A stretch of 64,000 nucleotides of DNA from an uncultured Rhodospirillaceae bacterium (GCA_964611435.1 CAZSXT010000014.1:27694-91693), one strand, 5' to 3'. Numbered from the stretch's first letter, positions 1-64,000 are shown. A program made the numbers and translations. Notes: generated from the letters alone by a model not told the origin.

Positions 1-21
1 GGAAAGTGTTATCGGATCCAT
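1..21 (-). CDS. TRAP transporter large permease (DctM-like), extreme N-terminus only, runs off window
   Basis: A minus-strand ATG at 21, 12 nt after the dctQ stop, opens MDPITLS and continues off the window edge. Position in a dctP-dctQ-dctM order fits. Only 7 codons are visible. Confidence 0.35.
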
Positions 22-33
22 GATGACTATAAT

Positions 34-573
34 TTAAGCGACCGGAGTGTCGCTCACATACCCCTCGGCGCTGTCGATGCCTAAGGCGACGCGCGCGCTG
101 ACGACAATGTGCAAAATAAGCGATGTGACCATCAGGATGCTGGCGGCCGCCATGATGTATGCATAGGGCCAAAGAGCCAATTCCCAAATCTGGGTGGTCT
201 CCCCATTGGTCATTTTCGAAGCGGCCTGATTGAACAGTTGCCAGCTGATTAGGAATGTAATACCGAGGCCGACGAGGCCAGTGAAGAGATCAAGCCACGC
301 TTGAACGCGCGGGCTGAAATTCATAATGACGATATCAACCCGGATATGGCTTTTCATGAATGTGGCGTAGCCCACGCCCAAGTAGATCATCATCCCCATG
401 ATCAACTCAGTCACCTCCACGGTGCCCGTAATGGGATGATCAAATGACCTTCCGATGACGTCAAACAATGTGAGAAACATCATCAGAGCCAGGCCGACAG
501 AACCCGCTCGAGCGAGCCACAAAGTGACTCGCTCGCTCAGGTCTGTCAGAGGTCTTTTAGACTTTTCAGCCAT
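34..573 (-). CDS. dctQ: TRAP transporter small permease (DctQ family)
   Basis: 179-aa ORF with about 4 hydrophobic helices and a typical DctQ N-terminus. It lies 10 nt downstream of the TRAP binding-protein gene. Confidence 0.85.
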   Translation of the reverse strand: MAEKSKRPLTDLSERVTLWLARAGSVGLALMMFLTLFDVIGRSFDHPITGTVEVTELIMGMMIYLGVGYATFMKSHIRVDIVIMNFSPRVQAWLDLFTGLVGLGITFLISWQLFNQAASKMTNGETTQIWELALWPYAYIMAAASILMVTSLILHIVVSARVALGIDSAEGYVSDTPVA

Positions 574-583
574 CGTTGGCTGA

Positions 584-1600
584 CTAGCCGCCCATCATTT
601 TACGAAGATCGTCGACCAAAGCCTGGCCGTTTTCGCCGGCTTTGTTGGTTTTCGCAATCCATTCGTCGGTGATCACTTTGATCGCCTTGGCCCAACGCTC
701 TTTCTCAGCCGGGGAGATCGTTTGGATCTTGTTGCCAGCGGCGATAGCGCCCTTACGACCGACTTCGTCAGCGGCATCCCAATGCTGGCCAATCAGCTTC
801 GAGCCGGCCGAGCCACCGGCGGTTTCAAACGCCCGGCGGGCGTCAGCCGACAGACCATCCCAGGCCTTGCCGCTCATCGCGACCATGAACGGGGTGGTGT
901 ACAGTCCGCCCGGCACCTCCAGATGATACTTGACCAGTTTGCTCAGCTTGAAACCGTGAACGGCCTCAAACGGGAAGAACGCTGCGTCGGTGGTGCCGCG
1001 TTGCAGACTTTCATGCGCCTTGGTGGCCGACATGGCAACGGGGACGGCGCCCAATTTTTCAGCCATCAGAACGCCGCCGCCGCCAACACGGATTTTGACG
1101 CCCTTAATGTCTTCAATGGTTTTGATTTCCTTCTTGCTGTGCAGCAGACCAGGGCCGTGCACAAAAGCCGAAACCAGCTTGGCGCCCTTGAATTCTTTCT
1201 TGTCGAAGCCGTGCTTCACATACCATTTGTGGAAACCTTCACTGCCGGTTGCCGCATTCGGCGTCGCGAAGGGAATTTCAGCCATGCGATAGAACAGGAA
1301 CTGGCCGGCCGTATAGGCCGCCACATGCATCACCAGATCACGGACACCGCTGGTGGCGAGCTTGTACTGTCCCGGAGGTTTGGCCAGGGCGGATTTATCG
1401 AGGGTAATCTTAACTTTGCCGCCCGACGCCTTTTCAATAGAGTCTGAGAAGTTGCGGGCCGTTTTGGTCCAGTGGTGGACCGGCGGCAGCCAATTGGCAA
1501 ATTTCAGGTTCACTTCCTGAGCGGACGCCGAACCGGCGGCCATGGAGCCTGCCAGCGCAGCTGCGCCGGAAAGCAATGCGAGTTTGGAAAAACGAATCAT
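584..1600 (-). CDS. dctP: TRAP transporter substrate-binding protein (DctP family)
   Basis: 338 aa with a signal peptide ending ASAQE. It contains the DctP-like NLKFANWLPP block and sits in operon position with dctQ. Confidence 0.9.
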   Translation of the reverse strand: MIRFSKLALLSGAAALAGSMAAGSASAQEVNLKFANWLPPVHHWTKTARNFSDSIEKASGGKVKITLDKSALAKPPGQYKLATSGVRDLVMHVAAYTAGQFLFYRMAEIPFATPNAATGSEGFHKWYVKHGFDKKEFKGAKLVSAFVHGPGLLHSKKEIKTIEDIKGVKIRVGGGGVLMAEKLGAVPVAMSATKAHESLQRGTTDAAFFPFEAVHGFKLSKLVKYHLEVPGGLYTTPFMVAMSGKAWDGLSADARRAFETAGGSAGSKLIGQHWDAADEVGRKGAIAAGNKIQTISPAEKERWAKAIKVITDEWIAKTNKAGENGQALVDDLRKMMGG

Positions 1601-1745
1601 GAGATGTCTCCCAGTTGATGAAGCATACCGGCTGAACGTGCCGGCGATTTTCGTTAATACTATGAACAGCTTAACTTGGTGCGCATACTAACAAGATGGT
1701 GCCTAATTGGCCAAGATATCTTTGTGGAATTTCGACTGGCGATTA

Positions 1746-2084
1746 TTAATCTTCGGGCGGCGGTTGAAGCGCCTCCGAACGGTCTTCCATCGTGTAGTCG
1801 CGCACAACTTGTGCGACCCTAATCCGGTAGCCGTTGAACAGTTCCGTCCGTCCCTTGGCTTGGGCTTGTCGGTGATTGACCCGTTCCCGCCAGGATTTGA
1901 TCGCTGCTTCGTCCCGCCAGTACGACAGCGAGAGCATTTTTCCCTCGTTGGTCAGGCTTTCGAAACGTTCGATGGAAATAAACCCGTCCGCCGTTTCCAG
2001 ATCAGCGCGAAGTTCTCCGGCGATGTCCAGATACTCTTGTTTGCCCTCGGGCTTCGGATGGACTTCAAAGATGACGGCGTACAT
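1746..2084 (-). CDS. Antibiotic-biosynthesis-monooxygenase (ABM) domain protein
   Basis: 112 aa with a ferredoxin-like ABM signature (MYAVIFEVHPKP...SYWRDEAAIKSWR). Confidence 0.8.
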   Translation of the reverse strand: MYAVIFEVHPKPEGKQEYLDIAGELRADLETADGFISIERFESLTNEGKMLSLSYWRDEAAIKSWRERVNHRQAQAKGRTELFNGYRIRVAQVVRDYTMEDRSEALQPPPED

Positions 2085-2153
2085 TTCCGTTTTTCCTTTC
2101 AGAGATTAGCCGAAACCGTACCGCCGGCGGGGTGTCGATATTCGTATAAGCCA

Positions 2154-2762
2154 TCAGCTCTTGGGCTTCACCTTGGCCAGATTTTTAACGCTGGTTACAT
2201 TTTCAATGTCTTTGACCACGCGGGTTGCTTTGTCTTTCTCAGCCTTGGATAAAGCGCGGCCAAACAGAAACACCTTGCCGCCAACCGACCGCCACCTGAA
2301 GTTTGTGACATTTACACCGTTGGCATCCAGCAGTAGCGCATTAACTTTGGTCTCGATCACGGTGTCGTCCACGAAATTCTCGACCGCTCCCTTTTCTTTC
2401 TCCACCGGTTTAATGACCAGAATTTCGTTGTATATTTTTTTGATATCGGCAACCTGCTTGGTCAGGTCTTCGGCCTGTTTTTTGAGTTCAGGTTTTTCGA
2501 CCACGCCGGTCAACATCACGTCTTGCTCATAGACGTCGGCGCTGATGGAAATAACGTCTGTGCCCATTTTTTCGATGACCTTCACCGTGATTTCAGTTTT
2601 GATAGCCAGATCCTTGGCGATGTCCTCGGAGCTTCGGTCTTCAACGGCAGCTTCGACGGCGCTTTTAATCGCAGACAAGGGATTAAGGTCAATCGCCTGC
2701 GCCGGTCCGGAAACCGCAAGGAGACCTAGTGCAATGATGGGGGCGGATAAAAATTTGATCAT
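2154..2762 (-). CDS. BON-domain (OsmY-like) periplasmic protein
   Basis: Two BON-like repeats (DV...GVV / VKD..NV..V.N.L.V). I prefer the ATG at 2762 (MIKFLSAP... signal peptide ending AQA), which has GAGGA upstream, over the track start at 2816. Confidence 0.8.
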   Translation of the reverse strand: MIKFLSAPIIALGLLAVSGPAQAIDLNPLSAIKSAVEAAVEDRSSEDIAKDLAIKTEITVKVIEKMGTDVISISADVYEQDVMLTGVVEKPELKKQAEDLTKQVADIKKIYNEILVIKPVEKEKGAVENFVDDTVIETKVNALLLDANGVNVTNFRWRSVGGKVFLFGRALSKAEKDKATRVVKDIENVTSVKNLAKVKPKS

Positions 2763-2928
2763 GTTCAGACAGTCCTCTAGCGGGCAAATATCGATAGCTA
2801 ACAAGAAGTATCTCATTTATTGTCCCACCCGGTCTATGGCAATCACCGGAATCGCATGGAAATACACTGATCGATTTGAAAGTAGGACGTTTATACCTGT
2901 CTCTTAAATTCGAAACGCGTCCACCAGT

Positions 2929-4890
2929 ATGCGAACGCCTGGTATCAAGCGGCGGCCACGGGCCATGGTGTACAATCCAGGGATACTGACCGATACAATG
3001 TTTGATCGGATAAGCCTCAGGCTTCTCATATTTATGTCCGCCATGGCGATGGTGCTGATCCCGACGGTGTCTTTGATTGTGTGGCTGGATCAGCACTCGT
3101 TCGAACAGGAGGTCAGAGAGGCCGAGGTTAAACACCTTCTTCTCGCCCGCAATGTGACCTTCGCCCTATCCCGGTATGTCCGTGATCTTCGCGCTGTATT
3201 CTTGCACGCGGTCATCGACGCGGGGAAACATCTCCACGAAGATCAAGACAGCACACTTGCCGAAATTCAGGTCTTGGAAAATCTGAAGCTGAAGTCGGTC
3301 GTGCGGATATCGGCAGATGCGAATTTCCTCGCCCGTCAGCCGTCTTCGGACAAAAGCTCTGTACCCGAGATCGGCGCCGAGATTCGAGAGGCCGTTTTGC
3401 CGCTGGTCGAGGACTCTAAGAATCGTCCGGGTCACGTATTTTTCTCCAACGTTGTGGCGCGTCCGAATTCGGAGCCATCCATCTATCTGTTGATGCGGGA
3501 TGAGAACTCAAAGATTTATTTGGGCGAACTAGCGACGTCTTACATTGTCGAACTGCAATCCAGCATCGCTTTTGGCGAGTTGGGTCATGCGGCGATTGTT
3601 GATCGAATGGGGACCATCATTGCCCATCCGAATGAGCAGTGGCGGCGAGACGGGAAAGACATTTCCACCGTGTCTATCGTTCAGGAGATAATGAAGAGTA
3701 AAACCGGTGTTACGCAATTTTTCTCCCCTGCAAAAAAAGTGGACATGATTGCCGGATTTACCACCGTGCCGGAGACCGGCTGGGGTGTCATGGTGTCTCG
3801 GCCGGTTAGTGAGCTAAGGGCCGCATCCCGGATCAATCTGGCCACACAAATCAGTGTGGTCATTTTCGCGCTTATCGCGGCAAGTCTCTTGGGCTGGTGG
3901 TTGTCGGGTCTGATCGCCAATCCGGTGCAGTCTGTTGCCGCGGCCGCCAGAAACTATAACAAAGATTCAGGTCAGGGCATTATGGAGGTGCCTGCCAGCG
4001 GCGCGCCAGCGGAATTGAAAGACCTGGTGACCTCGTTCAATGCTCTCATCCAAGAAGTGGAGGCGCAAAAAACGCGGTTGGAAGAACGGGTGGTGGAACG
4101 CACCGAGGAATTGGAAACGCAGATCGCCGAAAGAAAACTGGCGGAGGATCAACTTCGTGAAAAGCAGCTGCAGCTCAACCAAGTCACGAGACTCAGCACC
4201 ATGGGTGAAATGGCTACTGGTTTGGCCCATGAGCTCAATCAGCCTCTGGCGGCGATTGCAGCGTACGTGGACGGCAGTCTGCACCGGCTCCAGTCCGGAG
4301 AGGCGCCGTCGGAACAAATTTTCTCGGCTCTCGAAAAAGCATCGCAACAGGCGTCGCGGGCAGGGGAGATCATTCGGCGAATACGTGACTTTATTCAAAA
4401 CGTCGAAGGCGATCAGGAGATCGTTGACGTTAATCATGCCGTGAGGGAAGCGATCGAACTTATGGAGAACGAGCTGAGATCCCAAGCTATTCAGCTCGAA
4501 ATCGATTACGGAGATGGCATTCCGCCTATCAGAGGCGATACTGTGCAACTACAGCAATTAATCATCAATCTTGCACGAAACAGCATCGAAGCCATGAGTG
4601 AGGCAAAGAGCAATGGACACCGACTCTATATCCAGACGAAATGCGATGATGACGGATTGGTCAATATTTCCGTTGAGGACAATGGTCCGGGTGTAGTAGG
4701 TGCTATCGGGGAAAAGGCGTTCGATCCGTTCTTCACCACCAAGGAAAACGGGCTTGGGATGGGACTCGCCATTTGCCGCTCGATTGCCGAAGTGCACAAT
4801 GGTCAATTATACTATGAAACACCAAGTAGCGGCGGTGCGCGATTTAAATGCGCCTTCCCCGGATGGAAAGGAACAGGAGATGGTGTCTGA
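2929..4890 (+). CDS. Sensor histidine kinase: two TM helices, periplasmic Cache-like domain, HAMP, HisKA, HATPase
   Basis: It has an H-box LAHELNQPLAAI and N/G boxes (NLARNSIEAM, DNGPGV, GLGMGLAICRSI). A periplasmic region of about 280 aa lies between two TM segments. The exact start (Met 1, 13 or 24) is uncertain. Confidence 0.85.
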   Translation: MRTPGIKRRPRAMVYNPGILTDTMFDRISLRLLIFMSAMAMVLIPTVSLIVWLDQHSFEQEVREAEVKHLLLARNVTFALSRYVRDLRAVFLHAVIDAGKHLHEDQDSTLAEIQVLENLKLKSVVRISADANFLARQPSSDKSSVPEIGAEIREAVLPLVEDSKNRPGHVFFSNVVARPNSEPSIYLLMRDENSKIYLGELATSYIVELQSSIAFGELGHAAIVDRMGTIIAHPNEQWRRDGKDISTVSIVQEIMKSKTGVTQFFSPAKKVDMIAGFTTVPETGWGVMVSRPVSELRAASRINLATQISVVIFALIAASLLGWWLSGLIANPVQSVAAAARNYNKDSGQGIMEVPASGAPAELKDLVTSFNALIQEVEAQKTRLEERVVERTEELETQIAERKLAEDQLREKQLQLNQVTRLSTMGEMATGLAHELNQPLAAIAAYVDGSLHRLQSGEAPSEQIFSALEKASQQASRAGEIIRRIRDFIQNVEGDQEIVDVNHAVREAIELMENELRSQAIQLEIDYGDGIPPIRGDTVQLQQLIINLARNSIEAMSEAKSNGHRLYIQTKCDDDGLVNISVEDNGPGVVGAIGEKAFDPFFTTKENGLGMGLAICRSIAEVHNGQLYYETPSSGGARFKCAFPGWKGTGDGV

Positions 4891-5506
4891 CAAGCCGACA
4901 GTTTTCATTGTGGATGATGATCCGGCGGTGCGGGATTCGCTGCAATGGCTTGTCGAGTCCGTAAATCTTCCCGTAAAGGCTTTCGCGTCAGGCATGGAAT
5001 TCCTGGACAGTGAGGCGCCAAACAGTTCGGGCTGTCTGATCCTGGATATTCGGATGCCGGGAATGAGCGGTATTGACGTGTTCGAAGAGCTAAAGAGCAT
5101 GGGGGCCGCACTGCCTGTGGTTTTCCTGACGGGGCACGGTGATGTTCATCTGGCCGTTCGCGCCATGAAGGCCGGCGCCTTTGATTTTGTCGAAAAACCA
5201 TTCAACGATCAGGTCTTGCTGGATTTGGTTCAATACGCCATCCGATACGATAGCGAGCGGGCGAGCGAGAAAGTTTGGATCGACGAGATTAAGAATCGTT
5301 TGACGGGCCTGACCTCCCGCGAGCGGGAAGTGCTGGACGGGGTTGTCGGCGGGAAATCCAACAAAATTATCGCCCGCGATCTCGGGCTGAGTGAAAAGAC
5401 CATCGAGTTTCATCGCTCCAAGATGATGGAGAAGATGGATGCCTCCTCCCTGGCCAATCTGATCAAGATGGTGACAATCGTCGAAAAATCGATGGAGCGC
5501 GCGTAG
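4880..5506 (+). CDS. Response regulator, FixJ/LuxR (NarL) family
   Basis: It has a REC domain (VFIVDDDPAVRDSL...LDIRMPGMSG) and a LuxR-type HTH (LTSREREVL...KIIARDLGLSEKTIEFHRSKMM). The start at MVSDKP overlaps the kinase stop by 11 nt. The track start at 4700 is a 5-prime over-extension. Confidence 0.9.
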   Translation: MVSDKPTVFIVDDDPAVRDSLQWLVESVNLPVKAFASGMEFLDSEAPNSSGCLILDIRMPGMSGIDVFEELKSMGAALPVVFLTGHGDVHLAVRAMKAGAFDFVEKPFNDQVLLDLVQYAIRYDSERASEKVWIDEIKNRLTGLTSREREVLDGVVGGKSNKIIARDLGLSEKTIEFHRSKMMEKMDASSLANLIKMVTIVEKSMERA

Positions 5507-5511
5507 GAGCG

Positions 5512-6111
5512 TTACTTCACCCGGTGGACCGTCTGGGACACGTTCTTCATATCGCCTTCCCAGCGTTTGGCGAAGTCCGTCTCTATCCCGAACTGATCCA
5601 GAATCCGGACAACGATGTGGTTGACCACATCATCGATGGTTTGCGGGTGATTGTAGAAGGCTGGCATGGGGGGCAACATGGTGACCCCCATTCGAGACAG
5701 TTTCAGCATATTTTCCAAGTGAATGTCGTTGAGCGGTGTTTCTCGAACCACCAAAACCAGAGGCCGCCGTTCCTTAAGAATGACGTCGGCCGCGCGATGC
5801 ACCAGATGCTCGCCAAAGCCGTTGGCGATTGCCGCGACGGACCTTGCGGAGCACGGACAGATCACCATGCCTTCGGTCAGAAATGAACCAGACGAAACCT
5901 TGGCTCCCATATCGCCAGGACCGTAATACTCGTTGGCCAGGTCCTTGAGATAGTCGAGCTTCAGGCCGGTCTCATGCTCCATGGTGCGTTGAGCCCATTT
6001 GCTCACCACCACATGGGTTTCGACATCTGTATCGGCGAGCGCCTCCAGAAGCCGAATACCGAAGATCGACCCACTGGCGCCTGTCATACCGACGATAAGT
6101 TTTTTGCTCAT
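5512..6111 (-). CDS. ubiX: Flavin prenyltransferase UbiX
   Basis: 199 aa. The N-terminus KLIVGMTGASGSIFGIRLLEAL and the overall match are typical of UbiX/Pad1. Confidence 0.9.
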   Translation of the reverse strand: MSKKLIVGMTGASGSIFGIRLLEALADTDVETHVVVSKWAQRTMEHETGLKLDYLKDLANEYYGPGDMGAKVSSGSFLTEGMVICPCSARSVAAIANGFGEHLVHRAADVILKERRPLVLVVRETPLNDIHLENMLKLSRMGVTMLPPMPAFYNHPQTIDDVVNHIVVRILDQFGIETDFAKRWEGDMKNVSQTVHRVK

Positions 6112-6208
6112 CTCAGTCCCAATTCGGATGAAAATCAGCCGGAATCATGGGGTTAAACGGTTTCAAAAGCAAGGCGTCTTATACATTACACCCTTTGAAG
6201 GGCCGCGA

Positions 6209-7801
6209 TCACCAGACGCCGATCCAGACCGCCCGCTTGTCTCGACGGCCCAAGGCCCGATCAACCATAGCTCTCAGGTCCCCATCATCGGCCGTTACGC
6301 GGGTCCGGCGATAGCGTAGGCTTTCGAACATCATGTCGCGCATTTCCTGCCGGACGCTCTCATAAGCGGGGTCTTCACCCAGATCATTGAGTTCCTCCGG
6401 ATCGTTCCTCAGATCAAACAGCTCCGGGCGGAACTTCTCATGGAAGATGAACTTCCAGTCATGAGTCCGCACCATGGTCGCGCGAGCTTCATGCCCCTTT
6501 ATGCCCAGTTCCCAGAATTTGATTCTGGCGGCATACTCACTTTCACTAATCGCATAGGTACGCCAATCCGCTGGTTTTTCGCCATGCAGCAAGGGCAGAA
6601 ACGAGCGTCCCTCAAGGATGTGATCTGGAACCTCGCCGCCGGCCACTTCGATCATTGTTGGCAACAGGTCTATGGATTCGATCAACCGGTCATCAACCGT
6701 TCCTCGCGTGGCGTCCGAGTCGGGACTGGGATCATAGACAATAAACGGAATACGCACGCTCTCTTCGTGGAATAGCTCTTTTTCGCCAAGCCAATGATCA
6801 CCTAAATAGTCTCCATGGTCGGAAGTAAACACGATCATTGTGTCGTCCATCCGGCCTTGATCCTCCAGGAACTTGAATAGTCGGCCCATATGGTCGTCGA
6901 TTTGCTTGATCAGTCCCATATAGGCGGGGATCACGTTGGCCCGAATATCGTCCTGAGAAAAAGACTCGCTATCTTCCCTTTCGAAATACAGGGCTGCCAC
7001 AGGATGAGGGTTTTCACGCTCCCTCAGGCTTTTGTTCACCGGCTTGATGTCGTTGTGACCATACATGTTGTGATATGGCGCCGGCGCAATATACGGCCAA
7101 TGGGGCTTAATGTAACTGAGATGTAGGCACCAGGGGCCATCGCCAGCTTCGGAAATAAAGTCCATCGCCCGATTGGTCATGTAGGCGGTTTCGGAATCCT
7201 CTTCCTTCACTCCCGCCGGCAGATGAGAGTTTCTCAGGAACCAGCCGGACTTGATCTCGCCGTCTGGTCCTTCGCCCGAGTTTGCGAAGTCGTGCCAAGG
7301 GTTCTGGCTCTCGTAGCCTTTGGAACGAAGGTACTGATTATAGGCGAGGTCGTCCGGCGGCAGGAAGTCGTCGTTGCCCCAAAGACCGTCATCGCGCTCG
7401 TACGGCTCGAACCCGCATTCGCTGACCCGGATACCGAGATCAGAGCGGGGGTCGATGCCCATCCGCGCCATGCCTTCCCTGTCGGCAACCATGTGGGTCT
7501 TGCCGACCAGCGTCACCCGGTAGCCAAGGGGGCGCAGGTAGTCGCCGATTGTTTTTTCATAAGCGTTAAGCGGTACGCCATTCCAGGTCGCGCCGTTGGA
7601 GAAGGCGTACCGTCCCGTATAGAAATTCATCCGGGAACCGCCGCAGATCGGCGCCTGACAAAAGGCGTGAGAATAAAGTACGCCCTTGGCCGCCAGGGCA
7701 TCAATGTTTGGCGTTTCGAGGCGGTCATGACCGGTGCACGACAAGTAATCGTAGCGCAGTTGGTCGCACATGATGAAGAGGATGTTCTTAGCCCTGGCCA
7801 T
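6209..7801 (-). CDS. Sulfatase-family hydrolase, no signal peptide, non-canonical C-G-G-S-R nucleophile motif
   Basis: 530 aa. Sulfatase N-terminal metal and nucleophile blocks are present (NILFIMCDQLRYD, APICGGSRMNFYTGRY, FTSDHGD). It has no leader peptide. Confidence 0.85.
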   Translation of the reverse strand: MARAKNILFIMCDQLRYDYLSCTGHDRLETPNIDALAAKGVLYSHAFCQAPICGGSRMNFYTGRYAFSNGATWNGVPLNAYEKTIGDYLRPLGYRVTLVGKTHMVADREGMARMGIDPRSDLGIRVSECGFEPYERDDGLWGNDDFLPPDDLAYNQYLRSKGYESQNPWHDFANSGEGPDGEIKSGWFLRNSHLPAGVKEEDSETAYMTNRAMDFISEAGDGPWCLHLSYIKPHWPYIAPAPYHNMYGHNDIKPVNKSLRERENPHPVAALYFEREDSESFSQDDIRANVIPAYMGLIKQIDDHMGRLFKFLEDQGRMDDTMIVFTSDHGDYLGDHWLGEKELFHEESVRIPFIVYDPSPDSDATRGTVDDRLIESIDLLPTMIEVAGGEVPDHILEGRSFLPLLHGEKPADWRTYAISESEYAARIKFWELGIKGHEARATMVRTHDWKFIFHEKFRPELFDLRNDPEELNDLGEDPAYESVRQEMRDMMFESLRYRRTRVTADDGDLRAMVDRALGRRDKRAVWIGVW

Positions 7802-7885
7802 AAATTTCCGCCTTATTTACTTTTTCAGCCGTCAGCAATGCACGCGTGCCTGTCGCGCGTTCAAACATCCCAGCCGCTTGTCTGA

Positions 7886-8950
7886 TTATGCGTTGCCGCG
7901 CCGTTCCCGCCATACACCCAGTTTAGTTTGGACGACCTTGTCGGAGAAGCAGAAGACCACAGATTCTTCCGCTGCTTCGAAATGGTGCGGGTACCAGCAC
8001 GGTACTACCATGATGTCCTGTTTGGTCCAATCATAGGAGACTTGTTTGTCGCCTTCACCTACCACGAGTTTGCCGCTGCCCTCCACCGGCGAATAGATCA
8101 GGCTTTCCGTGGACTGATAGGTTTCGGACTTGAAGCCCTTCGGCAGCAACTGCAGGAAGGTAGAAATAGTCGCCATCGCCGGGCCGCCGGAGGTCGGATC
8201 AATGTATTCCAGCTTCAGGCCGTGGTACGGGTCCAGATCGGTGGTTTTGCTGAGGGTTGCCAGCGTCTCCCGCGAGCGATCATAGGGATAGCTGAAGATC
8301 GGAGAATTTAAGTCCTCCGGCAAAACGCCAACCGGTCGCATGTTGTTACCGTATCGGATCAGGCTGTCGCCCGGCGGTGGGCCTTCCGGGAAACGCTCAT
8401 CCGGATAATGCTCGACGAAGATCGAACCTATTGTCCGGATTAACGGAATGTCCAGGCCATCTAGCCAGACTACCGGCTCGTCTCCTTCGTGGCCGTGGTC
8501 GTGCCAGGTCCAAGAAGGGGTAATAATAAAGTCGCCGGGTTCCATATAGGTTTTTTCGCCATCAACGGCGGTGTAGGCGCCGCTGCCTTCAATAATGAAA
8601 CGTAGCGCCGCCGGTGTGTGCCGGTGGGCTGGCGCTACTTCGCCCGGCATGATCAGCTGCAACCCGCCATAGAGACTTTCGGTGATGGAGCAGTTTCCGG
8701 GCAGACCGGGGTTTTCCAGCATGAGGACGCGGCGTTCCGCTTCGGCGGCGGAAATAACATTCGCTGATTCCAGCAACAGCTCCCGGAGCTCACTGTAATC
8801 CCAAAAATGGGGCACCGATTTGACCGCCGGTTCCGGAGTCAGGAGATGTCGCAGATTTTCCCATAGGGGCGCCATGGCGTGTTCATTGATGCGGGCATAA
8901 TATTTTGCTCGATCTTCCGAGATTTCCGCGTTCATTGCCGGGGTGTCCAT
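7886..8950 (-). CDS. Gentisate 1,2-dioxygenase (bicupin)
   Basis: N-terminal YYARINEHAMAPLWE block and cupin His motifs (HRHTPAALRFIIEG, HDHGHEG). I chose the ATG at 8950, 7 nt after GGAGGA. The track TTG at 8965 lies inside the RBS. Confidence 0.85.
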   Translation of the reverse strand: MDTPAMNAEISEDRAKYYARINEHAMAPLWENLRHLLTPEPAVKSVPHFWDYSELRELLLESANVISAAEAERRVLMLENPGLPGNCSITESLYGGLQLIMPGEVAPAHRHTPAALRFIIEGSGAYTAVDGEKTYMEPGDFIITPSWTWHDHGHEGDEPVVWLDGLDIPLIRTIGSIFVEHYPDERFPEGPPPGDSLIRYGNNMRPVGVLPEDLNSPIFSYPYDRSRETLATLSKTTDLDPYHGLKLEYIDPTSGGPAMATISTFLQLLPKGFKSETYQSTESLIYSPVEGSGKLVVGEGDKQVSYDWTKQDIMVVPCWYPHHFEAAEESVVFCFSDKVVQTKLGVWRERRGNA

Positions 8951-9074
8951 ATCAGCTTCCTCCAAATCACCTGCGGTCTAGTTTAACCGCCTTTTTCGAT
9001 CATTTCACGACACCAATTTAACGGCTCGGCGAAAGCGGTTGCAAGCGGCCAGGACGCATGACCAGTATGCATTC

Positions 9075-10538
9075 ATGGAAAATAGCTCAAACAGTTCGCC
9101 AGCCGCCGAAAGCCAGCAGGCCGGTTGGAGGCAAATTTTCACGGGCAAGCTTGGCGTATACAGCCTCATCGTCAACCTTGGGGTCGGACTATTCGCTATT
9201 GATACCTTTGTGATCTCCACCATCATGCCGACTGTGGTTGGCGACATCGGTGGAACGGAATATTATTCCTGGTCTGTGATGCTGTTTATGGTCGGCTCCA
9301 TCATGGGCGCCGCCGGCGCGGGCCCGGTCCGCGATCGGCTGGGGCGGCGCAACGGCTATGTCCTCGCGGGGCTAGTATTTCTGATCGGCAATATGGCGGC
9401 GGCGCTCGCGCCCAACATGTTGGTGCTGGTGTTCTGGCGTTTCGTGCAGGGGCTGGGCGGTGGGCTGATCATTTCCCAATCATACGGGCTGGTTGGTGAT
9501 GTTTATCCGCCGGCGATGCGGCCGCGTATTCTATCGATCATTTCGTCAACCTGGGGAATCGCCACGGTGATCGGGCCCGGCTTCGGCGGTATTTTTGCCG
9601 AGCTTGGCTTGTGGCGCGGCGCCTTTTGGGCGCTGGTGCCCCTCGCCGGGATATTCACGTTTTTGGCTTGGCGCAGCATTCCTGGCTCCGAAACCGAAGA
9701 AACGAAATCCCGGTTTCCGCTGTTTCGGCTTTTCGCTATGGGCGGCGGCATGCTCTGCGTCGGTTTTACCTCCCAAGTCGAAGACAATTTTCTGCGCGGG
9801 GCTCTCATCGTTGCGGCAATCGTTTTGGTGGTTATGGGTTTTCGCCGTGACGCTCAGTCCGAACGGCCGATGTTTCCTGCCAAAACCCTTGTCATCACGT
9901 CCGAGATCGGCGCCGCCTATTGGGTGATGCTGTTGATCACCGTCTCTTTCACCATCGCCATTCTCTACACCACACTCTATCTGCAAATTATCCATAAACA
10001 GCCGCCCCTGGTGTCGGCTTATATTAATGCCATCATGTCGTTCTGCTGGACCACCAGCGCCATTGTGGTTGCCGGATTCAAGGGCCGTTGGATATGGGGG
10101 TCGATCATCGGCGGCGGCGGGTTGCTGGTCGCCGGCGCGGCGGTGCTGCTGGCCCAGGCGACGACGGGCCATGTGATTTTTGTCGGGGTGGGGCTGGCTT
10201 TGATCGGGCTCGGCATGGGCCTTACCAACAATCACGTCATCGCACTCGCGATATTGGCGGCGCCCAAGGGCGGGGAAGCCCTGGCCGGTTCCTCTGTTCA
10301 GACCATGCGCAACTTAGGTCTTGGGTTCGGGGCGGCCGCCGCGGGATTGTTCGCCAATGCCGCGGGGATCACGACGGCCGGGGTGGAGCTGTCCGTCACA
10401 GGCCATGTCAGCGCTTCGAACCCGTCGATGGTTGCCTATGCCATTAACTGGGTGCACGGCGCCGATCTCGGCGTGGCGCTGTTGACCTTGCTGGTCATTC
10501 TGTACTACTTCGGCAAAGCAAAGCATCGGACAGAGTAG
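9075..10538 (+). CDS. MFS transporter (14-TM DHA2-like)
   Basis: About 14 hydrophobic segments and MFS motif-A-like GPVRDRLGRRNG. I prefer the ATG at 9075 to the TTG at 9039. Confidence 0.8.
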   Translation: MENSSNSSPAAESQQAGWRQIFTGKLGVYSLIVNLGVGLFAIDTFVISTIMPTVVGDIGGTEYYSWSVMLFMVGSIMGAAGAGPVRDRLGRRNGYVLAGLVFLIGNMAAALAPNMLVLVFWRFVQGLGGGLIISQSYGLVGDVYPPAMRPRILSIISSTWGIATVIGPGFGGIFAELGLWRGAFWALVPLAGIFTFLAWRSIPGSETEETKSRFPLFRLFAMGGGMLCVGFTSQVEDNFLRGALIVAAIVLVVMGFRRDAQSERPMFPAKTLVITSEIGAAYWVMLLITVSFTIAILYTTLYLQIIHKQPPLVSAYINAIMSFCWTTSAIVVAGFKGRWIWGSIIGGGGLLVAGAAVLLAQATTGHVIFVGVGLALIGLGMGLTNNHVIALAILAAPKGGEALAGSSVQTMRNLGLGFGAAAAGLFANAAGITTAGVELSVTGHVSASNPSMVAYAINWVHGADLGVALLTLLVILYYFGKAKHRTE

Positions 10539-10554
10539 GTCGCTGAAAAAGCCT

Positions 10555-10869
10555 CTAGTGTCCGCTGATTTCCGCATGGAGCGGTTTTGTTTCTTCGAAC
10601 TTGGCTTTTTGTTCATCGGACGCTGCGGTTTGATGCTTTTCTTTCCATTCGTTGTAGGTCATGCCGTAAATGACCTCCCGCGCCTGGTCGTAGTCGATCT
10701 CCACATTCCGCTCTTCGGCGGCGGCCATGTACCACTTGGCCAGGCAGTTTCGGCAAAAGCCGGCGAGGTTCATGACGTCAATATTCTGTACGTCGGTGCG
10801 CTTCTGGAGATGTTGAACGAGGCCACGAAAGACGGCGGCTTCGATTTCGATACGGGTTTGATCGTCCAT
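10555..10869 (-). CDS. DUF1244-family protein
   Basis: Conserved MNLAGFCRNCLAKWY core. The start is at MDDQTR. Confidence 0.8.
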   Translation of the reverse strand: MDDQTRIEIEAAVFRGLVQHLQKRTDVQNIDVMNLAGFCRNCLAKWYMAAAEERNVEIDYDQAREVIYGMTYNEWKEKHQTAASDEQKAKFEETKPLHAEISGH

Positions 10870-11165
10870 GACGGGTATTCTCCTTCGCAAATTGTTCGAC
10901 GCAATATGTAGCTCTCCGATGGCAACACTGCAATTCCCGGAACTGTGATTAATGACGTTGGCCCCGTTGTTTTCGCAGTAGCCTTGATTTGCACATTAAT
11001 CCTGGAATTATCCCTGCATTACCAACAAGTTATCCACAGTTTTTCCCCAGATTGCTTCGGCTCCGGCCCCTGGGCTGCGATTGTTCTGTAACTCCCGAGT
11101 ATGATACATTTCGCAGCCCGGATAGGAGAGCCGGGGCCACGCCAGAGATCATTCGGGAGGATAGA

Positions 11166-14100
11166 ATGGCGATCAATTCATCCGGCAATCCGGAGTCCGG
11201 AAATCCGTCCATAGAGGTGGTTCACGACTCGCTGTCGAAGCAGGACCCGGCGCCGGAAGATCTTCAGGCCGATCCGGAACCGATTGTCCCGCCGGGATCG
11301 TCCGTCGAGCCCGACATCTATATTCCGCCCAAAGCCCCTGAATGGAATCCGCCGTTTTACGCGCGCTACCGGCTTCTGAGCGTCTCTGCAATTTTGCTAA
11401 CGGTGGCGTGGGTTTTTCTATCAGGGTTTTATGTGACCGAAAGTCTGAACGTTGTGGATTTCAACGCTTTGCTGCCGCACGAGGTGGGGGGACTGGCCGC
11501 GGGTATTCTAACGCCGATTGCCCTGTTGTGGATTGTGGTCGCCTATTTCGAGCGCGCCCGGATTTATGAACGTGAGGCCGCCAGTCTGCGTTGGCATCTG
11601 GAACAGCTGACGTTCCCTACGGAAACGGCCGAAACGCGCGTCAACCAAATCACCAATGTATTACGGGCCCAGGCGAAGGCGCTGACCAGCAGCTCGGAAG
11701 AGGCTGCCAGCCGTGCCGCCGAAGCGACCGCGATGATCCGGCAACAAACCGTGGCTCTGTCGGCGGCGTCGGATGAAGCGACCCTTAAGGCGGAAAGTGC
11801 TGGAGAGAAGCTGCGCCAACAAGTAGAGGACTTGGTCTCAGCTTCAGACCGAGCGATCAACCGGGCGCGCGAAGCCGGCAATGTTCTCCACCACCAGTCG
11901 CATGACTTGATCAATGTGTCGCAGCAGGCGGCTTCGCGCACCGAGGACATTACGACAGCGCTGCAGAAAAGCGGCGAGGAGTTGATGCGGGTTGCCGATG
12001 ATGCGTCCCGCAAGGCTCACGATACATCCGAATTGTTTGCGAAACGCTCGGAAGTGCTGTCGGAAGTGTCCAGTGCCGCCTCGGTACGGGCCGAGAAAAT
12101 GGGCGCGGATCTAACCCTGCACACCGATGCGTTGAAAGGTGCGACCGAAGCCGCCGCCCGGCGGGTGGAATCGGCCAGCGAGAATCTCCGCGACTTTGCA
12201 CAGGATATGACTCGCCGGTCCGACGAGGCGCAACGTCAAGCCGAAGCCATGAGTGACATGTTAAATCGCCAAGTGGAGGTCATTGCCGAAGCGGTGCTCA
12301 AATCGTCCGCGCAGACCAACGACATCGTCAAGCAAGTGGCGGAAGAAGCGCGAAATCTGGTCGAGACCACCGACGACGTGCTGCGTAAAGTGAAAGAGGC
12401 CGGTGTGGAACTGGCGACCAACACCGGTGATTTGCAGGCGGCCGGCCAGCAGGCTTCTCAAACCATGCACGGGGCGACGGCTGCCTTCCGTGCCCAGGCA
12501 GGCGCACTTGAGGCGATGACTGAAAAGGCAGCGGAACGAACCAGTCACGTTACCGGCCAGTTCCAAGGCGCGACCGAGACCATGGAGGCGGCCACCGAAG
12601 GCTCGCTCGGACAGCTAGGTGAGGTGGCCGAGGAGTTGCGCTCCCTGGCCGATGCGCTGACGGCACATACCGAACGCGCCGTCGCCGATATGAACGATGC
12701 TGGCCAAAACATGCAAGGCAAGTCCGATCACATTACCCGGCTTAGTGATCTTGTGGTGCTCCGTCTTGGAACCACCAGTGAGGCGTTGCGCAAAAAAGCC
12801 GAGGAACTGGGCGAGGTCTCCAAGAGCGCCAACGCGTTGATCGACGAGTCCAGTGAGCGGTTGCACCAAGCCAAGCTTGAACTGAAGGAAGCGGCGGACG
12901 GCAGTGTCGGCAATGTGGACAGGGTGACCGCCGCGCTTCGTCGTGATCTGGCCGAGATGGTCGAGGCCGCCAAGGCCGCTGCCGGGGTCAGCGATGAATT
13001 TTCGGAAAGGATCGACCGGGTGGCACGGGAGTCGGATGAAGCGGCTGCCAATCTACAGCGGCTTAATGAGGCTGTTGAGGATCAGGTGCGGAATCTGGCC
13101 GCCACTTCCAAAGCCGCCAACGGCGATATGTCTTCCGTGTCGGAGCAACTGGCAGCTCAATCCAGACAGATCAGCAAGGCTGCCAATGACACCGTCGAAA
13201 GCGTGGGCAAGGTGGGCGCCGTGCTCGAAGAAAGAACCAGGGTGATTGGGGAGTCGTCGACCAAGGCGACCGAGCGGCTGCGGGCGGTCGGTATCGTTTT
13301 GGAGCGCAGGGCCGAAGAACTGAACGCCGCCTCCGACGATGCCACGACCAAAGTCAACGCCGTTGCAGATATCATGAGCGGAAAATCCACCGAAATTCTG
13401 CAAACTGCTGAACAGGCGGCCAAGGAAGTCTCCACCGCCAGTGAGGCCATGGGCTATCAGTCCCAGGAAGTGGCGCTCGCGTCAGACCGGGCGGCCAAAC
13501 TTTTGGCGCTGGTGAATGATGCCCTGAAGCAGCAGTCCCGTGATCTTAACCGGACAACCGACAATGCCGCCGATCAGATCGACAATGTCAGCGAAAAACT
13601 GGCGCAACGGTCTCAGGAGCTGACCAGCATTGCCGACAACGCGGTCACACGCATGGACGAGACTTGGGAGACCCTGGAAGACCGAGCCGACAAGATGCGC
13701 ATTCTGTCATCCGATTTGATTACGCAGGTGGGTGATGCGGCGACAGCTTTGCATGAGCGTTCCCAAGAGTTGGCCTCGGCCTCCGACAATGCAGTCTCCG
13801 ATGTTGAGACCGTGGGCGACACGCTTCTGGAACAGTCTAGGGAGGCGGCGACGGCAGCGGATCAGGCCGCTGCGCGTCTTAGCAAGATCGCCAGCGAACT
13901 CGGATCCAGTTTCGCCGAAATCAACGAGACCTCGACCAATACGGAAGAGCGGATGCACCTGATGGGCGCCAATTTCCGTCAACGGGCGGAGGAGTTCGCC
14001 CAGGCGGCGGGCGAGTCGACGGCTCATGTCCAGGCCTTTGCGGATGCGCTGCAGGAACGCTCGAAGGAAATGACCGGTGCGTCGGACGACGCGGCGTCCA

Positions 14101-15356
14101 AGATCGACGAGGTCGGACTGGCCTTGCAAGAACGCTCCCGCGAGGTGGCGTTGGCTGTTGATCGTGCCGCCAAGCTGCTTTCTGCGGTCACTTCCGGTTT
14201 GCAGCGCCATGCGGACACGATGAATACGGTTTCCGATCAGGCAGTCGAGAAGGCGGAGGATTTGGGCGAGGTCTTGAACTCTCAATCCGAGGAAATCGCC
14301 AAACTGACCGATCACAATGTGTCGGTGATGGATGAAAGCAGCCGGATGGTGCGCCAGCGGCTCGATGATTTGGCGGCATCTTCTGATCGGGCCATTGCCA
14401 AATTGTCGTCGGCGTCTGATGTCGCCGTAACGAGCACGGATCAGCTGGCCGATGCCTCTCGCGCGGCCGCAGAGACGGCGGCCCAGGCGGATAAAAATTT
14501 CCGCAATACGTCTCACAATATGTCGCGGGCGGCTGAGCAGAACATGATCAAGCTGAAGGAAATCAGTGATCAGTTGCGCAAACACTCGCAGGATGTGAGT
14601 GTCGCTTCCGACCACTTGACCCTCAAAATGGGGTCGGCTGGCGGTGAGCTCCGTAAGCAGCTGGATGAAATTTCCGATTCTTTCGACGAAGCTCTGGGCG
14701 GGATAGAGTCTGTGGGTGCAAGTGTAGAAGACAAATCCCGTCTGGCCTCTCGGGCGGCGGAACGGGCAACCCACAGCATGGAAGTCTGGGGCGAGGCCAT
14801 GGAAAAAGGCACGGCCAAGGCTTCCCGAGCAGCACAACAAATAAGTACCGAAGCGCAGGAGGCGTCCCGTGCGGTTTTAAAACAGACCGAGGCGCTGACC
14901 AATGTCTCCAACCGGGCGCGCGAGATTTCGGAGGCGTTGACCGAGCAGACCAAAGTCGCCGGCACTGGCGAATTCCTCAAGCGGATGTCGTTGATCACCG
15001 AAGCTTTGGAATCGGTCGCCATCGACCTGAACCGGGTTCTCGAAACCCGTGTCAGCGAAGATGACTGGCAGAAGTTCAGCCACGGCGACAAGAGCGTGTT
15101 CCTGCGCAAAATTCTCGGCATGCGGTCCAAATCCAAATTGGGCCGGATCACCAAGCTTTATCGGGAAGACAGCGAATTCCGGGATTATGTTACCCGTTAT
15201 CTGCGCCAATTTGATGGGTTGATCGCTGATGCCAAAAAGACCGACCAGGAAGGCGTGCTGAGCGCGGGATTCATGACCTCTGATGCGGGTAAGGTCTACA
15301 TGTTGCTCCGTGCCGCGCTCGATTGGGAAACTGGCGGCGACGTGGAAGAGGATTAA
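11166..15356 (+). CDS. Giant membrane-anchored repeat protein (1,396 aa): two N-terminal TM helices, about 1,100 aa of degenerate ~25-residue helical repeats, conserved-looking C-terminal domain
   Basis: The ATG at 11166 lies 5 nt after GGGAGGA. TM helices are LLSVSAILLTVAWVFLSGFYV and GGLAAGILTPIALLWIVVAYF. The long A/E/S/D/R-rich periodic region contains no Pro or Cys. A C-terminal domain of about 127 aa starts FLKRMSLITEALESV. Confidence 0.85.
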   Translation: MAINSSGNPESGNPSIEVVHDSLSKQDPAPEDLQADPEPIVPPGSSVEPDIYIPPKAPEWNPPFYARYRLLSVSAILLTVAWVFLSGFYVTESLNVVDFNALLPHEVGGLAAGILTPIALLWIVVAYFERARIYEREAASLRWHLEQLTFPTETAETRVNQITNVLRAQAKALTSSSEEAASRAAEATAMIRQQTVALSAASDEATLKAESAGEKLRQQVEDLVSASDRAINRAREAGNVLHHQSHDLINVSQQAASRTEDITTALQKSGEELMRVADDASRKAHDTSELFAKRSEVLSEVSSAASVRAEKMGADLTLHTDALKGATEAAARRVESASENLRDFAQDMTRRSDEAQRQAEAMSDMLNRQVEVIAEAVLKSSAQTNDIVKQVAEEARNLVETTDDVLRKVKEAGVELATNTGDLQAAGQQASQTMHGATAAFRAQAGALEAMTEKAAERTSHVTGQFQGATETMEAATEGSLGQLGEVAEELRSLADALTAHTERAVADMNDAGQNMQGKSDHITRLSDLVVLRLGTTSEALRKKAEELGEVSKSANALIDESSERLHQAKLELKEAADGSVGNVDRVTAALRRDLAEMVEAAKAAAGVSDEFSERIDRVARESDEAAANLQRLNEAVEDQVRNLAATSKAANGDMSSVSEQLAAQSRQISKAANDTVESVGKVGAVLEERTRVIGESSTKATERLRAVGIVLERRAEELNAASDDATTKVNAVADIMSGKSTEILQTAEQAAKEVSTASEAMGYQSQEVALASDRAAKLLALVNDALKQQSRDLNRTTDNAADQIDNVSEKLAQRSQELTSIADNAVTRMDETWETLEDRADKMRILSSDLITQVGDAATALHERSQELASASDNAVSDVETVGDTLLEQSREAATAADQAAARLSKIASELGSSFAEINETSTNTEERMHLMGANFRQRAEEFAQAAGESTAHVQAFADALQERSKEMTGASDDAASKIDEVGLALQERSREVALAVDRAAKLLSAVTSGLQRHADTMNTVSDQAVEKAEDLGEVLNSQSEEIAKLTDHNVSVMDESSRMVRQRLDDLAASSDRAIAKLSSASDVAVTSTDQLADASRAAAETAAQADKNFRNTSHNMSRAAEQNMIKLKEISDQLRKHSQDVSVASDHLTLKMGSAGGELRKQLDEISDSFDEALGGIESVGASVEDKSRLASRAAERATHSMEVWGEAMEKGTAKASRAAQQISTEAQEASRAVLKQTEALTNVSNRAREISEALTEQTKVAGTGEFLKRMSLITEALESVAIDLNRVLETRVSEDDWQKFSHGDKSVFLRKILGMRSKSKLGRITKLYREDSEFRDYVTRYLRQFDGLIADAKKTDQEGVLSAGFMTSDAGKVYMLLRAALDWETGGDVEED

Positions 15357-16678
15357 TCTGCGTAGCGGTTCTTGGGCCGGGGCAGGCCCATATTTTCCCG
15401 GAAGGTCTTGCCTTCATATTCCCTGCGGAACAGGTCCCGGCGCTGCAGTTCCGGGATGACACGATCAATGAAGTCGTCCAAGCCACCCGGTAGATAGGGG
15501 AACATGATCGTGAAACCATCGCTGCCACGCGTCTCTAGCCATTCTTCCATCTCGTCGGCAATCATTTCCGGCGTTCCCATGATGCAAAGGCCTGAATAAC
15601 CGCCCAATCGTTGGGCCAACTGCCGGACTGTCAGGCCTTCGGTTTCCGCCATTTGGATGACCCGGTCGCGGCCGCTCTTGGACTGATTGCTCTCCGGCAA
15701 CTCGGGTAATGGGCCGTCGAGATCGAACTTGGACGCGTCGGAGCCAATAGCGATGGAGAGGGACGCAATCGCGCTGTCCAGATGCACCTTGCTGTCGAGC
15801 ACGGCGCGTTTTTCACGGGCTTCTTCCAAGGAGTCGCCCACAATCACCATGCAGGCCGGCAGGATACGCATGTTTTCCGGATCGCGCCCAGCGGCCTGCA
15901 TCCTGGTTTTGACGTCCGAATAGAATTCCTGCCCCAGCTTGAGGGTGCGGTGAGAGGTAAATACTGCCTCCGCCGTTTCCGCCGCCAGTTGCCTGCCCGA
16001 ATCCGAGGAACCTGCCTGTACGATTACCGGCCAGCCCTGAACCGGCCGGGCAATGTTCAACGGTCCACGGCATTTCAGGAACTCCCCGTCATGGTCCAGC
16101 ACGTGCATCTTGTCGGGGTCAAAGAAAATACCCTCGTCCACGTCCCGGATGAATGCGTCTTCTTCCCAACTGTCCCAGAGGCCGGTGACGACTTCATAGA
16201 ATTCCCGCGCCCGGCGATAGCGCTCGCTATGTTCCAGATGATCTTCGAGGCCAAAGTTCTTAGAGGCGTCCGGGTTCGACGTGGTGACGATGTTCCAGCC
16301 CGCCCGGCCGCCGGAGATATGATCAAGGGACGAAAACCGCCGGGCGACGTGATAAGGCTGCTCGTAAGTCGTGGAGCCGGTGGCCACCAACCCCAGATGT
16401 TCCGTCACCATGGCCAGCGCCGGCAGAAGCGTCATGGGTTCGAACGAGGTGACCGTGCCGCTGCGTTTCAAGGCGTCCATGGGCATGTTGAGGACAGCCA
16501 GATGGTCGGCCATAAAGAAGGCATCAAATTTTCTCTCTTCCAGACGTTGGGCGAAGTGCTTGATGTGCTGGAAGTTGAAGTTGGCGTCGGCATAGGCGCC
16601 CGGATAGCGCCACGCCCCGGTGTGAATGGTGGCCGGGCGCATGAAGGCGCCGAGGCGCAGTTTGCGGTCTGAACTCAT
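15353..16678 (-). CDS. LLM-class flavin-dependent monooxygenase (NtaA/SnaA/DszA family)
   Basis: 441 aa with N-terminal KLRLGAFMRPATIHTGAWRYPGA and FMADHLAV blocks typical of the family. Confidence 0.85.
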   Translation of the reverse strand: MSSDRKLRLGAFMRPATIHTGAWRYPGAYADANFNFQHIKHFAQRLEERKFDAFFMADHLAVLNMPMDALKRSGTVTSFEPMTLLPALAMVTEHLGLVATGSTTYEQPYHVARRFSSLDHISGGRAGWNIVTTSNPDASKNFGLEDHLEHSERYRRAREFYEVVTGLWDSWEEDAFIRDVDEGIFFDPDKMHVLDHDGEFLKCRGPLNIARPVQGWPVIVQAGSSDSGRQLAAETAEAVFTSHRTLKLGQEFYSDVKTRMQAAGRDPENMRILPACMVIVGDSLEEAREKRAVLDSKVHLDSAIASLSIAIGSDASKFDLDGPLPELPESNQSKSGRDRVIQMAETEGLTVRQLAQRLGGYSGLCIMGTPEMIADEMEEWLETRGSDGFTIMFPYLPGGLDDFIDRVIPELQRRDLFRREYEGKTFRENMGLPRPKNRYAD

Positions 16679-16822
16679 GCTTGTCTGTCCTCTCAGCTAA
16701 CACCCACATCTTAATTGATGAACGGCGAGAGGCAATCAGGGGATGCGTTCTACCGTGATGACTTGGCTGAATTTTTCGTTATCATCCAGGCAACAATCAA
16801 TATTCATAACGGGGGGGGCTGT

Positions 16823-17812
16823 ATGTCCGTACTTAATCTGTCCATCGCGACCACAGACTATGACCATTTCCGCGATATCCGTCTGGGCGCGGTCAAGCCG
16901 GAAGGGATTGATCTAAACTGGTTTACGTTGGGGCATCACGAATGCTTCGCTCGTTTTACCGCGAACCGGGAATTCGATTTGTCGGAACTGTCCTTCGCCA
17001 AGTTCACGACGCAAGTGACGCGGGATGATACGGACGTGGTGGGTTTACCGATCATCTGTTCCAGGCTGTTCCGGTTCAGTTCTTTCTATGTGAACAAGAA
17101 CAGTAACATCCAAACGATTGCGGACCTGAAGGGTAAAACCGTTGGCTCCCCCGAATGGGCGCATTCAGCGGCTGTTTATATGCGAGGCTGGATGCACAAC
17201 GACATGGGCGTGAAGCTTCAGGACGTCCATTGGGTGCAGGCCGGCGCCAACTCTCCTGGCCGTAAGGAAAAGGTGGAGGTGAACCTGCCCGATGGCGTGC
17301 AGCTCACCCGCATTCCCGATAAATCCCTGAGCGAGATGGTCGCCTCGGGCGAGCTGGACTGTGCGCTGATTGCCCGACCGCCAAACTGCTTCATCGAAGG
17401 CCACCCCGATGTGGTGCGGCTGTTTCCGGATTACCTGGAGATGGAAGAAAAGTACTACGGCGACACCGGTGTCTGGCCGATCATGCATATCATCGCCATT
17501 CAAAAACATATCGTGGATGAAAACCCCTGGGTGCCGCGTAACCTGTTTAACGCCTTCCAGGAATCAAAACGCCGCAGCCTCGAACGTATTTTCGATCCGG
17601 CCGTGTCCCGCTATCCGCTTGCGTGGCTGCCGACTTATGCCCGGAAGATGGCGGATATGTTCGGCCCGGATACATTCCCCTACGGGATCGAGGCGAACCG
17701 TAAGACCTGGGAGCAGATGGCGCTCTATACCTATCAGCAGGGGATCGCTCACCGGCAGTTCAAGCCCGAGGAAATCTTCCCGGCAGGTATCGAAACCGAA
17801 GTGATCGTGTGA
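16823..17812 (+). CDS. 4,5-dihydroxyphthalate decarboxylase-like (PhtD family, SBP-fold) protein
   Basis: The start MSVLNLSIATTDYDHFRDIRLGAVKPEGIDLNW resembles PhtD-type N-termini. The track start at 16715 is an over-extension. Confidence 0.65.
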   Translation: MSVLNLSIATTDYDHFRDIRLGAVKPEGIDLNWFTLGHHECFARFTANREFDLSELSFAKFTTQVTRDDTDVVGLPIICSRLFRFSSFYVNKNSNIQTIADLKGKTVGSPEWAHSAAVYMRGWMHNDMGVKLQDVHWVQAGANSPGRKEKVEVNLPDGVQLTRIPDKSLSEMVASGELDCALIARPPNCFIEGHPDVVRLFPDYLEMEEKYYGDTGVWPIMHIIAIQKHIVDENPWVPRNLFNAFQESKRRSLERIFDPAVSRYPLAWLPTYARKMADMFGPDTFPYGIEANRKTWEQMALYTYQQGIAHRQFKPEEIFPAGIETEVIV

Positions 17813-17819
17813 GGCGCGG

Positions 17820-18566
17820 ATGAGCGACACGCCCACTTCCGGCGGGCCCATCGCCGCCGATCTGATCGCGGACCTGGCCGCCGCCAGCCACATTCTGGCC
17901 GAGCGAGGCGTGGTTGACGCCTATGGTCATGTGTCCATGCGCCATCCGGATGCGCCTGACCGGTATTTCATGTCCAAGTCCATGGCCCCGGCGTTGGTCA
18001 CGCCGGACGATATCATCGAATATGACTTGGACAGCAATCCGGTGAACGCGGAAGGACGCGGCAGCTTTCTCGAACGTTTCATTCACGGTCAGGTTTATAA
18101 GGCCCGGCCAGACGTGAATTCCGTCGTGCACAGTCATTCGCCGTCGGTCATTCCGTTCGGGCTAGTGGATGTGCCCATGCAGGCCATGTTCCATAACGCG
18201 GCGTTCCTGGCCCAAGGCGTTCCTATTTTTGATATCAGCAAGAAGTTCGGCAACACGGATATGTTGGTCTCCGACAACGAAAAGGGCGTGGCCCTCTGTG
18301 ACTGCATGGGCGACAAGGATGTCAGCCTGATGCGGGCGCACGGTTCGGTGGCTTGCGGGCCCACCCTGCAGCTGGCCGTGTTCCGCGCCATCTTCACCGA
18401 AGTAAATGCGCGGGTGCAGCACTGGACCCAGGCCCTCGCACAGGGTTCACCCATGGCGGTGCTCAATGAAGAAGAAGGCATTCTGGCCGACGGCCCGAAC
18501 CAAGGGGCGAGCCTTCGCGGATGGGATCTGTGGCGGCGTCAGGTTCGTGAAGAATGCGGCTGGTAG
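17820..18566 (+). CDS. Class II aldolase/adducin-family protein (copy 1)
   Basis: GHVSMRHP and VHSHSP motifs of the class II aldolase/adducin N-terminal domain. Confidence 0.8.
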   Translation: MSDTPTSGGPIAADLIADLAAASHILAERGVVDAYGHVSMRHPDAPDRYFMSKSMAPALVTPDDIIEYDLDSNPVNAEGRGSFLERFIHGQVYKARPDVNSVVHSHSPSVIPFGLVDVPMQAMFHNAAFLAQGVPIFDISKKFGNTDMLVSDNEKGVALCDCMGDKDVSLMRAHGSVACGPTLQLAVFRAIFTEVNARVQHWTQALAQGSPMAVLNEEEGILADGPNQGASLRGWDLWRRQVREECGW

Positions 18567-18591
18567 CCGATACGATTTACTGGAGAGTGTT

Positions 18592-19275
18592 ATGAGTGAG
18601 ATTGAACAACAAAAGCAGCAGCTAGTGGATTGTATCCGCATGCTCGAACGGTCGGACATCATCGACTACAACGGCCATTGCAGCATTCGCACCAACGGCG
18701 ACAATATGTTCATCAATATCGGTTCGTGCCAGCGCAGCCGGCTGACCACCGCCGACATCTGCACCATCGATTTCGACGGCAAAGTGCTGGAAGGTAACGG
18801 TAAGCCCCCGCTGGAATTTCACCTTCATGCCGGTATCTATAAAGAGCGGCCGGACGTGGATGCCATCGTGCACGCCCATCCCAAGTGGTCGACCTTTCTG
18901 ACCATCACAGGTCACCCGTATCTACCGATTTTTGCGCAGGGAACGCTGGTATATCCGTTGCCGATATTGGACTCGCCTAACTCCATCAATAATCCGGAGA
19001 TGGCCAAGCGGCTGACCGACACATTGGGCGACCGACCGGCGGCGTTAATGAAGGCCCACGGCGCGGTGACCACCGGCAAAACCATTCTCGATGCTTTTGT
19101 CTTAGCGACGTACCTGGAAGACAACGCCTACCGGCAGTACATGTCCCTACAGATCGGTGAGCCGTACGAGTTCACCGAGGAAGAGATCGCCGCCTGTCAG
19201 GCCAAGCTGTTCAACGAAAGCCTGTTCAAGCGGACCTGGGATCACTTCTACGCCAAGATGGAAGACGGGGCTTAA
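18592..19275 (+). CDS. Class II aldolase/adducin-family protein (copy 2)
   Basis: GHCSIR and VHAHPKW motifs. The ATG at 18592 (MSEIEQQ) is 25 nt after the copy-1 stop. The track start at 18406 overlaps copy 1. Confidence 0.8.
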   Translation: MSEIEQQKQQLVDCIRMLERSDIIDYNGHCSIRTNGDNMFINIGSCQRSRLTTADICTIDFDGKVLEGNGKPPLEFHLHAGIYKERPDVDAIVHAHPKWSTFLTITGHPYLPIFAQGTLVYPLPILDSPNSINNPEMAKRLTDTLGDRPAALMKAHGAVTTGKTILDAFVLATYLEDNAYRQYMSLQIGEPYEFTEEEIAACQAKLFNESLFKRTWDHFYAKMEDGA

Positions 19276-19284
19276 GGAGCGCGA

Positions 19285-20136
19285 ATGTCTCATCCCGACA
19301 AGTTTTTGATGGCCGCCGTGTTCGGCTGGCCGGTGATGCACTCCCGATCACCCTTGATGCACAATTATTGGTTCGAGCAACAGGGACTGGCCGGCACCTA
19401 TGTGCCCCTGGCGATACAGCCCGGTAAGCTGGAGCCGGCGTTGCGGGCGCTGCATCCGCTGGGATTCTCTGGCTGCAACATCACCATCCCGCACAAGCTG
19501 GACGCCATGGACATTGTTGACGAGGTCGATGACGTGGCGAAGAAGATCGGCGCCATCAGTTGCGTGGTCGTGAACGAGGATGGAACCCTGTTCGGCACCA
19601 ACAACGACTGGCTGGGTTTTCTCGGCAATATGAAGCACCAACAGCCGAACTGGCGGGGCGATGTTGGCCCGGTCGCGGTGATAGGCGCCGGCGGCGGCGG
19701 ACGGGCCGTCTGCTATGCCATGATCGAAGAGGGCGTGCCGGAGATACGCCTCATCAACCGTACCCGGGAGCATGCGGAGGTCTTGGCCAAAGATTTAGGT
19801 GGGCCTATTTCGGTCATGGATTGGGAGGACCGGCACGATGCACTCGACGGCGTGACGACGGTGGTCAATGTCACCAACCAGGGCATGGTGGGCGAAGCAC
19901 CGCTTGATTTGAACTTGGAGAAATTGCCGGCCGCAGCAGTGGCCTCCGACATCATCTACACGCCTTTGGAAACACCGTTCTTGGCGGACGCCAGGGCGCG
20001 CGGGCATGCGACGGTCAATGGCTTGGGCATGTTGATCCATCAAGGCCCGCCGGCGTGGAAACGCTGGTTCGGGGTGGAGCCGACAGTCACGGAGGAACTC
20101 CGTGAGACCATGGAGCGTAGCATCCTCGGCAGCTAA
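19285..20136 (+). CDS. aroE: Shikimate dehydrogenase
   Basis: HSRSPLMHN, NITIPHK and GAGGGGRAV (NADP fold) motifs. Confidence 0.85.
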   Translation: MSHPDKFLMAAVFGWPVMHSRSPLMHNYWFEQQGLAGTYVPLAIQPGKLEPALRALHPLGFSGCNITIPHKLDAMDIVDEVDDVAKKIGAISCVVVNEDGTLFGTNNDWLGFLGNMKHQQPNWRGDVGPVAVIGAGGGGRAVCYAMIEEGVPEIRLINRTREHAEVLAKDLGGPISVMDWEDRHDALDGVTTVVNVTNQGMVGEAPLDLNLEKLPAAAVASDIIYTPLETPFLADARARGHATVNGLGMLIHQGPPAWKRWFGVEPTVTEELRETMERSILGS

Positions 20137-20240
20137 TCCATACCTCGTCGCAACGGGCTATTAATACCTTTTCCCTATACTGATCCGCTGGTCCGATAGA
20201 GCATAATTGAACCGGGCCCGAACGGGATTAGAATGACACG

Positions 20241-21794
20241 ATGTCGGTGATCGAGTCACAACAGGACCGCACAGTGGCGCTGGCCTCGGCGATTGAGGCG
20301 GGCGCGGCGGCGTTTGCGGCGGGGCGGTTCGACGACGCTGTTGCCGCGTTCCAAACGGCGGTTGATCTTGGCGGCAGCCGGGCCCCTGATCTCAACAATC
20401 TGGGCCAGGCCTTGCGCAATGCCGGACGATTGGGGGAGGCGGTAGATGCTTTCACCCGGGCGGCCCAAGCAGATCAGACTTTTGCCGATCCTCTCAATCA
20501 TTTGGGTGCGATTTCAGCGAGTACGGACCGCTATGGTGAGGCGAAGGAATATTACCTCCAGGCCTTGGCGCGACGGCCAGACTACGCGCAAGCCTATTTC
20601 AACCTGGCATTGGCCGAGCAGGTCTCCCGTGACTACGTCGCGGCAATCGCGGCATACCGGCGGGCTATTGATTGTCTGCGCGATTACACTGCCGCTTACA
20701 ATAACCTTGGGGTCCTTCTGTCCGATTTGGGACGGGTGGACGAGGCCGAGACGGTCTTGCGGGACGGGCTGGCGGCGTGCAGCAGTTCAGCGGAATTATG
20801 GACCAGTTTGGGGACGTGCCTCAGTGGGCAGGGTAAGTTCGAGCCGGCGAATGAGGCCTACGCCGCCGCTCTCGACTTGGAGGACAACTTTCAGGAAGCA
20901 CGGTGGAACCTTGCCATGCTGCAAGTCGCATCGGGGGAGTTTGCCGACGGCTGGGCCAACTACCGCTATCGGCCAAGTGTGGAGCGGGACAAATATCCGA
21001 TGCCGCAAGCCCCTTGGCCGGAAGGTATGTCTGGGCGATTGGTAGAGGTTCATGGCGAGCAAGGGCTGGGGGACGAGCTGTTTTTTCTGCGCTTTGTTCC
21101 GGCACTAAAGGCGCGAGGTGCCGGTGTGCGCTATCTCGCCGATCCAAAGATCTCGGGTCTTTTGGCCGATTACTCTGATCTGCAGGCAGAGGGCGAGGCG
21201 ACGGATGTCATTTCACTTGCCGATCTGCCGTACCTGTTGGGAAGCCGGGAGACTCCGCCATCCATTCGATTGACTCCTGATCCTGACCGCGTGGCGAAAC
21301 TACAGGATAGGCTCAAGGCCGCCGGGCCGGCGCCGTATATCGGGATCACCTATCGGGCTGGCCGTCGGATCGGTGGGGCGTTGTTTAAGGAGGTTGGCAT
21401 TCGCGAACTTGGCCGGGCCCTCGGCATGGCGTCAGGTACCTTGGTCAATCTCCAACGGGAGCCGGAGGACAATGAGGCCGCCGACTTGGCCGAGTCTGCC
21501 GGGCGGGACATCGCGCATTTTTGCGAGCTCAACGACGACCTCGCCGACATGCTGGCATTGATGTCCCTGCTGGATGACTATGTGGGGGTGAGCAACACCA
21601 ACATGCACTTGCGGGCGGCTGTTGGCTTACCGGCGCGCGTTTTGGTGACCCATCCGGGAGAATACCGCTGGACCCTTGAAGGCGCGGTCTCTCCCTGGTT
21701 TCCGCATTTCGATTTATACCGCGAGGCGCCAGAGAGTGGCTGGACGGACGTGCTGCAACAATTTGCCGATGATCTGAAGGGAAACGCCCGATGA
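20241..21794 (+). CDS. TPR-repeat protein fused to GT9 (heptosyltransferase-like) glycosyltransferase domain
   Basis: The N-terminal ~240 aa are TPR repeats. The C-terminal part has GT9-like GLGDELFFLRFVPALKARG and GVSNTNMHLRAAVGLPARVL blocks. Confidence 0.75.
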   Translation: MSVIESQQDRTVALASAIEAGAAAFAAGRFDDAVAAFQTAVDLGGSRAPDLNNLGQALRNAGRLGEAVDAFTRAAQADQTFADPLNHLGAISASTDRYGEAKEYYLQALARRPDYAQAYFNLALAEQVSRDYVAAIAAYRRAIDCLRDYTAAYNNLGVLLSDLGRVDEAETVLRDGLAACSSSAELWTSLGTCLSGQGKFEPANEAYAAALDLEDNFQEARWNLAMLQVASGEFADGWANYRYRPSVERDKYPMPQAPWPEGMSGRLVEVHGEQGLGDELFFLRFVPALKARGAGVRYLADPKISGLLADYSDLQAEGEATDVISLADLPYLLGSRETPPSIRLTPDPDRVAKLQDRLKAAGPAPYIGITYRAGRRIGGALFKEVGIRELGRALGMASGTLVNLQREPEDNEAADLAESAGRDIAHFCELNDDLADMLALMSLLDDYVGVSNTNMHLRAAVGLPARVLVTHPGEYRWTLEGAVSPWFPHFDLYREAPESGWTDVLQQFADDLKGNAR

Positions 21795-22525
21795 CCACCA
21801 ACCGGATTTCTATCTTGTGTCCGACCCGGGGCAATCCCGATTTCGTCGAGCTGCAGTTGCAGAATATGGCGGACACGATTGCCGAGCCATCCCGGTTCAA
21901 GATTTTTTACTACGTCGATAACAACGATTCGACCATCAAGGACTATCAATTCGTCTTCCATAAGATGGCGGCCAAGGTCGGCCAGACCCTACAGTTCGAG
22001 ATCGTCTCCGGCGATCCCATCGGTACGCCAAAGGCGATAAATCTGATGGCGGAGATGGCGGAAGCCGATGTCTATATGCTGATCGCCGACGATATGGTCT
22101 ATGAGACCGAAGGTTGGGATCGCGCGGTGGATCAGGTTGCCGCCGACTATCCGGATGGGGTGTTCAATGCCTGGTTCGACGACAATGTTTTTGGCGACAA
22201 GCTGAGCTGGTACCCGATCCTCGGGCGCACCTGGTACAAAACGCTGGACTACATTGCACCGGTAATCTTTGAACACTATGCCGTGGATCATTGGATGCAT
22301 ACGCTGGGCAAGGCGGTGGGCCGTAATGTGTTTATTACCGAGCATACGCTGGGCCAGCGTCAGATCGACGACGTGGCGACGGAAGCCCGGTACGCCTGGG
22401 AAGTGGACGGCGCTGCCAAACGCAAGATGGACCGGGACAATGAGCAGTTTCAGAAGTTCCTGCGCTATCTGCAGCTCGACGCCGAGCTTCTGCGCAAGGC
22501 GATCGCCGAGGCGGAGGGTGCGTGA
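21791..22525 (+). CDS. Hypothetical protein, GT-A-like putative glycosyltransferase
   Basis: ISILCPTRGN (a GT2-like N-terminal strand) and a DxD-like LIADDMV. ATGA overlap with the upstream gene and GTGA overlap with the downstream gene indicate coupling. The family assignment is weak. Confidence 0.5.
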   Translation: MTTNRISILCPTRGNPDFVELQLQNMADTIAEPSRFKIFYYVDNNDSTIKDYQFVFHKMAAKVGQTLQFEIVSGDPIGTPKAINLMAEMAEADVYMLIADDMVYETEGWDRAVDQVAADYPDGVFNAWFDDNVFGDKLSWYPILGRTWYKTLDYIAPVIFEHYAVDHWMHTLGKAVGRNVFITEHTLGQRQIDDVATEARYAWEVDGAAKRKMDRDNEQFQKFLRYLQLDAELLRKAIAEAEGA

Positions 22526-24489
22526 GCCGGAGTGGCGACTTGCTGGCCGAGGGGATTGCGGCCCATAGCGCCGGCAACATGGACGACGCCCGGCGCGCGT
22601 TTAACGCCGTCTTACAAGAAGAGCCCTATCACGCAGACGCCCTTCATCGTCTGGGCCTCATCTCCGCGCAGAAGAACGAGCTCAGGGAAGCCATTGCTTA
22701 CCTGAGAAGTGCGGCGGCGGCGGACAAGTCCCGCGCAGATGTTCACGCGGACCTTGGCGTGCTTTACAGGATGAGCGGCGATGCGATGCGGGCCGAGCGC
22801 AATTTGAAACGCGCTATCGAGTTGGACGGAGACCGCGCCGACTTTCACTACAACCTGGGTCTGGTGCTCAATGATCTGGCACGGCCCGAAGACGCGCGGA
22901 GCGAATACCAACGGACGGTCGAGCTCAATCCCGGCCATGCGGCGGCCCACAACAACCTGGGCAACGTATTAAAGTCGATGAACGATTTGGACGGCGCTGC
23001 TTCGGCCTATCGGGCCGCGATTGCAGCCGACGCTGGATTTGCGCCGGCGCACAAGAACCTGGCCGATATCCTGGAGACCGAAGGAGACAGGGCCGGGGCA
23101 GGGGAGGCGTATGCGGCGGCGCTTCATCTGCGCCCCGATCCCGGTACGCGCATCCGTGAAGCGCTCCTGCTCCCCGTGCTACCGGACTCGGTGGATCAGA
23201 TCACTGAACTGCGCGCGGGTTTGAACGAGAAGCTGGACCGGCTTTTGGACGAGGATTTGCACCTGACCGATCCGCTCCGGGAGGTTGGCGCCACCAATTT
23301 TCTCCTGGCCTATCACGGACTGGAGGACGTAGAGGTTCAGTCCAAGCTGGCTGATCTCTATGTGAAAGCCTGTCCCGACTTGGCATTCGAAGCGCCACAC
23401 TGCCGGGAGTGGCTGGCCGGGATGGAAGGCGGCAAGATCAGGATCGGTTTTGTCTCTGCCTTCTTCTACGGTCACACGATTGCCCGGCTGAATGCCGGAC
23501 TGATCCAAGGGCTGCCCCGCGATAAGTTCGAGGTCATTCTTTACACCCTGGCGGAGGTCCAGGATGAGATGGCCCATGCCCTGTCATCCTGTGCCGACAA
23601 TGTGGTGTATCTGCCCCGCAAACTGGAGATGGCGCGCGACCGAATCGCGGCGGACCAGCTGGATGTTCTGTACTTCACGGATATCGGGATGGAGCCGATC
23701 AGTTATTTTCTGGGGCTTTCGCGTCTGGCGCCTGTCCAGTGCGCCACCTGGGGACACCCGGTCACCAGCGGCAGCCCAGCAATGGATTACTTTATCTCCA
23801 GCCGGCTGACCGAACCGGCAGGTGCGGCAGAAAGCTATCGGGAGCGTCTGGTTCTGCTGGACGACTTCAGCACCAGTGTTGCCGATCCTGCGCCCGACGC
23901 AGGTGCGGAAACGGGCAGTGGCAGGCGCATCCTGTGTCCGCAGTCATTGTTCAAGTTCCACCCGGACTTTGATCATATCATCGGCGATATCTTGACCCGG
24001 TGCCCAGATGCGGCGTTACAGTTGCTCCATGGCAGCCGACCGGGCTGGGGAGAGCTGTTGATGGCCAGGTTCGCCCGGACAATCCCTGCGGTCGTGGATC
24101 GTATTTCTTTCGCGCCCCGCATGGATCGGGATGGCTTTCTGGGTTTGCTGGCCTCGGCGGATGTGGTGCTGGACACACCGCACTTCTGCGGCGGCATGAC
24201 GACCTATGAGACGCTCGCCGTCAGCACGCCCGTCGTCACCTTACCCGGTGATTTTATGCGGGGCCGGCTCAGTCTGGGACTGTATCGCCAAATGGGGATT
24301 AAGGACTGGATCGCCGATGATGCTGCCCACTACGCCGATTTGGTGGAGGGGCTGGTCAAAGATAACGCCCGGAATAGACAGGCCCGCGAGGCCATTCTCG
24401 CCGGCAAGCCGGAGATATTCGACCGTTCTGAACCCATCGACCAACATGTCCATTTTTTGGAAAAGTCGATGTATGCGCCGGAGGCCTAA
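22522..24489 (+). CDS. TPR-repeat protein fused to GT41 (SPINDLY/O-GlcNAc-transferase-like) domain
   Basis: The N-terminal ~200 aa are TPRs. The C-terminus has IRIGFVSAFFYGHTIARL and DTPHFCGGMTTYETLAVSTPVVTL, typical of SPY-family predicted O-linked GlcNAc transferases. GTG start. Confidence 0.8.
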   Translation: MSRSGDLLAEGIAAHSAGNMDDARRAFNAVLQEEPYHADALHRLGLISAQKNELREAIAYLRSAAAADKSRADVHADLGVLYRMSGDAMRAERNLKRAIELDGDRADFHYNLGLVLNDLARPEDARSEYQRTVELNPGHAAAHNNLGNVLKSMNDLDGAASAYRAAIAADAGFAPAHKNLADILETEGDRAGAGEAYAAALHLRPDPGTRIREALLLPVLPDSVDQITELRAGLNEKLDRLLDEDLHLTDPLREVGATNFLLAYHGLEDVEVQSKLADLYVKACPDLAFEAPHCREWLAGMEGGKIRIGFVSAFFYGHTIARLNAGLIQGLPRDKFEVILYTLAEVQDEMAHALSSCADNVVYLPRKLEMARDRIAADQLDVLYFTDIGMEPISYFLGLSRLAPVQCATWGHPVTSGSPAMDYFISSRLTEPAGAAESYRERLVLLDDFSTSVADPAPDAGAETGSGRRILCPQSLFKFHPDFDHIIGDILTRCPDAALQLLHGSRPGWGELLMARFARTIPAVVDRISFAPRMDRDGFLGLLASADVVLDTPHFCGGMTTYETLAVSTPVVTLPGDFMRGRLSLGLYRQMGIKDWIADDAAHYADLVEGLVKDNARNRQAREAILAGKPEIFDRSEPIDQHVHFLEKSMYAPEA

Positions 24490-26318
24490 ACCGCTTCTTC
24501 CGCCGCGTCGGTACTTTCGTCCCGTATCTTGTTGCCCAGCTCGATGTAGCGGGCGACGTCGCAGTGTTTTTCGATCAGATCGTTGTAGCTCGTCTGCACC
24601 CGTTCCGCCGTTTCGGCAAGGATTGCCGCACCGTCTGCTGTGGGCGTCTTGACCGTACGTTCTATCCATTGATCACCGATATAGAGCGCATCCAGACCGG
24701 TGCGCATGAAACAGCTGATGGCGTCCGCGGGCGTTTCGACGATGGGTTCTTCCCGGTCGTTGAAAGATGTGTTGAGCAGGATGGGACAGCCTGTCTCCGC
24801 ATCAAACGCATCCAGCAAATCATAGTAGGGTTTGTTCTGCTTGGCGGAGACCGTCTGCACCCGGCAACTGCCATCGGCGTGGATTACCGCCGGGGCCTCG
24901 TCCAGATGGCCGTCAACCACCGCGCCCGCGATGATCATGAATGGGCTTTTCTTGGGGGCGTTCATGAAGGTTGGCACCCGGCCTTCCATGCAGCTTGGCG
25001 CGAAGGGGCGGAACCCTTCCCGGTGTTTGATCTCCCGGTTGATCTTGTCTTTCATATCCGCCGGCCGGGGATCGGCCAGGATGCTCCGGTTGCCGAGGGC
25101 GCGCGGACCGTATTCCGACGCGCCGGTCAACCGCCCGACAATTTTGCCGGTGGCGAGTTCCTTAGCGACGTCCGCAGGCGACGCCGTGCGGCTGGAAAGA
25201 TTCCAACGGCTCACTTGGTCTTGTAACCCGGCGTTACCGTGATCAACGCCAAGATAGGCGGCGTCCATGTGCCAGCGTTTTTTACCGCCTTTGGCGTAAT
25301 AGCCATAGAGCGCGCAGCCCAAGGGGATGCCTTCGTCGGACGCGGCAGGCTGAATATAAAGACCGCTGAAATGCCCGCTGTCATAGATTTGGCGGTTGAT
25401 GATGCAGTTCAGCGCCGCGCCGCCGGCCAGGCAGAGCTTATCCGCGCTGGTTTTCAGCTTCGCCAGCCACACCAAATAGAGAATGTCCTCTTCCAGGGTT
25501 TCCTGGGCTTGGCGGGCCATATTGACCCAGGTCTCGGCGACCAGGTCTTCGCTGTCTTCACCCGTATATTTCGGGGCGTCCGACATACCGAAAACGGTTT
25601 TGTCATGATTGATGATGAAGTCGTCGAACCGGTCCGGATCAACCGCCACATAGTCCTTGCGCTCGAACATATGGGCGAAGCCGGCCAGCGCCATGGTCTG
25701 TCCCGCGCCAAAAATGTCGTAGCCCAGATGGGCGGAAATTTTGTCATAGAAGAAAGAGGAATTGACAAAATGATCTCGACGCTCGGCCAATACCTCGCCG
25801 TCCTTATATGTGTCGCCCAGGTAGCCAATCCGGTCGATGGGCTTGAGGCTTTCTCCTTGGCCGATGTAAAGACCTGTGCCGCCCTCGGTCACCAGGATGG
25901 CCGCCTCGTCAAAAGGGGAGGCGAAGTAGGTGCTGGCCGCGTGGGCGTCCACGTGGTTGACCCAGCGCACTTTCGAGCGGTCTAGTTTAATCGTCTGTTC
26001 CGCCAGATAGTTCCAGAAGTGATTGTCGTCGTATCGAGGTTGATGCCGCCTGAGCGCGTTCTGATAGCCGAACTGGGAATTGGCCTCCGGCCAAATCTCC
26101 ATATGCCGGTCGATGCAGATCAAATCGACCTCGTCCAAACTGCTGAGACCCAAGGCCGCAAGGCAGTAATCTATCGACAAGAGCGGATAGGTGAAGGAAT
26201 GCTTTCGCCGGTTCAGCCGGGCCTCGGAAATGGCATGCACGGTCAGTGAACCGTTGTCGTCAGAGACGATGGCCGCGCCCGTGTCGTGGCTGAAACATTT
26301 TAGGCCGAGAACAATCAT
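24486..26318 (-). CDS. Carbamoyltransferase (NodU/CmcH family), paralog 1
   Basis: 610 aa with MIVLGLKCFSHDTGAAIV and the C-terminal LLNTSFNDREEPIV block. Confidence 0.9.
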   Translation of the reverse strand: MIVLGLKCFSHDTGAAIVSDDNGSLTVHAISEARLNRRKHSFTYPLLSIDYCLAALGLSSLDEVDLICIDRHMEIWPEANSQFGYQNALRRHQPRYDDNHFWNYLAEQTIKLDRSKVRWVNHVDAHAASTYFASPFDEAAILVTEGGTGLYIGQGESLKPIDRIGYLGDTYKDGEVLAERRDHFVNSSFFYDKISAHLGYDIFGAGQTMALAGFAHMFERKDYVAVDPDRFDDFIINHDKTVFGMSDAPKYTGEDSEDLVAETWVNMARQAQETLEEDILYLVWLAKLKTSADKLCLAGGAALNCIINRQIYDSGHFSGLYIQPAASDEGIPLGCALYGYYAKGGKKRWHMDAAYLGVDHGNAGLQDQVSRWNLSSRTASPADVAKELATGKIVGRLTGASEYGPRALGNRSILADPRPADMKDKINREIKHREGFRPFAPSCMEGRVPTFMNAPKKSPFMIIAGAVVDGHLDEAPAVIHADGSCRVQTVSAKQNKPYYDLLDAFDAETGCPILLNTSFNDREEPIVETPADAISCFMRTGLDALYIGDQWIERTVKTPTADGAAILAETAERVQTSYNDLIEKHCDVARYIELGNKIRDESTDAAEEAV

Positions 26319-26417
26319 GATCGGCTTCTATCCTTACACAATTATGCTGATCAATTCATTAATAGCTGTGCCTTTCCACACTTGGCGGCAGCGCCCATTT
26401 GTGGGAGAACTCGATCC

Positions 26418-27482
26418 ATGGAATCCGCAGTTATGACAACCCTTTCCGCGCCACCGGACTCCCGGGATCGCGCCATCGCCTCCTGGCTGTTTGGCATGTG
26501 TGGCATGGTGATGATCATGGTGGTGTTGGGCGGGCTTACACGGCTCACCCATTCCGGGCTGTCGATGGTCGATTGGCGGCCAGTGACCGGCTGGCTGCCG
26601 CCGATGAATGATGCGGAGTGGTTGGCGGTATTTGATCTTTATAAACAAACGCCCCAGTTCCTGAAGCTTAATGCGGATATGACGGTCGATGGATTCAAGT
26701 CGATCTTTTGGCTGGAATACATCCATCGTCTTTGGGGTCGGGTGATCGGCGTGGCTTTCTTCCTGCCCTTTGTTTATTTCGCGGTCAAAGGCTGGGTCGG
26801 CAAAGTCCTCGGCATCAAACTGGCGGTGATGTTTATTTTGGGCGGCGCCCAAGGCGTGCTCGGCTGGTACATGGTGCAGAGCGGTTTGATCGACCGGCCC
26901 GACGTCAGTCAGTACCGGCTGACGGCGCATTTCGGGCTGGCGGTTTTGATCCTTGGCTACATGTTCTGGGTGGCGATGGACCTGTGGAAAGAGGGCAAGG
27001 TGCGCGCCCACTACAGTACGCCCGCCGGTTTGCGAGGTCTGGCGACGTTTACTGTGGCCTGGATTTTCTTGACCATGATGTCAGGCGGGTTCGTGGCCGG
27101 ACTTGATGCCGGACTGACTTACAACACGTTTCCTTTAATGGATGGCAAGTTTATCCCGGACGGTCTATTCAGCGAGACACCCTGGTGGATCAACTTGTTC
27201 GAGAACGTGACCACCGTCCAGTTTGATCACCGGATTTTGGCGGAGACGTCTTTTGTTCTGGTGGTGGCCGTTTGGGTGCTATCGAAGCGGGCGGACCTGC
27301 CGCCGCCGGCTAGGACCGCCGTGCACGCATTTGCTGGTATGGCGATTGTCCAGGTCGTGCTGGGAATTTCCACCCTTCTTTTGGTGGTGCCGATCACCCT
27401 CGCCGCCCTGCATCAGTTGGGGGCGTTGGTACTGCTGATGACAGGACTATGGACCTTGTTCGAAATGCAGGCGCAGCGGTAA
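26418..27482 (+). CDS. ctaA: Heme A synthase (COX15/CtaA)
   Basis: LGGLTRLTHSGLSMVDWRP, EYIHRLWGR and FDHR motifs, with about 8 TM helices. The ATG at 26418 follows GGGAGAA. Confidence 0.85.
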   Translation: MESAVMTTLSAPPDSRDRAIASWLFGMCGMVMIMVVLGGLTRLTHSGLSMVDWRPVTGWLPPMNDAEWLAVFDLYKQTPQFLKLNADMTVDGFKSIFWLEYIHRLWGRVIGVAFFLPFVYFAVKGWVGKVLGIKLAVMFILGGAQGVLGWYMVQSGLIDRPDVSQYRLTAHFGLAVLILGYMFWVAMDLWKEGKVRAHYSTPAGLRGLATFTVAWIFLTMMSGGFVAGLDAGLTYNTFPLMDGKFIPDGLFSETPWWINLFENVTTVQFDHRILAETSFVLVVAVWVLSKRADLPPPARTAVHAFAGMAIVQVVLGISTLLLVVPITLAALHQLGALVLLMTGLWTLFEMQAQR

Positions 27483-27500
27483 TCATCTGGGCGATGATAG

Positions 27501-27520
27501 ACCCGGCCAAAGCCGGGTCC
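27501..27520. terminator. Perfect 8-bp hairpin between convergent ctaA and MCP genes (possible bidirectional terminator)
   Basis: GACCCGGC-CAAA-GCCGGGTC. There is no clear U-run on either side. Confidence 0.4.
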
Positions 27521-27546
27521 TTCAGTCTACCCATGGTTACGTCTAT

Positions 27547-29763
27547 CTATACGGCTTGAATTTCCTTCAGGAAGGTTTCCACTTGGTCGCGGAGCACATC
27601 CGCTTCCGACGACAGGGAGTTGACGGCTGTTTTCATGTCGTTTGCCGCGACGCCTGTGTCGTTGGCCCCTTGAGAGACTTCCGCGATGTTGGTGGTGACC
27701 TCCTGGGTGCCGGTGGAGGCCTGTTCCACATTGCGAGCGATCTCCTGGGTGGCCGCGCCCTGTTCCTCGACCGCAGAGGCAATGCTGCTGGCGATCTCGT
27801 TGATGTCCGTGATGGTCGTGGTGATCTCGTTGATCGCTTCCACCGAATCGTTGGTTGCCGCCTGGATGCTGGTGATCTGTGCGGCGATCTCTTCGGTGGC
27901 CTTGGCTGTCTGGCTGGCCAGATTGCCGACCTCGGAAGCCACGACGGCAAAGCCCTTGCCGGCCTCGCCGGCCCGCGCCGCCTCAATGGTGGCGTTTAGA
28001 GCCAACAAGTTGGTCTGGCTGGCGATATCGCTGATCAGTTCAACCACCTCGCCGACTTTGTCAGCCGCCGCCGCAAGCCCTTGAACCTTGTCATTGGTCT
28101 GTTCAGCCGTTTTAACGGCACGGGATGCGGTGCTTGCGGATTGGTTGACCTGCGCTGAAATATCATTGACCGAATTGGCCAGTTCTTCCGACGCGGCAGC
28201 CACTGTTTCCACATTGGCGGAGGCTTGCTCCGCCGCTGCGGCAACCGCACTTGCCTGCTGGTTGGTGGCGTCGGCCGTGGTGCTCAGCTGGGTTGAGGTG
28301 GCGCTCAGGTTGCCGACAGCGCCGCTGACGTTTTTCAAGACACTTGTGATGCCGGCGTCGAACTGAGAGGTGAGCAGGGCGATCTTTTCAGCGCGCTCGG
28401 CCTCTTCTTGGGCCTTTCGTTCCTGCTCCTCAGCCTTCTGGCGTTCGATTTCCCGCTCGGCTTCGAGGCGATCTTGCTCAGCCTTACGTTCTTGCGCTTC
28501 CCGCTCGGCTTCCATTTCAGCCTGCTTGCGGTCCATCTCTTCTTTCTCAAGACGGCGTTTCTCTTCCGCTTCGCGCTCCTCTTCCTCGCGGCGCTTTTGT
28601 TGTTCGCGCTGGATCGCGGCTTCTTCCTCGAGGCGTTTGTTCTCGATGGCGCTTTCCTTGAACACCTGCACCGCTGCGGCCATCCGGCCGATCTCGTCCC
28701 TGCGTCCCTGAGCGGGAATGTCCACTTCAAGCTGGCCGTCGGCCAGTTGGGCCATCGCCGAGGTCATCTGCGTGACGGGTGTAGAGATCACCTTGGAGAG
28801 CATGTATGCGATCAGCATACCCAGCAAGACGCCCACAATACCGGAGATCAGCATCTCCATTTCCGCAAAAGTGATTTCGGACTTGGATTGCTTCTGGATA
28901 TGGTGCTCGTGATCCAGGGCGACCTTCTGCAGGGCCTCGGAGTCCTTAATCAGCAGATTAGCCGCATCCTTCATGTGATGGTCGATCAGGTTGCGAAGCT
29001 CGCCCTCATCCTTCAGGACTTTCTCGAAGGTTGCTTGATAGGCGCCCAACAGTGAGGCAACTTCGGCGACCAGTTTCTGATCCTCCGGCGAGGTCGCCTG
29101 CGCTTTCATTGCGGCAATCGACTTGGCAAAGGCGGCGAATTCTTTCTTCACCTTATCGCCGACCGTCGTGTCTTTGTGCCCCACCAGCTCATTCGCATAG
29201 ATGCGGGCTAAAAGTGCGTGTTCCATAGCGTTGGCGGCGGAAACTGTGAACGCCATATTGCCGGCTGCGGAGGCATGCTTGAACAGAATCTCCAGGTCTT
29301 CGACGATTTTGTTGCCCGCCGGTTCAAGCTTATTACCCAACAGGTCCAGGAATTCATGTTTTAAATGATCGGCCTTGGCGAAATCGGCCACGTAAATGTC
29401 AAATTCCTTCTTCAGGTGCCGGGCCGTTTTCTGCATATCCGGATTTGCGGCGAGTTTCGGGATCACGGCATCGATCTGGGGAGCAAGTTCATTCGCCAGC
29501 TTCTGGAACGACGCGGCGTCTTCGTCTTTGCCGTTGTTGGCGAACTCTCGGGCATAGCCGGTCATTTTCAGGAATTTCGCTTCGATAACGGCGAATTCAC
29601 TGACTTCTTCAGCCGCGATCGCCATTTCATCGATTTCGTGGCCGACGGTGACAAAGCCCTTAAAGCCAAATCCAAACACCATCACCATGAGGATCAGAAC
29701 AATTCCTACCCCCCCAAACAGCTTTTGTCTGATGGAGAGGTTTTCAATGATTTGCATGTTCAT
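27547..29763 (-). CDS. Methyl-accepting chemotaxis protein with helical periplasmic sensor, HAMP and an ~85-aa E/R/K-rich insertion
   Basis: MA-domain core [37 protein letters not shown] and two TM helices. I prefer the ATG at 29763 to the TTG at 29790. Confidence 0.9.
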
Positions 29764-29987
29764 TTCAATGACCGCTTTCTTAGTGTTCAAAGTGCAGCTG
29801 CACTTTCGCTTAAACGTTGGTTGTTCTGCTTACATTGGGATTGCAATCGTCATTTCAACCAGGCTTCGCCCAAATATTAAATTTTTCAATTGGATGAGAA
29901 GCCGGCAAACCTCCGGATACAGACGTTGAATTGCCGGGAGATTTAAGGGAAATTGAGTCGTCTCAGCCCGCAACAAAGGTCAAGTTC

Positions 29988-31301
29988 ATGCAAATTCCCA
30001 ATGATCTCGATGCGTTCTTCATGCCGTTTTCGGCCAACCGGGCGTTCAAAAGCAGCCCCCGGCTGATCAGCGGCGCAGCCGGGATGTTTTACACAACGTC
30101 CGACGGGCGGCAGATAGTCGATGGCGCATCCGGGCTCTGGTGTGTCAACGTCGGCCATGGCCGGTCCGAAATTGCCGACGCAGTCCGGGATCAGGTGATG
30201 GGCCTGGATTTCACGCCCAGCTATCAGGTGGCCCATCCGCTAGCGTTTGAGCTGGCCAACCGTGTGCTGGAAATCATGCCAGAGGGCTACAGCAACGTAT
30301 TTTTCACTAACTCGGGCTCGGAATCGGTAGAGACAGCATTGAAAATAGCGCTCGCCTATCATCAGGCAAAGGGCGACCACCGCCGCCGCCGGCTTATCGG
30401 CCGGGTGCGGGGCTTCCATGGGGCAGGCTTTGCCGGCACCTCTGTCGGCGGGATTGCCGCCAACAAGCGCCAGTTCGCCAATTTGTTGCCCGAGGTGGAT
30501 CACCTGAACCATACCCACCGGCCCGATAAGAACGCCTTTTCCAAGGGTCAGCCCGTCTTGGGCGCCGAATTGGCCGACGAGCTGGAGAGTTTGGTGCTGC
30601 TGCATGGCGCCGACACCATCGCCGCCGTCATCGTGGAGCCCTTAGCCGGGGCAGGGGGTGTGCTGATCCCGCCCGTGGGCTATCTGGAACGGCTCCGCGA
30701 GATTTGCACCAAGCACGGCATTCTGTTGATTTTTGACGAGGTGATCACGGCGTTCGGCCGAGTTGGTGCGGCGACGGCCGCCGAAAAACTGAACATCAAA
30801 CCCGACATCATCGCGCTCGCAAAGGGGATCACCAACGGCACAGTTCCCATGGGCGCCGTGGTCATCACGCCGGAGATCTACAGCGCCTTCATGCAGGGGC
30901 CGGACGATATGATCGAATTGTTTCACGGCTACACTTATTCAGGGCACCCGGTGGCCTGCGCCGCAGCCCTGGCGACCCTTAAAATTTATGCCGAGGAAGA
31001 CCTGTTTAACCGCGCAAATAAAATGAGCGCTTATCTGGAAGAGGCCGTGCACTCTATTAAAGGGACAAAAAATGTGATCGATATCCGCAACATGGGTCTA
31101 GCCGCGGCGGTGGAGCTGGAGCCCCGTGACGGCGCACCAGGCGCCCGTGGTTTTGATGTCTTTAAGGCCTGTTTCGGCGAAAACGCGCTGTTGCGTTGTA
31201 CAGGCGACATCATAGCGGTCGCGCCGGCCACAATTGTCGAAAAAGCGCATATCGATCAGATGATTGAAACCCTGGGTAATATGATCACCGTCACAGACTG
31301 A
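29988..31301 (+). CDS. Class III (omega) aminotransferase, beta-alanine/pyruvate transaminase-like
   Basis: GLWCVNVGHGR, FDEVITAFGR and AKGITNGTVPMG (PLP-Lys) blocks. I prefer the ATG at 29988 to the TTG at 29931. Confidence 0.85.
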   Translation: MQIPNDLDAFFMPFSANRAFKSSPRLISGAAGMFYTTSDGRQIVDGASGLWCVNVGHGRSEIADAVRDQVMGLDFTPSYQVAHPLAFELANRVLEIMPEGYSNVFFTNSGSESVETALKIALAYHQAKGDHRRRRLIGRVRGFHGAGFAGTSVGGIAANKRQFANLLPEVDHLNHTHRPDKNAFSKGQPVLGAELADELESLVLLHGADTIAAVIVEPLAGAGGVLIPPVGYLERLREICTKHGILLIFDEVITAFGRVGAATAAEKLNIKPDIIALAKGITNGTVPMGAVVITPEIYSAFMQGPDDMIELFHGYTYSGHPVACAAALATLKIYAEEDLFNRANKMSAYLEEAVHSIKGTKNVIDIRNMGLAAAVELEPRDGAPGARGFDVFKACFGENALLRCTGDIIAVAPATIVEKAHIDQMIETLGNMITVTD

Positions 31302-31421
31302 TTGTATTTTTTGCAGCAAGTTACTGGAACTAAACCAGCTTTCGGATACAAAATACTTTAATATTTGAAGAGCTGACCCCATATTACGGGTGTTTCGAGA
31401 TTTTGCTGCAGGAAAATAACG

Positions 31422-32384
31422 ATGGCCGACAAAAATCTGGCTCTAAAAGAGGGTGACAGCGGTAAATTCCGCCTGGTGACGCGAAGCGATTTCGACGGCT
31501 TGGTTTGCGCCGTTTTGCTGCGGGAACTGGACGTGATCGACGACATTAAATTCGTCCACCCGAAAGACGTGCAGGATGGATTGGTGTTGTTAAGTGACGA
31601 AGACATAACCGCCAACCTGCCCTTTGACCCACGTGTGCAACGATCCTTTGACCACCACTCCAGCGAGTTGGTGCGTTTGGATGAGGTGCCCAACAATTAT
31701 GTGAACATCCCCACCGCACCGTCCGCGGCGCGTGTGATCTACGACTACTATGGCGGGCAAGATGCGTTCCCGGCCATTTCCGTTGACCTGATGGATGCGG
31801 TAGACCGGGGTGACTCTGCGCAGTTTGAAAAAGACGAAGTGCTGCATCCGAGCGGCTGGTCCATGCTCAACTTCATTATGGATTCACGGACGGGTCTGGG
31901 ACGGTTCAAGGAATTCAGGATTTCCAACTACGATCTGATGATGCAGTTGATCGAATACTGCCGCAATCACACGATTGATGAAATCCTGGCCCTGCCCGAC
32001 GTGAAGGAGCGGATTGATCTCTACAACCTCTATCATTCCAGTTTCGTGGAACAAATTCGCCGCTGCTCGACGATCCACAAGAACCTGGTTGTTCTGGATC
32101 TGACCAAGGAAGATACCATCTTCCCCGGCAATCGTTTCATGATCTATGCCCTGTATCCGGATACCAATATCTCCATTCATCGGATTTGGGGACTGGATCA
32201 GCTCAATACGGTGTTTGCCACCGGTAAATCAATTTTTAACCGTACGTCCAATACCAATATCGGTGAGCTGATGCTCAAGTACGGTGGCGGGGGACATCAT
32301 GCCGCGGGAACGTGCCAAGTCGAAAACGACAATGCGGACCGTGTGCTTAACGAATTGATCGCCCAAATCAACGCTGACGGGTAG
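31422..32384 (+). CDS. DHH-like phosphoesterase (annotated in relatives as exopolyphosphatase-related protein)
   Basis: N-terminal FRLVTRSDFDGLVCAVLLREL and FDHH motif. The function is uncertain. Confidence 0.6.
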   Translation: MADKNLALKEGDSGKFRLVTRSDFDGLVCAVLLRELDVIDDIKFVHPKDVQDGLVLLSDEDITANLPFDPRVQRSFDHHSSELVRLDEVPNNYVNIPTAPSAARVIYDYYGGQDAFPAISVDLMDAVDRGDSAQFEKDEVLHPSGWSMLNFIMDSRTGLGRFKEFRISNYDLMMQLIEYCRNHTIDEILALPDVKERIDLYNLYHSSFVEQIRRCSTIHKNLVVLDLTKEDTIFPGNRFMIYALYPDTNISIHRIWGLDQLNTVFATGKSIFNRTSNTNIGELMLKYGGGGHHAAGTCQVENDNADRVLNELIAQINADG

Positions 32385-32443
32385 ACGGCAGCAGCCGAAA
32401 TTTCGTCAAAAAGGCGATTGAAGAGCTAGGGAGAAGCCCCGCC

Positions 32444-33940
32444 GTGTTTCACAAATGGCTACCACGGCCTGTCTCAGTAGTGCTGGTCCTCTTGGCCAGT
32501 TTTGCCGTGATGTCTCATTCCCTGACTGGATGTTCCGGTGGGACCCCGATGGCGCGCGTGTTCAGCGGTTTCGATGTTTCCTTTTCGAAATCCTACGAGA
32601 ACACCCCGGAATTCCAGCAATTCCGCCAAGCCTATAACGAGATAACGTCGAACAACGGCACCCGCGCCCAGCAATTCAAACATTTTACCGATGCCTATCA
32701 TCGTATTCGCGCGGACTACGTTCATGAAACCCAGGACGGGCCGCTGATCGCGGCGGCTATCGACGGCATGAAAAAGATTGAAGCCAGGCCTGGGACCATT
32801 CCGCCGGTTCAGGCGACCGAGGCGGCGCTCGACGCCATCATGGAAACCCTGGATCCTCATTCCAGCTACCTCAATCCGCAGGAGTATCAGGATTCTAAAG
32901 TCATCACCCATGGGGAGTTCGGCGGCCTGGGGATTGAGGTCAATATGGACAAGGATCGCAAGGTGATCCGCGTGATCTCGCCGATTTCAGACACGCCGGC
33001 CTACCGGGCGGGTCTGAAGGCTGGTGATCTGATCACCCATGTGGACGGCGACCCGATCCTGGGCATGGCCTTCCTGGATGCGGTGCGGCGGCTGCGTGGC
33101 CGGCCGCGCACGGACGTCCGACTGACAATTGAACGGGACGGGCAGCCGCGGCCGTTTCTGGTGACCATCACCCGCGACATTATTCATATCCAGCCGGTCA
33201 AGTGGGCGACCGAAGGCAATATCGGCATTGTACGGGTAACCCATTTCATCAGCTCGTCCTCCGAGGCGCTGGAAGACGCCGTGAACGCCATCCGGCAAAA
33301 ACTGGCAGGCAGGGTAGACGGTATCGTGCTTGATCTGCGGAATAATCCGGGCGGCCTGTTGCGTCAGTCCGTCGCCGTGTCGGATGCTTTCCTGCAACGG
33401 GGTGAGATCGTTTCCGTCCGTGACCGCGGTGGCCAATCAAACGGCTATGAGGCCGACCGGGGTGATCTGGCCAACGGTTTGCCTTTGGTCGTGCTGATCA
33501 ACCGGGGCTCTGCCTCTGCCTCTGAAATTGTTGCTGGCGCGCTGCAGGATCATCAACGGGCCATTGTCATGGGTTCCCGGTCTTTCGGGAAGGGCTCGGT
33601 GCAGACCATTTCGCCGCTCAATTGGGACGGCGCGCTTCGCCTGACCACTGCGCTTTACTATTTGCCGTCCGGCCGAACTATTCAGGGTCAAGGCGTCGAT
33701 CCCGATATTCGTATCCGGTCAAAGGAAGATCCCGACGGCCGGCGGGAATCAGACTTGCCCCACGCCATTACCGGCAGCGGCAAAGCGGATCAGCGGGTGC
33801 ACCACAGCCTGGACGAGGGCAATTGTCCGGCCGCTGGCCCCGAACGCAAGGACAAGACCTTGGGCTGCGCCGTGATGCTGTTGCAGTCGCGTTCCAAGGC
33901 GGAATTTCTGGCCCGGATGGGCGCGCAGCGGAGTTTGTAG
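32444..33940 (+). CDS. S41 C-terminal processing peptidase, probable lipoprotein
   Basis: PDZ region (FGGLGIEV...GLKAGDLITHVDG) and catalytic block NRGSASASEIVAGALQDHQRAIVMGSRSFGKGSVQ. Lipobox LTGC. GTG start. Confidence 0.9.
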   Translation: MFHKWLPRPVSVVLVLLASFAVMSHSLTGCSGGTPMARVFSGFDVSFSKSYENTPEFQQFRQAYNEITSNNGTRAQQFKHFTDAYHRIRADYVHETQDGPLIAAAIDGMKKIEARPGTIPPVQATEAALDAIMETLDPHSSYLNPQEYQDSKVITHGEFGGLGIEVNMDKDRKVIRVISPISDTPAYRAGLKAGDLITHVDGDPILGMAFLDAVRRLRGRPRTDVRLTIERDGQPRPFLVTITRDIIHIQPVKWATEGNIGIVRVTHFISSSSEALEDAVNAIRQKLAGRVDGIVLDLRNNPGGLLRQSVAVSDAFLQRGEIVSVRDRGGQSNGYEADRGDLANGLPLVVLINRGSASASEIVAGALQDHQRAIVMGSRSFGKGSVQTISPLNWDGALRLTTALYYLPSGRTIQGQGVDPDIRIRSKEDPDGRRESDLPHAITGSGKADQRVHHSLDEGNCPAAGPERKDKTLGCAVMLLQSRSKAEFLARMGAQRSL

Positions 33941-33989
33941 CCCTATAACGGTGAAGTCTTGCGGCGCGCCATTCAACGGTTAAAGTAGC

Positions 33990-34027
33990 AAGGTCTTTCC
34001 GTTTCCCGGAAAGGCCTTCTTTTTTTG
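33990..34027 (+). terminator. Rho-independent terminator after the S41 peptidase gene
   Basis: AAGGTCTTTCCG-TTTCC-CGGAAAGGCCTT (12-bp stem with 1 mismatch) followed by CTTTTTTTT. Confidence 0.8.
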
Positions 34028-34043
34028 GCATGGGAGAGCGTTC

Positions 34044-35684
34044 ATGACGACGATGAGCGGCGCCGAGGCGCTGGTGCAGTCGATCAAGAGCTATGGCGTG
34101 GACACCATCTTTGCGCTGCCGGGCGCGCAGTTGGACCCCCTGTTCGACGTGCTGTACCGGGAACAAGACTCCATCCGCGTCATTCATACCCGTCATGAAC
34201 AAGGCACCGCCTATATGGCGTTCGGCTATGCCCAGTCCACGGGCCGGGTGGGCGTGAACCTGGTGGTGCCGGGGCCTGGTGTGCTGAATGCCGCCTCCGG
34301 GCTTTGCACGGCTCATGCCTGCGGCGCGCCGGTCCTATGTCTGGCGGGACAAATTCCGTCCAAATATATCGGCCAGGGCATCGGCCAGCTTCACGAACTG
34401 GCGGATCAGCCGGGCGCGCTGGCTTCGGTTACCAAATGGCGGGGGCGGGCGGAAAGTGCGGCGGATGCGCCGGCCAAGGTGCGGGAAGCCTTTGTACAGT
34501 TGAACAGCGGCCGCAAACAGCCGGTATTGCTGGAAATGGCGCCAGACATCATGGCTCGGCCCGGCGAGGTGGAACTGCTGAACCCGGTAGAAGATTTCCA
34601 GGAATACGATCCGGAACCCGACGAGGATCTGGTCGAACAGGCCGCGGCGCTTTTGGGTAATGCGGAAAACCCCGGCATCTTTATCGGTGGCGGCATCTAT
34701 GGCGCGGAAGAGGCATTGCTGGCGCTCGCCGAAGACTTGCAGGCGCCGGTCTATACCTCGCCCCACGGGCATGGAGCGATCGATTCACGCCATTATCTGG
34801 CCCAGAACCTTATGTGCGCCAAAGACATTTGGGACACGATCGATGTCGTGCTAGCGGTGGGCACTCGCTATCAGTCGCCCGGCAGCTGGCCCAAGATCGA
34901 TGGACAAAAACTGATCCGCATTGATATCGATCCCAAGCAGTCTTTGAATGTGGCCACGCCGGATATCCACATCGTCTCCACGGCGGAGAAGACGTTGACC
35001 CAGATCGTCAATCGGTTGCAGCGGCACAACCAAAGCCGGGATAACCGGGAAGAAGAACTGGCCGCGCACAAGTCCAAAATCATGTCCGATTTTGCGACGC
35101 TGGATCCCCAGCATTCCTACGCCATGGTCGTCCGCGAGGAACTAGCGGAGGACGGCATCGCCTGCTTTGACGTGACCCAAATTGGGTTCTACGCCTGGTT
35201 CGGCTTTCCGGTCTATGCGCCGCGCACCATGATTCAGTCCGGCTATCAGGGCACACTCGGGTATGTCTTCCCGACGGCATTGGGCGCAAAGGTCGCCAAC
35301 CCGGACAAGCAGGTGGTCGCAGTCACCGGCGATGGCGGCTTTATGTTCAATGTGCAAGAGCTGGCCACCGCAGCGCAGCACAACATCAACACCGTGACCG
35401 TCGTTTTCAATGACGGCGCGTTCGGCAACGTGAAGCGGAACCAGAAAGAGACCTTCGACGGCCGTTACATCGCATCAGAACTCAAAAATCCGGATTTCGT
35501 CAAATTGGCCGAGGCCTTTGGGGTCATGGGGTTGCGCACTGACTCCCCTGAAGGATTGCGAGGTGCGCTGCGCGAAGCCTTCAAAGCAGATGGTCCGGTC
35601 CTGATTGAGGTACAGGTGGGCGAAATGCCGTCTGCCTGGCCGTTCATGCCCTTGGTGCGGGCCAAGGATCAAACCAACGAGTAG
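34044..35684 (+). CDS. Thiamine-pyrophosphate enzyme (acetolactate-synthase-large-subunit-like)
   Basis: N-terminal TPP-pyrimidine domain (GAEALVQSIKSYGVDTIFALPG) and C-terminal GDGGFMFNVQELATA TPP motif. Confidence 0.85.
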   Translation: MTTMSGAEALVQSIKSYGVDTIFALPGAQLDPLFDVLYREQDSIRVIHTRHEQGTAYMAFGYAQSTGRVGVNLVVPGPGVLNAASGLCTAHACGAPVLCLAGQIPSKYIGQGIGQLHELADQPGALASVTKWRGRAESAADAPAKVREAFVQLNSGRKQPVLLEMAPDIMARPGEVELLNPVEDFQEYDPEPDEDLVEQAAALLGNAENPGIFIGGGIYGAEEALLALAEDLQAPVYTSPHGHGAIDSRHYLAQNLMCAKDIWDTIDVVLAVGTRYQSPGSWPKIDGQKLIRIDIDPKQSLNVATPDIHIVSTAEKTLTQIVNRLQRHNQSRDNREEELAAHKSKIMSDFATLDPQHSYAMVVREELAEDGIACFDVTQIGFYAWFGFPVYAPRTMIQSGYQGTLGYVFPTALGAKVANPDKQVVAVTGDGGFMFNVQELATAAQHNINTVTVVFNDGAFGNVKRNQKETFDGRYIASELKNPDFVKLAEAFGVMGLRTDSPEGLRGALREAFKADGPVLIEVQVGEMPSAWPFMPLVRAKDQTNE

Positions 35685-35711
35685 TGGTCTGTATAGGGCC
35701 GGGGGTCGGCG

Positions 35712-36644
35712 ATGACGGCGCTGGAAAAGGCCGGCGCCATGATCGACGCGATTCCGTCCAACGTCCGGGGCATGTTCATGATGACCCTGGCGGCGGGCAT
35801 CGCCGCGTCCATGCATGCGGTGGTGCGCCATACTGCAGAGACGGATATGCATCCGTTCGAGATATTCTTTTTCCGCCAGTTGATCGCCATCGCGCTACTG
35901 TTGCCGGTATTTATGAAGATCGGCATGGACGAGCTGAAGACCGAACGGCCCTATACCCACATAGCCCGGGGCGCGTTCCAGACCGTGGGCGGCATGACAT
36001 GGTTTTGGGCGCTGAGCATCCTGCCGCTGGCAAAAGTCACCGCGTTGAACCTGTCGACCGCCCTGTTCGCCGTTCTGGGCGCGATTTTATTCCTGGGCGA
36101 AAAGCCGGATAGTAAGCGGACGTTTGCTCTCTTGTTCGGCTTTGCTGGTGTGTTGGTTGTCGTCCGTCCGGGTGTTGAGATTATCAGTCTCGGGGTTGTC
36201 CTGGTGTTGGCGTCGCGGGTCTTTTCGGCGACCGGCAAGGTGATCGCCAAAAGCCTGGCGGGCACGGAGCGGACGCCGACGATTGTGCTCTATACGGCGT
36301 GCACTATCGCGGTTTTGTCCTTCATCCCGTCGCTTTTTGTCTGGGTGTGGCCGACTTGGGAACAAATGGCGTTGATTGGCTTGATCGGCCTTCTGGGCGC
36401 GCTGGTGCAGCTTTGCATCATTCGAGCCTACAAGTTGGGCGATGTCGGCGCGGTGGAGCCGTTTAGCTTTTTCCGGCTGGTGTTCGCCTCGCTTTGGGGA
36501 TTTGTGTTCTTTGCCGAGATACCGTCGATTTGGATTTGGGTGGGCGGCACCATGATCGTGTTCGCCGGCAGCTATTTGGCTAAAAGTGAAAACGACGCGG
36601 GGCGGAAGGCGCAAAAACAGCAGGCGGCCGCCACGCCCGACTAA
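35712..36644 (+). CDS. DMT-superfamily (EamA) transporter
   Basis: 10 TM segments arranged as two EamA-like halves. Confidence 0.85.
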   Translation: MTALEKAGAMIDAIPSNVRGMFMMTLAAGIAASMHAVVRHTAETDMHPFEIFFFRQLIAIALLLPVFMKIGMDELKTERPYTHIARGAFQTVGGMTWFWALSILPLAKVTALNLSTALFAVLGAILFLGEKPDSKRTFALLFGFAGVLVVVRPGVEIISLGVVLVLASRVFSATGKVIAKSLAGTERTPTIVLYTACTIAVLSFIPSLFVWVWPTWEQMALIGLIGLLGALVQLCIIRAYKLGDVGAVEPFSFFRLVFASLWGFVFFAEIPSIWIWVGGTMIVFAGSYLAKSENDAGRKAQKQQAAATPD

Positions 36645-36727
36645 CCGCCCGACTAACCGTTTGAAGCGCCGGGCCTAATCTGGCAAAACCCCGCCAAATT
36701 TCGAAACATGTTTTAAGGAGATATCCG

Positions 36728-37585
36728 ATGAGACTGATGAGCTATCGGAAAGATGGTGTGGATGGTGTTGGCGTGATGGTGGACGACAAAAGCTTTGTGG
36801 CCTTGTCCTCTGCTGCGCCCGATCTGCCCGCGACCATGATGGGCCTGTTGAACACCGACGGCGGTATCGAGAAAGCCCGCGCGGCCACGGACGGCAAGGA
36901 CGCCGACGATTCCCTCGACAATGTGCAGCTTCTGCCGCTGATCCCCGACACGCCGGTGATCTGGTGTGCAGGGGTGAACTATCTGGACCACGCGGAGGAA
37001 ACCGGCCGGGGCACCCAGGCCGAGCCGATGCTGTTCATCCGCACCAATCATGGCCTGATTGCCGATGGTGACCCGCTCATTAAACCGAATATTTCCGACA
37101 TGCTGGATTTCGAAGGCGAGATGGCGGTGATCATCGGCAAAGGCGGACGCCATATCTCGCAAGCCGATGCCTTCGATCATATCGCCGGGTATTCCATCTT
37201 CAATGACGGTACGGTCCGTGATTGGCAGCGCCACACTATTCAGTTCTGCCCCGGTAAAAACTTCGAAGGCACCGGCCCGTTCGGCCCCTGGATGGTCACC
37301 CCCGACGAATGGGGCGATCCCTACGGCCACACGCTTGTGACCCGGCTGAATGGACAAGTGATGCAGGATACCAGCATCGGTAAAATGGATCATAAGATCG
37401 AAAAACTGATCGAGTATATCTCGACCGTGCATACGCTGCGGCCGGGCGATGCGATCAGCACCGGCACCCCCGGCGGCGTCGGTTCCCGGCGCGAGCCGCC
37501 CGTCTGGATGAAGGACGGCGACACGATCGAGGTCGAGGTCTCCGGCATCGGTGTGCTGCGGAATCCGATTAAGAACGAGGGGTAG
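36728..37585 (+). CDS. Fumarylacetoacetate hydrolase (FAH) family protein
   Basis: FEGEMAVIIGK, GYSIFNDGTVRDWQ and TGTPGGVG motifs. Confidence 0.9.
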   Translation: MRLMSYRKDGVDGVGVMVDDKSFVALSSAAPDLPATMMGLLNTDGGIEKARAATDGKDADDSLDNVQLLPLIPDTPVIWCAGVNYLDHAEETGRGTQAEPMLFIRTNHGLIADGDPLIKPNISDMLDFEGEMAVIIGKGGRHISQADAFDHIAGYSIFNDGTVRDWQRHTIQFCPGKNFEGTGPFGPWMVTPDEWGDPYGHTLVTRLNGQVMQDTSIGKMDHKIEKLIEYISTVHTLRPGDAISTGTPGGVGSRREPPVWMKDGDTIEVEVSGIGVLRNPIKNEG

Positions 37586-37616
37586 TTTTCCCTTCCTTTA
37601 ACTCCTATGCGTCATG

Positions 37617-37656
37617 CCCGAGTTGGGACCAATGAAAATTGGGACCAAGTCTCGGG
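37617..37656. repeat. Imperfect palindromic hairpin, copy 1 (CCCGAG-TTGG...CCAA-GT-CTCGGG) with internal direct repeat TTGGGACCAA x2
   Basis: Read directly from the FAH-selA intergenic region. It shares the arm design of copy 2. Confidence 0.5.
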
Positions 37657-37680
37657 TACCCAAATCAACTATCCATTGGA

Positions 37681-37711
37681 CCCCCGAGAATTGGCTGCGC
37701 CAACTCGGGGG
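37681..37711. repeat. Palindromic hairpin, copy 2 (CCCCCGAG-AA-TTGG-CTGCG-CCAA-CTCGGGGG)
   Basis: Stem of 8+4 bp with a 5-nt loop. No U-run follows. Confidence 0.6.
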
Positions 37712-37810
37712 CGACGCAGAAAATAAACAGACGAAACCCACCACCTTGTGATCTTAGGTACCGGTAAGCCGCCTTGACGGGACTCCGGCAGGCGTCTAGC
37801 GTTCGGGCGC

Positions 37811-37837
37811 GGGTGTGGGTTGAAGCGCACCCTTTTT
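37811..37837 (+). terminator. Terminator-like hairpin plus T5, 27 nt upstream of the selA ATG (terminator of an upstream transcript, or attenuator)
   Basis: GGGTGTG-GGTTGAAG-CGCACCC (7-bp stem including one G-U pair) followed by TTTTT. Confidence 0.6.
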
Positions 37838-37864
37838 GATCAACTCCGTGATGAGCTGACAGCC

Positions 37865-39283
37865 ATGGCCAAAGAAACTCAATCTCTCCATTCCTCCATT
37901 CCCTCCGTCGACAAGCTGCTGCGTCTGGATGCCGCCGCGCCTTTAATCGACGAGTACGGTCATCAGATGTGCGCCGTGGCCTTGCGTCAGGTGATTGACG
38001 AGACCCGCCGCGCCTTGGCAGACAAGGGCGAGGCGGCGTTGCCGCTGACCGAAGAGGCCGCCGTTATCGGCCGGCTTCATGATCGTCTGATCCGGATGAG
38101 CGCGCCGTCGTTGCGCCCCGTCATTAATCTCACCGGGACCGTGCTTCATACTAATCTGGGCCGTGCGCCCCTGCCGCAGGAAGCCATCGACGCCATGTGC
38201 GTGGTGGCCGGCGGCGCGTCCAATCTGGAATACGATTTGGCGAGCGGCAAGCGGGGTGACCGTGACACCCATATTGATGACCTGCTAGCGGAGATCACCG
38301 GCGCCGAGGCCGCGACGGTAGTCAACAACAATGCCGCCGCCGTGTTGCTGGTTCTCAACACACTGGCCAACCGCAAAGAAGTGCCGGTGTCCCGCGGCGA
38401 ACTGATCGAGATCGGCGGGGCGTTCCGTATTCCCGACATCATGAAGCGGGCGGGGGCCAAACTGGTGGAGATAGGCACAACCAATCGCACCCACCTGAAG
38501 GACTATGCCGAAGCGATCAGTCCCAAAACAGCGGCGCTGATGAAGGTGCATACCAGCAACTACACGGTTCAAGGCTTCACCAAGGAAGTCACGGGTAAGG
38601 AGCTGTCGGCCCTGGCACGCGAACACGATCTGCCCCTGATTGAGGATTTGGGCAGTGGTACGCTGGTCGACCTCAGCCGCTATGGGCTGCCCCACGAACC
38701 GACGGCCCAGGAAACCCTGGCCAATGGCGTGGATGTGGTGACGTTTTCCGGCGACAAGTTATTGGGCGGGCCGCAGGCCGGTTTGATTGTCGGCACGAAG
38801 GAGCTGGTCCAAAAGATCAAGAAGAACCCGATGAAGCGGGCATTGCGCCTCGACAAGGTGACCATCGCCGCGTTGACGGCGGTGCTGCAGCTCTACCGCG
38901 ACCCTGATCGGCTGGCCGCCCGCGTGCCGACCATCCGGCTATTGGCCCGGTCCGAGGCCGATATCCGCGCGGTGGCTGACCGGGTGAAGGCGCCGGTGGC
39001 TGACGCGCTCGGCGACAACTACGTGGTCCGCACGGTTGAAGTGCAAAGCCAGATCGGCAGTGGTTCATTGCCGGTGGAACGTCTGCTCAGCGTGGCGCTC
39101 TCAATCGAGCCCCTGAAGGGCAGCCGCGGCAGTGCGCTTAAGAAACTCGCCGCCGCTTTCCGCACCTTGCCCATACCGGTCATCGGCCGCACCCAGGATG
39201 ACGCCTTTCTGCTGGACCTGCGCTGTCTGGAAGATGAGGACACCTTCCTTGGCCAGCTCGGCGAACTGGGCCTCAAGTCATGA
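37865..39283 (+). CDS. selA: L-seryl-tRNA(Sec) selenium transferase
   Basis: The N-terminus [17 protein letters not shown] parallels E. coli SelA. The PLP-Lys block [13 protein letters not shown] is present. I chose the ATG at 37865 rather than the TTG at 37820, which lies inside the hairpin. Confidence 0.9.
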
Positions 39284-41205
39284 TTATCGCCACTGCCGGA
39301 CATATCGATCACGGCAAGACGGCGCTGGTCCGGGCGCTGACCGGCATTGATACGGACCGGCTGCCGGAAGAGAAAAAGCGGGGCATGTCCATCGATCTGG
39401 GCTTTGCCTATCATCCGCTGGAAAGCGGGCATGTCCTGGGCTTTGTCGATGTGCCGGGCCACGAGAAGTTTATCCGCAATATGCTGGCGGGCGTCACCGG
39501 TATCGATTACGCCATGCTGATTGTCGCCGCCGATGACGGGCCCATGCCCCAGACCGAGGAGCATCTAGCCATCCTTGATTTGCTGGGAGTGACCGACGGG
39601 ATTGTCGCCCTCACTAAAATCGACCGGGTGGACGCCGCTCGTATCGACGACGCCAAGGCGGAGATCGAACTCCTCCTTGACGGCACGTGTCTGCAGGGCG
39701 CGGACATTATGCCGGTCTCCGCTATCACCGGCAATGGTGTGGACGCAATCAAAGAACATCTGGAGGCGCTGACGGATATCGTCGGCGAAAAGCAGGGGGA
39801 AGGACATTTTCGCCTCGCCATCGACCGTTGTTTTACCGTGCAGGGCGCAGGCCTCGTCGTCACTGGCGCTGTGTTCTCCGGCAAGGTCACGGTGGGAGAC
39901 CATTTGGTGATTTCGCCGGAAGGCTGGGAAGCGCGGGTGCGGGGCATCCATGCGCAGAACCAGGAATCCGAGACCGGCGTCGTCGGCCAGCGTTGCGCCG
40001 TCAACCTCACCGGGCCCGATCTTCGCCGCTCGGAGGTGCATCGCGGCGGCTGGCTTCTAAGTCCGGAGATACACAAACCCGTGCCCCGGTTTGATGCGCG
40101 CATCCGGGTATTGCCGGGGGAGGCTAAACCGCTGCGTCACTGGACTCCGGTGCACGTGCATCTGGGCGCGGCGGAAGTTTTGGGGCGGGTGGCCATCCTG
40201 GGCGAAAAGTCTCTCGCCCCCGGCGAAGACGGCTTGGTACAGATCGTCCTCGACCGGCAAATCGGCGCGTTGAAGGGAGACGGGTTCATCCTGCGGGACC
40301 AATCGGCCCAGCGGACCCTCGCCGGCGGCCGGGTGATCGATCCGTTTTCACCGGCCCGCAATCGCGCCAAACCGGAACGGTTGGCCTTCCTTGCCGACAT
40401 GGATCAGCGGGACGCGGACGAGGCGCTGGCGGCGCTGCTGGCGCATAATCCGGCGGGCATTGATCTGAAGGCCTTTACCACCGCCTGGAACCTGACGGCG
40501 GCGGATAAAGAAGTCGTGTTTGAGATGGCGGAGATGTTTGTCGGTGGGACCGAGGCCGCGCCGATCGCTTTTTCGCCGGATCATTGGCGGGCGCTGAATG
40601 AAGAGACGTTGGCAAACCTGAAGGCCTGGCATGAAAAGAATCCGGACAAGGCCGGTCTTAACACCCATGGGCTACGCTCGGCATGCTCCACCCGTATTCC
40701 GGTGCCGGTGTTCCAGAGCGTGCTCGATCATCTGGTCGAGGAAAAGCAGATCATTAACCTTGGCGCGGGCTATTGTCTGCCGGGGTTCGAGCCCACGATG
40801 TCCAAGAAGGACACACAACTTTGGAACAAGGTAAAGCCGATCCTGGAAGAGGAGTTCACACGGCCCCCGGTGGTCCGGGAACTGGCGGATCAACTCAATG
40901 TGGACCACAAGGACCTGGAGAAATATCTGGTCCGGATCGCCAAGCTGGGCATGGTCAAGCAGGTGGCCAAGAACAGGTTCTTCCTGCCCGAGGCCGTCCT
41001 TGAACTGGCCGCGGTGGTGGAGAAACTGGGCCAGGGCGCGAACGGGGAAGGTTTTGGCGCGGCCGAGTTCCGGGATCAAACAGACACCGGTCGCAACCTC
41101 GCCATCGAGGTGCTGGAATTTTTCGACAAGTCCGGGCTCACCTTCCGCCGGGGCGACACCCGAAAGGTGATGAAATCGGTCTCTGACGTTTTCGGGGAGA
41201 AGTAG
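39280..41205 (+). CDS. selB: Selenocysteine-specific elongation factor
   Basis: G-domain [21 protein letters not shown] and TKID, plus a long winged-helix C-terminal extension. ATGA overlap with selA. Confidence 0.9.
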
Positions 41206-42819
41206 TTACTTGCCACCCAACCGTGGTGCCGCGAAGGTGCCGGAGCCCCGCTGCGGATAGCGGGCCAGCGCAAAGCCCTGCTGATGGCAGGCACGGGTGA
41301 TCACGGTCGCTTTCCAGAATGCCCCGCCGATCACGGCGAAGCCGCCGCCGATGCCGAGAAGCCAGGCCGGACTCGTCGGCGAAATGGTCATGACGGTGAG
41401 GAACAAGATCGCCGGCAACAGGTTCCCGACCAGCAGGACCATGGGCGTCGCTTTATACAGGATAACCTGCGACAGGGGGCCGATGCCGTTCTCGGCCGCC
41501 TTGGTCACGTAGGCCCGCCATAAGAGCACGTTGACCACAATCAGCGCCAACCCGGCCAGCGGCAGGGGGTCAGCAGAGGCCAGCGGCTGCGGATCAATGG
41601 CCAAGATCACCGCCAACAGCCCCGCGCCTTCCAGCAGGCCCGAGGTCATCAGCATCCAGGGCATCAGCGGCACCCGCCAGGACGGGATGCCCTTGGCGGC
41701 GTGCAGGATGCGCGCCTGGCAATACAGGAACAGCAAGGCAAACACCGCGACCAGCGCGTGAAAAACGGGATGTGGCTGCAGATAATCAATGAAGCCCAAC
41801 AGATAGAGCGCGACGACGGCGTACACCTCCCGCGACATCCACGATGTTTGCGGCCGCAGGATCACATAGAGGGCGCGGAGCTTCCGGCCGATCTTGAGCC
41901 AGACGAAGAACAGCCCGACGGCGATGATCGCGCCGGCGCCGGCAAAAATATTCAGCATCGCCGATTCAGCCAAACCGGCCATTACATGCATCAGGTACGT
42001 CAGTAAAATGAGCCCCGAGCCGATGCCGCCCATGATGAAGTTCATAGCGGCGCGCATATCCCAGAAAGTCTGCGCGTTCCCGGTTAGCGGATTTTCCGGA
42101 TCGCTCAGCCGTTCGCCATCCACATCTGAATCCCCCGGATCGCGGCCCGGGACGGCCGGCGTTTCGTAGAGGTATTTAATCTGCGGATCAGTGCCGAGTT
42201 CAGCATGCATTTGGAATGACGGACGGCTCGCCACCTGTTGAGAGACGATGCTCTCCGGGTCATTGAAATCCCCGAAGGTGATGGCCGATGCAATGCAGGC
42301 CGCCGCACAGGCCGGGGTGGCGGACTGATCAACGCCGGGCTTGAGACCGTTCTCCAACCCGTCATCCACGCGGGTAATGCAGAAGGTGCATTTCTGGGCA
42401 ACGCCCAGCCGGTCGTCATGGGCGACGGTTTTCTCCTGCAACGTCTCTTCGCCGAAATAGAACTTCTTGTCGTGGACGATGGTGCGCGCCTGGTACGGGC
42501 ACGCCACCGCACAGGATGCACAGCCGATACAGAGGTCGTAGTCCATGGTCACCAGACCATCGCCCCGCTGCTTGGTCGCGCCGGACGGGCAGACCGGTAC
42601 ACAAGGAGGTTCCGCACAATGTTGACAGCCGACCACCATAAACAAACGTTCTACATTCGGGAAAACGCCGGTCTCTACATCCAGAACGCGCCGCCACTGG
42701 ACACCCGGCACTGTGTCGTTGGCGTGTTTGCAGGCGACCGTGCACGTCTGGCACCCAACGCAACGGTTCACATCGACGGTCATGCCCCAGCGGGGTGTAT
42801 GTGGTGACATCTCGTTCAT
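41206..42819 (-). CDS. Fusion protein: four-cluster [4Fe-4S] ferredoxin-type subunit joined to NrfD/PsrC-like 8-TM membrane anchor
   Basis: Cys motifs CVGCQTCTVAC, CQHCAEPPCVPVC, CIGCASCAVAC and CTFC, followed by about 8 hydrophobic helices in the C-terminal ~290 aa. No Tat leader. Confidence 0.85.
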   Translation of the reverse strand: MNEMSPHTPRWGMTVDVNRCVGCQTCTVACKHANDTVPGVQWRRVLDVETGVFPNVERLFMVVGCQHCAEPPCVPVCPSGATKQRGDGLVTMDYDLCIGCASCAVACPYQARTIVHDKKFYFGEETLQEKTVAHDDRLGVAQKCTFCITRVDDGLENGLKPGVDQSATPACAAACIASAITFGDFNDPESIVSQQVASRPSFQMHAELGTDPQIKYLYETPAVPGRDPGDSDVDGERLSDPENPLTGNAQTFWDMRAAMNFIMGGIGSGLILLTYLMHVMAGLAESAMLNIFAGAGAIIAVGLFFVWLKIGRKLRALYVILRPQTSWMSREVYAVVALYLLGFIDYLQPHPVFHALVAVFALLFLYCQARILHAAKGIPSWRVPLMPWMLMTSGLLEGAGLLAVILAIDPQPLASADPLPLAGLALIVVNVLLWRAYVTKAAENGIGPLSQVILYKATPMVLLVGNLLPAILFLTVMTISPTSPAWLLGIGGGFAVIGGAFWKATVITRACHQQGFALARYPQRGSGTFAAPRLGGK

Positions 42820-42822
42820 GGT

Positions 42823-45567
42823 TCAGACCGCCTGCGGCCGTTTCGGCCCGTCGCCCCGTGTGATTTTGACCCGCGCCACGTCAGAGCCGCTGCCCGTGGA
42901 GTCCGTCAATTTAAGCGACAAAGATGTGAGAGAGTTCAGGCTCGGCAAGTGGAGATCCTTGGCGAAGGGCGTCTTCCAGTGATCGAACTGGCCGATCATG
43001 ACCACGGTGTCCGGGCGGATGCCTTCCCGCAGCACGGCGTATCCCTTGGTGATGCCGGAGACGGATTCGATGGTCACCGGATCGCCTTCTTCCAGGCCCA
43101 GCTCCCGGCCGCGAGTGCGGTTCATGATGACGCCCTTGTGGCCGGTGACGTTCTGCGCCACTTCGTTGATCAGCGGGATGCCGACGTTCAGTCCCCAGGA
43201 ATACTGCATGGAGCGGCTGGTGAGCGCCCAGAACGGATAGTCCTCCGGGTCATAGCCGGATTCCTGCACATGCTCCGTCCAGATATCCGGGAAGCGATGG
43301 TACTTGGGCAGGGGTTCGTATTCTTCCAGCTGTGTATCCCACCACTCCACGCCGATTTCGTGCAGCCGGTGGGCAAGCTGGGTGCCATGTCGCAGGATGC
43401 GTTCCTGATAGGGCAATTCGAACCGCATCCCATTTTTCTTGATGTGGGGGTAGAGGAACCATTCCAGCTGCGGGAAGGGGCGCAGCATGTAGCCCTTTTC
43501 CTTGAACCAGTCGATGCCGTTTATTTCCTCGCCACCGGAGAGCTCATGACTAGCAGCCTTGGCGGTCTTGTCCCAAATCTCTTCGACGCCGTAGGCTTGT
43601 TCCAGCTCCAGCCCGTAGTCGAAATCGTCGGTGACCAGCCGCGCGCCGTGGGCGCCCCTGTTGATGGCGTTGTTGTACTTATCAAGAATGCCCGACCGCT
43701 TCGCCAGCTCGGTGGCGATATCGGTCATGTCCATGCTATCGACCGGGCTCTCGACAGCCGGCTGGCGGATGGTCCAGCCCTGTTGGGTCCAAAGCTGTTC
43801 GACGAATTTGGTGCCGCCCAATTGAATAAGCTGCAGGCTTTCCAGGTCGGTGTTCTCAGGCAGCAGGATGTCGGCGAAGTGGTTGGTCTCGTCCGGCGTG
43901 TAGGCGAAGGACACAATGAACGGGAACTCGGCCACCCGCTCCGCCACCTCCGGCGCATTCCACGAAGAGATCGCCGGATTGGTGCGATAGCAGAACCAAA
44001 TGTCCGGCTTGGTCGGCGTTGGCCAGTTCTTCGGCGGGTTTTTCTGGAACAGCCATGGCAAATGCGCCGGGCCCAGCGCCGGCGACCAGGCGGAATTCGC
44101 AACCAGCGGCACCAAGGTCTGATAGGCGTTTCGGATCTGTGGGTTCCGGCTCCATTCCTCTTTGCTGGTCGGATTGAAGGGGAATTCCATAAACCCGTCC
44201 AAGCCTTTTACGGCGGAGGTAAACCGGTCGTTGGCCGGCCGGTTGAGCTTCACGTTGGTGCCGATCATGCCGCCCGGCACTTCCAGCGCGCCGACCAGGC
44301 ACAAGAGCATCGTCCGCGCCCAACAGCAGTTGTACCCGCCCCAACCGTTGTTGACCGTTTTGCCGAGTAACACGGCGACAGGCCGGTAAGGCAAGGTCTC
44401 TCCATCGATCTCGATGGTCGCGCCAATGTTGGCTTGTGAAAGGAACTCGTCGCCGATTTCCCGGATTCGCTCTGCCGGTACGTCGCATTCGGCCGCCGCC
44501 CAGTCGGGCGTGTATTCTTTCATATGATCCATCAGGACCTGGAAGGAGGGGCGCACCTCGACATTATCGTGGGTCCACTCCTGGCCGTCGGCGCCGATTT
44601 CCAGACCGGAGAGCGTATGCGTTCCCTCCATGGCCGGTTCACTGATCTCGGCATCGTAAGGCTTCGCCGTATTGTCGGCGAGGTCCAGGATCATCGGTTT
44701 TTGCGTCGCCGGGTCACGCAGGTAAAACCCGTTGGGGGCGATCAGGTAGGGGGAGTTGGTATCCCGGGTCAGATAGGGAACGTCACAGACCTCCCGCCAA
44801 TTGCGCTCAATCAGGATGCGATGAATGACGCCATACAGGAACGCGGCGTCTGTCTTCGGCTTGATCGGCACCCACTCCGCCGCCACCGCGCCGGTGACCG
44901 ACAGATGGGGCTCAACCTGGACCCGCTTTAATCCTCTCGCCCTGGCGTCCGCATGCCGCCAGATGCCAGCGACCCCTGTGGCCGCGTCGCCGTTGTGGCC
45001 GCAGGACAGAATATATTTCACCCGGGGCGTGTCCGGCGCGACGATAAAGGCCCGGTGCCACAGTTCGCCGTACAGATGTTCAGAATGATAGCACTTCACC
45101 CCCTGACCCGCGCCGAAGCCTAGATCCACCTTGCCGATTGCTGACAGGAGCGCAGGGAAGGTGCCCATATATTGGGTTGGGGTGCCGCCGCCGCCGAAGC
45201 TTGCGGCAATTCTCGGATAGCCGGACGAATCGGTGAGGCCGGTGTCGAACACCTCCTTCAGCTTGCCGGCGACGAGTTCCAGGGCTTCGTCCCAGGAGAT
45301 GGGCTCGAATCCAGGGTCCTCGTTCTTGCCCTTTTTCGGATTGGTGCGCCGCATGGGCTGCTTGATGCGGTGGGGGTTATAGGTCTTCTGGATCAGGCCG
45401 TAGGCTTTCACGCAGACCCGTCCGCCGCCGGGATGGGCATCCTGAATGCCGTATTGGGATTCCAGCCGAGTGGCGACGCCATTCTCCACCTCGATCTCCA
45501 TCAGGTCCGGCCCCGCCACGCACTGATAGCAGAAGGATTTGACGGTCTTTTTGGTGGACTGATCCAT
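42823..45567 (-). CDS. Molybdopterin (Mo/W-bisPGD) oxidoreductase catalytic subunit, no Tat signal, incomplete N-terminal FeS motif
   Basis: 914 aa with DMSO-reductase-family architecture. The N-terminus MDQSTKKTVKSFCYQCVAGPD has no twin arginine. It has C-x2-C, then no Cys at +4. GGAGAGG RBS. Confidence 0.9.
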   Translation of the reverse strand: MDQSTKKTVKSFCYQCVAGPDLMEIEVENGVATRLESQYGIQDAHPGGGRVCVKAYGLIQKTYNPHRIKQPMRRTNPKKGKNEDPGFEPISWDEALELVAGKLKEVFDTGLTDSSGYPRIAASFGGGGTPTQYMGTFPALLSAIGKVDLGFGAGQGVKCYHSEHLYGELWHRAFIVAPDTPRVKYILSCGHNGDAATGVAGIWRHADARARGLKRVQVEPHLSVTGAVAAEWVPIKPKTDAAFLYGVIHRILIERNWREVCDVPYLTRDTNSPYLIAPNGFYLRDPATQKPMILDLADNTAKPYDAEISEPAMEGTHTLSGLEIGADGQEWTHDNVEVRPSFQVLMDHMKEYTPDWAAAECDVPAERIREIGDEFLSQANIGATIEIDGETLPYRPVAVLLGKTVNNGWGGYNCCWARTMLLCLVGALEVPGGMIGTNVKLNRPANDRFTSAVKGLDGFMEFPFNPTSKEEWSRNPQIRNAYQTLVPLVANSAWSPALGPAHLPWLFQKNPPKNWPTPTKPDIWFCYRTNPAISSWNAPEVAERVAEFPFIVSFAYTPDETNHFADILLPENTDLESLQLIQLGGTKFVEQLWTQQGWTIRQPAVESPVDSMDMTDIATELAKRSGILDKYNNAINRGAHGARLVTDDFDYGLELEQAYGVEEIWDKTAKAASHELSGGEEINGIDWFKEKGYMLRPFPQLEWFLYPHIKKNGMRFELPYQERILRHGTQLAHRLHEIGVEWWDTQLEEYEPLPKYHRFPDIWTEHVQESGYDPEDYPFWALTSRSMQYSWGLNVGIPLINEVAQNVTGHKGVIMNRTRGRELGLEEGDPVTIESVSGITKGYAVLREGIRPDTVVMIGQFDHWKTPFAKDLHLPSLNSLTSLSLKLTDSTGSGSDVARVKITRGDGPKRPQAV

Positions 45568-45590
45568 CTCTGCCTCTCCTCGGAAGACGG

Positions 45591-45998
45591 TTAGCCGCCC
45601 AGCACCTTTTCGCGTTTTGCCTGAAGGCGTTCAAAGGTTTTGGCGACATCGACAACAAAGCGATTGTGTTTGCCGCGCCCGACTTCTTCAAGGGAATCCT
45701 TTACCGTCGCCTCCATAGAAACAGCGCGGCCGTCCACTCCAACAACGGTGATGGTAATCTCTACGCTATCGCCCTCTACGGTCGCGCCCATATGATCCAC
45801 GGAAACATTAGTGCCCACGGTGTTCTCGCCCTCGTCGAGATGGTCCATCAGAAACGCGTGACAGGTGTATTCGATATCCTCGACCATGTTGGGGGTGGAA
45901 TACACCCGGCCTTCGTCGCCCATGAAGCCGATGGTGCGGTCCCGGTCGACCTTGATCCTATTGGTGTGCGTGAGACCCGGTTTTAATGTGTCCTTCAC
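45591..45998 (-). CDS. Hotdog-fold thioesterase-like protein
   Basis: 135 aa from the GTG at 45998, 3 nt after AGGGAGGGG. It resembles the small fluoroacetyl-CoA-thioesterase-like hotdog family (KPGLTHTNRIKV...). It lies 23 nt upstream of the Mo subunit gene. Confidence 0.7.
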   Translation of the reverse strand: MKDTLKPGLTHTNRIKVDRDRTIGFMGDEGRVYSTPNMVEDIEYTCHAFLMDHLDEGENTVGTNVSVDHMGATVEGDSVEITITVVGVDGRAVSMEATVKDSLEEVGRGKHNRFVVDVAKTFERLQAKREKVLGG

Positions 45999-46126
45999 CT
46001 GCCCCTCCCTTGATGGCAAACCTGTTTGTTCGACAATATTTTACCAGATAAGGGGTGTCGAACACTATTGTTCGGGGGGCGAACAATAGAGATTGAAGAA
46101 GATTAGCAGAATCTGCGAATCCTGAT

Positions 46127-46738
46127 ATGAGTAAAACCATGACGCCGATGGTTTCTTTGTCCAGATTTCGGGTTTTGTTGACCGCGATTGTGCTTGGGAC
46201 AGCGAATTGCTTACCGGCCCTTGCGGAAAGCGAGTTTGCCGAGATCGACAAATCCCGCTCCGAAATCAGCATCCTCGGCGATGACGGCTTTATTCTAAAG
46301 CGAATGGCGAAGAACGGTCCTTACCAGTACCGGGAAGCCGTGCACTTGGATGGCGGGGTCATCATGTATTCGCGAACCCACCCTGGCGCTCACTTCACCT
46401 ATGCCAACGATCCGCGGACGGATATAAGGGACAGATTGAATGATTCCCCAAAGGCCAAAGCCTTCGGCCTTAGTGTGGAGATTAAAGAGGTCAAGCGGGG
46501 CGAAACCGTGGATTTCTATTATCTCTACGCCGCTAAGGGAAATTTCAAGGGAAGCTGTTTCCACGCTAGCGGATTTTTCGGTGTCGGGGATTTTGCGGGT
46601 AGCCAAGTTATGGATGTCAGTGTGTGCCGTCCGTCCAAATGGGGAGGTCCCGGAAAACTGCGGGACGAAATGCAGGACATCATCAAGCGGTTAAAATTCG
46701 ACGGCGGCAAGCTGAACCGCAAGGAGAAGGGCAGTTAG
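46127..46738 (+). CDS. Hypothetical secreted protein
   Basis: 203 aa with a signal-peptide-like N-terminus ending LPALAESE. I recognise no family. Confidence 0.6.
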   Translation: MSKTMTPMVSLSRFRVLLTAIVLGTANCLPALAESEFAEIDKSRSEISILGDDGFILKRMAKNGPYQYREAVHLDGGVIMYSRTHPGAHFTYANDPRTDIRDRLNDSPKAKAFGLSVEIKEVKRGETVDFYYLYAAKGNFKGSCFHASGFFGVGDFAGSQVMDVSVCRPSKWGGPGKLRDEMQDIIKRLKFDGGKLNRKEKGS

Positions 46739-46744
46739 AAACCG

Positions 46745-48580
46745 CTAGTCCAGCTCGAACGCGTCTTTGTAGTCCAATTTAAGTGTGGGATCCTGGTCTT
46801 CTTTCTGAAGCACGCAATTGCCGATCACCAGCAAATCAAGCTCCGTGCCCATGAGGCAACGAAAAGCATCTTCCGGTGTGCAGACGATGGGTTCGCCGCG
46901 GACATTAAAACTTGTATTGGCGACAACCGGGCAGCCGGTTAGGTCTTTAAATCTCGTCAGCAGCGCGTGGTACTTTGGATTTCGTTCCGCGTCCACGGTC
47001 TGTATGCGGGCAGAGTAATCGACGTGAGTCACGGCCGGAATGTCAGAGCGGGAAATATTGAGCTTATCGATCCCGAACAGTGATTTCTCGGCTTCGGTCA
47101 TTTCCTTTTGGTGGGACTTAGCCACATCGGCCACCATCAGCATGTAGGGACTGTCTGTATCCATATCAAACCAATCGGCCACATCTTCCCGGCGCACTGA
47201 CGGCGCGAACGGCCGGAAGGATTCCCGGAATTTGATTTTCAGGTTGAGGGTCTTTTGCATTTCCGGCGAGCGCGCATCTCCCAGGATCGACCGGTTGCCG
47301 AGCGCGCGGGGTCCGAATTCCATCCGGCCCTGGAACCAGCCGATGGCCTTGCCGTCGGCAAGTGCTTGAGCGGTCAGATCGATGACCTCGGTTTCCGAGT
47401 GGCGGGTTAGCTTGCCGCCCGCCGCAGTGATCCGGCTCTCTATTTCATCATCGCTATAGTCCGGCCCCAGGTAGGAGCCGAACATAGCGTCCGCCGCCCC
47501 GTTCAGATGACGGGGCTGGTCTTGATACAAGTGATAGGCGCAGAGCGCCGCGCCGAGGGCGCCGCCGGCGTCACCGGCTGCGGGCTGAACCCAGATATTT
47601 TCAAACGCGCCATCGCGCAGCACCTTACCGTTGGCCACGCAGTTCAGCGCAACGCCGCCGGCCAGGCACAGGTTCTTGGCGCCGGTTTCCTTTGCCAGGG
47701 ATCGGGTCAGCTTCAGAACGATCTCTTCCGTGACGGCCTGGATGGAGGCGGCCAAGTCCATATCCCGATCGGTCAGCAGGCTCTCCGGATTGCGGGCTGG
47801 CGCGCCGAACAACTTGGCGAACTTGTCGTTGGTCATCCGCAGCCCGGTGCAGTAATCGAAATAGGACTGATCCAAGCGGAAGGTGCCGTCCTCCTTCACG
47901 TCGATCACATTGTCCAGGATCAGGTCCTTGTACTTGGGCTCCCCATACGGCGCGAGGCCCATAACCTTGTACTCACCCGAATTCACCCGAAATCCGGTGT
48001 AATAGGTAAAAGCTGAATACAGTAGCCCTAAGGAATGGGGGAAGTGTAGTTCCCTGAACATTTCCAATTTCTTGCCTGACCCGTGGGCGACGGATGTGGT
48101 CGCCCACTCGCCGACGCCGTCCATGGTCAGCACCAGCGCGTCTTCAAAGGGCGAGGGGAAGAAGGCGCTGGCAGCGTGGCTTTGATGGTGCTCGGCAAAC
48201 AGCAGCTTGTTCTTCCAGTCGAAGTCGGGATCGTAGTGTTGGAACTTTTTGCGCAGTAGGTCCTTTTGGAAAAGTTTCTCCCTAAGCCACACAGGCATGG
48301 CGGCGCGGAACGACGTAAATCCTCTGGGTGCGAATGACAAATACGTTTCCAGAAGGCGCTCGAACTTCAAAAAAGGTTTGTCATAAAAAGCGACAAAATC
48401 GACGTCGCTTAAGGAGATGCCGGCTTCTTGCAAGCAATATTCCACCGCACCCGCAGGGAAGTCGGAATCGTGTTTCTTTCGGGTGAACCGTTCTTCCTGA
48501 GCGGCGGCGGCAACCCGGCCATCTTCGATCAGCGCGGCGGCGCTGTCGTGGTAGAACGCAGAAATTCCGAGAATACGCAT
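46745..48580 (-). CDS. Carbamoyltransferase (NodU/CmcH/SxtI-like), paralog 2
   Basis: 611 aa with MRILGISAFYHDSAAALI and the C-terminal VANTSFNVRGEPIV block. Confidence 0.9.
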   Translation of the reverse strand: MRILGISAFYHDSAAALIEDGRVAAAAQEERFTRKKHDSDFPAGAVEYCLQEAGISLSDVDFVAFYDKPFLKFERLLETYLSFAPRGFTSFRAAMPVWLREKLFQKDLLRKKFQHYDPDFDWKNKLLFAEHHQSHAASAFFPSPFEDALVLTMDGVGEWATTSVAHGSGKKLEMFRELHFPHSLGLLYSAFTYYTGFRVNSGEYKVMGLAPYGEPKYKDLILDNVIDVKEDGTFRLDQSYFDYCTGLRMTNDKFAKLFGAPARNPESLLTDRDMDLAASIQAVTEEIVLKLTRSLAKETGAKNLCLAGGVALNCVANGKVLRDGAFENIWVQPAAGDAGGALGAALCAYHLYQDQPRHLNGAADAMFGSYLGPDYSDDEIESRITAAGGKLTRHSETEVIDLTAQALADGKAIGWFQGRMEFGPRALGNRSILGDARSPEMQKTLNLKIKFRESFRPFAPSVRREDVADWFDMDTDSPYMLMVADVAKSHQKEMTEAEKSLFGIDKLNISRSDIPAVTHVDYSARIQTVDAERNPKYHALLTRFKDLTGCPVVANTSFNVRGEPIVCTPEDAFRCLMGTELDLLVIGNCVLQKEDQDPTLKLDYKDAFELD

Positions 48581-48592
48581 CGAGACGGACCT

Positions 48593-48742
48593 TTAGAATA
48601 TCGTGTAAATAAATGGCGCGATGGCCGAGCCTTGGGCCAGCACCAACAGCCCGCCGAAGACCACCATCATAATCATGACCGGCATCAGCCAGTACTTCTT
48701 CCGGGTGCGCAGGAAAGCCCATAGTTCGAGAATTGTGCTCAT
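48593..48742 (-). CDS. Small membrane protein, DUF5989/SxtK-like (49 aa, not in ORF track)
   Basis: My hand translation gives MSTILELWAFLRTRKKYWLMPVMIMMVVFGGLLVLAQGSAIAPFIYTIF*. This is a single-TM protein lying between the SxtJ-like and carbamoyltransferase genes, which is the conserved position of this family. Confidence 0.75.
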   Translation of the reverse strand: MSTILELWAFLRTRKKYWLMPVMIMMVVFGGLLVLAQGSAIAPFIYTIF

Positions 48743-48751
48743 GCGCGTTTC

Positions 48752-49186
48752 CTAAAACTGGTCTTTCATTGTTTCAGGCAAGGGGCCTGGCGGGTCCCTT
48801 TCGATCCAGTAGGACGAGGCCTTGTCGTCAAATTGTAAGGGCAGGGGGACCTTCCCAAGCATCTTCATGATTATCCCAATCGGTGTAATCGTAACGAAGA
48901 AGATAAGGCCCAAGATTATCGGGCTGACGATGCGATGGAGAAGGAGGCCGAATTTGAACCAAATCATGTTCAGCGGCCGAAGCCAGACGGGGACGATCAA
49001 AGCAACCGCCAGGAAGGCAACGGCAACGGCGCCGGCCCAAAGCCGGATGCTTTCTCCGTTCAGAAGCGGCCAGGCGGCAATGACCACGAAAACAACGGCG
49101 AAGACGATCCCGAACGATCGGTCGGAACCCAGTTTGACATCCCGATCTTGGCGGCCAAGTTCCGCATGGACTTGTGAATCGGTCAC
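48752..49186 (-). CDS. SxtJ-family membrane protein
   Basis: 144 aa with 3 TM helices. GTG start 7 nt after GGAGAT. The sequence (RSFGIVFAVVF...WFKFGLLLHRIVSPIILGLIFF) matches my memory of SxtJ-like proteins found beside carbamoyltransferases. Confidence 0.75.
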   Translation of the reverse strand: MTDSQVHAELGRQDRDVKLGSDRSFGIVFAVVFVVIAAWPLLNGESIRLWAGAVAVAFLAVALIVPVWLRPLNMIWFKFGLLLHRIVSPIILGLIFFVTITPIGIIMKMLGKVPLPLQFDDKASSYWIERDPPGPLPETMKDQF

Positions 49187-49223
49187 TCGCAGATCTCCAT
49201 AACCATCTCTTTACCCGTCCCAT

Positions 49224-50513
49224 TCATTCGTTTTCATCCTGTAGGAGGTCTTCTTCTTCCTCTTCGATGATCTCCGGCATGCCGACCCAGCGCATAAACA
49301 GCGGCACCGCTCGTTGGCGCTCGGCGTCACTCGTTCCTTGGCCTGCAAGAAAAGAGCGGACGATCTTGGGCGAGAACATGTCGTTGAATGTCATATAGGA
49401 CCAGAGGACAACCAGCTCGCCGCAATGGGCCGGCAGTCGGTCCACCGCTTTGTAAAGCCAGTCCTGGGTCGCGCCCTCCCGGGTCTCCCCGGCTTTCACT
49501 TCTTGCTCCAAAAATTGCCGTAGCGCGTTTTTGGCTTCATTGACGATGATCGGTTTGTAAATCATCAACACTCGGAATATGTCAAAATCGCCGAACTTGG
49601 GAGGGTCATATCCGTCGGCCTTTGAGATTGCTTTCCAGAAGCCCTCGGATTTTTGAAGGTTCTGCTTTTCGGCTGGTGACTGGACGGTTTGTTTGCTCTC
49701 TTGTTTCTTGAACTTACCAAGAAGGCCGCCCTTTCCTTTCTCTTCCTTCTTTTTCTTCGGCTTCGGGATGCCTTTGACGTCACTGTTGGCGAGGGCCGAA
49801 CGGAATTCCTTGATGCGGTCTTCCCAAATCAGCAGAACGATATTCTCCGTGTCCGGTTTGTCGAATTCCTCGAAGAATGTGCGCTTGTGTAGTTGATCGG
49901 CAGAGACGCTGTCGGCCATGTTCCGGATACGCCGATGGTTCAGCATGTCGGGCACGATGAACTTACGCACGGCGGCGATAAACACATCCGTGAATTTCGG
50001 ATTGAGGGGATAGGGTTCCTGACTGTCATCTACGTGAAACAGCGCCAGCCGTTCCTCTAGAAAATCGCAGAAGTAATCCCTGAAGGCGGCTTCAAAACTG
50101 TCATGGGTTGCGGTAGCTTCCGCCGATGCAGCGGCAGGCGCTTCACCGGAGGCCGCCCCTTGAAACACCTGCTGCAGCTCCAATGCCCGATTTTTGATAT
50201 GGGACTTAAACTCTTCATCGCCAAGCTGACTGCATTGCTCCAGGAATTGGAGGGTGACCGTCGTTGACTTGGCGATTTCGGGATCCAGGGTGCTTCCGGA
50301 TTCATGTTTGCCGAGCGCGCCAATAATCGTATCAACCGACGTGTCGATCGTTGAAATAAGTGTATCCTTATTCGCATCCGGACCGACAGACGCGATCGCC
50401 GCAAGGATGTTGCTTAAATTCTGTTCGTTGCTCTCGTCCAAAGAGGGGGTCCCGATCACTTTGCAGTACGCGGTCTCAACGTAAGGTAGGGCGAGCGAAG
50501 TTAACCCCGGCAA
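49224..50513 (-). CDS. Hypothetical protein (429 aa) with Lys-rich linker and acidic C-terminal tail
   Basis: Long ORF 37 nt upstream of the SxtJ-like gene on the same strand. It is AT-richer than the flanks. The only candidate start is TTG at 50513, and there is no internal Met until about residue 190, so the start is uncertain. I recognise no family. Confidence 0.65.
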   Translation of the reverse strand: MPGLTSLALPYVETAYCKVIGTPSLDESNEQNLSNILAAIASVGPDANKDTLISTIDTSVDTIIGALGKHESGSTLDPEIAKSTTVTLQFLEQCSQLGDEEFKSHIKNRALELQQVFQGAASGEAPAAASAEATATHDSFEAAFRDYFCDFLEERLALFHVDDSQEPYPLNPKFTDVFIAAVRKFIVPDMLNHRRIRNMADSVSADQLHKRTFFEEFDKPDTENIVLLIWEDRIKEFRSALANSDVKGIPKPKKKKEEKGKGGLLGKFKKQESKQTVQSPAEKQNLQKSEGFWKAISKADGYDPPKFGDFDIFRVLMIYKPIIVNEAKNALRQFLEQEVKAGETREGATQDWLYKAVDRLPAHCGELVVLWSYMTFNDMFSPKIVRSFLAGQGTSDAERQRAVPLFMRWVGMPEIIEEEEEDLLQDENE

Positions 50514-50768
50514 GCCTCTAATATCATAGGTATACCGGCCAAACTCGGCAGGTCAAATCCCGGATTCTCTTGACCTGGAAACTGACGCAGGGCGACATCA
50601 TTTGGACAGATCCATCGAGTCATCTGATGGCCTAATCCGTTCCAATTCCATGATAGATTCGTAATTGGGATATTTCTGAAATCGATGGCCCAGAAAAGAA
50701 TTATCAATTTCAGCAATAGTGGCTCTTTTGCTAGAGTCATATCCATGTACTAATTATACGTTGCCGTC

Positions 50769-51542
50769 ATGGAACAGTGGCCAAGTCTATTTATATCCCA
50801 CGGCTCGCCGATGATCCTGCTGGATGACTGTCCGGCGCGGCACTTCATGGCGCAGTATGGCCAGGAGATGAAGCGTCCGGACGCCATTCTGATGATCTCC
50901 GCTCATTGGGAGACAGAGGGCGTCACCGTCGGCAGTGCAGCCGAGCCGCCCACCATCCATGATTTTTACGGCTTTCCCGAGCCGCTCTACCGCTATCACT
51001 ATCCAGCCACCGGACATCAAACTACCGCCAAGCAAACCTTTGAATGCCTTCGAATGGCCGGATTCGACGTGGTAGAAGACGATGAACGCGGACTAGACCA
51101 CGGCGCTTGGGTGCCCCTGGCCTACATGTTCCCGGAGGGGGAGGTGCCGGTGGCGCAACTCTCGATCCAGTCCCATCTAGGCGCACGGCATCATTACGAG
51201 ATGGGCAGGGCCCTGGCGCCGCTCAGAGATGAGAATATTCTCATAGTGGGGTCAGGCAATGCGACCCATGGGCGGCGCGCCGGCGGGGTGAATGAGCCGG
51301 TGTTCGACTGGGTGGCCGCGTTTTCCGAGTGGATCCATGACTGCGTGATGGAAAACCGGGCGGAAGACGTTATCGATTATCTGGCGGAAGGGCCGTACGC
51401 CTTTGAAAATCACCCGACACCGGATCACTATGTGCCTTTATTAATTGCCATGGGTGCGGCGGGCGAAAATGCTAAAGCTAAACGGCTTCACACCAGCTAT
51501 ACTTATCGGACGATTTCGATGGATTCATATGAATTCCATTAG
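50769..51542 (+). CDS. Class III extradiol dioxygenase (LigB/YgiD, 4,5-DOPA-dioxygenase-like)
   Basis: PSLFISHGSPM, ISAHWE and DHGAWVPL motifs. Confidence 0.85.
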   Translation: MEQWPSLFISHGSPMILLDDCPARHFMAQYGQEMKRPDAILMISAHWETEGVTVGSAAEPPTIHDFYGFPEPLYRYHYPATGHQTTAKQTFECLRMAGFDVVEDDERGLDHGAWVPLAYMFPEGEVPVAQLSIQSHLGARHHYEMGRALAPLRDENILIVGSGNATHGRRAGGVNEPVFDWVAAFSEWIHDCVMENRAEDVIDYLAEGPYAFENHPTPDHYVPLLIAMGAAGENAKAKRLHTSYTYRTISMDSYEFH

Positions 51543-51599
51543 GTTATGAGAGAGATAAGCCGGATTCAAATCCGGCATTTGTGTAACAGGGACTAAATT

Positions 51600-53558
51600 T
51601 TGAACGATACCATCTCAGCGCCGGAGCAGCCGGACGCCGCTACCCCTAGCGAAATGCAACCATGGGCCGACTCACTGTGGAAGTGGATCGCCGCTTTCAT
51701 GACGTTTGCGGCGCTGTTGTGGAATATCGACTTCTTTGAATGGTTCGGTTTTGCTTTCGTTCAAGAGCAATACTACGCGTTCATTATGGCGCTGGCGCTG
51801 CCGGTCGTGTTTCTCTCTGTGCGAATTGATCGTAGCGCCGATAAAGAAGTGCCCTGGTTTGATTTCGTGCTGGCGGCGGTTTCGCTGGTTCTGCTGCTGT
51901 ACGTGTCCATCAATTTCCTCTGGTTGCGGGAATTCGGTCTGGGTGGCAGCACGCCCTTTGCCATTACTTTGGGCGCGATCATCATGTTCCTGGTCATTGA
52001 TGGTCTTCGCCGCTCTGCCGGCTATATCATGCTGGGTGTGGCGTTGGTGTTCATTATCTACGCGCCATTGGGCCACCTGATTCCAGGACCGCTGGTCGGG
52101 TCGAAAACAGAGCTGTGGCAACTGGCTATCAACATGGGTTTCAATCCGAACGCCCTGTTCGGTATTCCATTGCAGGTCGGCACCACCATCGTGATTATGT
52201 TCATTCTGTTCGGCCAGGTGCTGTTCAAAGCTGGCGGTGGACGGTTCTTTACCGATCTGGCCATGGCGACCGTGGGCCATCGGCGTGGCGGCGCAGCCAA
52301 GATTTCCGTCGTGGCCTCGGCCTTGTTCGGCACCATTTCCGGCACCGCCGTTTCCAACGTGGTGACGACGGGCATCATGACCATCCCGCTGATGCGCAAG
52401 GCAGGCTACAGGGCAACCCACGCCGGCGCCATTGAGGCGATTGCCTCGACCGGCGGACAGTTCATGCCGCCGATCATGGGCGCTGCCGCCTTCCTGATGG
52501 CGGAAATGATCGAAGTGCCCTATGCGGAGATCGCTTTGGCGGCCATCATCCCCTCGCTCCTCTATTATCTGGCGGTCTTCGTGCAGGTTGATCTGATCGC
52601 GGCCCGGGACAATATCCGTTTTGTCGAGACCGAACTGCCGAGCCCCTGGGAAGTTCTGAAACAAGGTTGGCATTTCTTCATCCCGTTTGCCGTCCTGATT
52701 TACACTCTGTTTGAACTCAGCATGCCGCCGGAGAAAGCGGCTATCTATTCCACGACCACGCTGCTGATTGGCTTTATCAAGCCCTATGGCGAAGACCGTC
52801 TGAGGCTCAAGGATCTGTTCAACATTTTCTCAAGCACGGGTCATTTGGTGGTGGAGTTGCTGATGATCGTGGCCACGGCCGGGTTTGTGATCGGCATTCT
52901 CAATCTGACCGGCCTCGGTTTTGCGCTTACCTTCTCTCTGACCGATCTGGCCGGCGGTAATCTATTTATCCTGCTGCTGATCAGTGCGGTGATTTGTATT
53001 GTCCTCGGCATGGGGATGCCGACCCTGGCGATCTATGTATTGCTGGGCGCGTTGATCGCACCAGCGATTGTCGAGGCGGGTGTCTCGGAAATTCCAGCTC
53101 ACCTGTTCATCTTGTACTTCGGGATGATGTCCATGATCACGCCGCCGATTGCCCTGGCCGCATTTGCCGCGGCGACTCTGACCAAGGCCAATCCCATGGT
53201 GACAGGCTTTGTCGGCATGAAATTCGGCTGGACGGCGTACTTTGTGCCGTTCCTGTTTGTTTATTCGCCGACCTTGCTGTTGACCGGCGACTCCACGGAC
53301 ATCGCAATTAATTTGGTGACCGCTATTCTCGGCACCTATTTTGCGTCACTGGCGGTTGTCGGTTTCCTGACCCGGAAGCTCAATGTTGTGATGCGAATTA
53401 TTTTGGGAGCGGCCGGTTTGGCAGCGCTGCTTCCCTACGAGATATTCGACATGGCCGAGATGTTAAACATCGTTGGCGTCGCCGTCGGCATTGCTATATT
53501 TGCTTTCGAGAAATATGCAGTGCGGGGAAACACCCCAGTTGGCGCAGAAGCCCCGTAG
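51600..53558 (+). CDS. TAXI-type TRAP transporter fused permease (4TM/12TM fusion)
   Basis: 652 aa with about 16-18 TM segments, immediately upstream of the TAXI receptor gene. TTG start, so the exact start is uncertain. Confidence 0.9.
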   Translation: MNDTISAPEQPDAATPSEMQPWADSLWKWIAAFMTFAALLWNIDFFEWFGFAFVQEQYYAFIMALALPVVFLSVRIDRSADKEVPWFDFVLAAVSLVLLLYVSINFLWLREFGLGGSTPFAITLGAIIMFLVIDGLRRSAGYIMLGVALVFIIYAPLGHLIPGPLVGSKTELWQLAINMGFNPNALFGIPLQVGTTIVIMFILFGQVLFKAGGGRFFTDLAMATVGHRRGGAAKISVVASALFGTISGTAVSNVVTTGIMTIPLMRKAGYRATHAGAIEAIASTGGQFMPPIMGAAAFLMAEMIEVPYAEIALAAIIPSLLYYLAVFVQVDLIAARDNIRFVETELPSPWEVLKQGWHFFIPFAVLIYTLFELSMPPEKAAIYSTTTLLIGFIKPYGEDRLRLKDLFNIFSSTGHLVVELLMIVATAGFVIGILNLTGLGFALTFSLTDLAGGNLFILLLISAVICIVLGMGMPTLAIYVLLGALIAPAIVEAGVSEIPAHLFILYFGMMSMITPPIALAAFAAATLTKANPMVTGFVGMKFGWTAYFVPFLFVYSPTLLLTGDSTDIAINLVTAILGTYFASLAVVGFLTRKLNVVMRIILGAAGLAALLPYEIFDMAEMLNIVGVAVGIAIFAFEKYAVRGNTPVGAEAP

Positions 53559-53624
53559 GCTAAGATGGTTTAACCGCGTTTCTTTTAACCCTAACCACAA
53601 ACATTTCAACAGTTGGAGGAAAGT

Positions 53625-54614
53625 ATGAGACTTCTAGCAACGACAACGATGGCGACAGCGGCAATTGCCGCGGCGTTTGCCGTCAGCGCACCCCAGGCGG
53701 AAGCCCAGGTCGCCGTATTTGCCACGAACCCGCAGGGTAGCCTGGGTTACCGGACGGGTATCGCGGTCGCCAAGACCGTGACCGAAAAAGTCGATGGCGT
53801 CACCGGTCGTCCCCGTCCGATGGGCGGCTCGACCACCTACATTCCGATCGTCAACCGCGGCGAAGTGGGCTTCGGCTTCACGAACGCTCTCGAGGCACAC
53901 CAGGCTGTCGTCGGCGAAGGCTCCTTTAAGGGGCGGGCGCAGACCAACCTTCGCCTGATGGGCAACATGTTCCCGTTGGTTGCCGGATTGGCTGTGCCGG
54001 CGGATGCGGGCGTGAAGAACGCTGCAGATCTCAAAAAACTGAAGGGCAAACGTGCTACGTCAGAATACACTTCCCTGACCGCCATCGAATCCTGGATGCG
54101 CGGCGCCATCGCGAATGCCGGCATGGACTATGACAAGGACTTCAAGAAGGTCCCCGTCTCCGGCTTCGTGAAAGGTATCTTTGCTCTCGGCGAAGGTAAG
54201 ACCGATGTTACTTGGATCAGCCTCGGCAACGGCGCGGGCCGGAAGGTCATGACTCAACTGCGCAATCGTGGCGGCTGGGTCCATGTCAACCTGGATGACT
54301 CTCCGGAAGCGGTTGCACGGATGCGCAAATTCGCACCTCCGGGCTCGATCACCAAGATCACGAACACCAAGCTGCCGGGCATCACGGGTCCGACTAACAT
54401 GATCCAATTTGATTATGTCCTGTTCACTCACAAGGGTATGTCGGATGAGGTGGTCTACAAAATCACCAAGGCTCTGGCGACCAACAAGAAGCATCTGGCC
54501 AGCTCCATGGGCCTGTTCAACCGTCTGCCGGCGGACGGCTTCGCGAAGCCGGACTATATGCCCTGGCACCCGGGTGCGCTCAAAGCACTCAAGGAACTGG
54601 GCTTGAAGAAATAG
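53625..54614 (+). CDS. TAXI-family TRAP solute receptor
   Basis: Signal peptide ending AEAQV and TAXI-like blocks (GSLGYRTGIAVAKTV, GGSTTYIPIVNRGEVGFGF). The ATG at 53625 is 4 nt after GGAGGAAAGT. Confidence 0.9.
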   Translation: MRLLATTTMATAAIAAAFAVSAPQAEAQVAVFATNPQGSLGYRTGIAVAKTVTEKVDGVTGRPRPMGGSTTYIPIVNRGEVGFGFTNALEAHQAVVGEGSFKGRAQTNLRLMGNMFPLVAGLAVPADAGVKNAADLKKLKGKRATSEYTSLTAIESWMRGAIANAGMDYDKDFKKVPVSGFVKGIFALGEGKTDVTWISLGNGAGRKVMTQLRNRGGWVHVNLDDSPEAVARMRKFAPPGSITKITNTKLPGITGPTNMIQFDYVLFTHKGMSDEVVYKITKALATNKKHLASSMGLFNRLPADGFAKPDYMPWHPGALKALKELGLKK

Positions 54615-54642
54615 TCGCTTCATCACGATGCGATGAGAGAGC

Positions 54643-54667
54643 GGCGGGTCTTTGGGCCCGCCGTTTT
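54643..54667 (+). terminator. Rho-independent terminator after the TAXI receptor gene
   Basis: GGCGGGTC-TTTG-GGCCCGCC followed by GTTTT. Confidence 0.7.
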
Positions 54668-54687
54668 CACCTAAGGAGGAATACACG

Positions 54688-55368
54688 ATGATCGAACTAC
54701 ACGGCTGGATGACGCCGAATTCCCGGAAGCTTTATTACATGCTGGAAGAAACCGGCCTGGACTACCAAATTCATCCGGTGAATATCGGCGCGGGCCAACA
54801 ACACGAGCCGGACTTCCTGGCTTTTTCGCCCAATAACAAAACCCCAGCGATGATCGACACGGACGGGCCGGGAGGCAAGCCTCATTCGGTGTTCGAGACC
54901 GGCGCCATGCTGATTTATCTGGCGGAGAAGACTGGCCAGTTCCTGCCCGCTGATCCGGCCAAGCGCAGCAATGTGATGCAGTGGCTGATGTGGCAAATCG
55001 GTGGCATGGCCCCGATGCTCGGCCAGCAGGGCTATTTCAACAATCTTGATGACAAGGACGCCAACGCTCACGCCGTCGAACGTTTCGCCAAGGAAGCTGC
55101 GCGGCTTTACGGCGTTTTGGACAAGCGCCTGTCTTCGTCGGAATATGTAGCAGGCGGTGACTATACCATCGCCGATATCTCCGCTCATCCCTGGGCGCGG
55201 TCGCACCCTCGCCAAGGTGTCAGCCTGGACGACTATTCCAACGTGAAGCGCTGGTTCGAGCAGATCAACGAACGCCCGGCCACGGAGCGGGGCAACAAGA
55301 TTGCGGATTCTGTGAAAGAGGCGTCCGAAAACACCGATGGCCCGATCGATCCGAAATCACTGATTTAG
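54688..55368 (+). CDS. Glutathione S-transferase (Nu/YfcG-like)
   Basis: MIELHGWMTPNSRKLYYMLEETGL...SPNNKTPAMID. The ATG at 54688 follows AGGAGG. The track start at 54652 lies inside the terminator. Confidence 0.85.
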   Translation: MIELHGWMTPNSRKLYYMLEETGLDYQIHPVNIGAGQQHEPDFLAFSPNNKTPAMIDTDGPGGKPHSVFETGAMLIYLAEKTGQFLPADPAKRSNVMQWLMWQIGGMAPMLGQQGYFNNLDDKDANAHAVERFAKEAARLYGVLDKRLSSSEYVAGGDYTIADISAHPWARSHPRQGVSLDDYSNVKRWFEQINERPATERGNKIADSVKEASENTDGPIDPKSLI

Positions 55369-55442
55369 GTCACTCTCTGAGTTGATATGCGGGGTCGGTG
55401 AAGTGCCTTTGTAGGTCTTCAAAGTCTTCCAAGGTGACAGAA

Positions 55443-57146
55443 TCAGCTGTTAGCAATGGGCAGCTTGAACGTAAATGTTGTGCCTTTGCCGATTTCCGTT
55501 TCGAACCACAATTCACCCTTCAGCTCTTCGATGATCGTCTTGCTGATCGCCAACCCCAATCCGGTACCCTGTGTTTTTCTCGTATCGGAGCCATCCGCCT
55601 GTGAAAATTGATCGAAAATATGGGGTTGGAACTCTTCCGGAATACCGGCGCCAAAATCCTTCACGGACACAAACACATCCCGTTCATCCGGTACGATGCC
55701 GATGATGACATCGTCTCCCGGTTTGGAAAATTTCGCAGCATTCGACATCAGATTGTTCATCACTTGCAGCAGGCGGAATTCATCCGCATCGACATAAACC
55801 GCCTTGTCCGGCAAAGTATCGAGCACGAACTTCACATTATACTGGTCCGCGTACTCGTGATTGGATTCTACTGCATCTGCGGCAAAATCGGCTAAGTTCA
55901 CTCGCTTCAATTGGAGTTCAAGCATCCCGGCCTGGATTTTCTCGACATCCAATATGTCGTCTATGAGACGGCGCAGGCGAAGGCAATTCCGGTTTGCTAT
56001 ATCAACCATTTCCTGCACGGGCTTGTCCAAGGGGCCAAGGGCGCCGCCGGCCATCAGTCCCAGGGTCCCTTGAATGGACGTGATGGGTGTTCGAAGCTCA
56101 TGGCTCATATTGGCCAGAAACTGTGATTTGGCCTTGTTCGCGGCATCGGCCTCTTCCTTCGCGGCCTGCAACTTCAACTGGGTCGCTTTACGCATTCGAA
56201 TTTCACGGCCCAAGCGGCGATTCCAAAGTAAAATTAAAATTACAATCGCCAACGCGCCACCGCCGACTTGCAAGGCAACCCGGATAACTTTTTGGGGGAC
56301 CAGCGAAATTTCATACTGTGCTGCGATCCACTTGGCCCCGATAGCACTTTTTTCTTCAGGCGTGACCGCTGCAATACCTTTGTCTAGAATCGATGCCAAT
56401 AGAGGCAGGTCTCTTCTGGACGCCATATTTAAGAGGCTATATTCCTCTCCGCCCAAATTCACCTCGCCGGACAGAGCGAGGCCGGTCATCAAATGTTTAT
56501 CAATCAGATAATTGAAAACAGCTAACTCTCCCAGGGCGGCGTCTGCTTGTCTAAAGCTGACGGCCTTCATAGATTCCAGCGTGTCCTTCACAAGATGCAG
56601 TTTGATCTGCGGGAAATCGCGTTTGAGGATTTCCTCGTAGAAAAACCCCTTGGGCGCGGCGATTGTCTTGCCGTACAGTTGCTTCAGACTGCCGTAAAAG
56701 TTTTCCTGTCTGCTGATAATTGTGTTGGGATTGTCAGCGTAAGGCCTGGTGTAGAGGAGGTATTGCCGGCGCTTTGGCGTTTTGACGATGTTGAGCATGA
56801 CATCCAGTGTGCCCTCCTTCATCATCTCCAGAAATTCGTTCCAGGTCGGGCCGGTCACATATTCGACCTTGAGCCCGGTCTTCTCGGCCACCAGATCCAT
56901 AAACTCGATTGAGTAACCTGTCGGGATGCCGTTCTCGGTAAAATTAAAAGGCGGCCAGTCGGATTCGTTGTGAACGCGGATGACAGGGTTCTGCTGTATC
57001 CAAGCTTTTTCTTCCTCGGAAAGCGCGACGGTTTCTGCCGCCCAGACAAGGGGGGCAGATAGCGGTGAGATAGCCATGAAGGTGATTGCCGCGAAGGCGA
57101 TGCGCCAAATTCGAAGTGCAGCTTTAATTTTTGACATCCCGAACAT
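55443..57146 (-). CDS. Sensor histidine kinase with periplasmic tandem SBP_bac_3-type (amino-acid-binding-like) domains
   Basis: Two periplasmic-binding-protein type 3 halves, one TM helix, a coiled coil, H-box MSHELRTPITSI, and N/G boxes (NLMSNAAKFS, DFGAGIP, GTGLGLAISK). The start could be 57188, 57146 or 57137. There is no receiver domain. Confidence 0.85.
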   Translation of the reverse strand: MFGMSKIKAALRIWRIAFAAITFMAISPLSAPLVWAAETVALSEEEKAWIQQNPVIRVHNESDWPPFNFTENGIPTGYSIEFMDLVAEKTGLKVEYVTGPTWNEFLEMMKEGTLDVMLNIVKTPKRRQYLLYTRPYADNPNTIISRQENFYGSLKQLYGKTIAAPKGFFYEEILKRDFPQIKLHLVKDTLESMKAVSFRQADAALGELAVFNYLIDKHLMTGLALSGEVNLGGEEYSLLNMASRRDLPLLASILDKGIAAVTPEEKSAIGAKWIAAQYEISLVPQKVIRVALQVGGGALAIVILILLWNRRLGREIRMRKATQLKLQAAKEEADAANKAKSQFLANMSHELRTPITSIQGTLGLMAGGALGPLDKPVQEMVDIANRNCLRLRRLIDDILDVEKIQAGMLELQLKRVNLADFAADAVESNHEYADQYNVKFVLDTLPDKAVYVDADEFRLLQVMNNLMSNAAKFSKPGDDVIIGIVPDERDVFVSVKDFGAGIPEEFQPHIFDQFSQADGSDTRKTQGTGLGLAISKTIIEELKGELWFETEIGKGTTFTFKLPIANS

Positions 57147-57150
57147 AGAG

Positions 57151-57396
57151 CTATTCCGGTGGCAAAATTTCCTGTACGCAGACGTCATCGATCAGGTGTT
57201 CACGGCCTATATCGCTCAGATGGGCACGCTTCTGATCATTCGGCAGGTGAGCTCCAACCCCGTTGGTCATGGCGAGAACGACCGATTGGTCGCTCATGCC
57301 GAGCCAATAGGCCCGACGCACCAGTTTGTCGTCCTGGTCGCGGGCGAATGGGTCTTCTGGATTGGCGCCGAGATCGGGCTTGTAGAAATTACTCAT
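57151..57396 (-). CDS. Small hypothetical protein (81 aa)
   Basis: Third-position G/C-rich codon usage resembles that of neighbouring genes. Its stop is 4 nt before an in-frame kinase ATG, suggesting coupling. I recognise no family. Confidence 0.45.
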   Translation of the reverse strand: MSNFYKPDLGANPEDPFARDQDDKLVRRAYWLGMSDQSVVLAMTNGVGAHLPNDQKRAHLSDIGREHLIDDVCVQEILPPE

Positions 57397-57557
57397 GTGA
57401 GGGGACTATAGCCTATCAGATGTTATGCCGCCATTCTCAAGGTTTCACCCATTCGCCACGCCACACGCTCGCGTTGCCGGTTCGCGTTGTCAGGTGAAAT
57501 AGTTGTCGCTACATTTAAATGGCCCTTTAGAATGCAAATACAAGGAGAAAGTGGCGC

Positions 57558-59090
57558 TTGAGCGACCGTCCGAACATATTGCTGATTACATCCGACCAGC
57601 ATCGGTGGGATTGTTACGGCTTTGAAGGCCGTAAAGTCAGGACGCCTCATCTGGATCGGATGGCGGCCAACGGGACGCGCTTCAGCTCGGCCATTACACC
57701 GAATTTGGTGTGTCAACCGGCCCGCGCCTCCATTTTGACCGGACTCCTGCCGCTTAGTCATGGGGTCTACGATAATCACGTAAGTCTCGATCCGGCGATT
57801 GGTGAAACGGGGTGGGCCCGAACCCTGGCTGATCATGGATACGCCAGCGCCTTCATCGGCAAAGGGCATTTTGGCGGTGATCCGAACTGTACGCCCTATG
57901 GCGCACCGGAATCACGAGCCCAATCGGCCGACTTTCCCGAGGACTGGTCCGGGCCCTATATGGGATATGACCATGCCGAATTGATGATCCTGGGGCATTG
58001 GCATGATCTGCTGCCGTGTGAGAAACCGCCTCGGGGTCAGCATTTTGAACGCTGGTTTTGGGGGCATGGCGAAGAGGGGGAGGCATGGGATCTCTGGGCG
58101 CAGGATTTCGGTCCGGTCCAAGAAGGCGCACAGACTTGGTTTTCCAAACTGCCGGCCGCGTGGCACTCGACCACCTGGGTTACCGACCGGACGATTGACT
58201 ATCTTCGCCGGCATGATCAGAGCGATTCATTTTGTTTATGGGCTTCCTATCCCGATCCCCACCATCCATTTGACTGCCCCGAACCCTGGTCCCGGCTGCA
58301 TCATGAAGACGATGTAGATATTTCGCGCACCCATGAACGGGATTTGGATCGGCGTCCCTGGTGGCATCGGGCGTCTTTGGAAAACGTGCCGCAAGCCAAG
58401 CGCGAGAGGGAAAAAATCCTTCGTCAGGAATACTCCCGGATTTCACCGCAGACGGACAAACAGCTCCGACAGATGACGGCTAATTATTACGGGGAGATAT
58501 CCTTTATCGATGATGGGGTCGGGCGGATCATGGATGCTTTGAGCGAAACCGGTCTGGATGAAAATACGGTGGTGATTTTCACCTCCGATCACGGCGACCT
58601 GTTGGGGGATCACGGACTGTATCTCAAGGGACCAACACCGTACGAGGCGCTATTGCGGGTTGGCATGATCGTGCAGGGGCCGAACGTACCCGCCGGTAAG
58701 GTGGTGGCTGACCCGGTCTCGACCTTGGATCTGGCAGCCAGTTTCTACGATTGGGCCGGGGTTGAAAAACCGGCGGACATTCAAAGCGAGTCTCTCCGAT
58801 CTCTCATTGAAGAAAACACATCGCGCGACGTGGCTTATAGCGAATGGAATCAGCAGCCGAGCCGAACCGGCGTGGAGCTGAACCTTAGAACCGTGCGCAC
58901 CAAAGACGCCAAGTTGACGCTTGAACTTATCTCGGGGGCGGGTGAGATGTATGATCTCAAGAATGATCCCGACGAGATGGATAATCTGTTTGATGACGCC
59001 GGGTATGCGGCTTTGCAAAAGGAACTCACGGATATGATCCATGCCCGGCCAGGCAAGTTGATGGACGACTTACCGGCACACGAAGCTTAG
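57558..59090 (+). CDS. Sulfatase (Cys-type, C-Q-P-A-R), no signal peptide
   Basis: NILLITSDQHRWD, LVCQPARASILTG and FTSDHGD. TTG start 10 nt after AAGGAGA. Confidence 0.9.
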   Translation: MSDRPNILLITSDQHRWDCYGFEGRKVRTPHLDRMAANGTRFSSAITPNLVCQPARASILTGLLPLSHGVYDNHVSLDPAIGETGWARTLADHGYASAFIGKGHFGGDPNCTPYGAPESRAQSADFPEDWSGPYMGYDHAELMILGHWHDLLPCEKPPRGQHFERWFWGHGEEGEAWDLWAQDFGPVQEGAQTWFSKLPAAWHSTTWVTDRTIDYLRRHDQSDSFCLWASYPDPHHPFDCPEPWSRLHHEDDVDISRTHERDLDRRPWWHRASLENVPQAKREREKILRQEYSRISPQTDKQLRQMTANYYGEISFIDDGVGRIMDALSETGLDENTVVIFTSDHGDLLGDHGLYLKGPTPYEALLRVGMIVQGPNVPAGKVVADPVSTLDLAASFYDWAGVEKPADIQSESLRSLIEENTSRDVAYSEWNQQPSRTGVELNLRTVRTKDAKLTLELISGAGEMYDLKNDPDEMDNLFDDAGYAALQKELTDMIHARPGKLMDDLPAHEA

Positions 59091-59101
59091 AGACGACGGC
59101 G

Positions 59102-59587
59102 ATGAATAAAATACAGTCGGAAATGAACCCCGAGGACGATCTCGATATTCGAGGCCGTTTGGCATTCCAGATATCGACTTTGGGGAACGCGATTTCTCAA
59201 TGGGCGAGCCAGGCCTATCTCAGCAACTGCGGGGTCACCATGACCGAATGGCGGGTTTTGGTCGTGCTGGAAACCATTGGTCCGATGACAGCCCGCAAGA
59301 TTTGCGGTCTCAGCAAGATGGACAAGGGTAATGTCAGCCGGGCCGTTAAAAAACTGATCGCCGACAGACGGATCAGTGGAACGCCGGACGCGACAGACCG
59401 CCGGGCGGTCATTTTGAACCTGACCGCGAAAGGCCGGAAGAAGTATCTTGAGGTCCGGCGCTATTCCGACGAGCGAGAAAAGCGATTGAGCGCCGCTGTC
59501 GGAGAGGAAAATAGGGCAAATTTCGAAGAGGCGATTGAACGCCTGACGGCGGAAACTGAACGTATGTTGAAAGAATTACAGATCTAG
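59102..59587 (+). CDS. MarR-family transcriptional regulator
   Basis: Winged-HTH region MTEWRVLVVLETIGPMTARKICGLSKMDKGNVSRAVKKL...DRR. Confidence 0.9.
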   Translation: MNKIQSEMNPEDDLDIRGRLAFQISTLGNAISQWASQAYLSNCGVTMTEWRVLVVLETIGPMTARKICGLSKMDKGNVSRAVKKLIADRRISGTPDATDRRAVILNLTAKGRKKYLEVRRYSDEREKRLSAAVGEENRANFEEAIERLTAETERMLKELQI

Positions 59588-59612
59588 GGACCGGATCCCT
59601 GACACTAGAAAG

Positions 59613-59624
59613 GGCAAATTTGCC
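59613..59624. promoter_or_regulatory. Perfect 12-bp palindrome GGCAAATTTGCC between marR and tctC (candidate operator)
   Basis: Read directly from the sequence. It lies 26 nt after the marR stop and 96 nt before the tctC ATG. Confidence 0.35.
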
Positions 59625-59719
59625 GGGCAAGGATTCAGCCAGTTGCGAAACGAGTAGACTATGTTATGGTTGTATCAACAACTAAATTAAAACGCGTATT
59701 TTTACAGTGGAGGACGACA

Positions 59720-60700
59720 ATGAAGTTCACATCAATATCCAAAGGATTTGCGGTTGCGGCATTGGGCGGTTTGGTGTCGCTGGCGGCGGTTTCCGATCAG
59801 GCCCAAGCCGGCGGTCACGGCGGTTGGAGCCCGAAAGGCCCGATCAACCTGATGATCGCCTTTACGGCCGGCGGCGGGGCCGACACCCAGGCTCGTCTCA
59901 TCGCTTCTGAGATCGAGAAGAAAAAAGGTTGGAAGATTCTTCCGTCCAACGTCACCGGCAAGGGTGGTGTCACGCTGGCTCGCAAGATGAAAAGCGAACC
60001 CAATGACGGCCAGACTATCGGCATCGCCGTGACGGAGAGCTTCAACTATTCCATGGCGGCGACCAAGAATGCCGGTTACACCCTGAACGACTTTACCTTC
60101 ATCACCACGACCGCCGGTTCCCAAATGGGCGTGTACGGCAAGACCGACAAAGGCTGGAAGTCCTGGGATGACGTGGTAAAGGCGGCCAAAGGCGACAAGA
60201 CCATCAAGATCGGCGGCATGAGCCCGAAACACGCTGATCTGATTTATCTCTTGGGTCAGAAAGCTGGGGTGAAGTTTAACCCGGTGATCCTGCGGGGTGG
60301 TAAAGCGGTGCTCAATGCGGTGACCGCCGGCGACGTGGATGCCGGGTTCGGTGCGGGCATTCAGAACCGTGCGGTGAAGGCCGGTACGATGACCCATTAC
60401 CTCTCCGGCGAACTGACCCGTTTGAAAGCATCGCCGAACGTGCCGACGTTGAAGGAAATGGGTCTTCCCTATGATGGCGGCGCGAAGTTCCTCATTTTTG
60501 CACCGAAGGGCATTCCCGCGGATGCCCGCGTCTCCATCGCCGCCGCCGTGGCGGAAGCACTCAACACCAAAGGCACCAAGCTTTCCGCCTTTGTGAATAA
60601 GGCTTTCGGTGGACCGCAACTGATCACCGGCCCGGCGCTTGAGAAGCTTCTGAAAGATGGCCTGGAAAGCTCCAAGGCTTTGATGAAGGCTTCGGGCTGA
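59720..60700 (+). CDS. tctC: Tripartite tricarboxylate transporter substrate-binding protein (TctC/Bug family)
   Basis: Signal peptide ending AQAGG and Bug-family blocks (INLMIAFTAGGGADTQARL). The ATG at 59720 follows GGAGGA. Confidence 0.85.
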   Translation: MKFTSISKGFAVAALGGLVSLAAVSDQAQAGGHGGWSPKGPINLMIAFTAGGGADTQARLIASEIEKKKGWKILPSNVTGKGGVTLARKMKSEPNDGQTIGIAVTESFNYSMAATKNAGYTLNDFTFITTTAGSQMGVYGKTDKGWKSWDDVVKAAKGDKTIKIGGMSPKHADLIYLLGQKAGVKFNPVILRGGKAVLNAVTAGDVDAGFGAGIQNRAVKAGTMTHYLSGELTRLKASPNVPTLKEMGLPYDGGAKFLIFAPKGIPADARVSIAAAVAEALNTKGTKLSAFVNKAFGGPQLITGPALEKLLKDGLESSKALMKASG

Positions 60701-60707
60701 GTATTTC

Positions 60708-60734
60708 GGGTGGCGGTGTTATATGCCGCCACCC
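60708..60734 (+). promoter_or_regulatory. Intercistronic 9-bp perfect hairpin between tctC and tctB
   Basis: GGGTGGCGG-TGTTATATG-CCGCCACCC. No U-run follows. Confidence 0.6.
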
Positions 60735-60755
60735 ACTCTCCCTCAGGTTACAACG

Positions 60756-61325
60756 ATGCGGATCGACCGCTGGACAGTCGGGCTGGCCGGGTTCTTTGCA
60801 CTCCTGGCCGCCGTTATGCTGTTTGTGTGGATTCCCAATGATATAGAGACGGGTGTGGTCGAAGTTTACCGGCGGCAGGTAAATATCGGTGATTCCATGG
60901 CCCCCACCGTGGCGGCGGTGGCGCTTTTGGTCGTCTCGCTGCTGATGGGGGTGTTCAGCTTTTTCCGGCCGTTGGCCTCATCCGCTGCACCTCTGGATCA
61001 ACGCTCATTTTCATTTCTCGCCCGTATCGGCGGTGTGATCGTCCTGTCGCTCGTCATCATGACCTATGCTGGCCCGCTACTGGTTGCGGTTGTGAACCTG
61101 TTTGGCGATGTCGGCATCTACCGCCATTTGAAAGATGACTTACCGTACAAATATGCGGGGTTTGTGCTGGGTGGCTTAAGCATGGTGGCCGGCGTGATCA
61201 TGGTCGTCGAAAACAAGCTGAGCCGTCATTCTCTTTGGATCGCCGCCGCTGCCGTGCTGGCGCTGATTGTCATTTTTGATTTGCCGTTCGACGATATCCT
61301 GCTGCCGCCCAATGGTGACTATTGA
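60756..61325 (+). CDS. tctB: Tripartite tricarboxylate transporter small membrane protein (TctB family)
   Basis: About 4 TM helices, positioned between tctC and tctA. I prefer the ATG at 60756 (MRIDRW) because the track ATG at 60723 lies inside the hairpin. Confidence 0.75.
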   Translation: MRIDRWTVGLAGFFALLAAVMLFVWIPNDIETGVVEVYRRQVNIGDSMAPTVAAVALLVVSLLMGVFSFFRPLASSAAPLDQRSFSFLARIGGVIVLSLVIMTYAGPLLVAVVNLFGDVGIYRHLKDDLPYKYAGFVLGGLSMVAGVIMVVENKLSRHSLWIAAAAVLALIVIFDLPFDDILLPPNGDY

Positions 61326-62935
61326 TGGGCATTCTGGATCACATCTGGTTGGGGATTCTGGCGGTTTTCATGGCGGACCCCTTATTCAGCATTGGACCCA
61401 TGCCCATCTCCACCACCGTGGCGATGGTGGTGTTCGGATTCTTACTCGGTGTATTCGTCGGTGCCACGCCGGGTCTGGGCGGGCCATCGACCATGGCGAT
61501 TTCCCTACCCATTTTGATTTCCATCTTTGGGGTTGAGGCAGACGCGCTGCTGCCCGTGCTTGGTTTTTTGGTGGCCGTCATGAAAGGGGCCACCATCGGC
61601 GGCGCGGTGCCGGCGATCCTTTTCAATACACCCGGCACGCCGGATTCATTGATGACCACCCTGGATGGCTTTCCCATGACCCAAAAGGGTCAGGCGGGAA
61701 AGGCGCTTCGGGTGGCGCATTTTTCGTCGGTCAGCGGGGATACGTTCTCTGATTTTGTGTTGTTTACCACGGCGCCCTTCCTGGCCATCATCGTGGAACG
61801 CTATCTGGATTTTCCTGAAAAGGCGGCATTGATTATCTTGTCGCTGGCGTTCATTTCGGCGGTGGTCGGCGGCAATGTCTGGAAAGGGTTGGCGGCGGCC
61901 GCACTCGGCATGTTCTTCGCGTTTATTGGTACTGGGCTGGATGGCTATCCCAGACTGTCGATGAACCTGGATGCGCTGGGCAGTGGGCTCCCCTTGGTGA
62001 GCGTGATCCTCGGTATTCTCATTTTGGGGGCGATATTTGAGGGCCTAGAAGAAATGTGGCGGGAAATGCGGGAGACCGCCGCGATCGCCAATGTAGAAAT
62101 GTCGGGCGACAACAAGCTGCATTTCAGCGACATCAAGAAGATCGCGCCGTTCATGGGGCTCTCAGCCTTGATCGGCACCGGCATTGGCGCGCTGCCGGGC
62201 ATCGGCTCGACCCTGGCGGCGACACTCGGTTACGCGACGGGCCGGAAAATGCATAAAGGCGAGGTGCCTTTTGGCCAAGGCACGCCGGAAGGGGTCGCCG
62301 CGACAGAGGCGGCCAACTCTTCGGTCGCGGGCGCCAACCTGATTCCGGTTCTGTCCTTGGGCATACCCGGCAACGTGGCGGCTGTGTTCCTTATTCTGGC
62401 GATGGAATCCATCGGCGGGTTCAATCCGGGGCCACAGGTGTTCCGTTTGATCCCCGATCAGGTCAATCCTGAAATGGTCATCGCCTTCGGCCTGTTTACC
62501 GCCATGTTGTTCGCGAACGTTCTGAACTGGACCATTGGCGGCGTATTTATGCGGTCTATGGGGTTCGTCGTTAAAGTGCCCAAGCAGCTGCTTATGCCGG
62601 TGATTTTGCTGGTTACGTTGACCGCGATCTATTCTCAGCAACCGACTATGTTCGCGATCATTGTCACCTTGGTTTTCGGCTTGATCGGATATCTGATGCG
62701 TAAGTTCGACATTTCCGTTTTGCCGTTCGTGATCGCCTTTATCCTGGCCAACAACCTGGAAGCCTCGATGCGTCAGGCCTTTGCCGCAACCGGCAACGAT
62801 CCGTGGTTCCTGTTTGCCAGCCCTATCTCCATCGTCTTCATCGTACTGGCGATTTTGGTGATTGTGTTTTTCTCCCGAGGGCGCAAGCGTGACTCCGAAG
62901 ACAAACAAGATTTGAATAAAGGTATGGTCACATGA
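61322..62935 (+). CDS. tctA: Tripartite tricarboxylate transporter large permease (TctA family)
   Basis: 537 aa with about 12 TM segments and a TctA-like GIGALPGIGSTLAATLGY block. ATGA overlap with tctB. Confidence 0.9.
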   Translation: MMGILDHIWLGILAVFMADPLFSIGPMPISTTVAMVVFGFLLGVFVGATPGLGGPSTMAISLPILISIFGVEADALLPVLGFLVAVMKGATIGGAVPAILFNTPGTPDSLMTTLDGFPMTQKGQAGKALRVAHFSSVSGDTFSDFVLFTTAPFLAIIVERYLDFPEKAALIILSLAFISAVVGGNVWKGLAAAALGMFFAFIGTGLDGYPRLSMNLDALGSGLPLVSVILGILILGAIFEGLEEMWREMRETAAIANVEMSGDNKLHFSDIKKIAPFMGLSALIGTGIGALPGIGSTLAATLGYATGRKMHKGEVPFGQGTPEGVAATEAANSSVAGANLIPVLSLGIPGNVAAVFLILAMESIGGFNPGPQVFRLIPDQVNPEMVIAFGLFTAMLFANVLNWTIGGVFMRSMGFVVKVPKQLLMPVILLVTLTAIYSQQPTMFAIIVTLVFGLIGYLMRKFDISVLPFVIAFILANNLEASMRQAFAATGNDPWFLFASPISIVFIVLAILVIVFFSRGRKRDSEDKQDLNKGMVT

Positions 62936-64000
62936 AGCCCATGAACCTCCTCTACATTATGTCGGATGAGTTTAACTACCGGATGATGGGTTGCTATGGC
63001 CATGGCCAAGTCAAAACACCGCATCTGGACCGGCTGGCGGAGCGGGGGACGCGCTTCAGTGCCGCATATACAAATTCTGCAATTTGCATTCCGGCCCGCG
63101 CGGCTTTTGCCACAGGCCGCTATACCCACGAGACCCGTTATTGGGACAACGCGCTTCCTTATGACGGAGAGATTAAAGGATGGGGGCACCGGTTGCAGGA
63201 TGAAGACCTGCCGGTCGAATCCATCGGCAAGCTTCACTACAAGAACGAAGAACTCAACACGGGCTTTTCCCGGCAACATCACCCCATGCACGTTATGGCG
63301 GGGATTGGTCAGGTCTGGGGATCGGTACGTGACCCGCTGCCGCCTCACCGGGAAGGCCAAATGCTGAAAGACATTGGTCCGGGCGAGTCCAACTATAACC
63401 GTTATGACCGGCTGATTGCCGATGAGACAAAACAGTGGCTGATGGACGCGGCAAAGGCTGGCGACGATAAGCCCTGGGTTCTGTATTCGAGTTTCGTGGC
63501 CCCGCATTTTCCTCTCGTCGTGCCGGAGGAATATTACAATCTCTACCCGCTGGAGAACTTGCCGCCCCGCAAACTCGATCCGGACGACGGCTATCAACGG
63601 CACCCTTGGATTCAGCGGCAGTTTGATTTCCATTCCGTGGATGCCGGTTTGACGTCTGAGCGGCGCAAGATGGCGGTCGCCGCCTATTTTGGTCTTTGCA
63701 CCTATGTGGATGCGCTCATCGGTGAGGTTCTGAATACGTTGGAGGAGACCGGTCTCAGCGAAACCACCCGGATCGTCTTCACCAGCGACCACGGTGACAA
63801 TGTGGGCGCCAGGGGCATGTGGGGAAAATCCAACCTTTATGAAGAAGCCGCCGGCATCCCGCTGATCCTGGCCGGACCAGACGTTCCCGTAGGCGAGGTC
63901 TGCAACACGCCTGTGAGCCTGCTGGACACGTATCAGACTGTGTTGGAGTGCGTTGATCTCCCGGAGACCGACGAGGAGCAAGAGCTACACGGTAAATCCT
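62932..64000 (+). CDS. Sulfatase (Cys-type, C-I-P-A-R), no signal peptide, 3-prime end beyond window (absent from ORF track)
   Basis: My hand translation from the ATG at 62932 (ATGA overlap with tctA) is open to the window end. It reads MKPMNLLYIMSDEFNYRMMGCYGH...NSAICIPARAAFATGRY...VFTSDHGDNVGARGMWGKSNLYEE. Confidence 0.85.
   Translation, partial: MKPMNLLYIMSDEFNYRMMGCYGHGQVKTPHLDRLAERGTRFSAAYTNSAICIPARAAFATGRYTHETRYWDNALPYDGEIKGWGHRLQDEDLPVESIGKLHYKNEELNTGFSRQHHPMHVMAGIGQVWGSVRDPLPPHREGQMLKDIGPGESNYNRYDRLIADETKQWLMDAAKAGDDKPWVLYSSFVAPHFPLVVPEEYYNLYPLENLPPRKLDPDDGYQRHPWIQRQFDFHSVDAGLTSERRKMAVAAYFGLCTYVDALIGEVLNTLEETGLSETTRIVFTSDHGDNVGARGMWGKSNLYEEAAGIPLILAGPDVPVGEVCNTPVSLLDTYQTVLECVDLPETDEEQELHGKS

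Follow-up and report, generated by a model that had tools for sequence, protein, structure and literature searches.

A PadBCD-like molybdenum oxidoreductase operon with a fused ferredoxin–anchor subunit and an FlK-type thioesterase gene in an uncultured Rhodospirillaceae bacterium

The operon at positions 41206–45998 of a 64,000-nucleotide stretch of DNA from an uncultured Rhodospirillaceae bacterium (the whole stretch is referred to as the window) encodes, as judged by homology, an uncharacterised sister form of the membrane-bound molybdenum enzyme responsible for the oxygen-independent oxidation of phenylacetyl-CoA, and this form is widespread in uncultured proteobacteria. Three features set it apart from known PadBCD: the ferredoxin subunit is fused to the membrane anchor, the operon carries a dedicated thioesterase, and the proteins form a separate clade.

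PadBCD (EC 1.17.5.1), found in Thauera aromatica, Azoarcus evansii, and Aromatoleum aromaticum, converts phenylacetyl-CoA, two quinones, and two water molecules to phenylglyoxylate, two quinols, and CoA. Rhee and Fuchs reportedly described it in 1999 as an enzyme of three subunits of 93, 27, and 26 kDa. To our knowledge, no enzyme other than PadBCD is known to carry out alpha-oxidation of a CoA-activated acid in the absence of O2, and studies of it have been limited to a few denitrifying Betaproteobacteria. For PadJ, PadBCD, and PadEFGHI, we follow the roles described previously (PMC5109826, PMC4453571). In strain EbN1, PadC and PadD are encoded by separate genes, EbA5395 and EbA5396 (PMC5109826).

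The window operon is composed of three co-directional ORFs on the minus strand, separated by gaps of 23 nt (45568–45590) and 3 nt (42820–42822), as described in the first-pass annotation. The features discussed below are as follows.

45591..45998, minus strand: FlK-type hotdog thioesterase, 135 aa, first gene of the operon
42823..45567, minus strand: PadB-like Mo-bisPGD catalytic subunit, 914 aa, without a Tat leader
45412..45531, minus strand: three-cysteine FS0 site, C13-x2-C16-VAG-P20-D21 ... C52
45091..45093, minus strand: Cys159 codon TGC (in GQGVKCYHSEH), candidate molybdenum ligand
41206..42819, minus strand: ferredoxin–anchor fusion protein, 537 aa, four-cluster ferredoxin plus 8-helix NrfD/PsrC-fold anchor
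42163..42792, minus strand: PadC-like four-[4Fe-4S] ferredoxin domain, fusion residues 10–219
42073..42162, minus strand: linker of about 30 residues between the PadC-like and PadD-like parts, fusion residues 220–249
41206..42072, minus strand: PadD-like membrane anchor with 8 transmembrane helices, fusion residues 250–537
46027..46085, strand not assigned: candidate promoter and operator, repeats with a sigma-70-like -35/-10 pair

The hotdog gene most likely starts at the GTG at 45998, preceded by the ribosome-binding site AGGGAGG, and gene callers also give a length of 135 aa on identical contigs. Further upstream, the inverted repeat TGTTCG-N26-CGAACA (46027–46064) flanks a sigma-70-like -35/-10 pair, a promoter-like site on the minus strand, and is followed by the palindrome TGTTCG-N5-CGAACA (46069–46085). 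Copies of this 17-nt palindrome with at most one mismatch are positioned upstream in loci L001, L002, L006, L007, L015, and L071; none is found in 598 kb of downstream background.

Catalytic subunit

The 914-aa protein matches the Pfam families Molybdopterin and Molydop_binding. None of the NCBIfam equivalogs reaches its cutoff with this subunit; the best matches are PhsA (134 bits, cutoff 694) and ArrA (107 bits, cutoff 1600), and those of the FeS domain are DsrO, NrfC, and ArrB, all far below their cutoffs. The nearest solved relatives by sequence (HMMER) are PsrA (1.5e-22) and ArrA (3e-21), with an identity of about 25%. In contrast, the catalytic subunit is 57% identical to Thauera PadB (P0271) across 906 residues, that is, over its full length. 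Within the DMSO-reductase superfamily it clusters with PadB and not with a family that acts on non-CoA substrates. A neighbour-joining tree with outgroups at no more than 48% identity resolves the window-type clade and the canonical PadB clade as two monophyletic sister groups, and the window protein falls outside the canonical one. The mean identity is 72% inside each clade and 56% between them. Because the protein belongs to the sister clade, phenylacetyl-CoA is only a candidate for the substrate in the window, and at 56–57% identity the substrate of the fused clade may differ from that of canonical PadB. A tblastn search of a plasmid collection yields a best match of 28% identity, with neither close relatives nor the reference PadB among its sequences.

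When the N-terminal FS0 site is aligned with that of NapA, residues C13, C16, and C52 correspond to cysteines 1, 2, and 4, and Pro20 takes the position of cysteine 3. All 79 relatives have the motif C13-x2-C16-V-A-G-P20-D21...C52 without change. The three-cysteine motif is also present in Thauera PadB and in the outgroups at 38–48% identity. Thus the third cysteine is indeed replaced, by Pro20-Asp21, as the first-pass annotation noted, but the truncation is not peculiar to this locus. The three-cysteine FS0 and the missing Tat leader characterise the PadB superclade as a whole, including canonical PadB.

The candidate molybdenum-ligand cysteine lies in the motif VKCYHSEH and is residue 159 (numbering corrected). 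It is invariant in all 79 relatives and is present in Thauera as well. From its position in the motif, Cys159 probably ligates molybdenum. In ungapped HMMER alignments, the ligand cysteine of PsrA and ArrA is located 5–6 residues upstream of Cys159, so that the assignment depends on a small indel relative to these proteins.

The genes selAB are adjacent to the operon, which had been put forward as a new feature. The adjacency is real but lineage-specific, being confined to 6 of the 80 loci, all from the closest Rhodospirillales relatives, and no functional link was found. A selenoprotein link, with selAB serving the molybdenum enzyme, was considered and dropped: Cys159 is encoded by TGC and is cysteine in all 79 relatives; a scan for ORFs with in-frame TGA read-through returns just short or shadow candidates; ARAGORN detects no tRNA, and hence no selC; and Rfam gives no match in the window or upstream of selA.

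Fusion protein and membrane orientation

The 537-aa protein matches Fer4_11 and other Pfam families, as well as DmsC weakly (1.8e-6), with NrfD below cutoff. Its ferredoxin domain is 54% identical to Thauera PadC (215 aa), and residues 250–404 are 45% identical to Thauera PadD. The sixteen cysteines of the ferredoxin domain are arranged in four motifs and are all invariant in 42 sequences. The linker is acidic and partly conserved, with residues P221, R226, L245, and G247 invariant; AlphaFold confidence is low in this segment. Only the membrane domain of the AlphaFold model is confident, and the FeS domain, modelled with low confidence, is excluded from our conclusions. The anchor is predicted to form eight helices across residues 251–509 (pLDDT > 90). 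The best Foldseek match of the anchor is PsrC (2vpw_C; E-value 3.2e-06, target TM-score 0.77), and the next are the ActC subunits of alternative complex III.

A full-length fusion protein is encoded directly downstream of the molybdenum gene in 67 of the 69 relatives with enough sequence. Since the fusion is shared by these relatives and its linker is partly conserved, it is genuine and not an assembly artefact, and the initial description of the FeS subunit and the anchor as one polypeptide holds.

With helix boundaries taken from the AlphaFold model, there are 14 lysine and arginine residues on the FeS side of the anchor versus 0 on the opposite side, and the family means are 15.8 versus 1.0. 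The ORFs of both the catalytic subunit and the fusion protein start at the first possible start codon past an in-frame stop, which blocks N-terminal extension and makes a cryptic upstream Tat leader impossible. With FeS cysteines beginning as early as residue 13 of the catalytic subunit and residue 20 of the fusion protein, no room remains for a signal peptide. The charge distribution and the missing Tat leader indicate that the FeS domain faces the cytoplasm, in agreement with the earlier proposal of a leaderless dimer that stays in the cytoplasm.

The complexes PsrABC of Thermus thermophilus (2vpw) and ArrAB (6cz7) are built on the same plan, in which a Mo-bisPGD subunit is combined with a four-cluster ferredoxin and an eight-helix NrfD-type anchor. 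Unlike the window complex, however, they are exported by the Tat system, face the periplasm, carry four cysteines at FS0, have B and C as individual subunits, and reduce inorganic substrates.

P0271 and its relatives with at least 67% identity sit in canonical pad clusters. The gene order is FdhD-PadB-PadC-PadD-PaaX in Thauera, PadB-PadC-PadD-PadEFGHI in Rhodoblastus, and PaaX, FdhD-PadB-PadC(215)-PadD(305)-PadEFGHI-PadJ in Azoarcus sp. DN11. The window operon has the B-C-D order in common with them, as well as the lack of a Tat leader, the FS0 motif CxxCxxGPD...C, and the motif KC(Y/V)HSEH. PadC (215–221 aa) and PadD (279–305 aa) are separate in four canonical loci, whereas they are fused in the window. 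No FlK-domain protein is encoded within 6–10 kb of the canonical loci examined, whereas the window operon is led by an FlK-type gene. The canonical loci contain FdhD, PadEFGHI, PadJ, or PaaX, but a search of the window for homologues of these proteins, of CoA ligase, and of PaaK finds none. Moreover, the canonical hosts are denitrifying Rhodocyclales, whereas the window type occurs mostly in uncultured members of the Alpha-, Beta-, and Gammaproteobacteria, many of them found in marine samples. In one-per-species genomes, at least 582 stretches encode a relative, a count that covers both clades, and the fused clade has no fewer members than the canonical one. We found no account of a fused PadCD or a hotdog-linked PadB in the literature, which is weak evidence because subscription journals were thinly covered.

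Thioesterase and gene neighbourhoods

The first gene had been annotated as a small hotdog thioesterase. In accordance, its product matches the Pfam family FlK (PF22636) at 2.2e-29 with the whole profile covered. The best solved relative is the fluoroacetyl-CoA thioesterase FlK of Streptomyces cattleya (PDB 3kv7, 3p2q), at an E-value of just 1.7e-12; the two proteins belong to the same hotdog subfamily and are both about 135–140 aa long. A threonine, a glutamate, and a histidine of the window protein align with the catalytic triad positions of FlK, and the equivalents are conserved. We take the FlK residues to be Thr42, Glu50, and His76. By analogy with FlK, the window protein would distinguish an alpha-activated acyl-CoA from a plain acyl-CoA. 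The context differs, as FlK serves fluorometabolite self-resistance, whereas the window protein is encoded in a molybdenum oxidoreductase operon. By tblastn, 36 of 75 relatives (48%) have the hotdog gene immediately upstream in the same orientation, and this synteny extends across several proteobacterial classes.

To describe the gene context, 80 loci of fused-clade relatives were sampled, using GC3-weighted clustering of neighbours and tblastn independent of gene calls, as antisense shadow ORFs, a product of GC-rich DNA, distort plain gene-call clustering. An AMP-dependent ligase is encoded upstream on the same strand in 20 of the 80 loci, typically in the order ligase-hotdog-Mo-fusion. Family III CoA-transferases are found in nine loci, four of which have the gene directly upstream on the same strand, and a PaaK/PadJ-like ligase is found in five or six (L018, L022, L023, L028, and L048). 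Altogether, half of the loci (40/80) contain a CoA-activating enzyme, either ligase or CoA-transferase, and 24 contain neither such an enzyme nor the hotdog gene. This CoA context and the identities to PadB, PadC, and PadD (57, 54, and 45%, respectively) support the initial guess of a PadBCD-like acyl-CoA oxidoreductase.

Other recurrent neighbours are SDR, crotonase, UbiD, thiolase-like, and xanthine-dehydrogenase-type genes. The variation of neighbours (SDR, crotonase, UbiD, and others) suggests that several substrates are used across the fused clade. Among the other window genes scanned, no aromatic-catabolic gene was found. The TPP enzyme encoded at 34044–35684 was considered as a benzoylformate decarboxylase and rejected: it is generic acetolactate-synthase-like (NF006122), with acetolactate synthase and glyoxylate carboligase both ranking well above benzoylformate decarboxylase. 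A TPP enzyme co-occurs in 9 of the 80 loci, a weak lead.

Proposed mechanism and alternative explanations

The analysis establishes the domain content of the proteins, their homology with PadB, PadC, and PadD, the fusion of two subunits, the orientation toward the cytoplasm, and the synteny linking the oxidoreductase genes to CoA-activating enzymes and to the thioesterase. Building on them, we consider it likely that the operon encodes a cytoplasm-facing, quinone-reducing, PadBCD-type complex of two polypeptides that oxidises acyl-CoA at the alpha position, together with a dedicated product thioesterase. The chemistry, the quinone acceptor, the molybdenum ligand, the FS0 cluster type, the thioesterase substrate, and the identity of the acid are what we infer in the following scheme.

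A carboxylic acid, with arylacetic acids as the leading candidates, would be converted to its CoA thioester by a ligase or CoA-transferase, which in this organism would be encoded elsewhere in the genome and in many relatives is the first gene of the operon. The PadB-like subunit, carrying Mo-bisPGD that is probably ligated by Cys159, would then oxidise the alpha-methylene group of the acyl-CoA to give the 2-oxoacyl-CoA in two two-electron steps, with the oxygen supplied by water. The electrons would enter the three-cysteine FS0 cluster, either a [3Fe-4S] cluster or a [4Fe-4S] cluster ligated by Asp21, and would be relayed by the four [4Fe-4S] clusters in the PadC-like domain until they reach a quinone site within the PadD-like domain. 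Finally, the FlK-type thioesterase would leave the substrate thioester intact and hydrolyse the activated 2-oxoacyl-CoA, releasing the 2-oxo acid together with CoA. The phenylacetyl-CoA pathway requires such a step, the hydrolysis of phenylglyoxylyl-CoA (PMC9765128; PMC13416013).

A narrower form of this explanation is that the complex is an isoenzyme, converting phenylacetyl-CoA to phenylglyoxylate as canonical PadBCD does and differing in packaging alone. Besides the 57% identity to PadB, it is favoured by the JGI naming of homologues as 'phenylacetyl-CoA:acceptor oxidoreductase', apparently made via KO assignment, by the PadJ/PaaK-like ligases in the five loci listed above, and by a PaaX homologue divergent from ligase-hotdog-Mo in L056, L062, and L065. 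In addition, IorA/IorB-like genes are located upstream in four loci; IorAB-like enzymes in related systems convert arylpyruvate to arylacetyl-CoA. However, the fused clade is monophyletic and apart from the canonical clade, the commonest neighbouring ligase is of a generic FadD-like type not specific for phenylacetate, and the window contains no phenylacetate-related gene. The full PadEFGHI set is also absent from all 80 fused-clade loci, with L038 alone having distant POR-type matches (31–39%). On balance, we regard strict isofunction as a serious possibility that falls somewhat short of an even chance.

The enzyme could instead work in the cytoplasm on something other than a CoA thioester, for instance by hydroxylation or oxidation of an aldehyde, a free acid, or a heteroatom compound, with the hotdog protein as a co-transcribed acyl-CoA thioesterase of unrelated or housekeeping function. 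Mo-bisPGD enzymes as a group catalyse diverse reactions, the hotdog gene is missing from about half of the relatives, and in the wider family L084 is a bare two-gene unit and L090 stands alone with FdhD; the 24 loci without a CoA-related neighbour also fit. But the sole characterised relative at such identity uses a CoA ester, and no other operon partners come near the frequency of CoA ligases, found immediately upstream on the same strand in 20 loci, and of CoA-transferases, so placed in 4. Furthermore, the hotdog gene is in close translational coupling with the molybdenum gene, at a distance of 23 nt, and keeps this position across several proteobacterial classes. We therefore consider a non-CoA substrate unlikely.

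A respiratory enzyme of the Psr/Phs/Arr/Ttr group that uses quinol to reduce polysulfide, thiosulfate, arsenate, or a similar compound would account for the PsrA, ArrA, PhsA, DsrO, NrfC, and ArrB matches and for the PsrC fold of the anchor, but is effectively refuted by homology and topology, as the NCBIfam scores are far below cutoff, the identity to reductase families is about 25% versus 57% to PadB, the three-cysteine FS0 is common to PadB and not to reductases, and the leaderless complex is oriented to the cytoplasm whereas such reductases are periplasmic.

Returning to the alpha-oxidising complex with its product thioesterase, a broader role can be proposed for the clade, which we put forward tentatively and hold to be rather doubtful as a whole. 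The fused-PadCD and thioesterase clade would carry out a widespread, O2-independent and O2-tolerant, quinone-linked alpha-oxidation in which an acid is converted to acyl-CoA, 2-oxoacyl-CoA, and 2-oxo acid in turn. Its substrates would extend beyond phenylacetate, the oxygen-sensitive PadEFGHI would not take part, and the three-cysteine, possibly [3Fe-4S], FS0 would be tuned to a high-potential quinone. The hosts would be largely uncultured Alpha-, Beta-, and Gammaproteobacteria, many of them from marine or other oxic-looking habitats.

The fused clade is without the oxygen-sensitive downstream enzyme PadEFGHI. If its members are active on arylacetyl-CoAs or other acyl-CoAs, they would provide many environmental bacteria with an oxygenase-independent entry to acid catabolism that is coupled to the respiratory chain. 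Under the same condition, the long-noted phenylglyoxylyl-CoA hydrolase step would be assigned to a defined protein family, and the two-polypeptide complex, a natural simplification, would lend itself to structural study of a Psr-type Mo/FeS/NrfD complex that faces the cytoplasm.

Operon layout and kinship with PadBCD

The region 41206–46019 holds three minus-strand ORFs, with the spacing that the first-pass annotation had described for a three-gene operon:

45998 (most likely start, GTG), minus strand: hotdog gene, 135 aa, with an AGGGAGG ribosome-binding site in front
42823–45567, minus strand: Mo subunit ORF, 914 aa, after a 23-nt gap
41206–42819, minus strand: fusion ORF, 537 aa, after a 3-nt gap

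Gene callers give the hotdog protein the same 135-aa length on identical metagenomic contigs. It belongs to the Pfam family FlK (PF22636, 2e-29), matches the fluoroacetyl-CoA thioesterase FlK at 1.7e-12, and has Thr, Glu, and His aligned with the catalytic positions of FlK, which we take to be Thr42, Glu50, and His76, in line with the small hotdog-fold thioesterase proposed for the first gene. Since FlK discriminates alpha-activated acyl-CoA from acetyl-CoA, its family could plausibly supply a hydrolase selective for the product.

The 914-aa protein matches Pfam Molybdopterin and Molydop_binding; for the 537-aa protein, the matches are to 4Fe-4S dicluster families, weakly to DmsC, and, under the cutoff, to NrfD. 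Neither protein scores close to the cutoff of any NCBIfam equivalog (best, PhsA at 134 versus 694 bits and DsrO at 163 versus 200 bits). A word-indexed search finds thousands of relatives, many of which carry the JGI label 'phenylacetyl-CoA:acceptor oxidoreductase', the PadB-like label having already been applied by automated annotation. When 1.84 billion cluster representatives are searched exhaustively with HMMER, the one nearest to the window protein is P0121 (57% identity), whose 90%-identity cluster consists of Thauera proteins. Thauera PadB (P0271) is 57% identical over 906 residues with five gaps, CYNCVAGPD and GQGVKCVHSEH being among the common features. Residues 10–219 of the fusion are 54% identical to Thauera PadC and residues 250–404 are 45% identical to Thauera PadD, the two parts being joined by an acidic, partly conserved linker of ~30 residues. 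These identities support the PadBCD-like interpretation.

Genomic context identifies the Thauera/Azoarcus clade as the real PadBCD. The gene order is PaaX, FdhD-like, PadB (918 aa), PadC (215 aa), PadD (305 aa), PadEFGHI (a five-gene 2-oxoacid:acceptor oxidoreductase set), and PadJ (a PaaK-like ligase) in Azoarcus sp. DN11, FdhD-PadB-PadC-PadD-PaaX in Thauera, FdhD-PadB-PadC-PadD in Motiliproteus, and PadB-PadC-PadD-PadEFGHI in Rhodoblastus. The roles of PadJ, PadBCD, and PadEFGHI have been described, and Aromatoleum padC (EbA5395) and padD (EbA5396) are separate genes (PMC5109826, PMC4453571). In contrast to these two genes, PadC and PadD are one polypeptide in the window operon. Moreover, the window operon opens with an FlK-type thioesterase gene, whereas no FlK-domain protein is encoded within 6–10 kb of the canonical loci examined (Thauera, Azoarcus, Motiliproteus, and Rhodoblastus).

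Orientation of the complex and the FS0 site

Both large ORFs begin at the first start codon following an in-frame stop, and the first cluster-binding cysteines are located at residue 13 of the Mo subunit and residue 20 of the fusion. These positions rule out a signal peptide, and neither protein has a twin-arginine leader. The fusion contains 16 cysteines in four motifs, invariant among 42 aligned sequences. AlphaFold predicts eight helices in residues 251–509 (pLDDT >90), and the top Foldseek match is PsrC of polysulfide reductase (target TM-score 0.77), followed by the NrfD-type ActC subunits of alternative complex III. The description of a four-cluster FeS protein and an 8-TM anchor in one 537-aa chain is thereby borne out. 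With the helices bounded as in the AlphaFold model, 14 Lys and Arg residues lie in the loops and tail on the FeS-domain side and none on the opposite side (family means, 15.8 versus 1.0). The positive-inside rule places the FeS domain in the cytoplasm, together with the Mo subunit, in line with the claimed location of the catalytic dimer and with the missing leader.

In an alignment with Desulfovibrio NapA, C13, C16, and C52 of the Mo subunit correspond to FS0 cysteines 1, 2, and 4, and Pro20 takes the place of cysteine 3, in agreement with the truncated motif noted before. All 79 relatives keep the pattern C13-x2-C16-VAG-P20-D21...C52 without change. The three-Cys FS0 may hold a [3Fe-4S] cluster, for which arsenite oxidase, carrying such a cluster, is a model, or an Asp21-ligated [4Fe-4S] cluster. 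Cys159, also invariant (79/79), is the predicted Mo ligand; in ungapped HMMER alignments the ligand of PsrA and ArrA falls 5–6 residues upstream of it.

Upstream region and other window loci

The flanks of the operon contain the following features:

46027–46085, intergenic, upstream of the hotdog gene: TGTTCG-N26-CGAACA and a TGTTCG-N5-CGAACA palindrome, candidate operator
39280–41205, plus strand: selB, converging on the fusion gene with no intergenic base
37820–39283: selA

TGTTCG-N26-CGAACA flanks both sides of a sigma-70-like -35/-10 promoter candidate, and its 6-N26-6 spacing presumably resembles that of PaaX boxes (TGATTC-N26-28-GAATCA). Palindrome copies with at most one mismatch occur upstream in relative loci L001, L002, L006, L007, L015, and L071, and no copy within that tolerance occurs in 598 kb of control sequence. 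The window encodes no homologue of PaaX, the ligase, or PadE-J.

The adjacency of selAB, put forward as an operon feature, is real. Among 80 relative loci it is kept only in L001–L006, the closest Rhodospirillales relatives (at least 76% identity), and the window yields no selenoprotein candidate (no selC tRNA, SECIS-like RNA, Rfam match, or convincing TGA read-through ORF).

An inverted repeat (CCCGAGTTGG...CCAACTCGGG) is found in the intergenic stretch 37600–37730 upstream of selA, where a 39-aa ORF is called on identical contigs; an Rfam search with E values up to 1 finds nothing there. The 1455-aa ORF at 10989–15356 (plus strand) has good coding statistics (GC3 0.68) and no Pfam match at 1e-5. 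The window also holds two NodU/CmcH-type carbamoyltransferase genes (46745–48580 and 24486–26318; 48752–49186; all minus strand); in the calls on identical contigs (L081–L083), an SxtJ-family gene and a DUF5989 gene come after one of them. Neither the 429-aa ORF at 49224–50513 nor the 203-aa ORF at 46127–46738 matches an NCBIfam model, and the identical contigs carry no Pfam record for either. Outside the operon, the window genes scanned are unrelated and not aromatic-catabolic.

Neighbourhoods, proposed chemistry, and the fused clade

The 80 loci, from one-genome-per-species contigs and 63–97% identical to the window protein, are all from MAGs of Alpha-, Beta-, and Gammaproteobacteria. The fused gene is directly downstream in 67 of the 69 loci with sufficient sequence, and in 36 of 75 the hotdog gene immediately precedes the Mo gene on the same strand. 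Twenty of the 80 loci have a same-strand AMP-dependent acyl-CoA ligase gene upstream, 15 of them in the order ligase-hotdog-Mo-fusion; PaaX homologues (41% identity) are divergent from ligase-hotdog-Mo in L056, L062, and L065. With family III CoA-transferases (9 loci) and PaaK-like ligases (5–6 loci), a CoA-activating enzyme is encoded in 40/80 loci, and such an enzyme or a hotdog protein in 56/80. Further repeated neighbours are SDRs, crotonases, thiolase-like proteins, UbiD proteins, xanthine-dehydrogenase-type three-subunit enzymes, and IorA/IorB-like oxidoreductases. These mixed neighbourhoods suggest more than one acid as a substrate within the clade. In L012, L015, L016, L031, and L046, a conserved divergent block adjoins the Mo operon upstream (GTP cyclohydrolase I, a MetE-like protein, an unannotated ~183 aa protein, an SDR, and a TauD-family dioxygenase), which may be a pterin-related module.

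PadBCD was reportedly described by Rhee and Fuchs in 1999 as a Mo-FeS enzyme that is bound to the membrane, stable in O2, and made up of 93-, 27-, and 26-kDa subunits. It is said to oxidise phenylacetyl-CoA with quinone, water being the oxygen source, through free phenylglyoxylyl-CoA, and the preparations reportedly hydrolysed phenylglyoxylyl-CoA and not phenylacetyl-CoA. We propose that this chemistry carries over to the window operon. The alpha-carbon of an acyl-CoA would be oxidised at the cytoplasmic Mo subunit, the four PadC-like clusters would relay electrons from FS0 to quinone in the PadD-like domain, and the FlK-type thioesterase would release the 2-oxo acid. The hydrolysis step of the pathway is given in PMC9765128, and a thioesterase is counted as a pathway member in PMC13416013. 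A thiamine-diphosphate enzyme at 34044–35684 (plus strand; NF006122, acetolactate-synthase-like) could decarboxylate the 2-oxo acid product; it has no specific similarity to benzoylformate decarboxylase, and its cluster (C9) occurs near fused-clade operons in 9/80 loci.

In an NJ tree combining 30 sampled sequences of the window type, 30 of the canonical type, and 13 outgroups, the two types are each monophyletic and are sisters, with mean identities of 72% inside each clade and 56% between them. Outgroups at 38–48% identity (Syntrophales, Thermodesulfobacteriota, and Chloroflexota) also have CxxC..GPD, and relatives at 30–33% identity have the usual third FS0 cysteine and, in some cases, twin-arginine leaders. 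It follows that a three-Cys FS0 and the lack of a Tat leader characterise a PadB superclade and are not peculiar to the window locus.

Unlike canonical PadBCD, the fused clade lacks PadEFGHI and FdhD: neither the full PadEFGHI set nor an FdhD-like gene is found in any of the 80 loci, and the window has no FdhD-like gene. An FdhD-like gene is directly upstream of PadB in canonical loci L085–L088 (about 9140–9990; Thauera, Azoarcus, and Motiliproteus) and not in Rhodoblastus (L089). Because FdhD acts as a Mo-cofactor sulfurtransferase, the clades may differ in cofactor maturation or in a sulfido ligand. In canonical locus L090 (6001–9659), a PadB 67% identical to that of Thauera is followed only by an FdhD-like gene; with PadC and PadD absent, it may be a soluble, anchorless variant.

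In the literature covered, we found no description of the fused PadC-PadD, of the FlK-type thioesterase linkage, or of the clade they define. Together, the fusion and the FlK-type thioesterase mark out a large clade, sister to canonical PadBCD and as yet uncharacterised.
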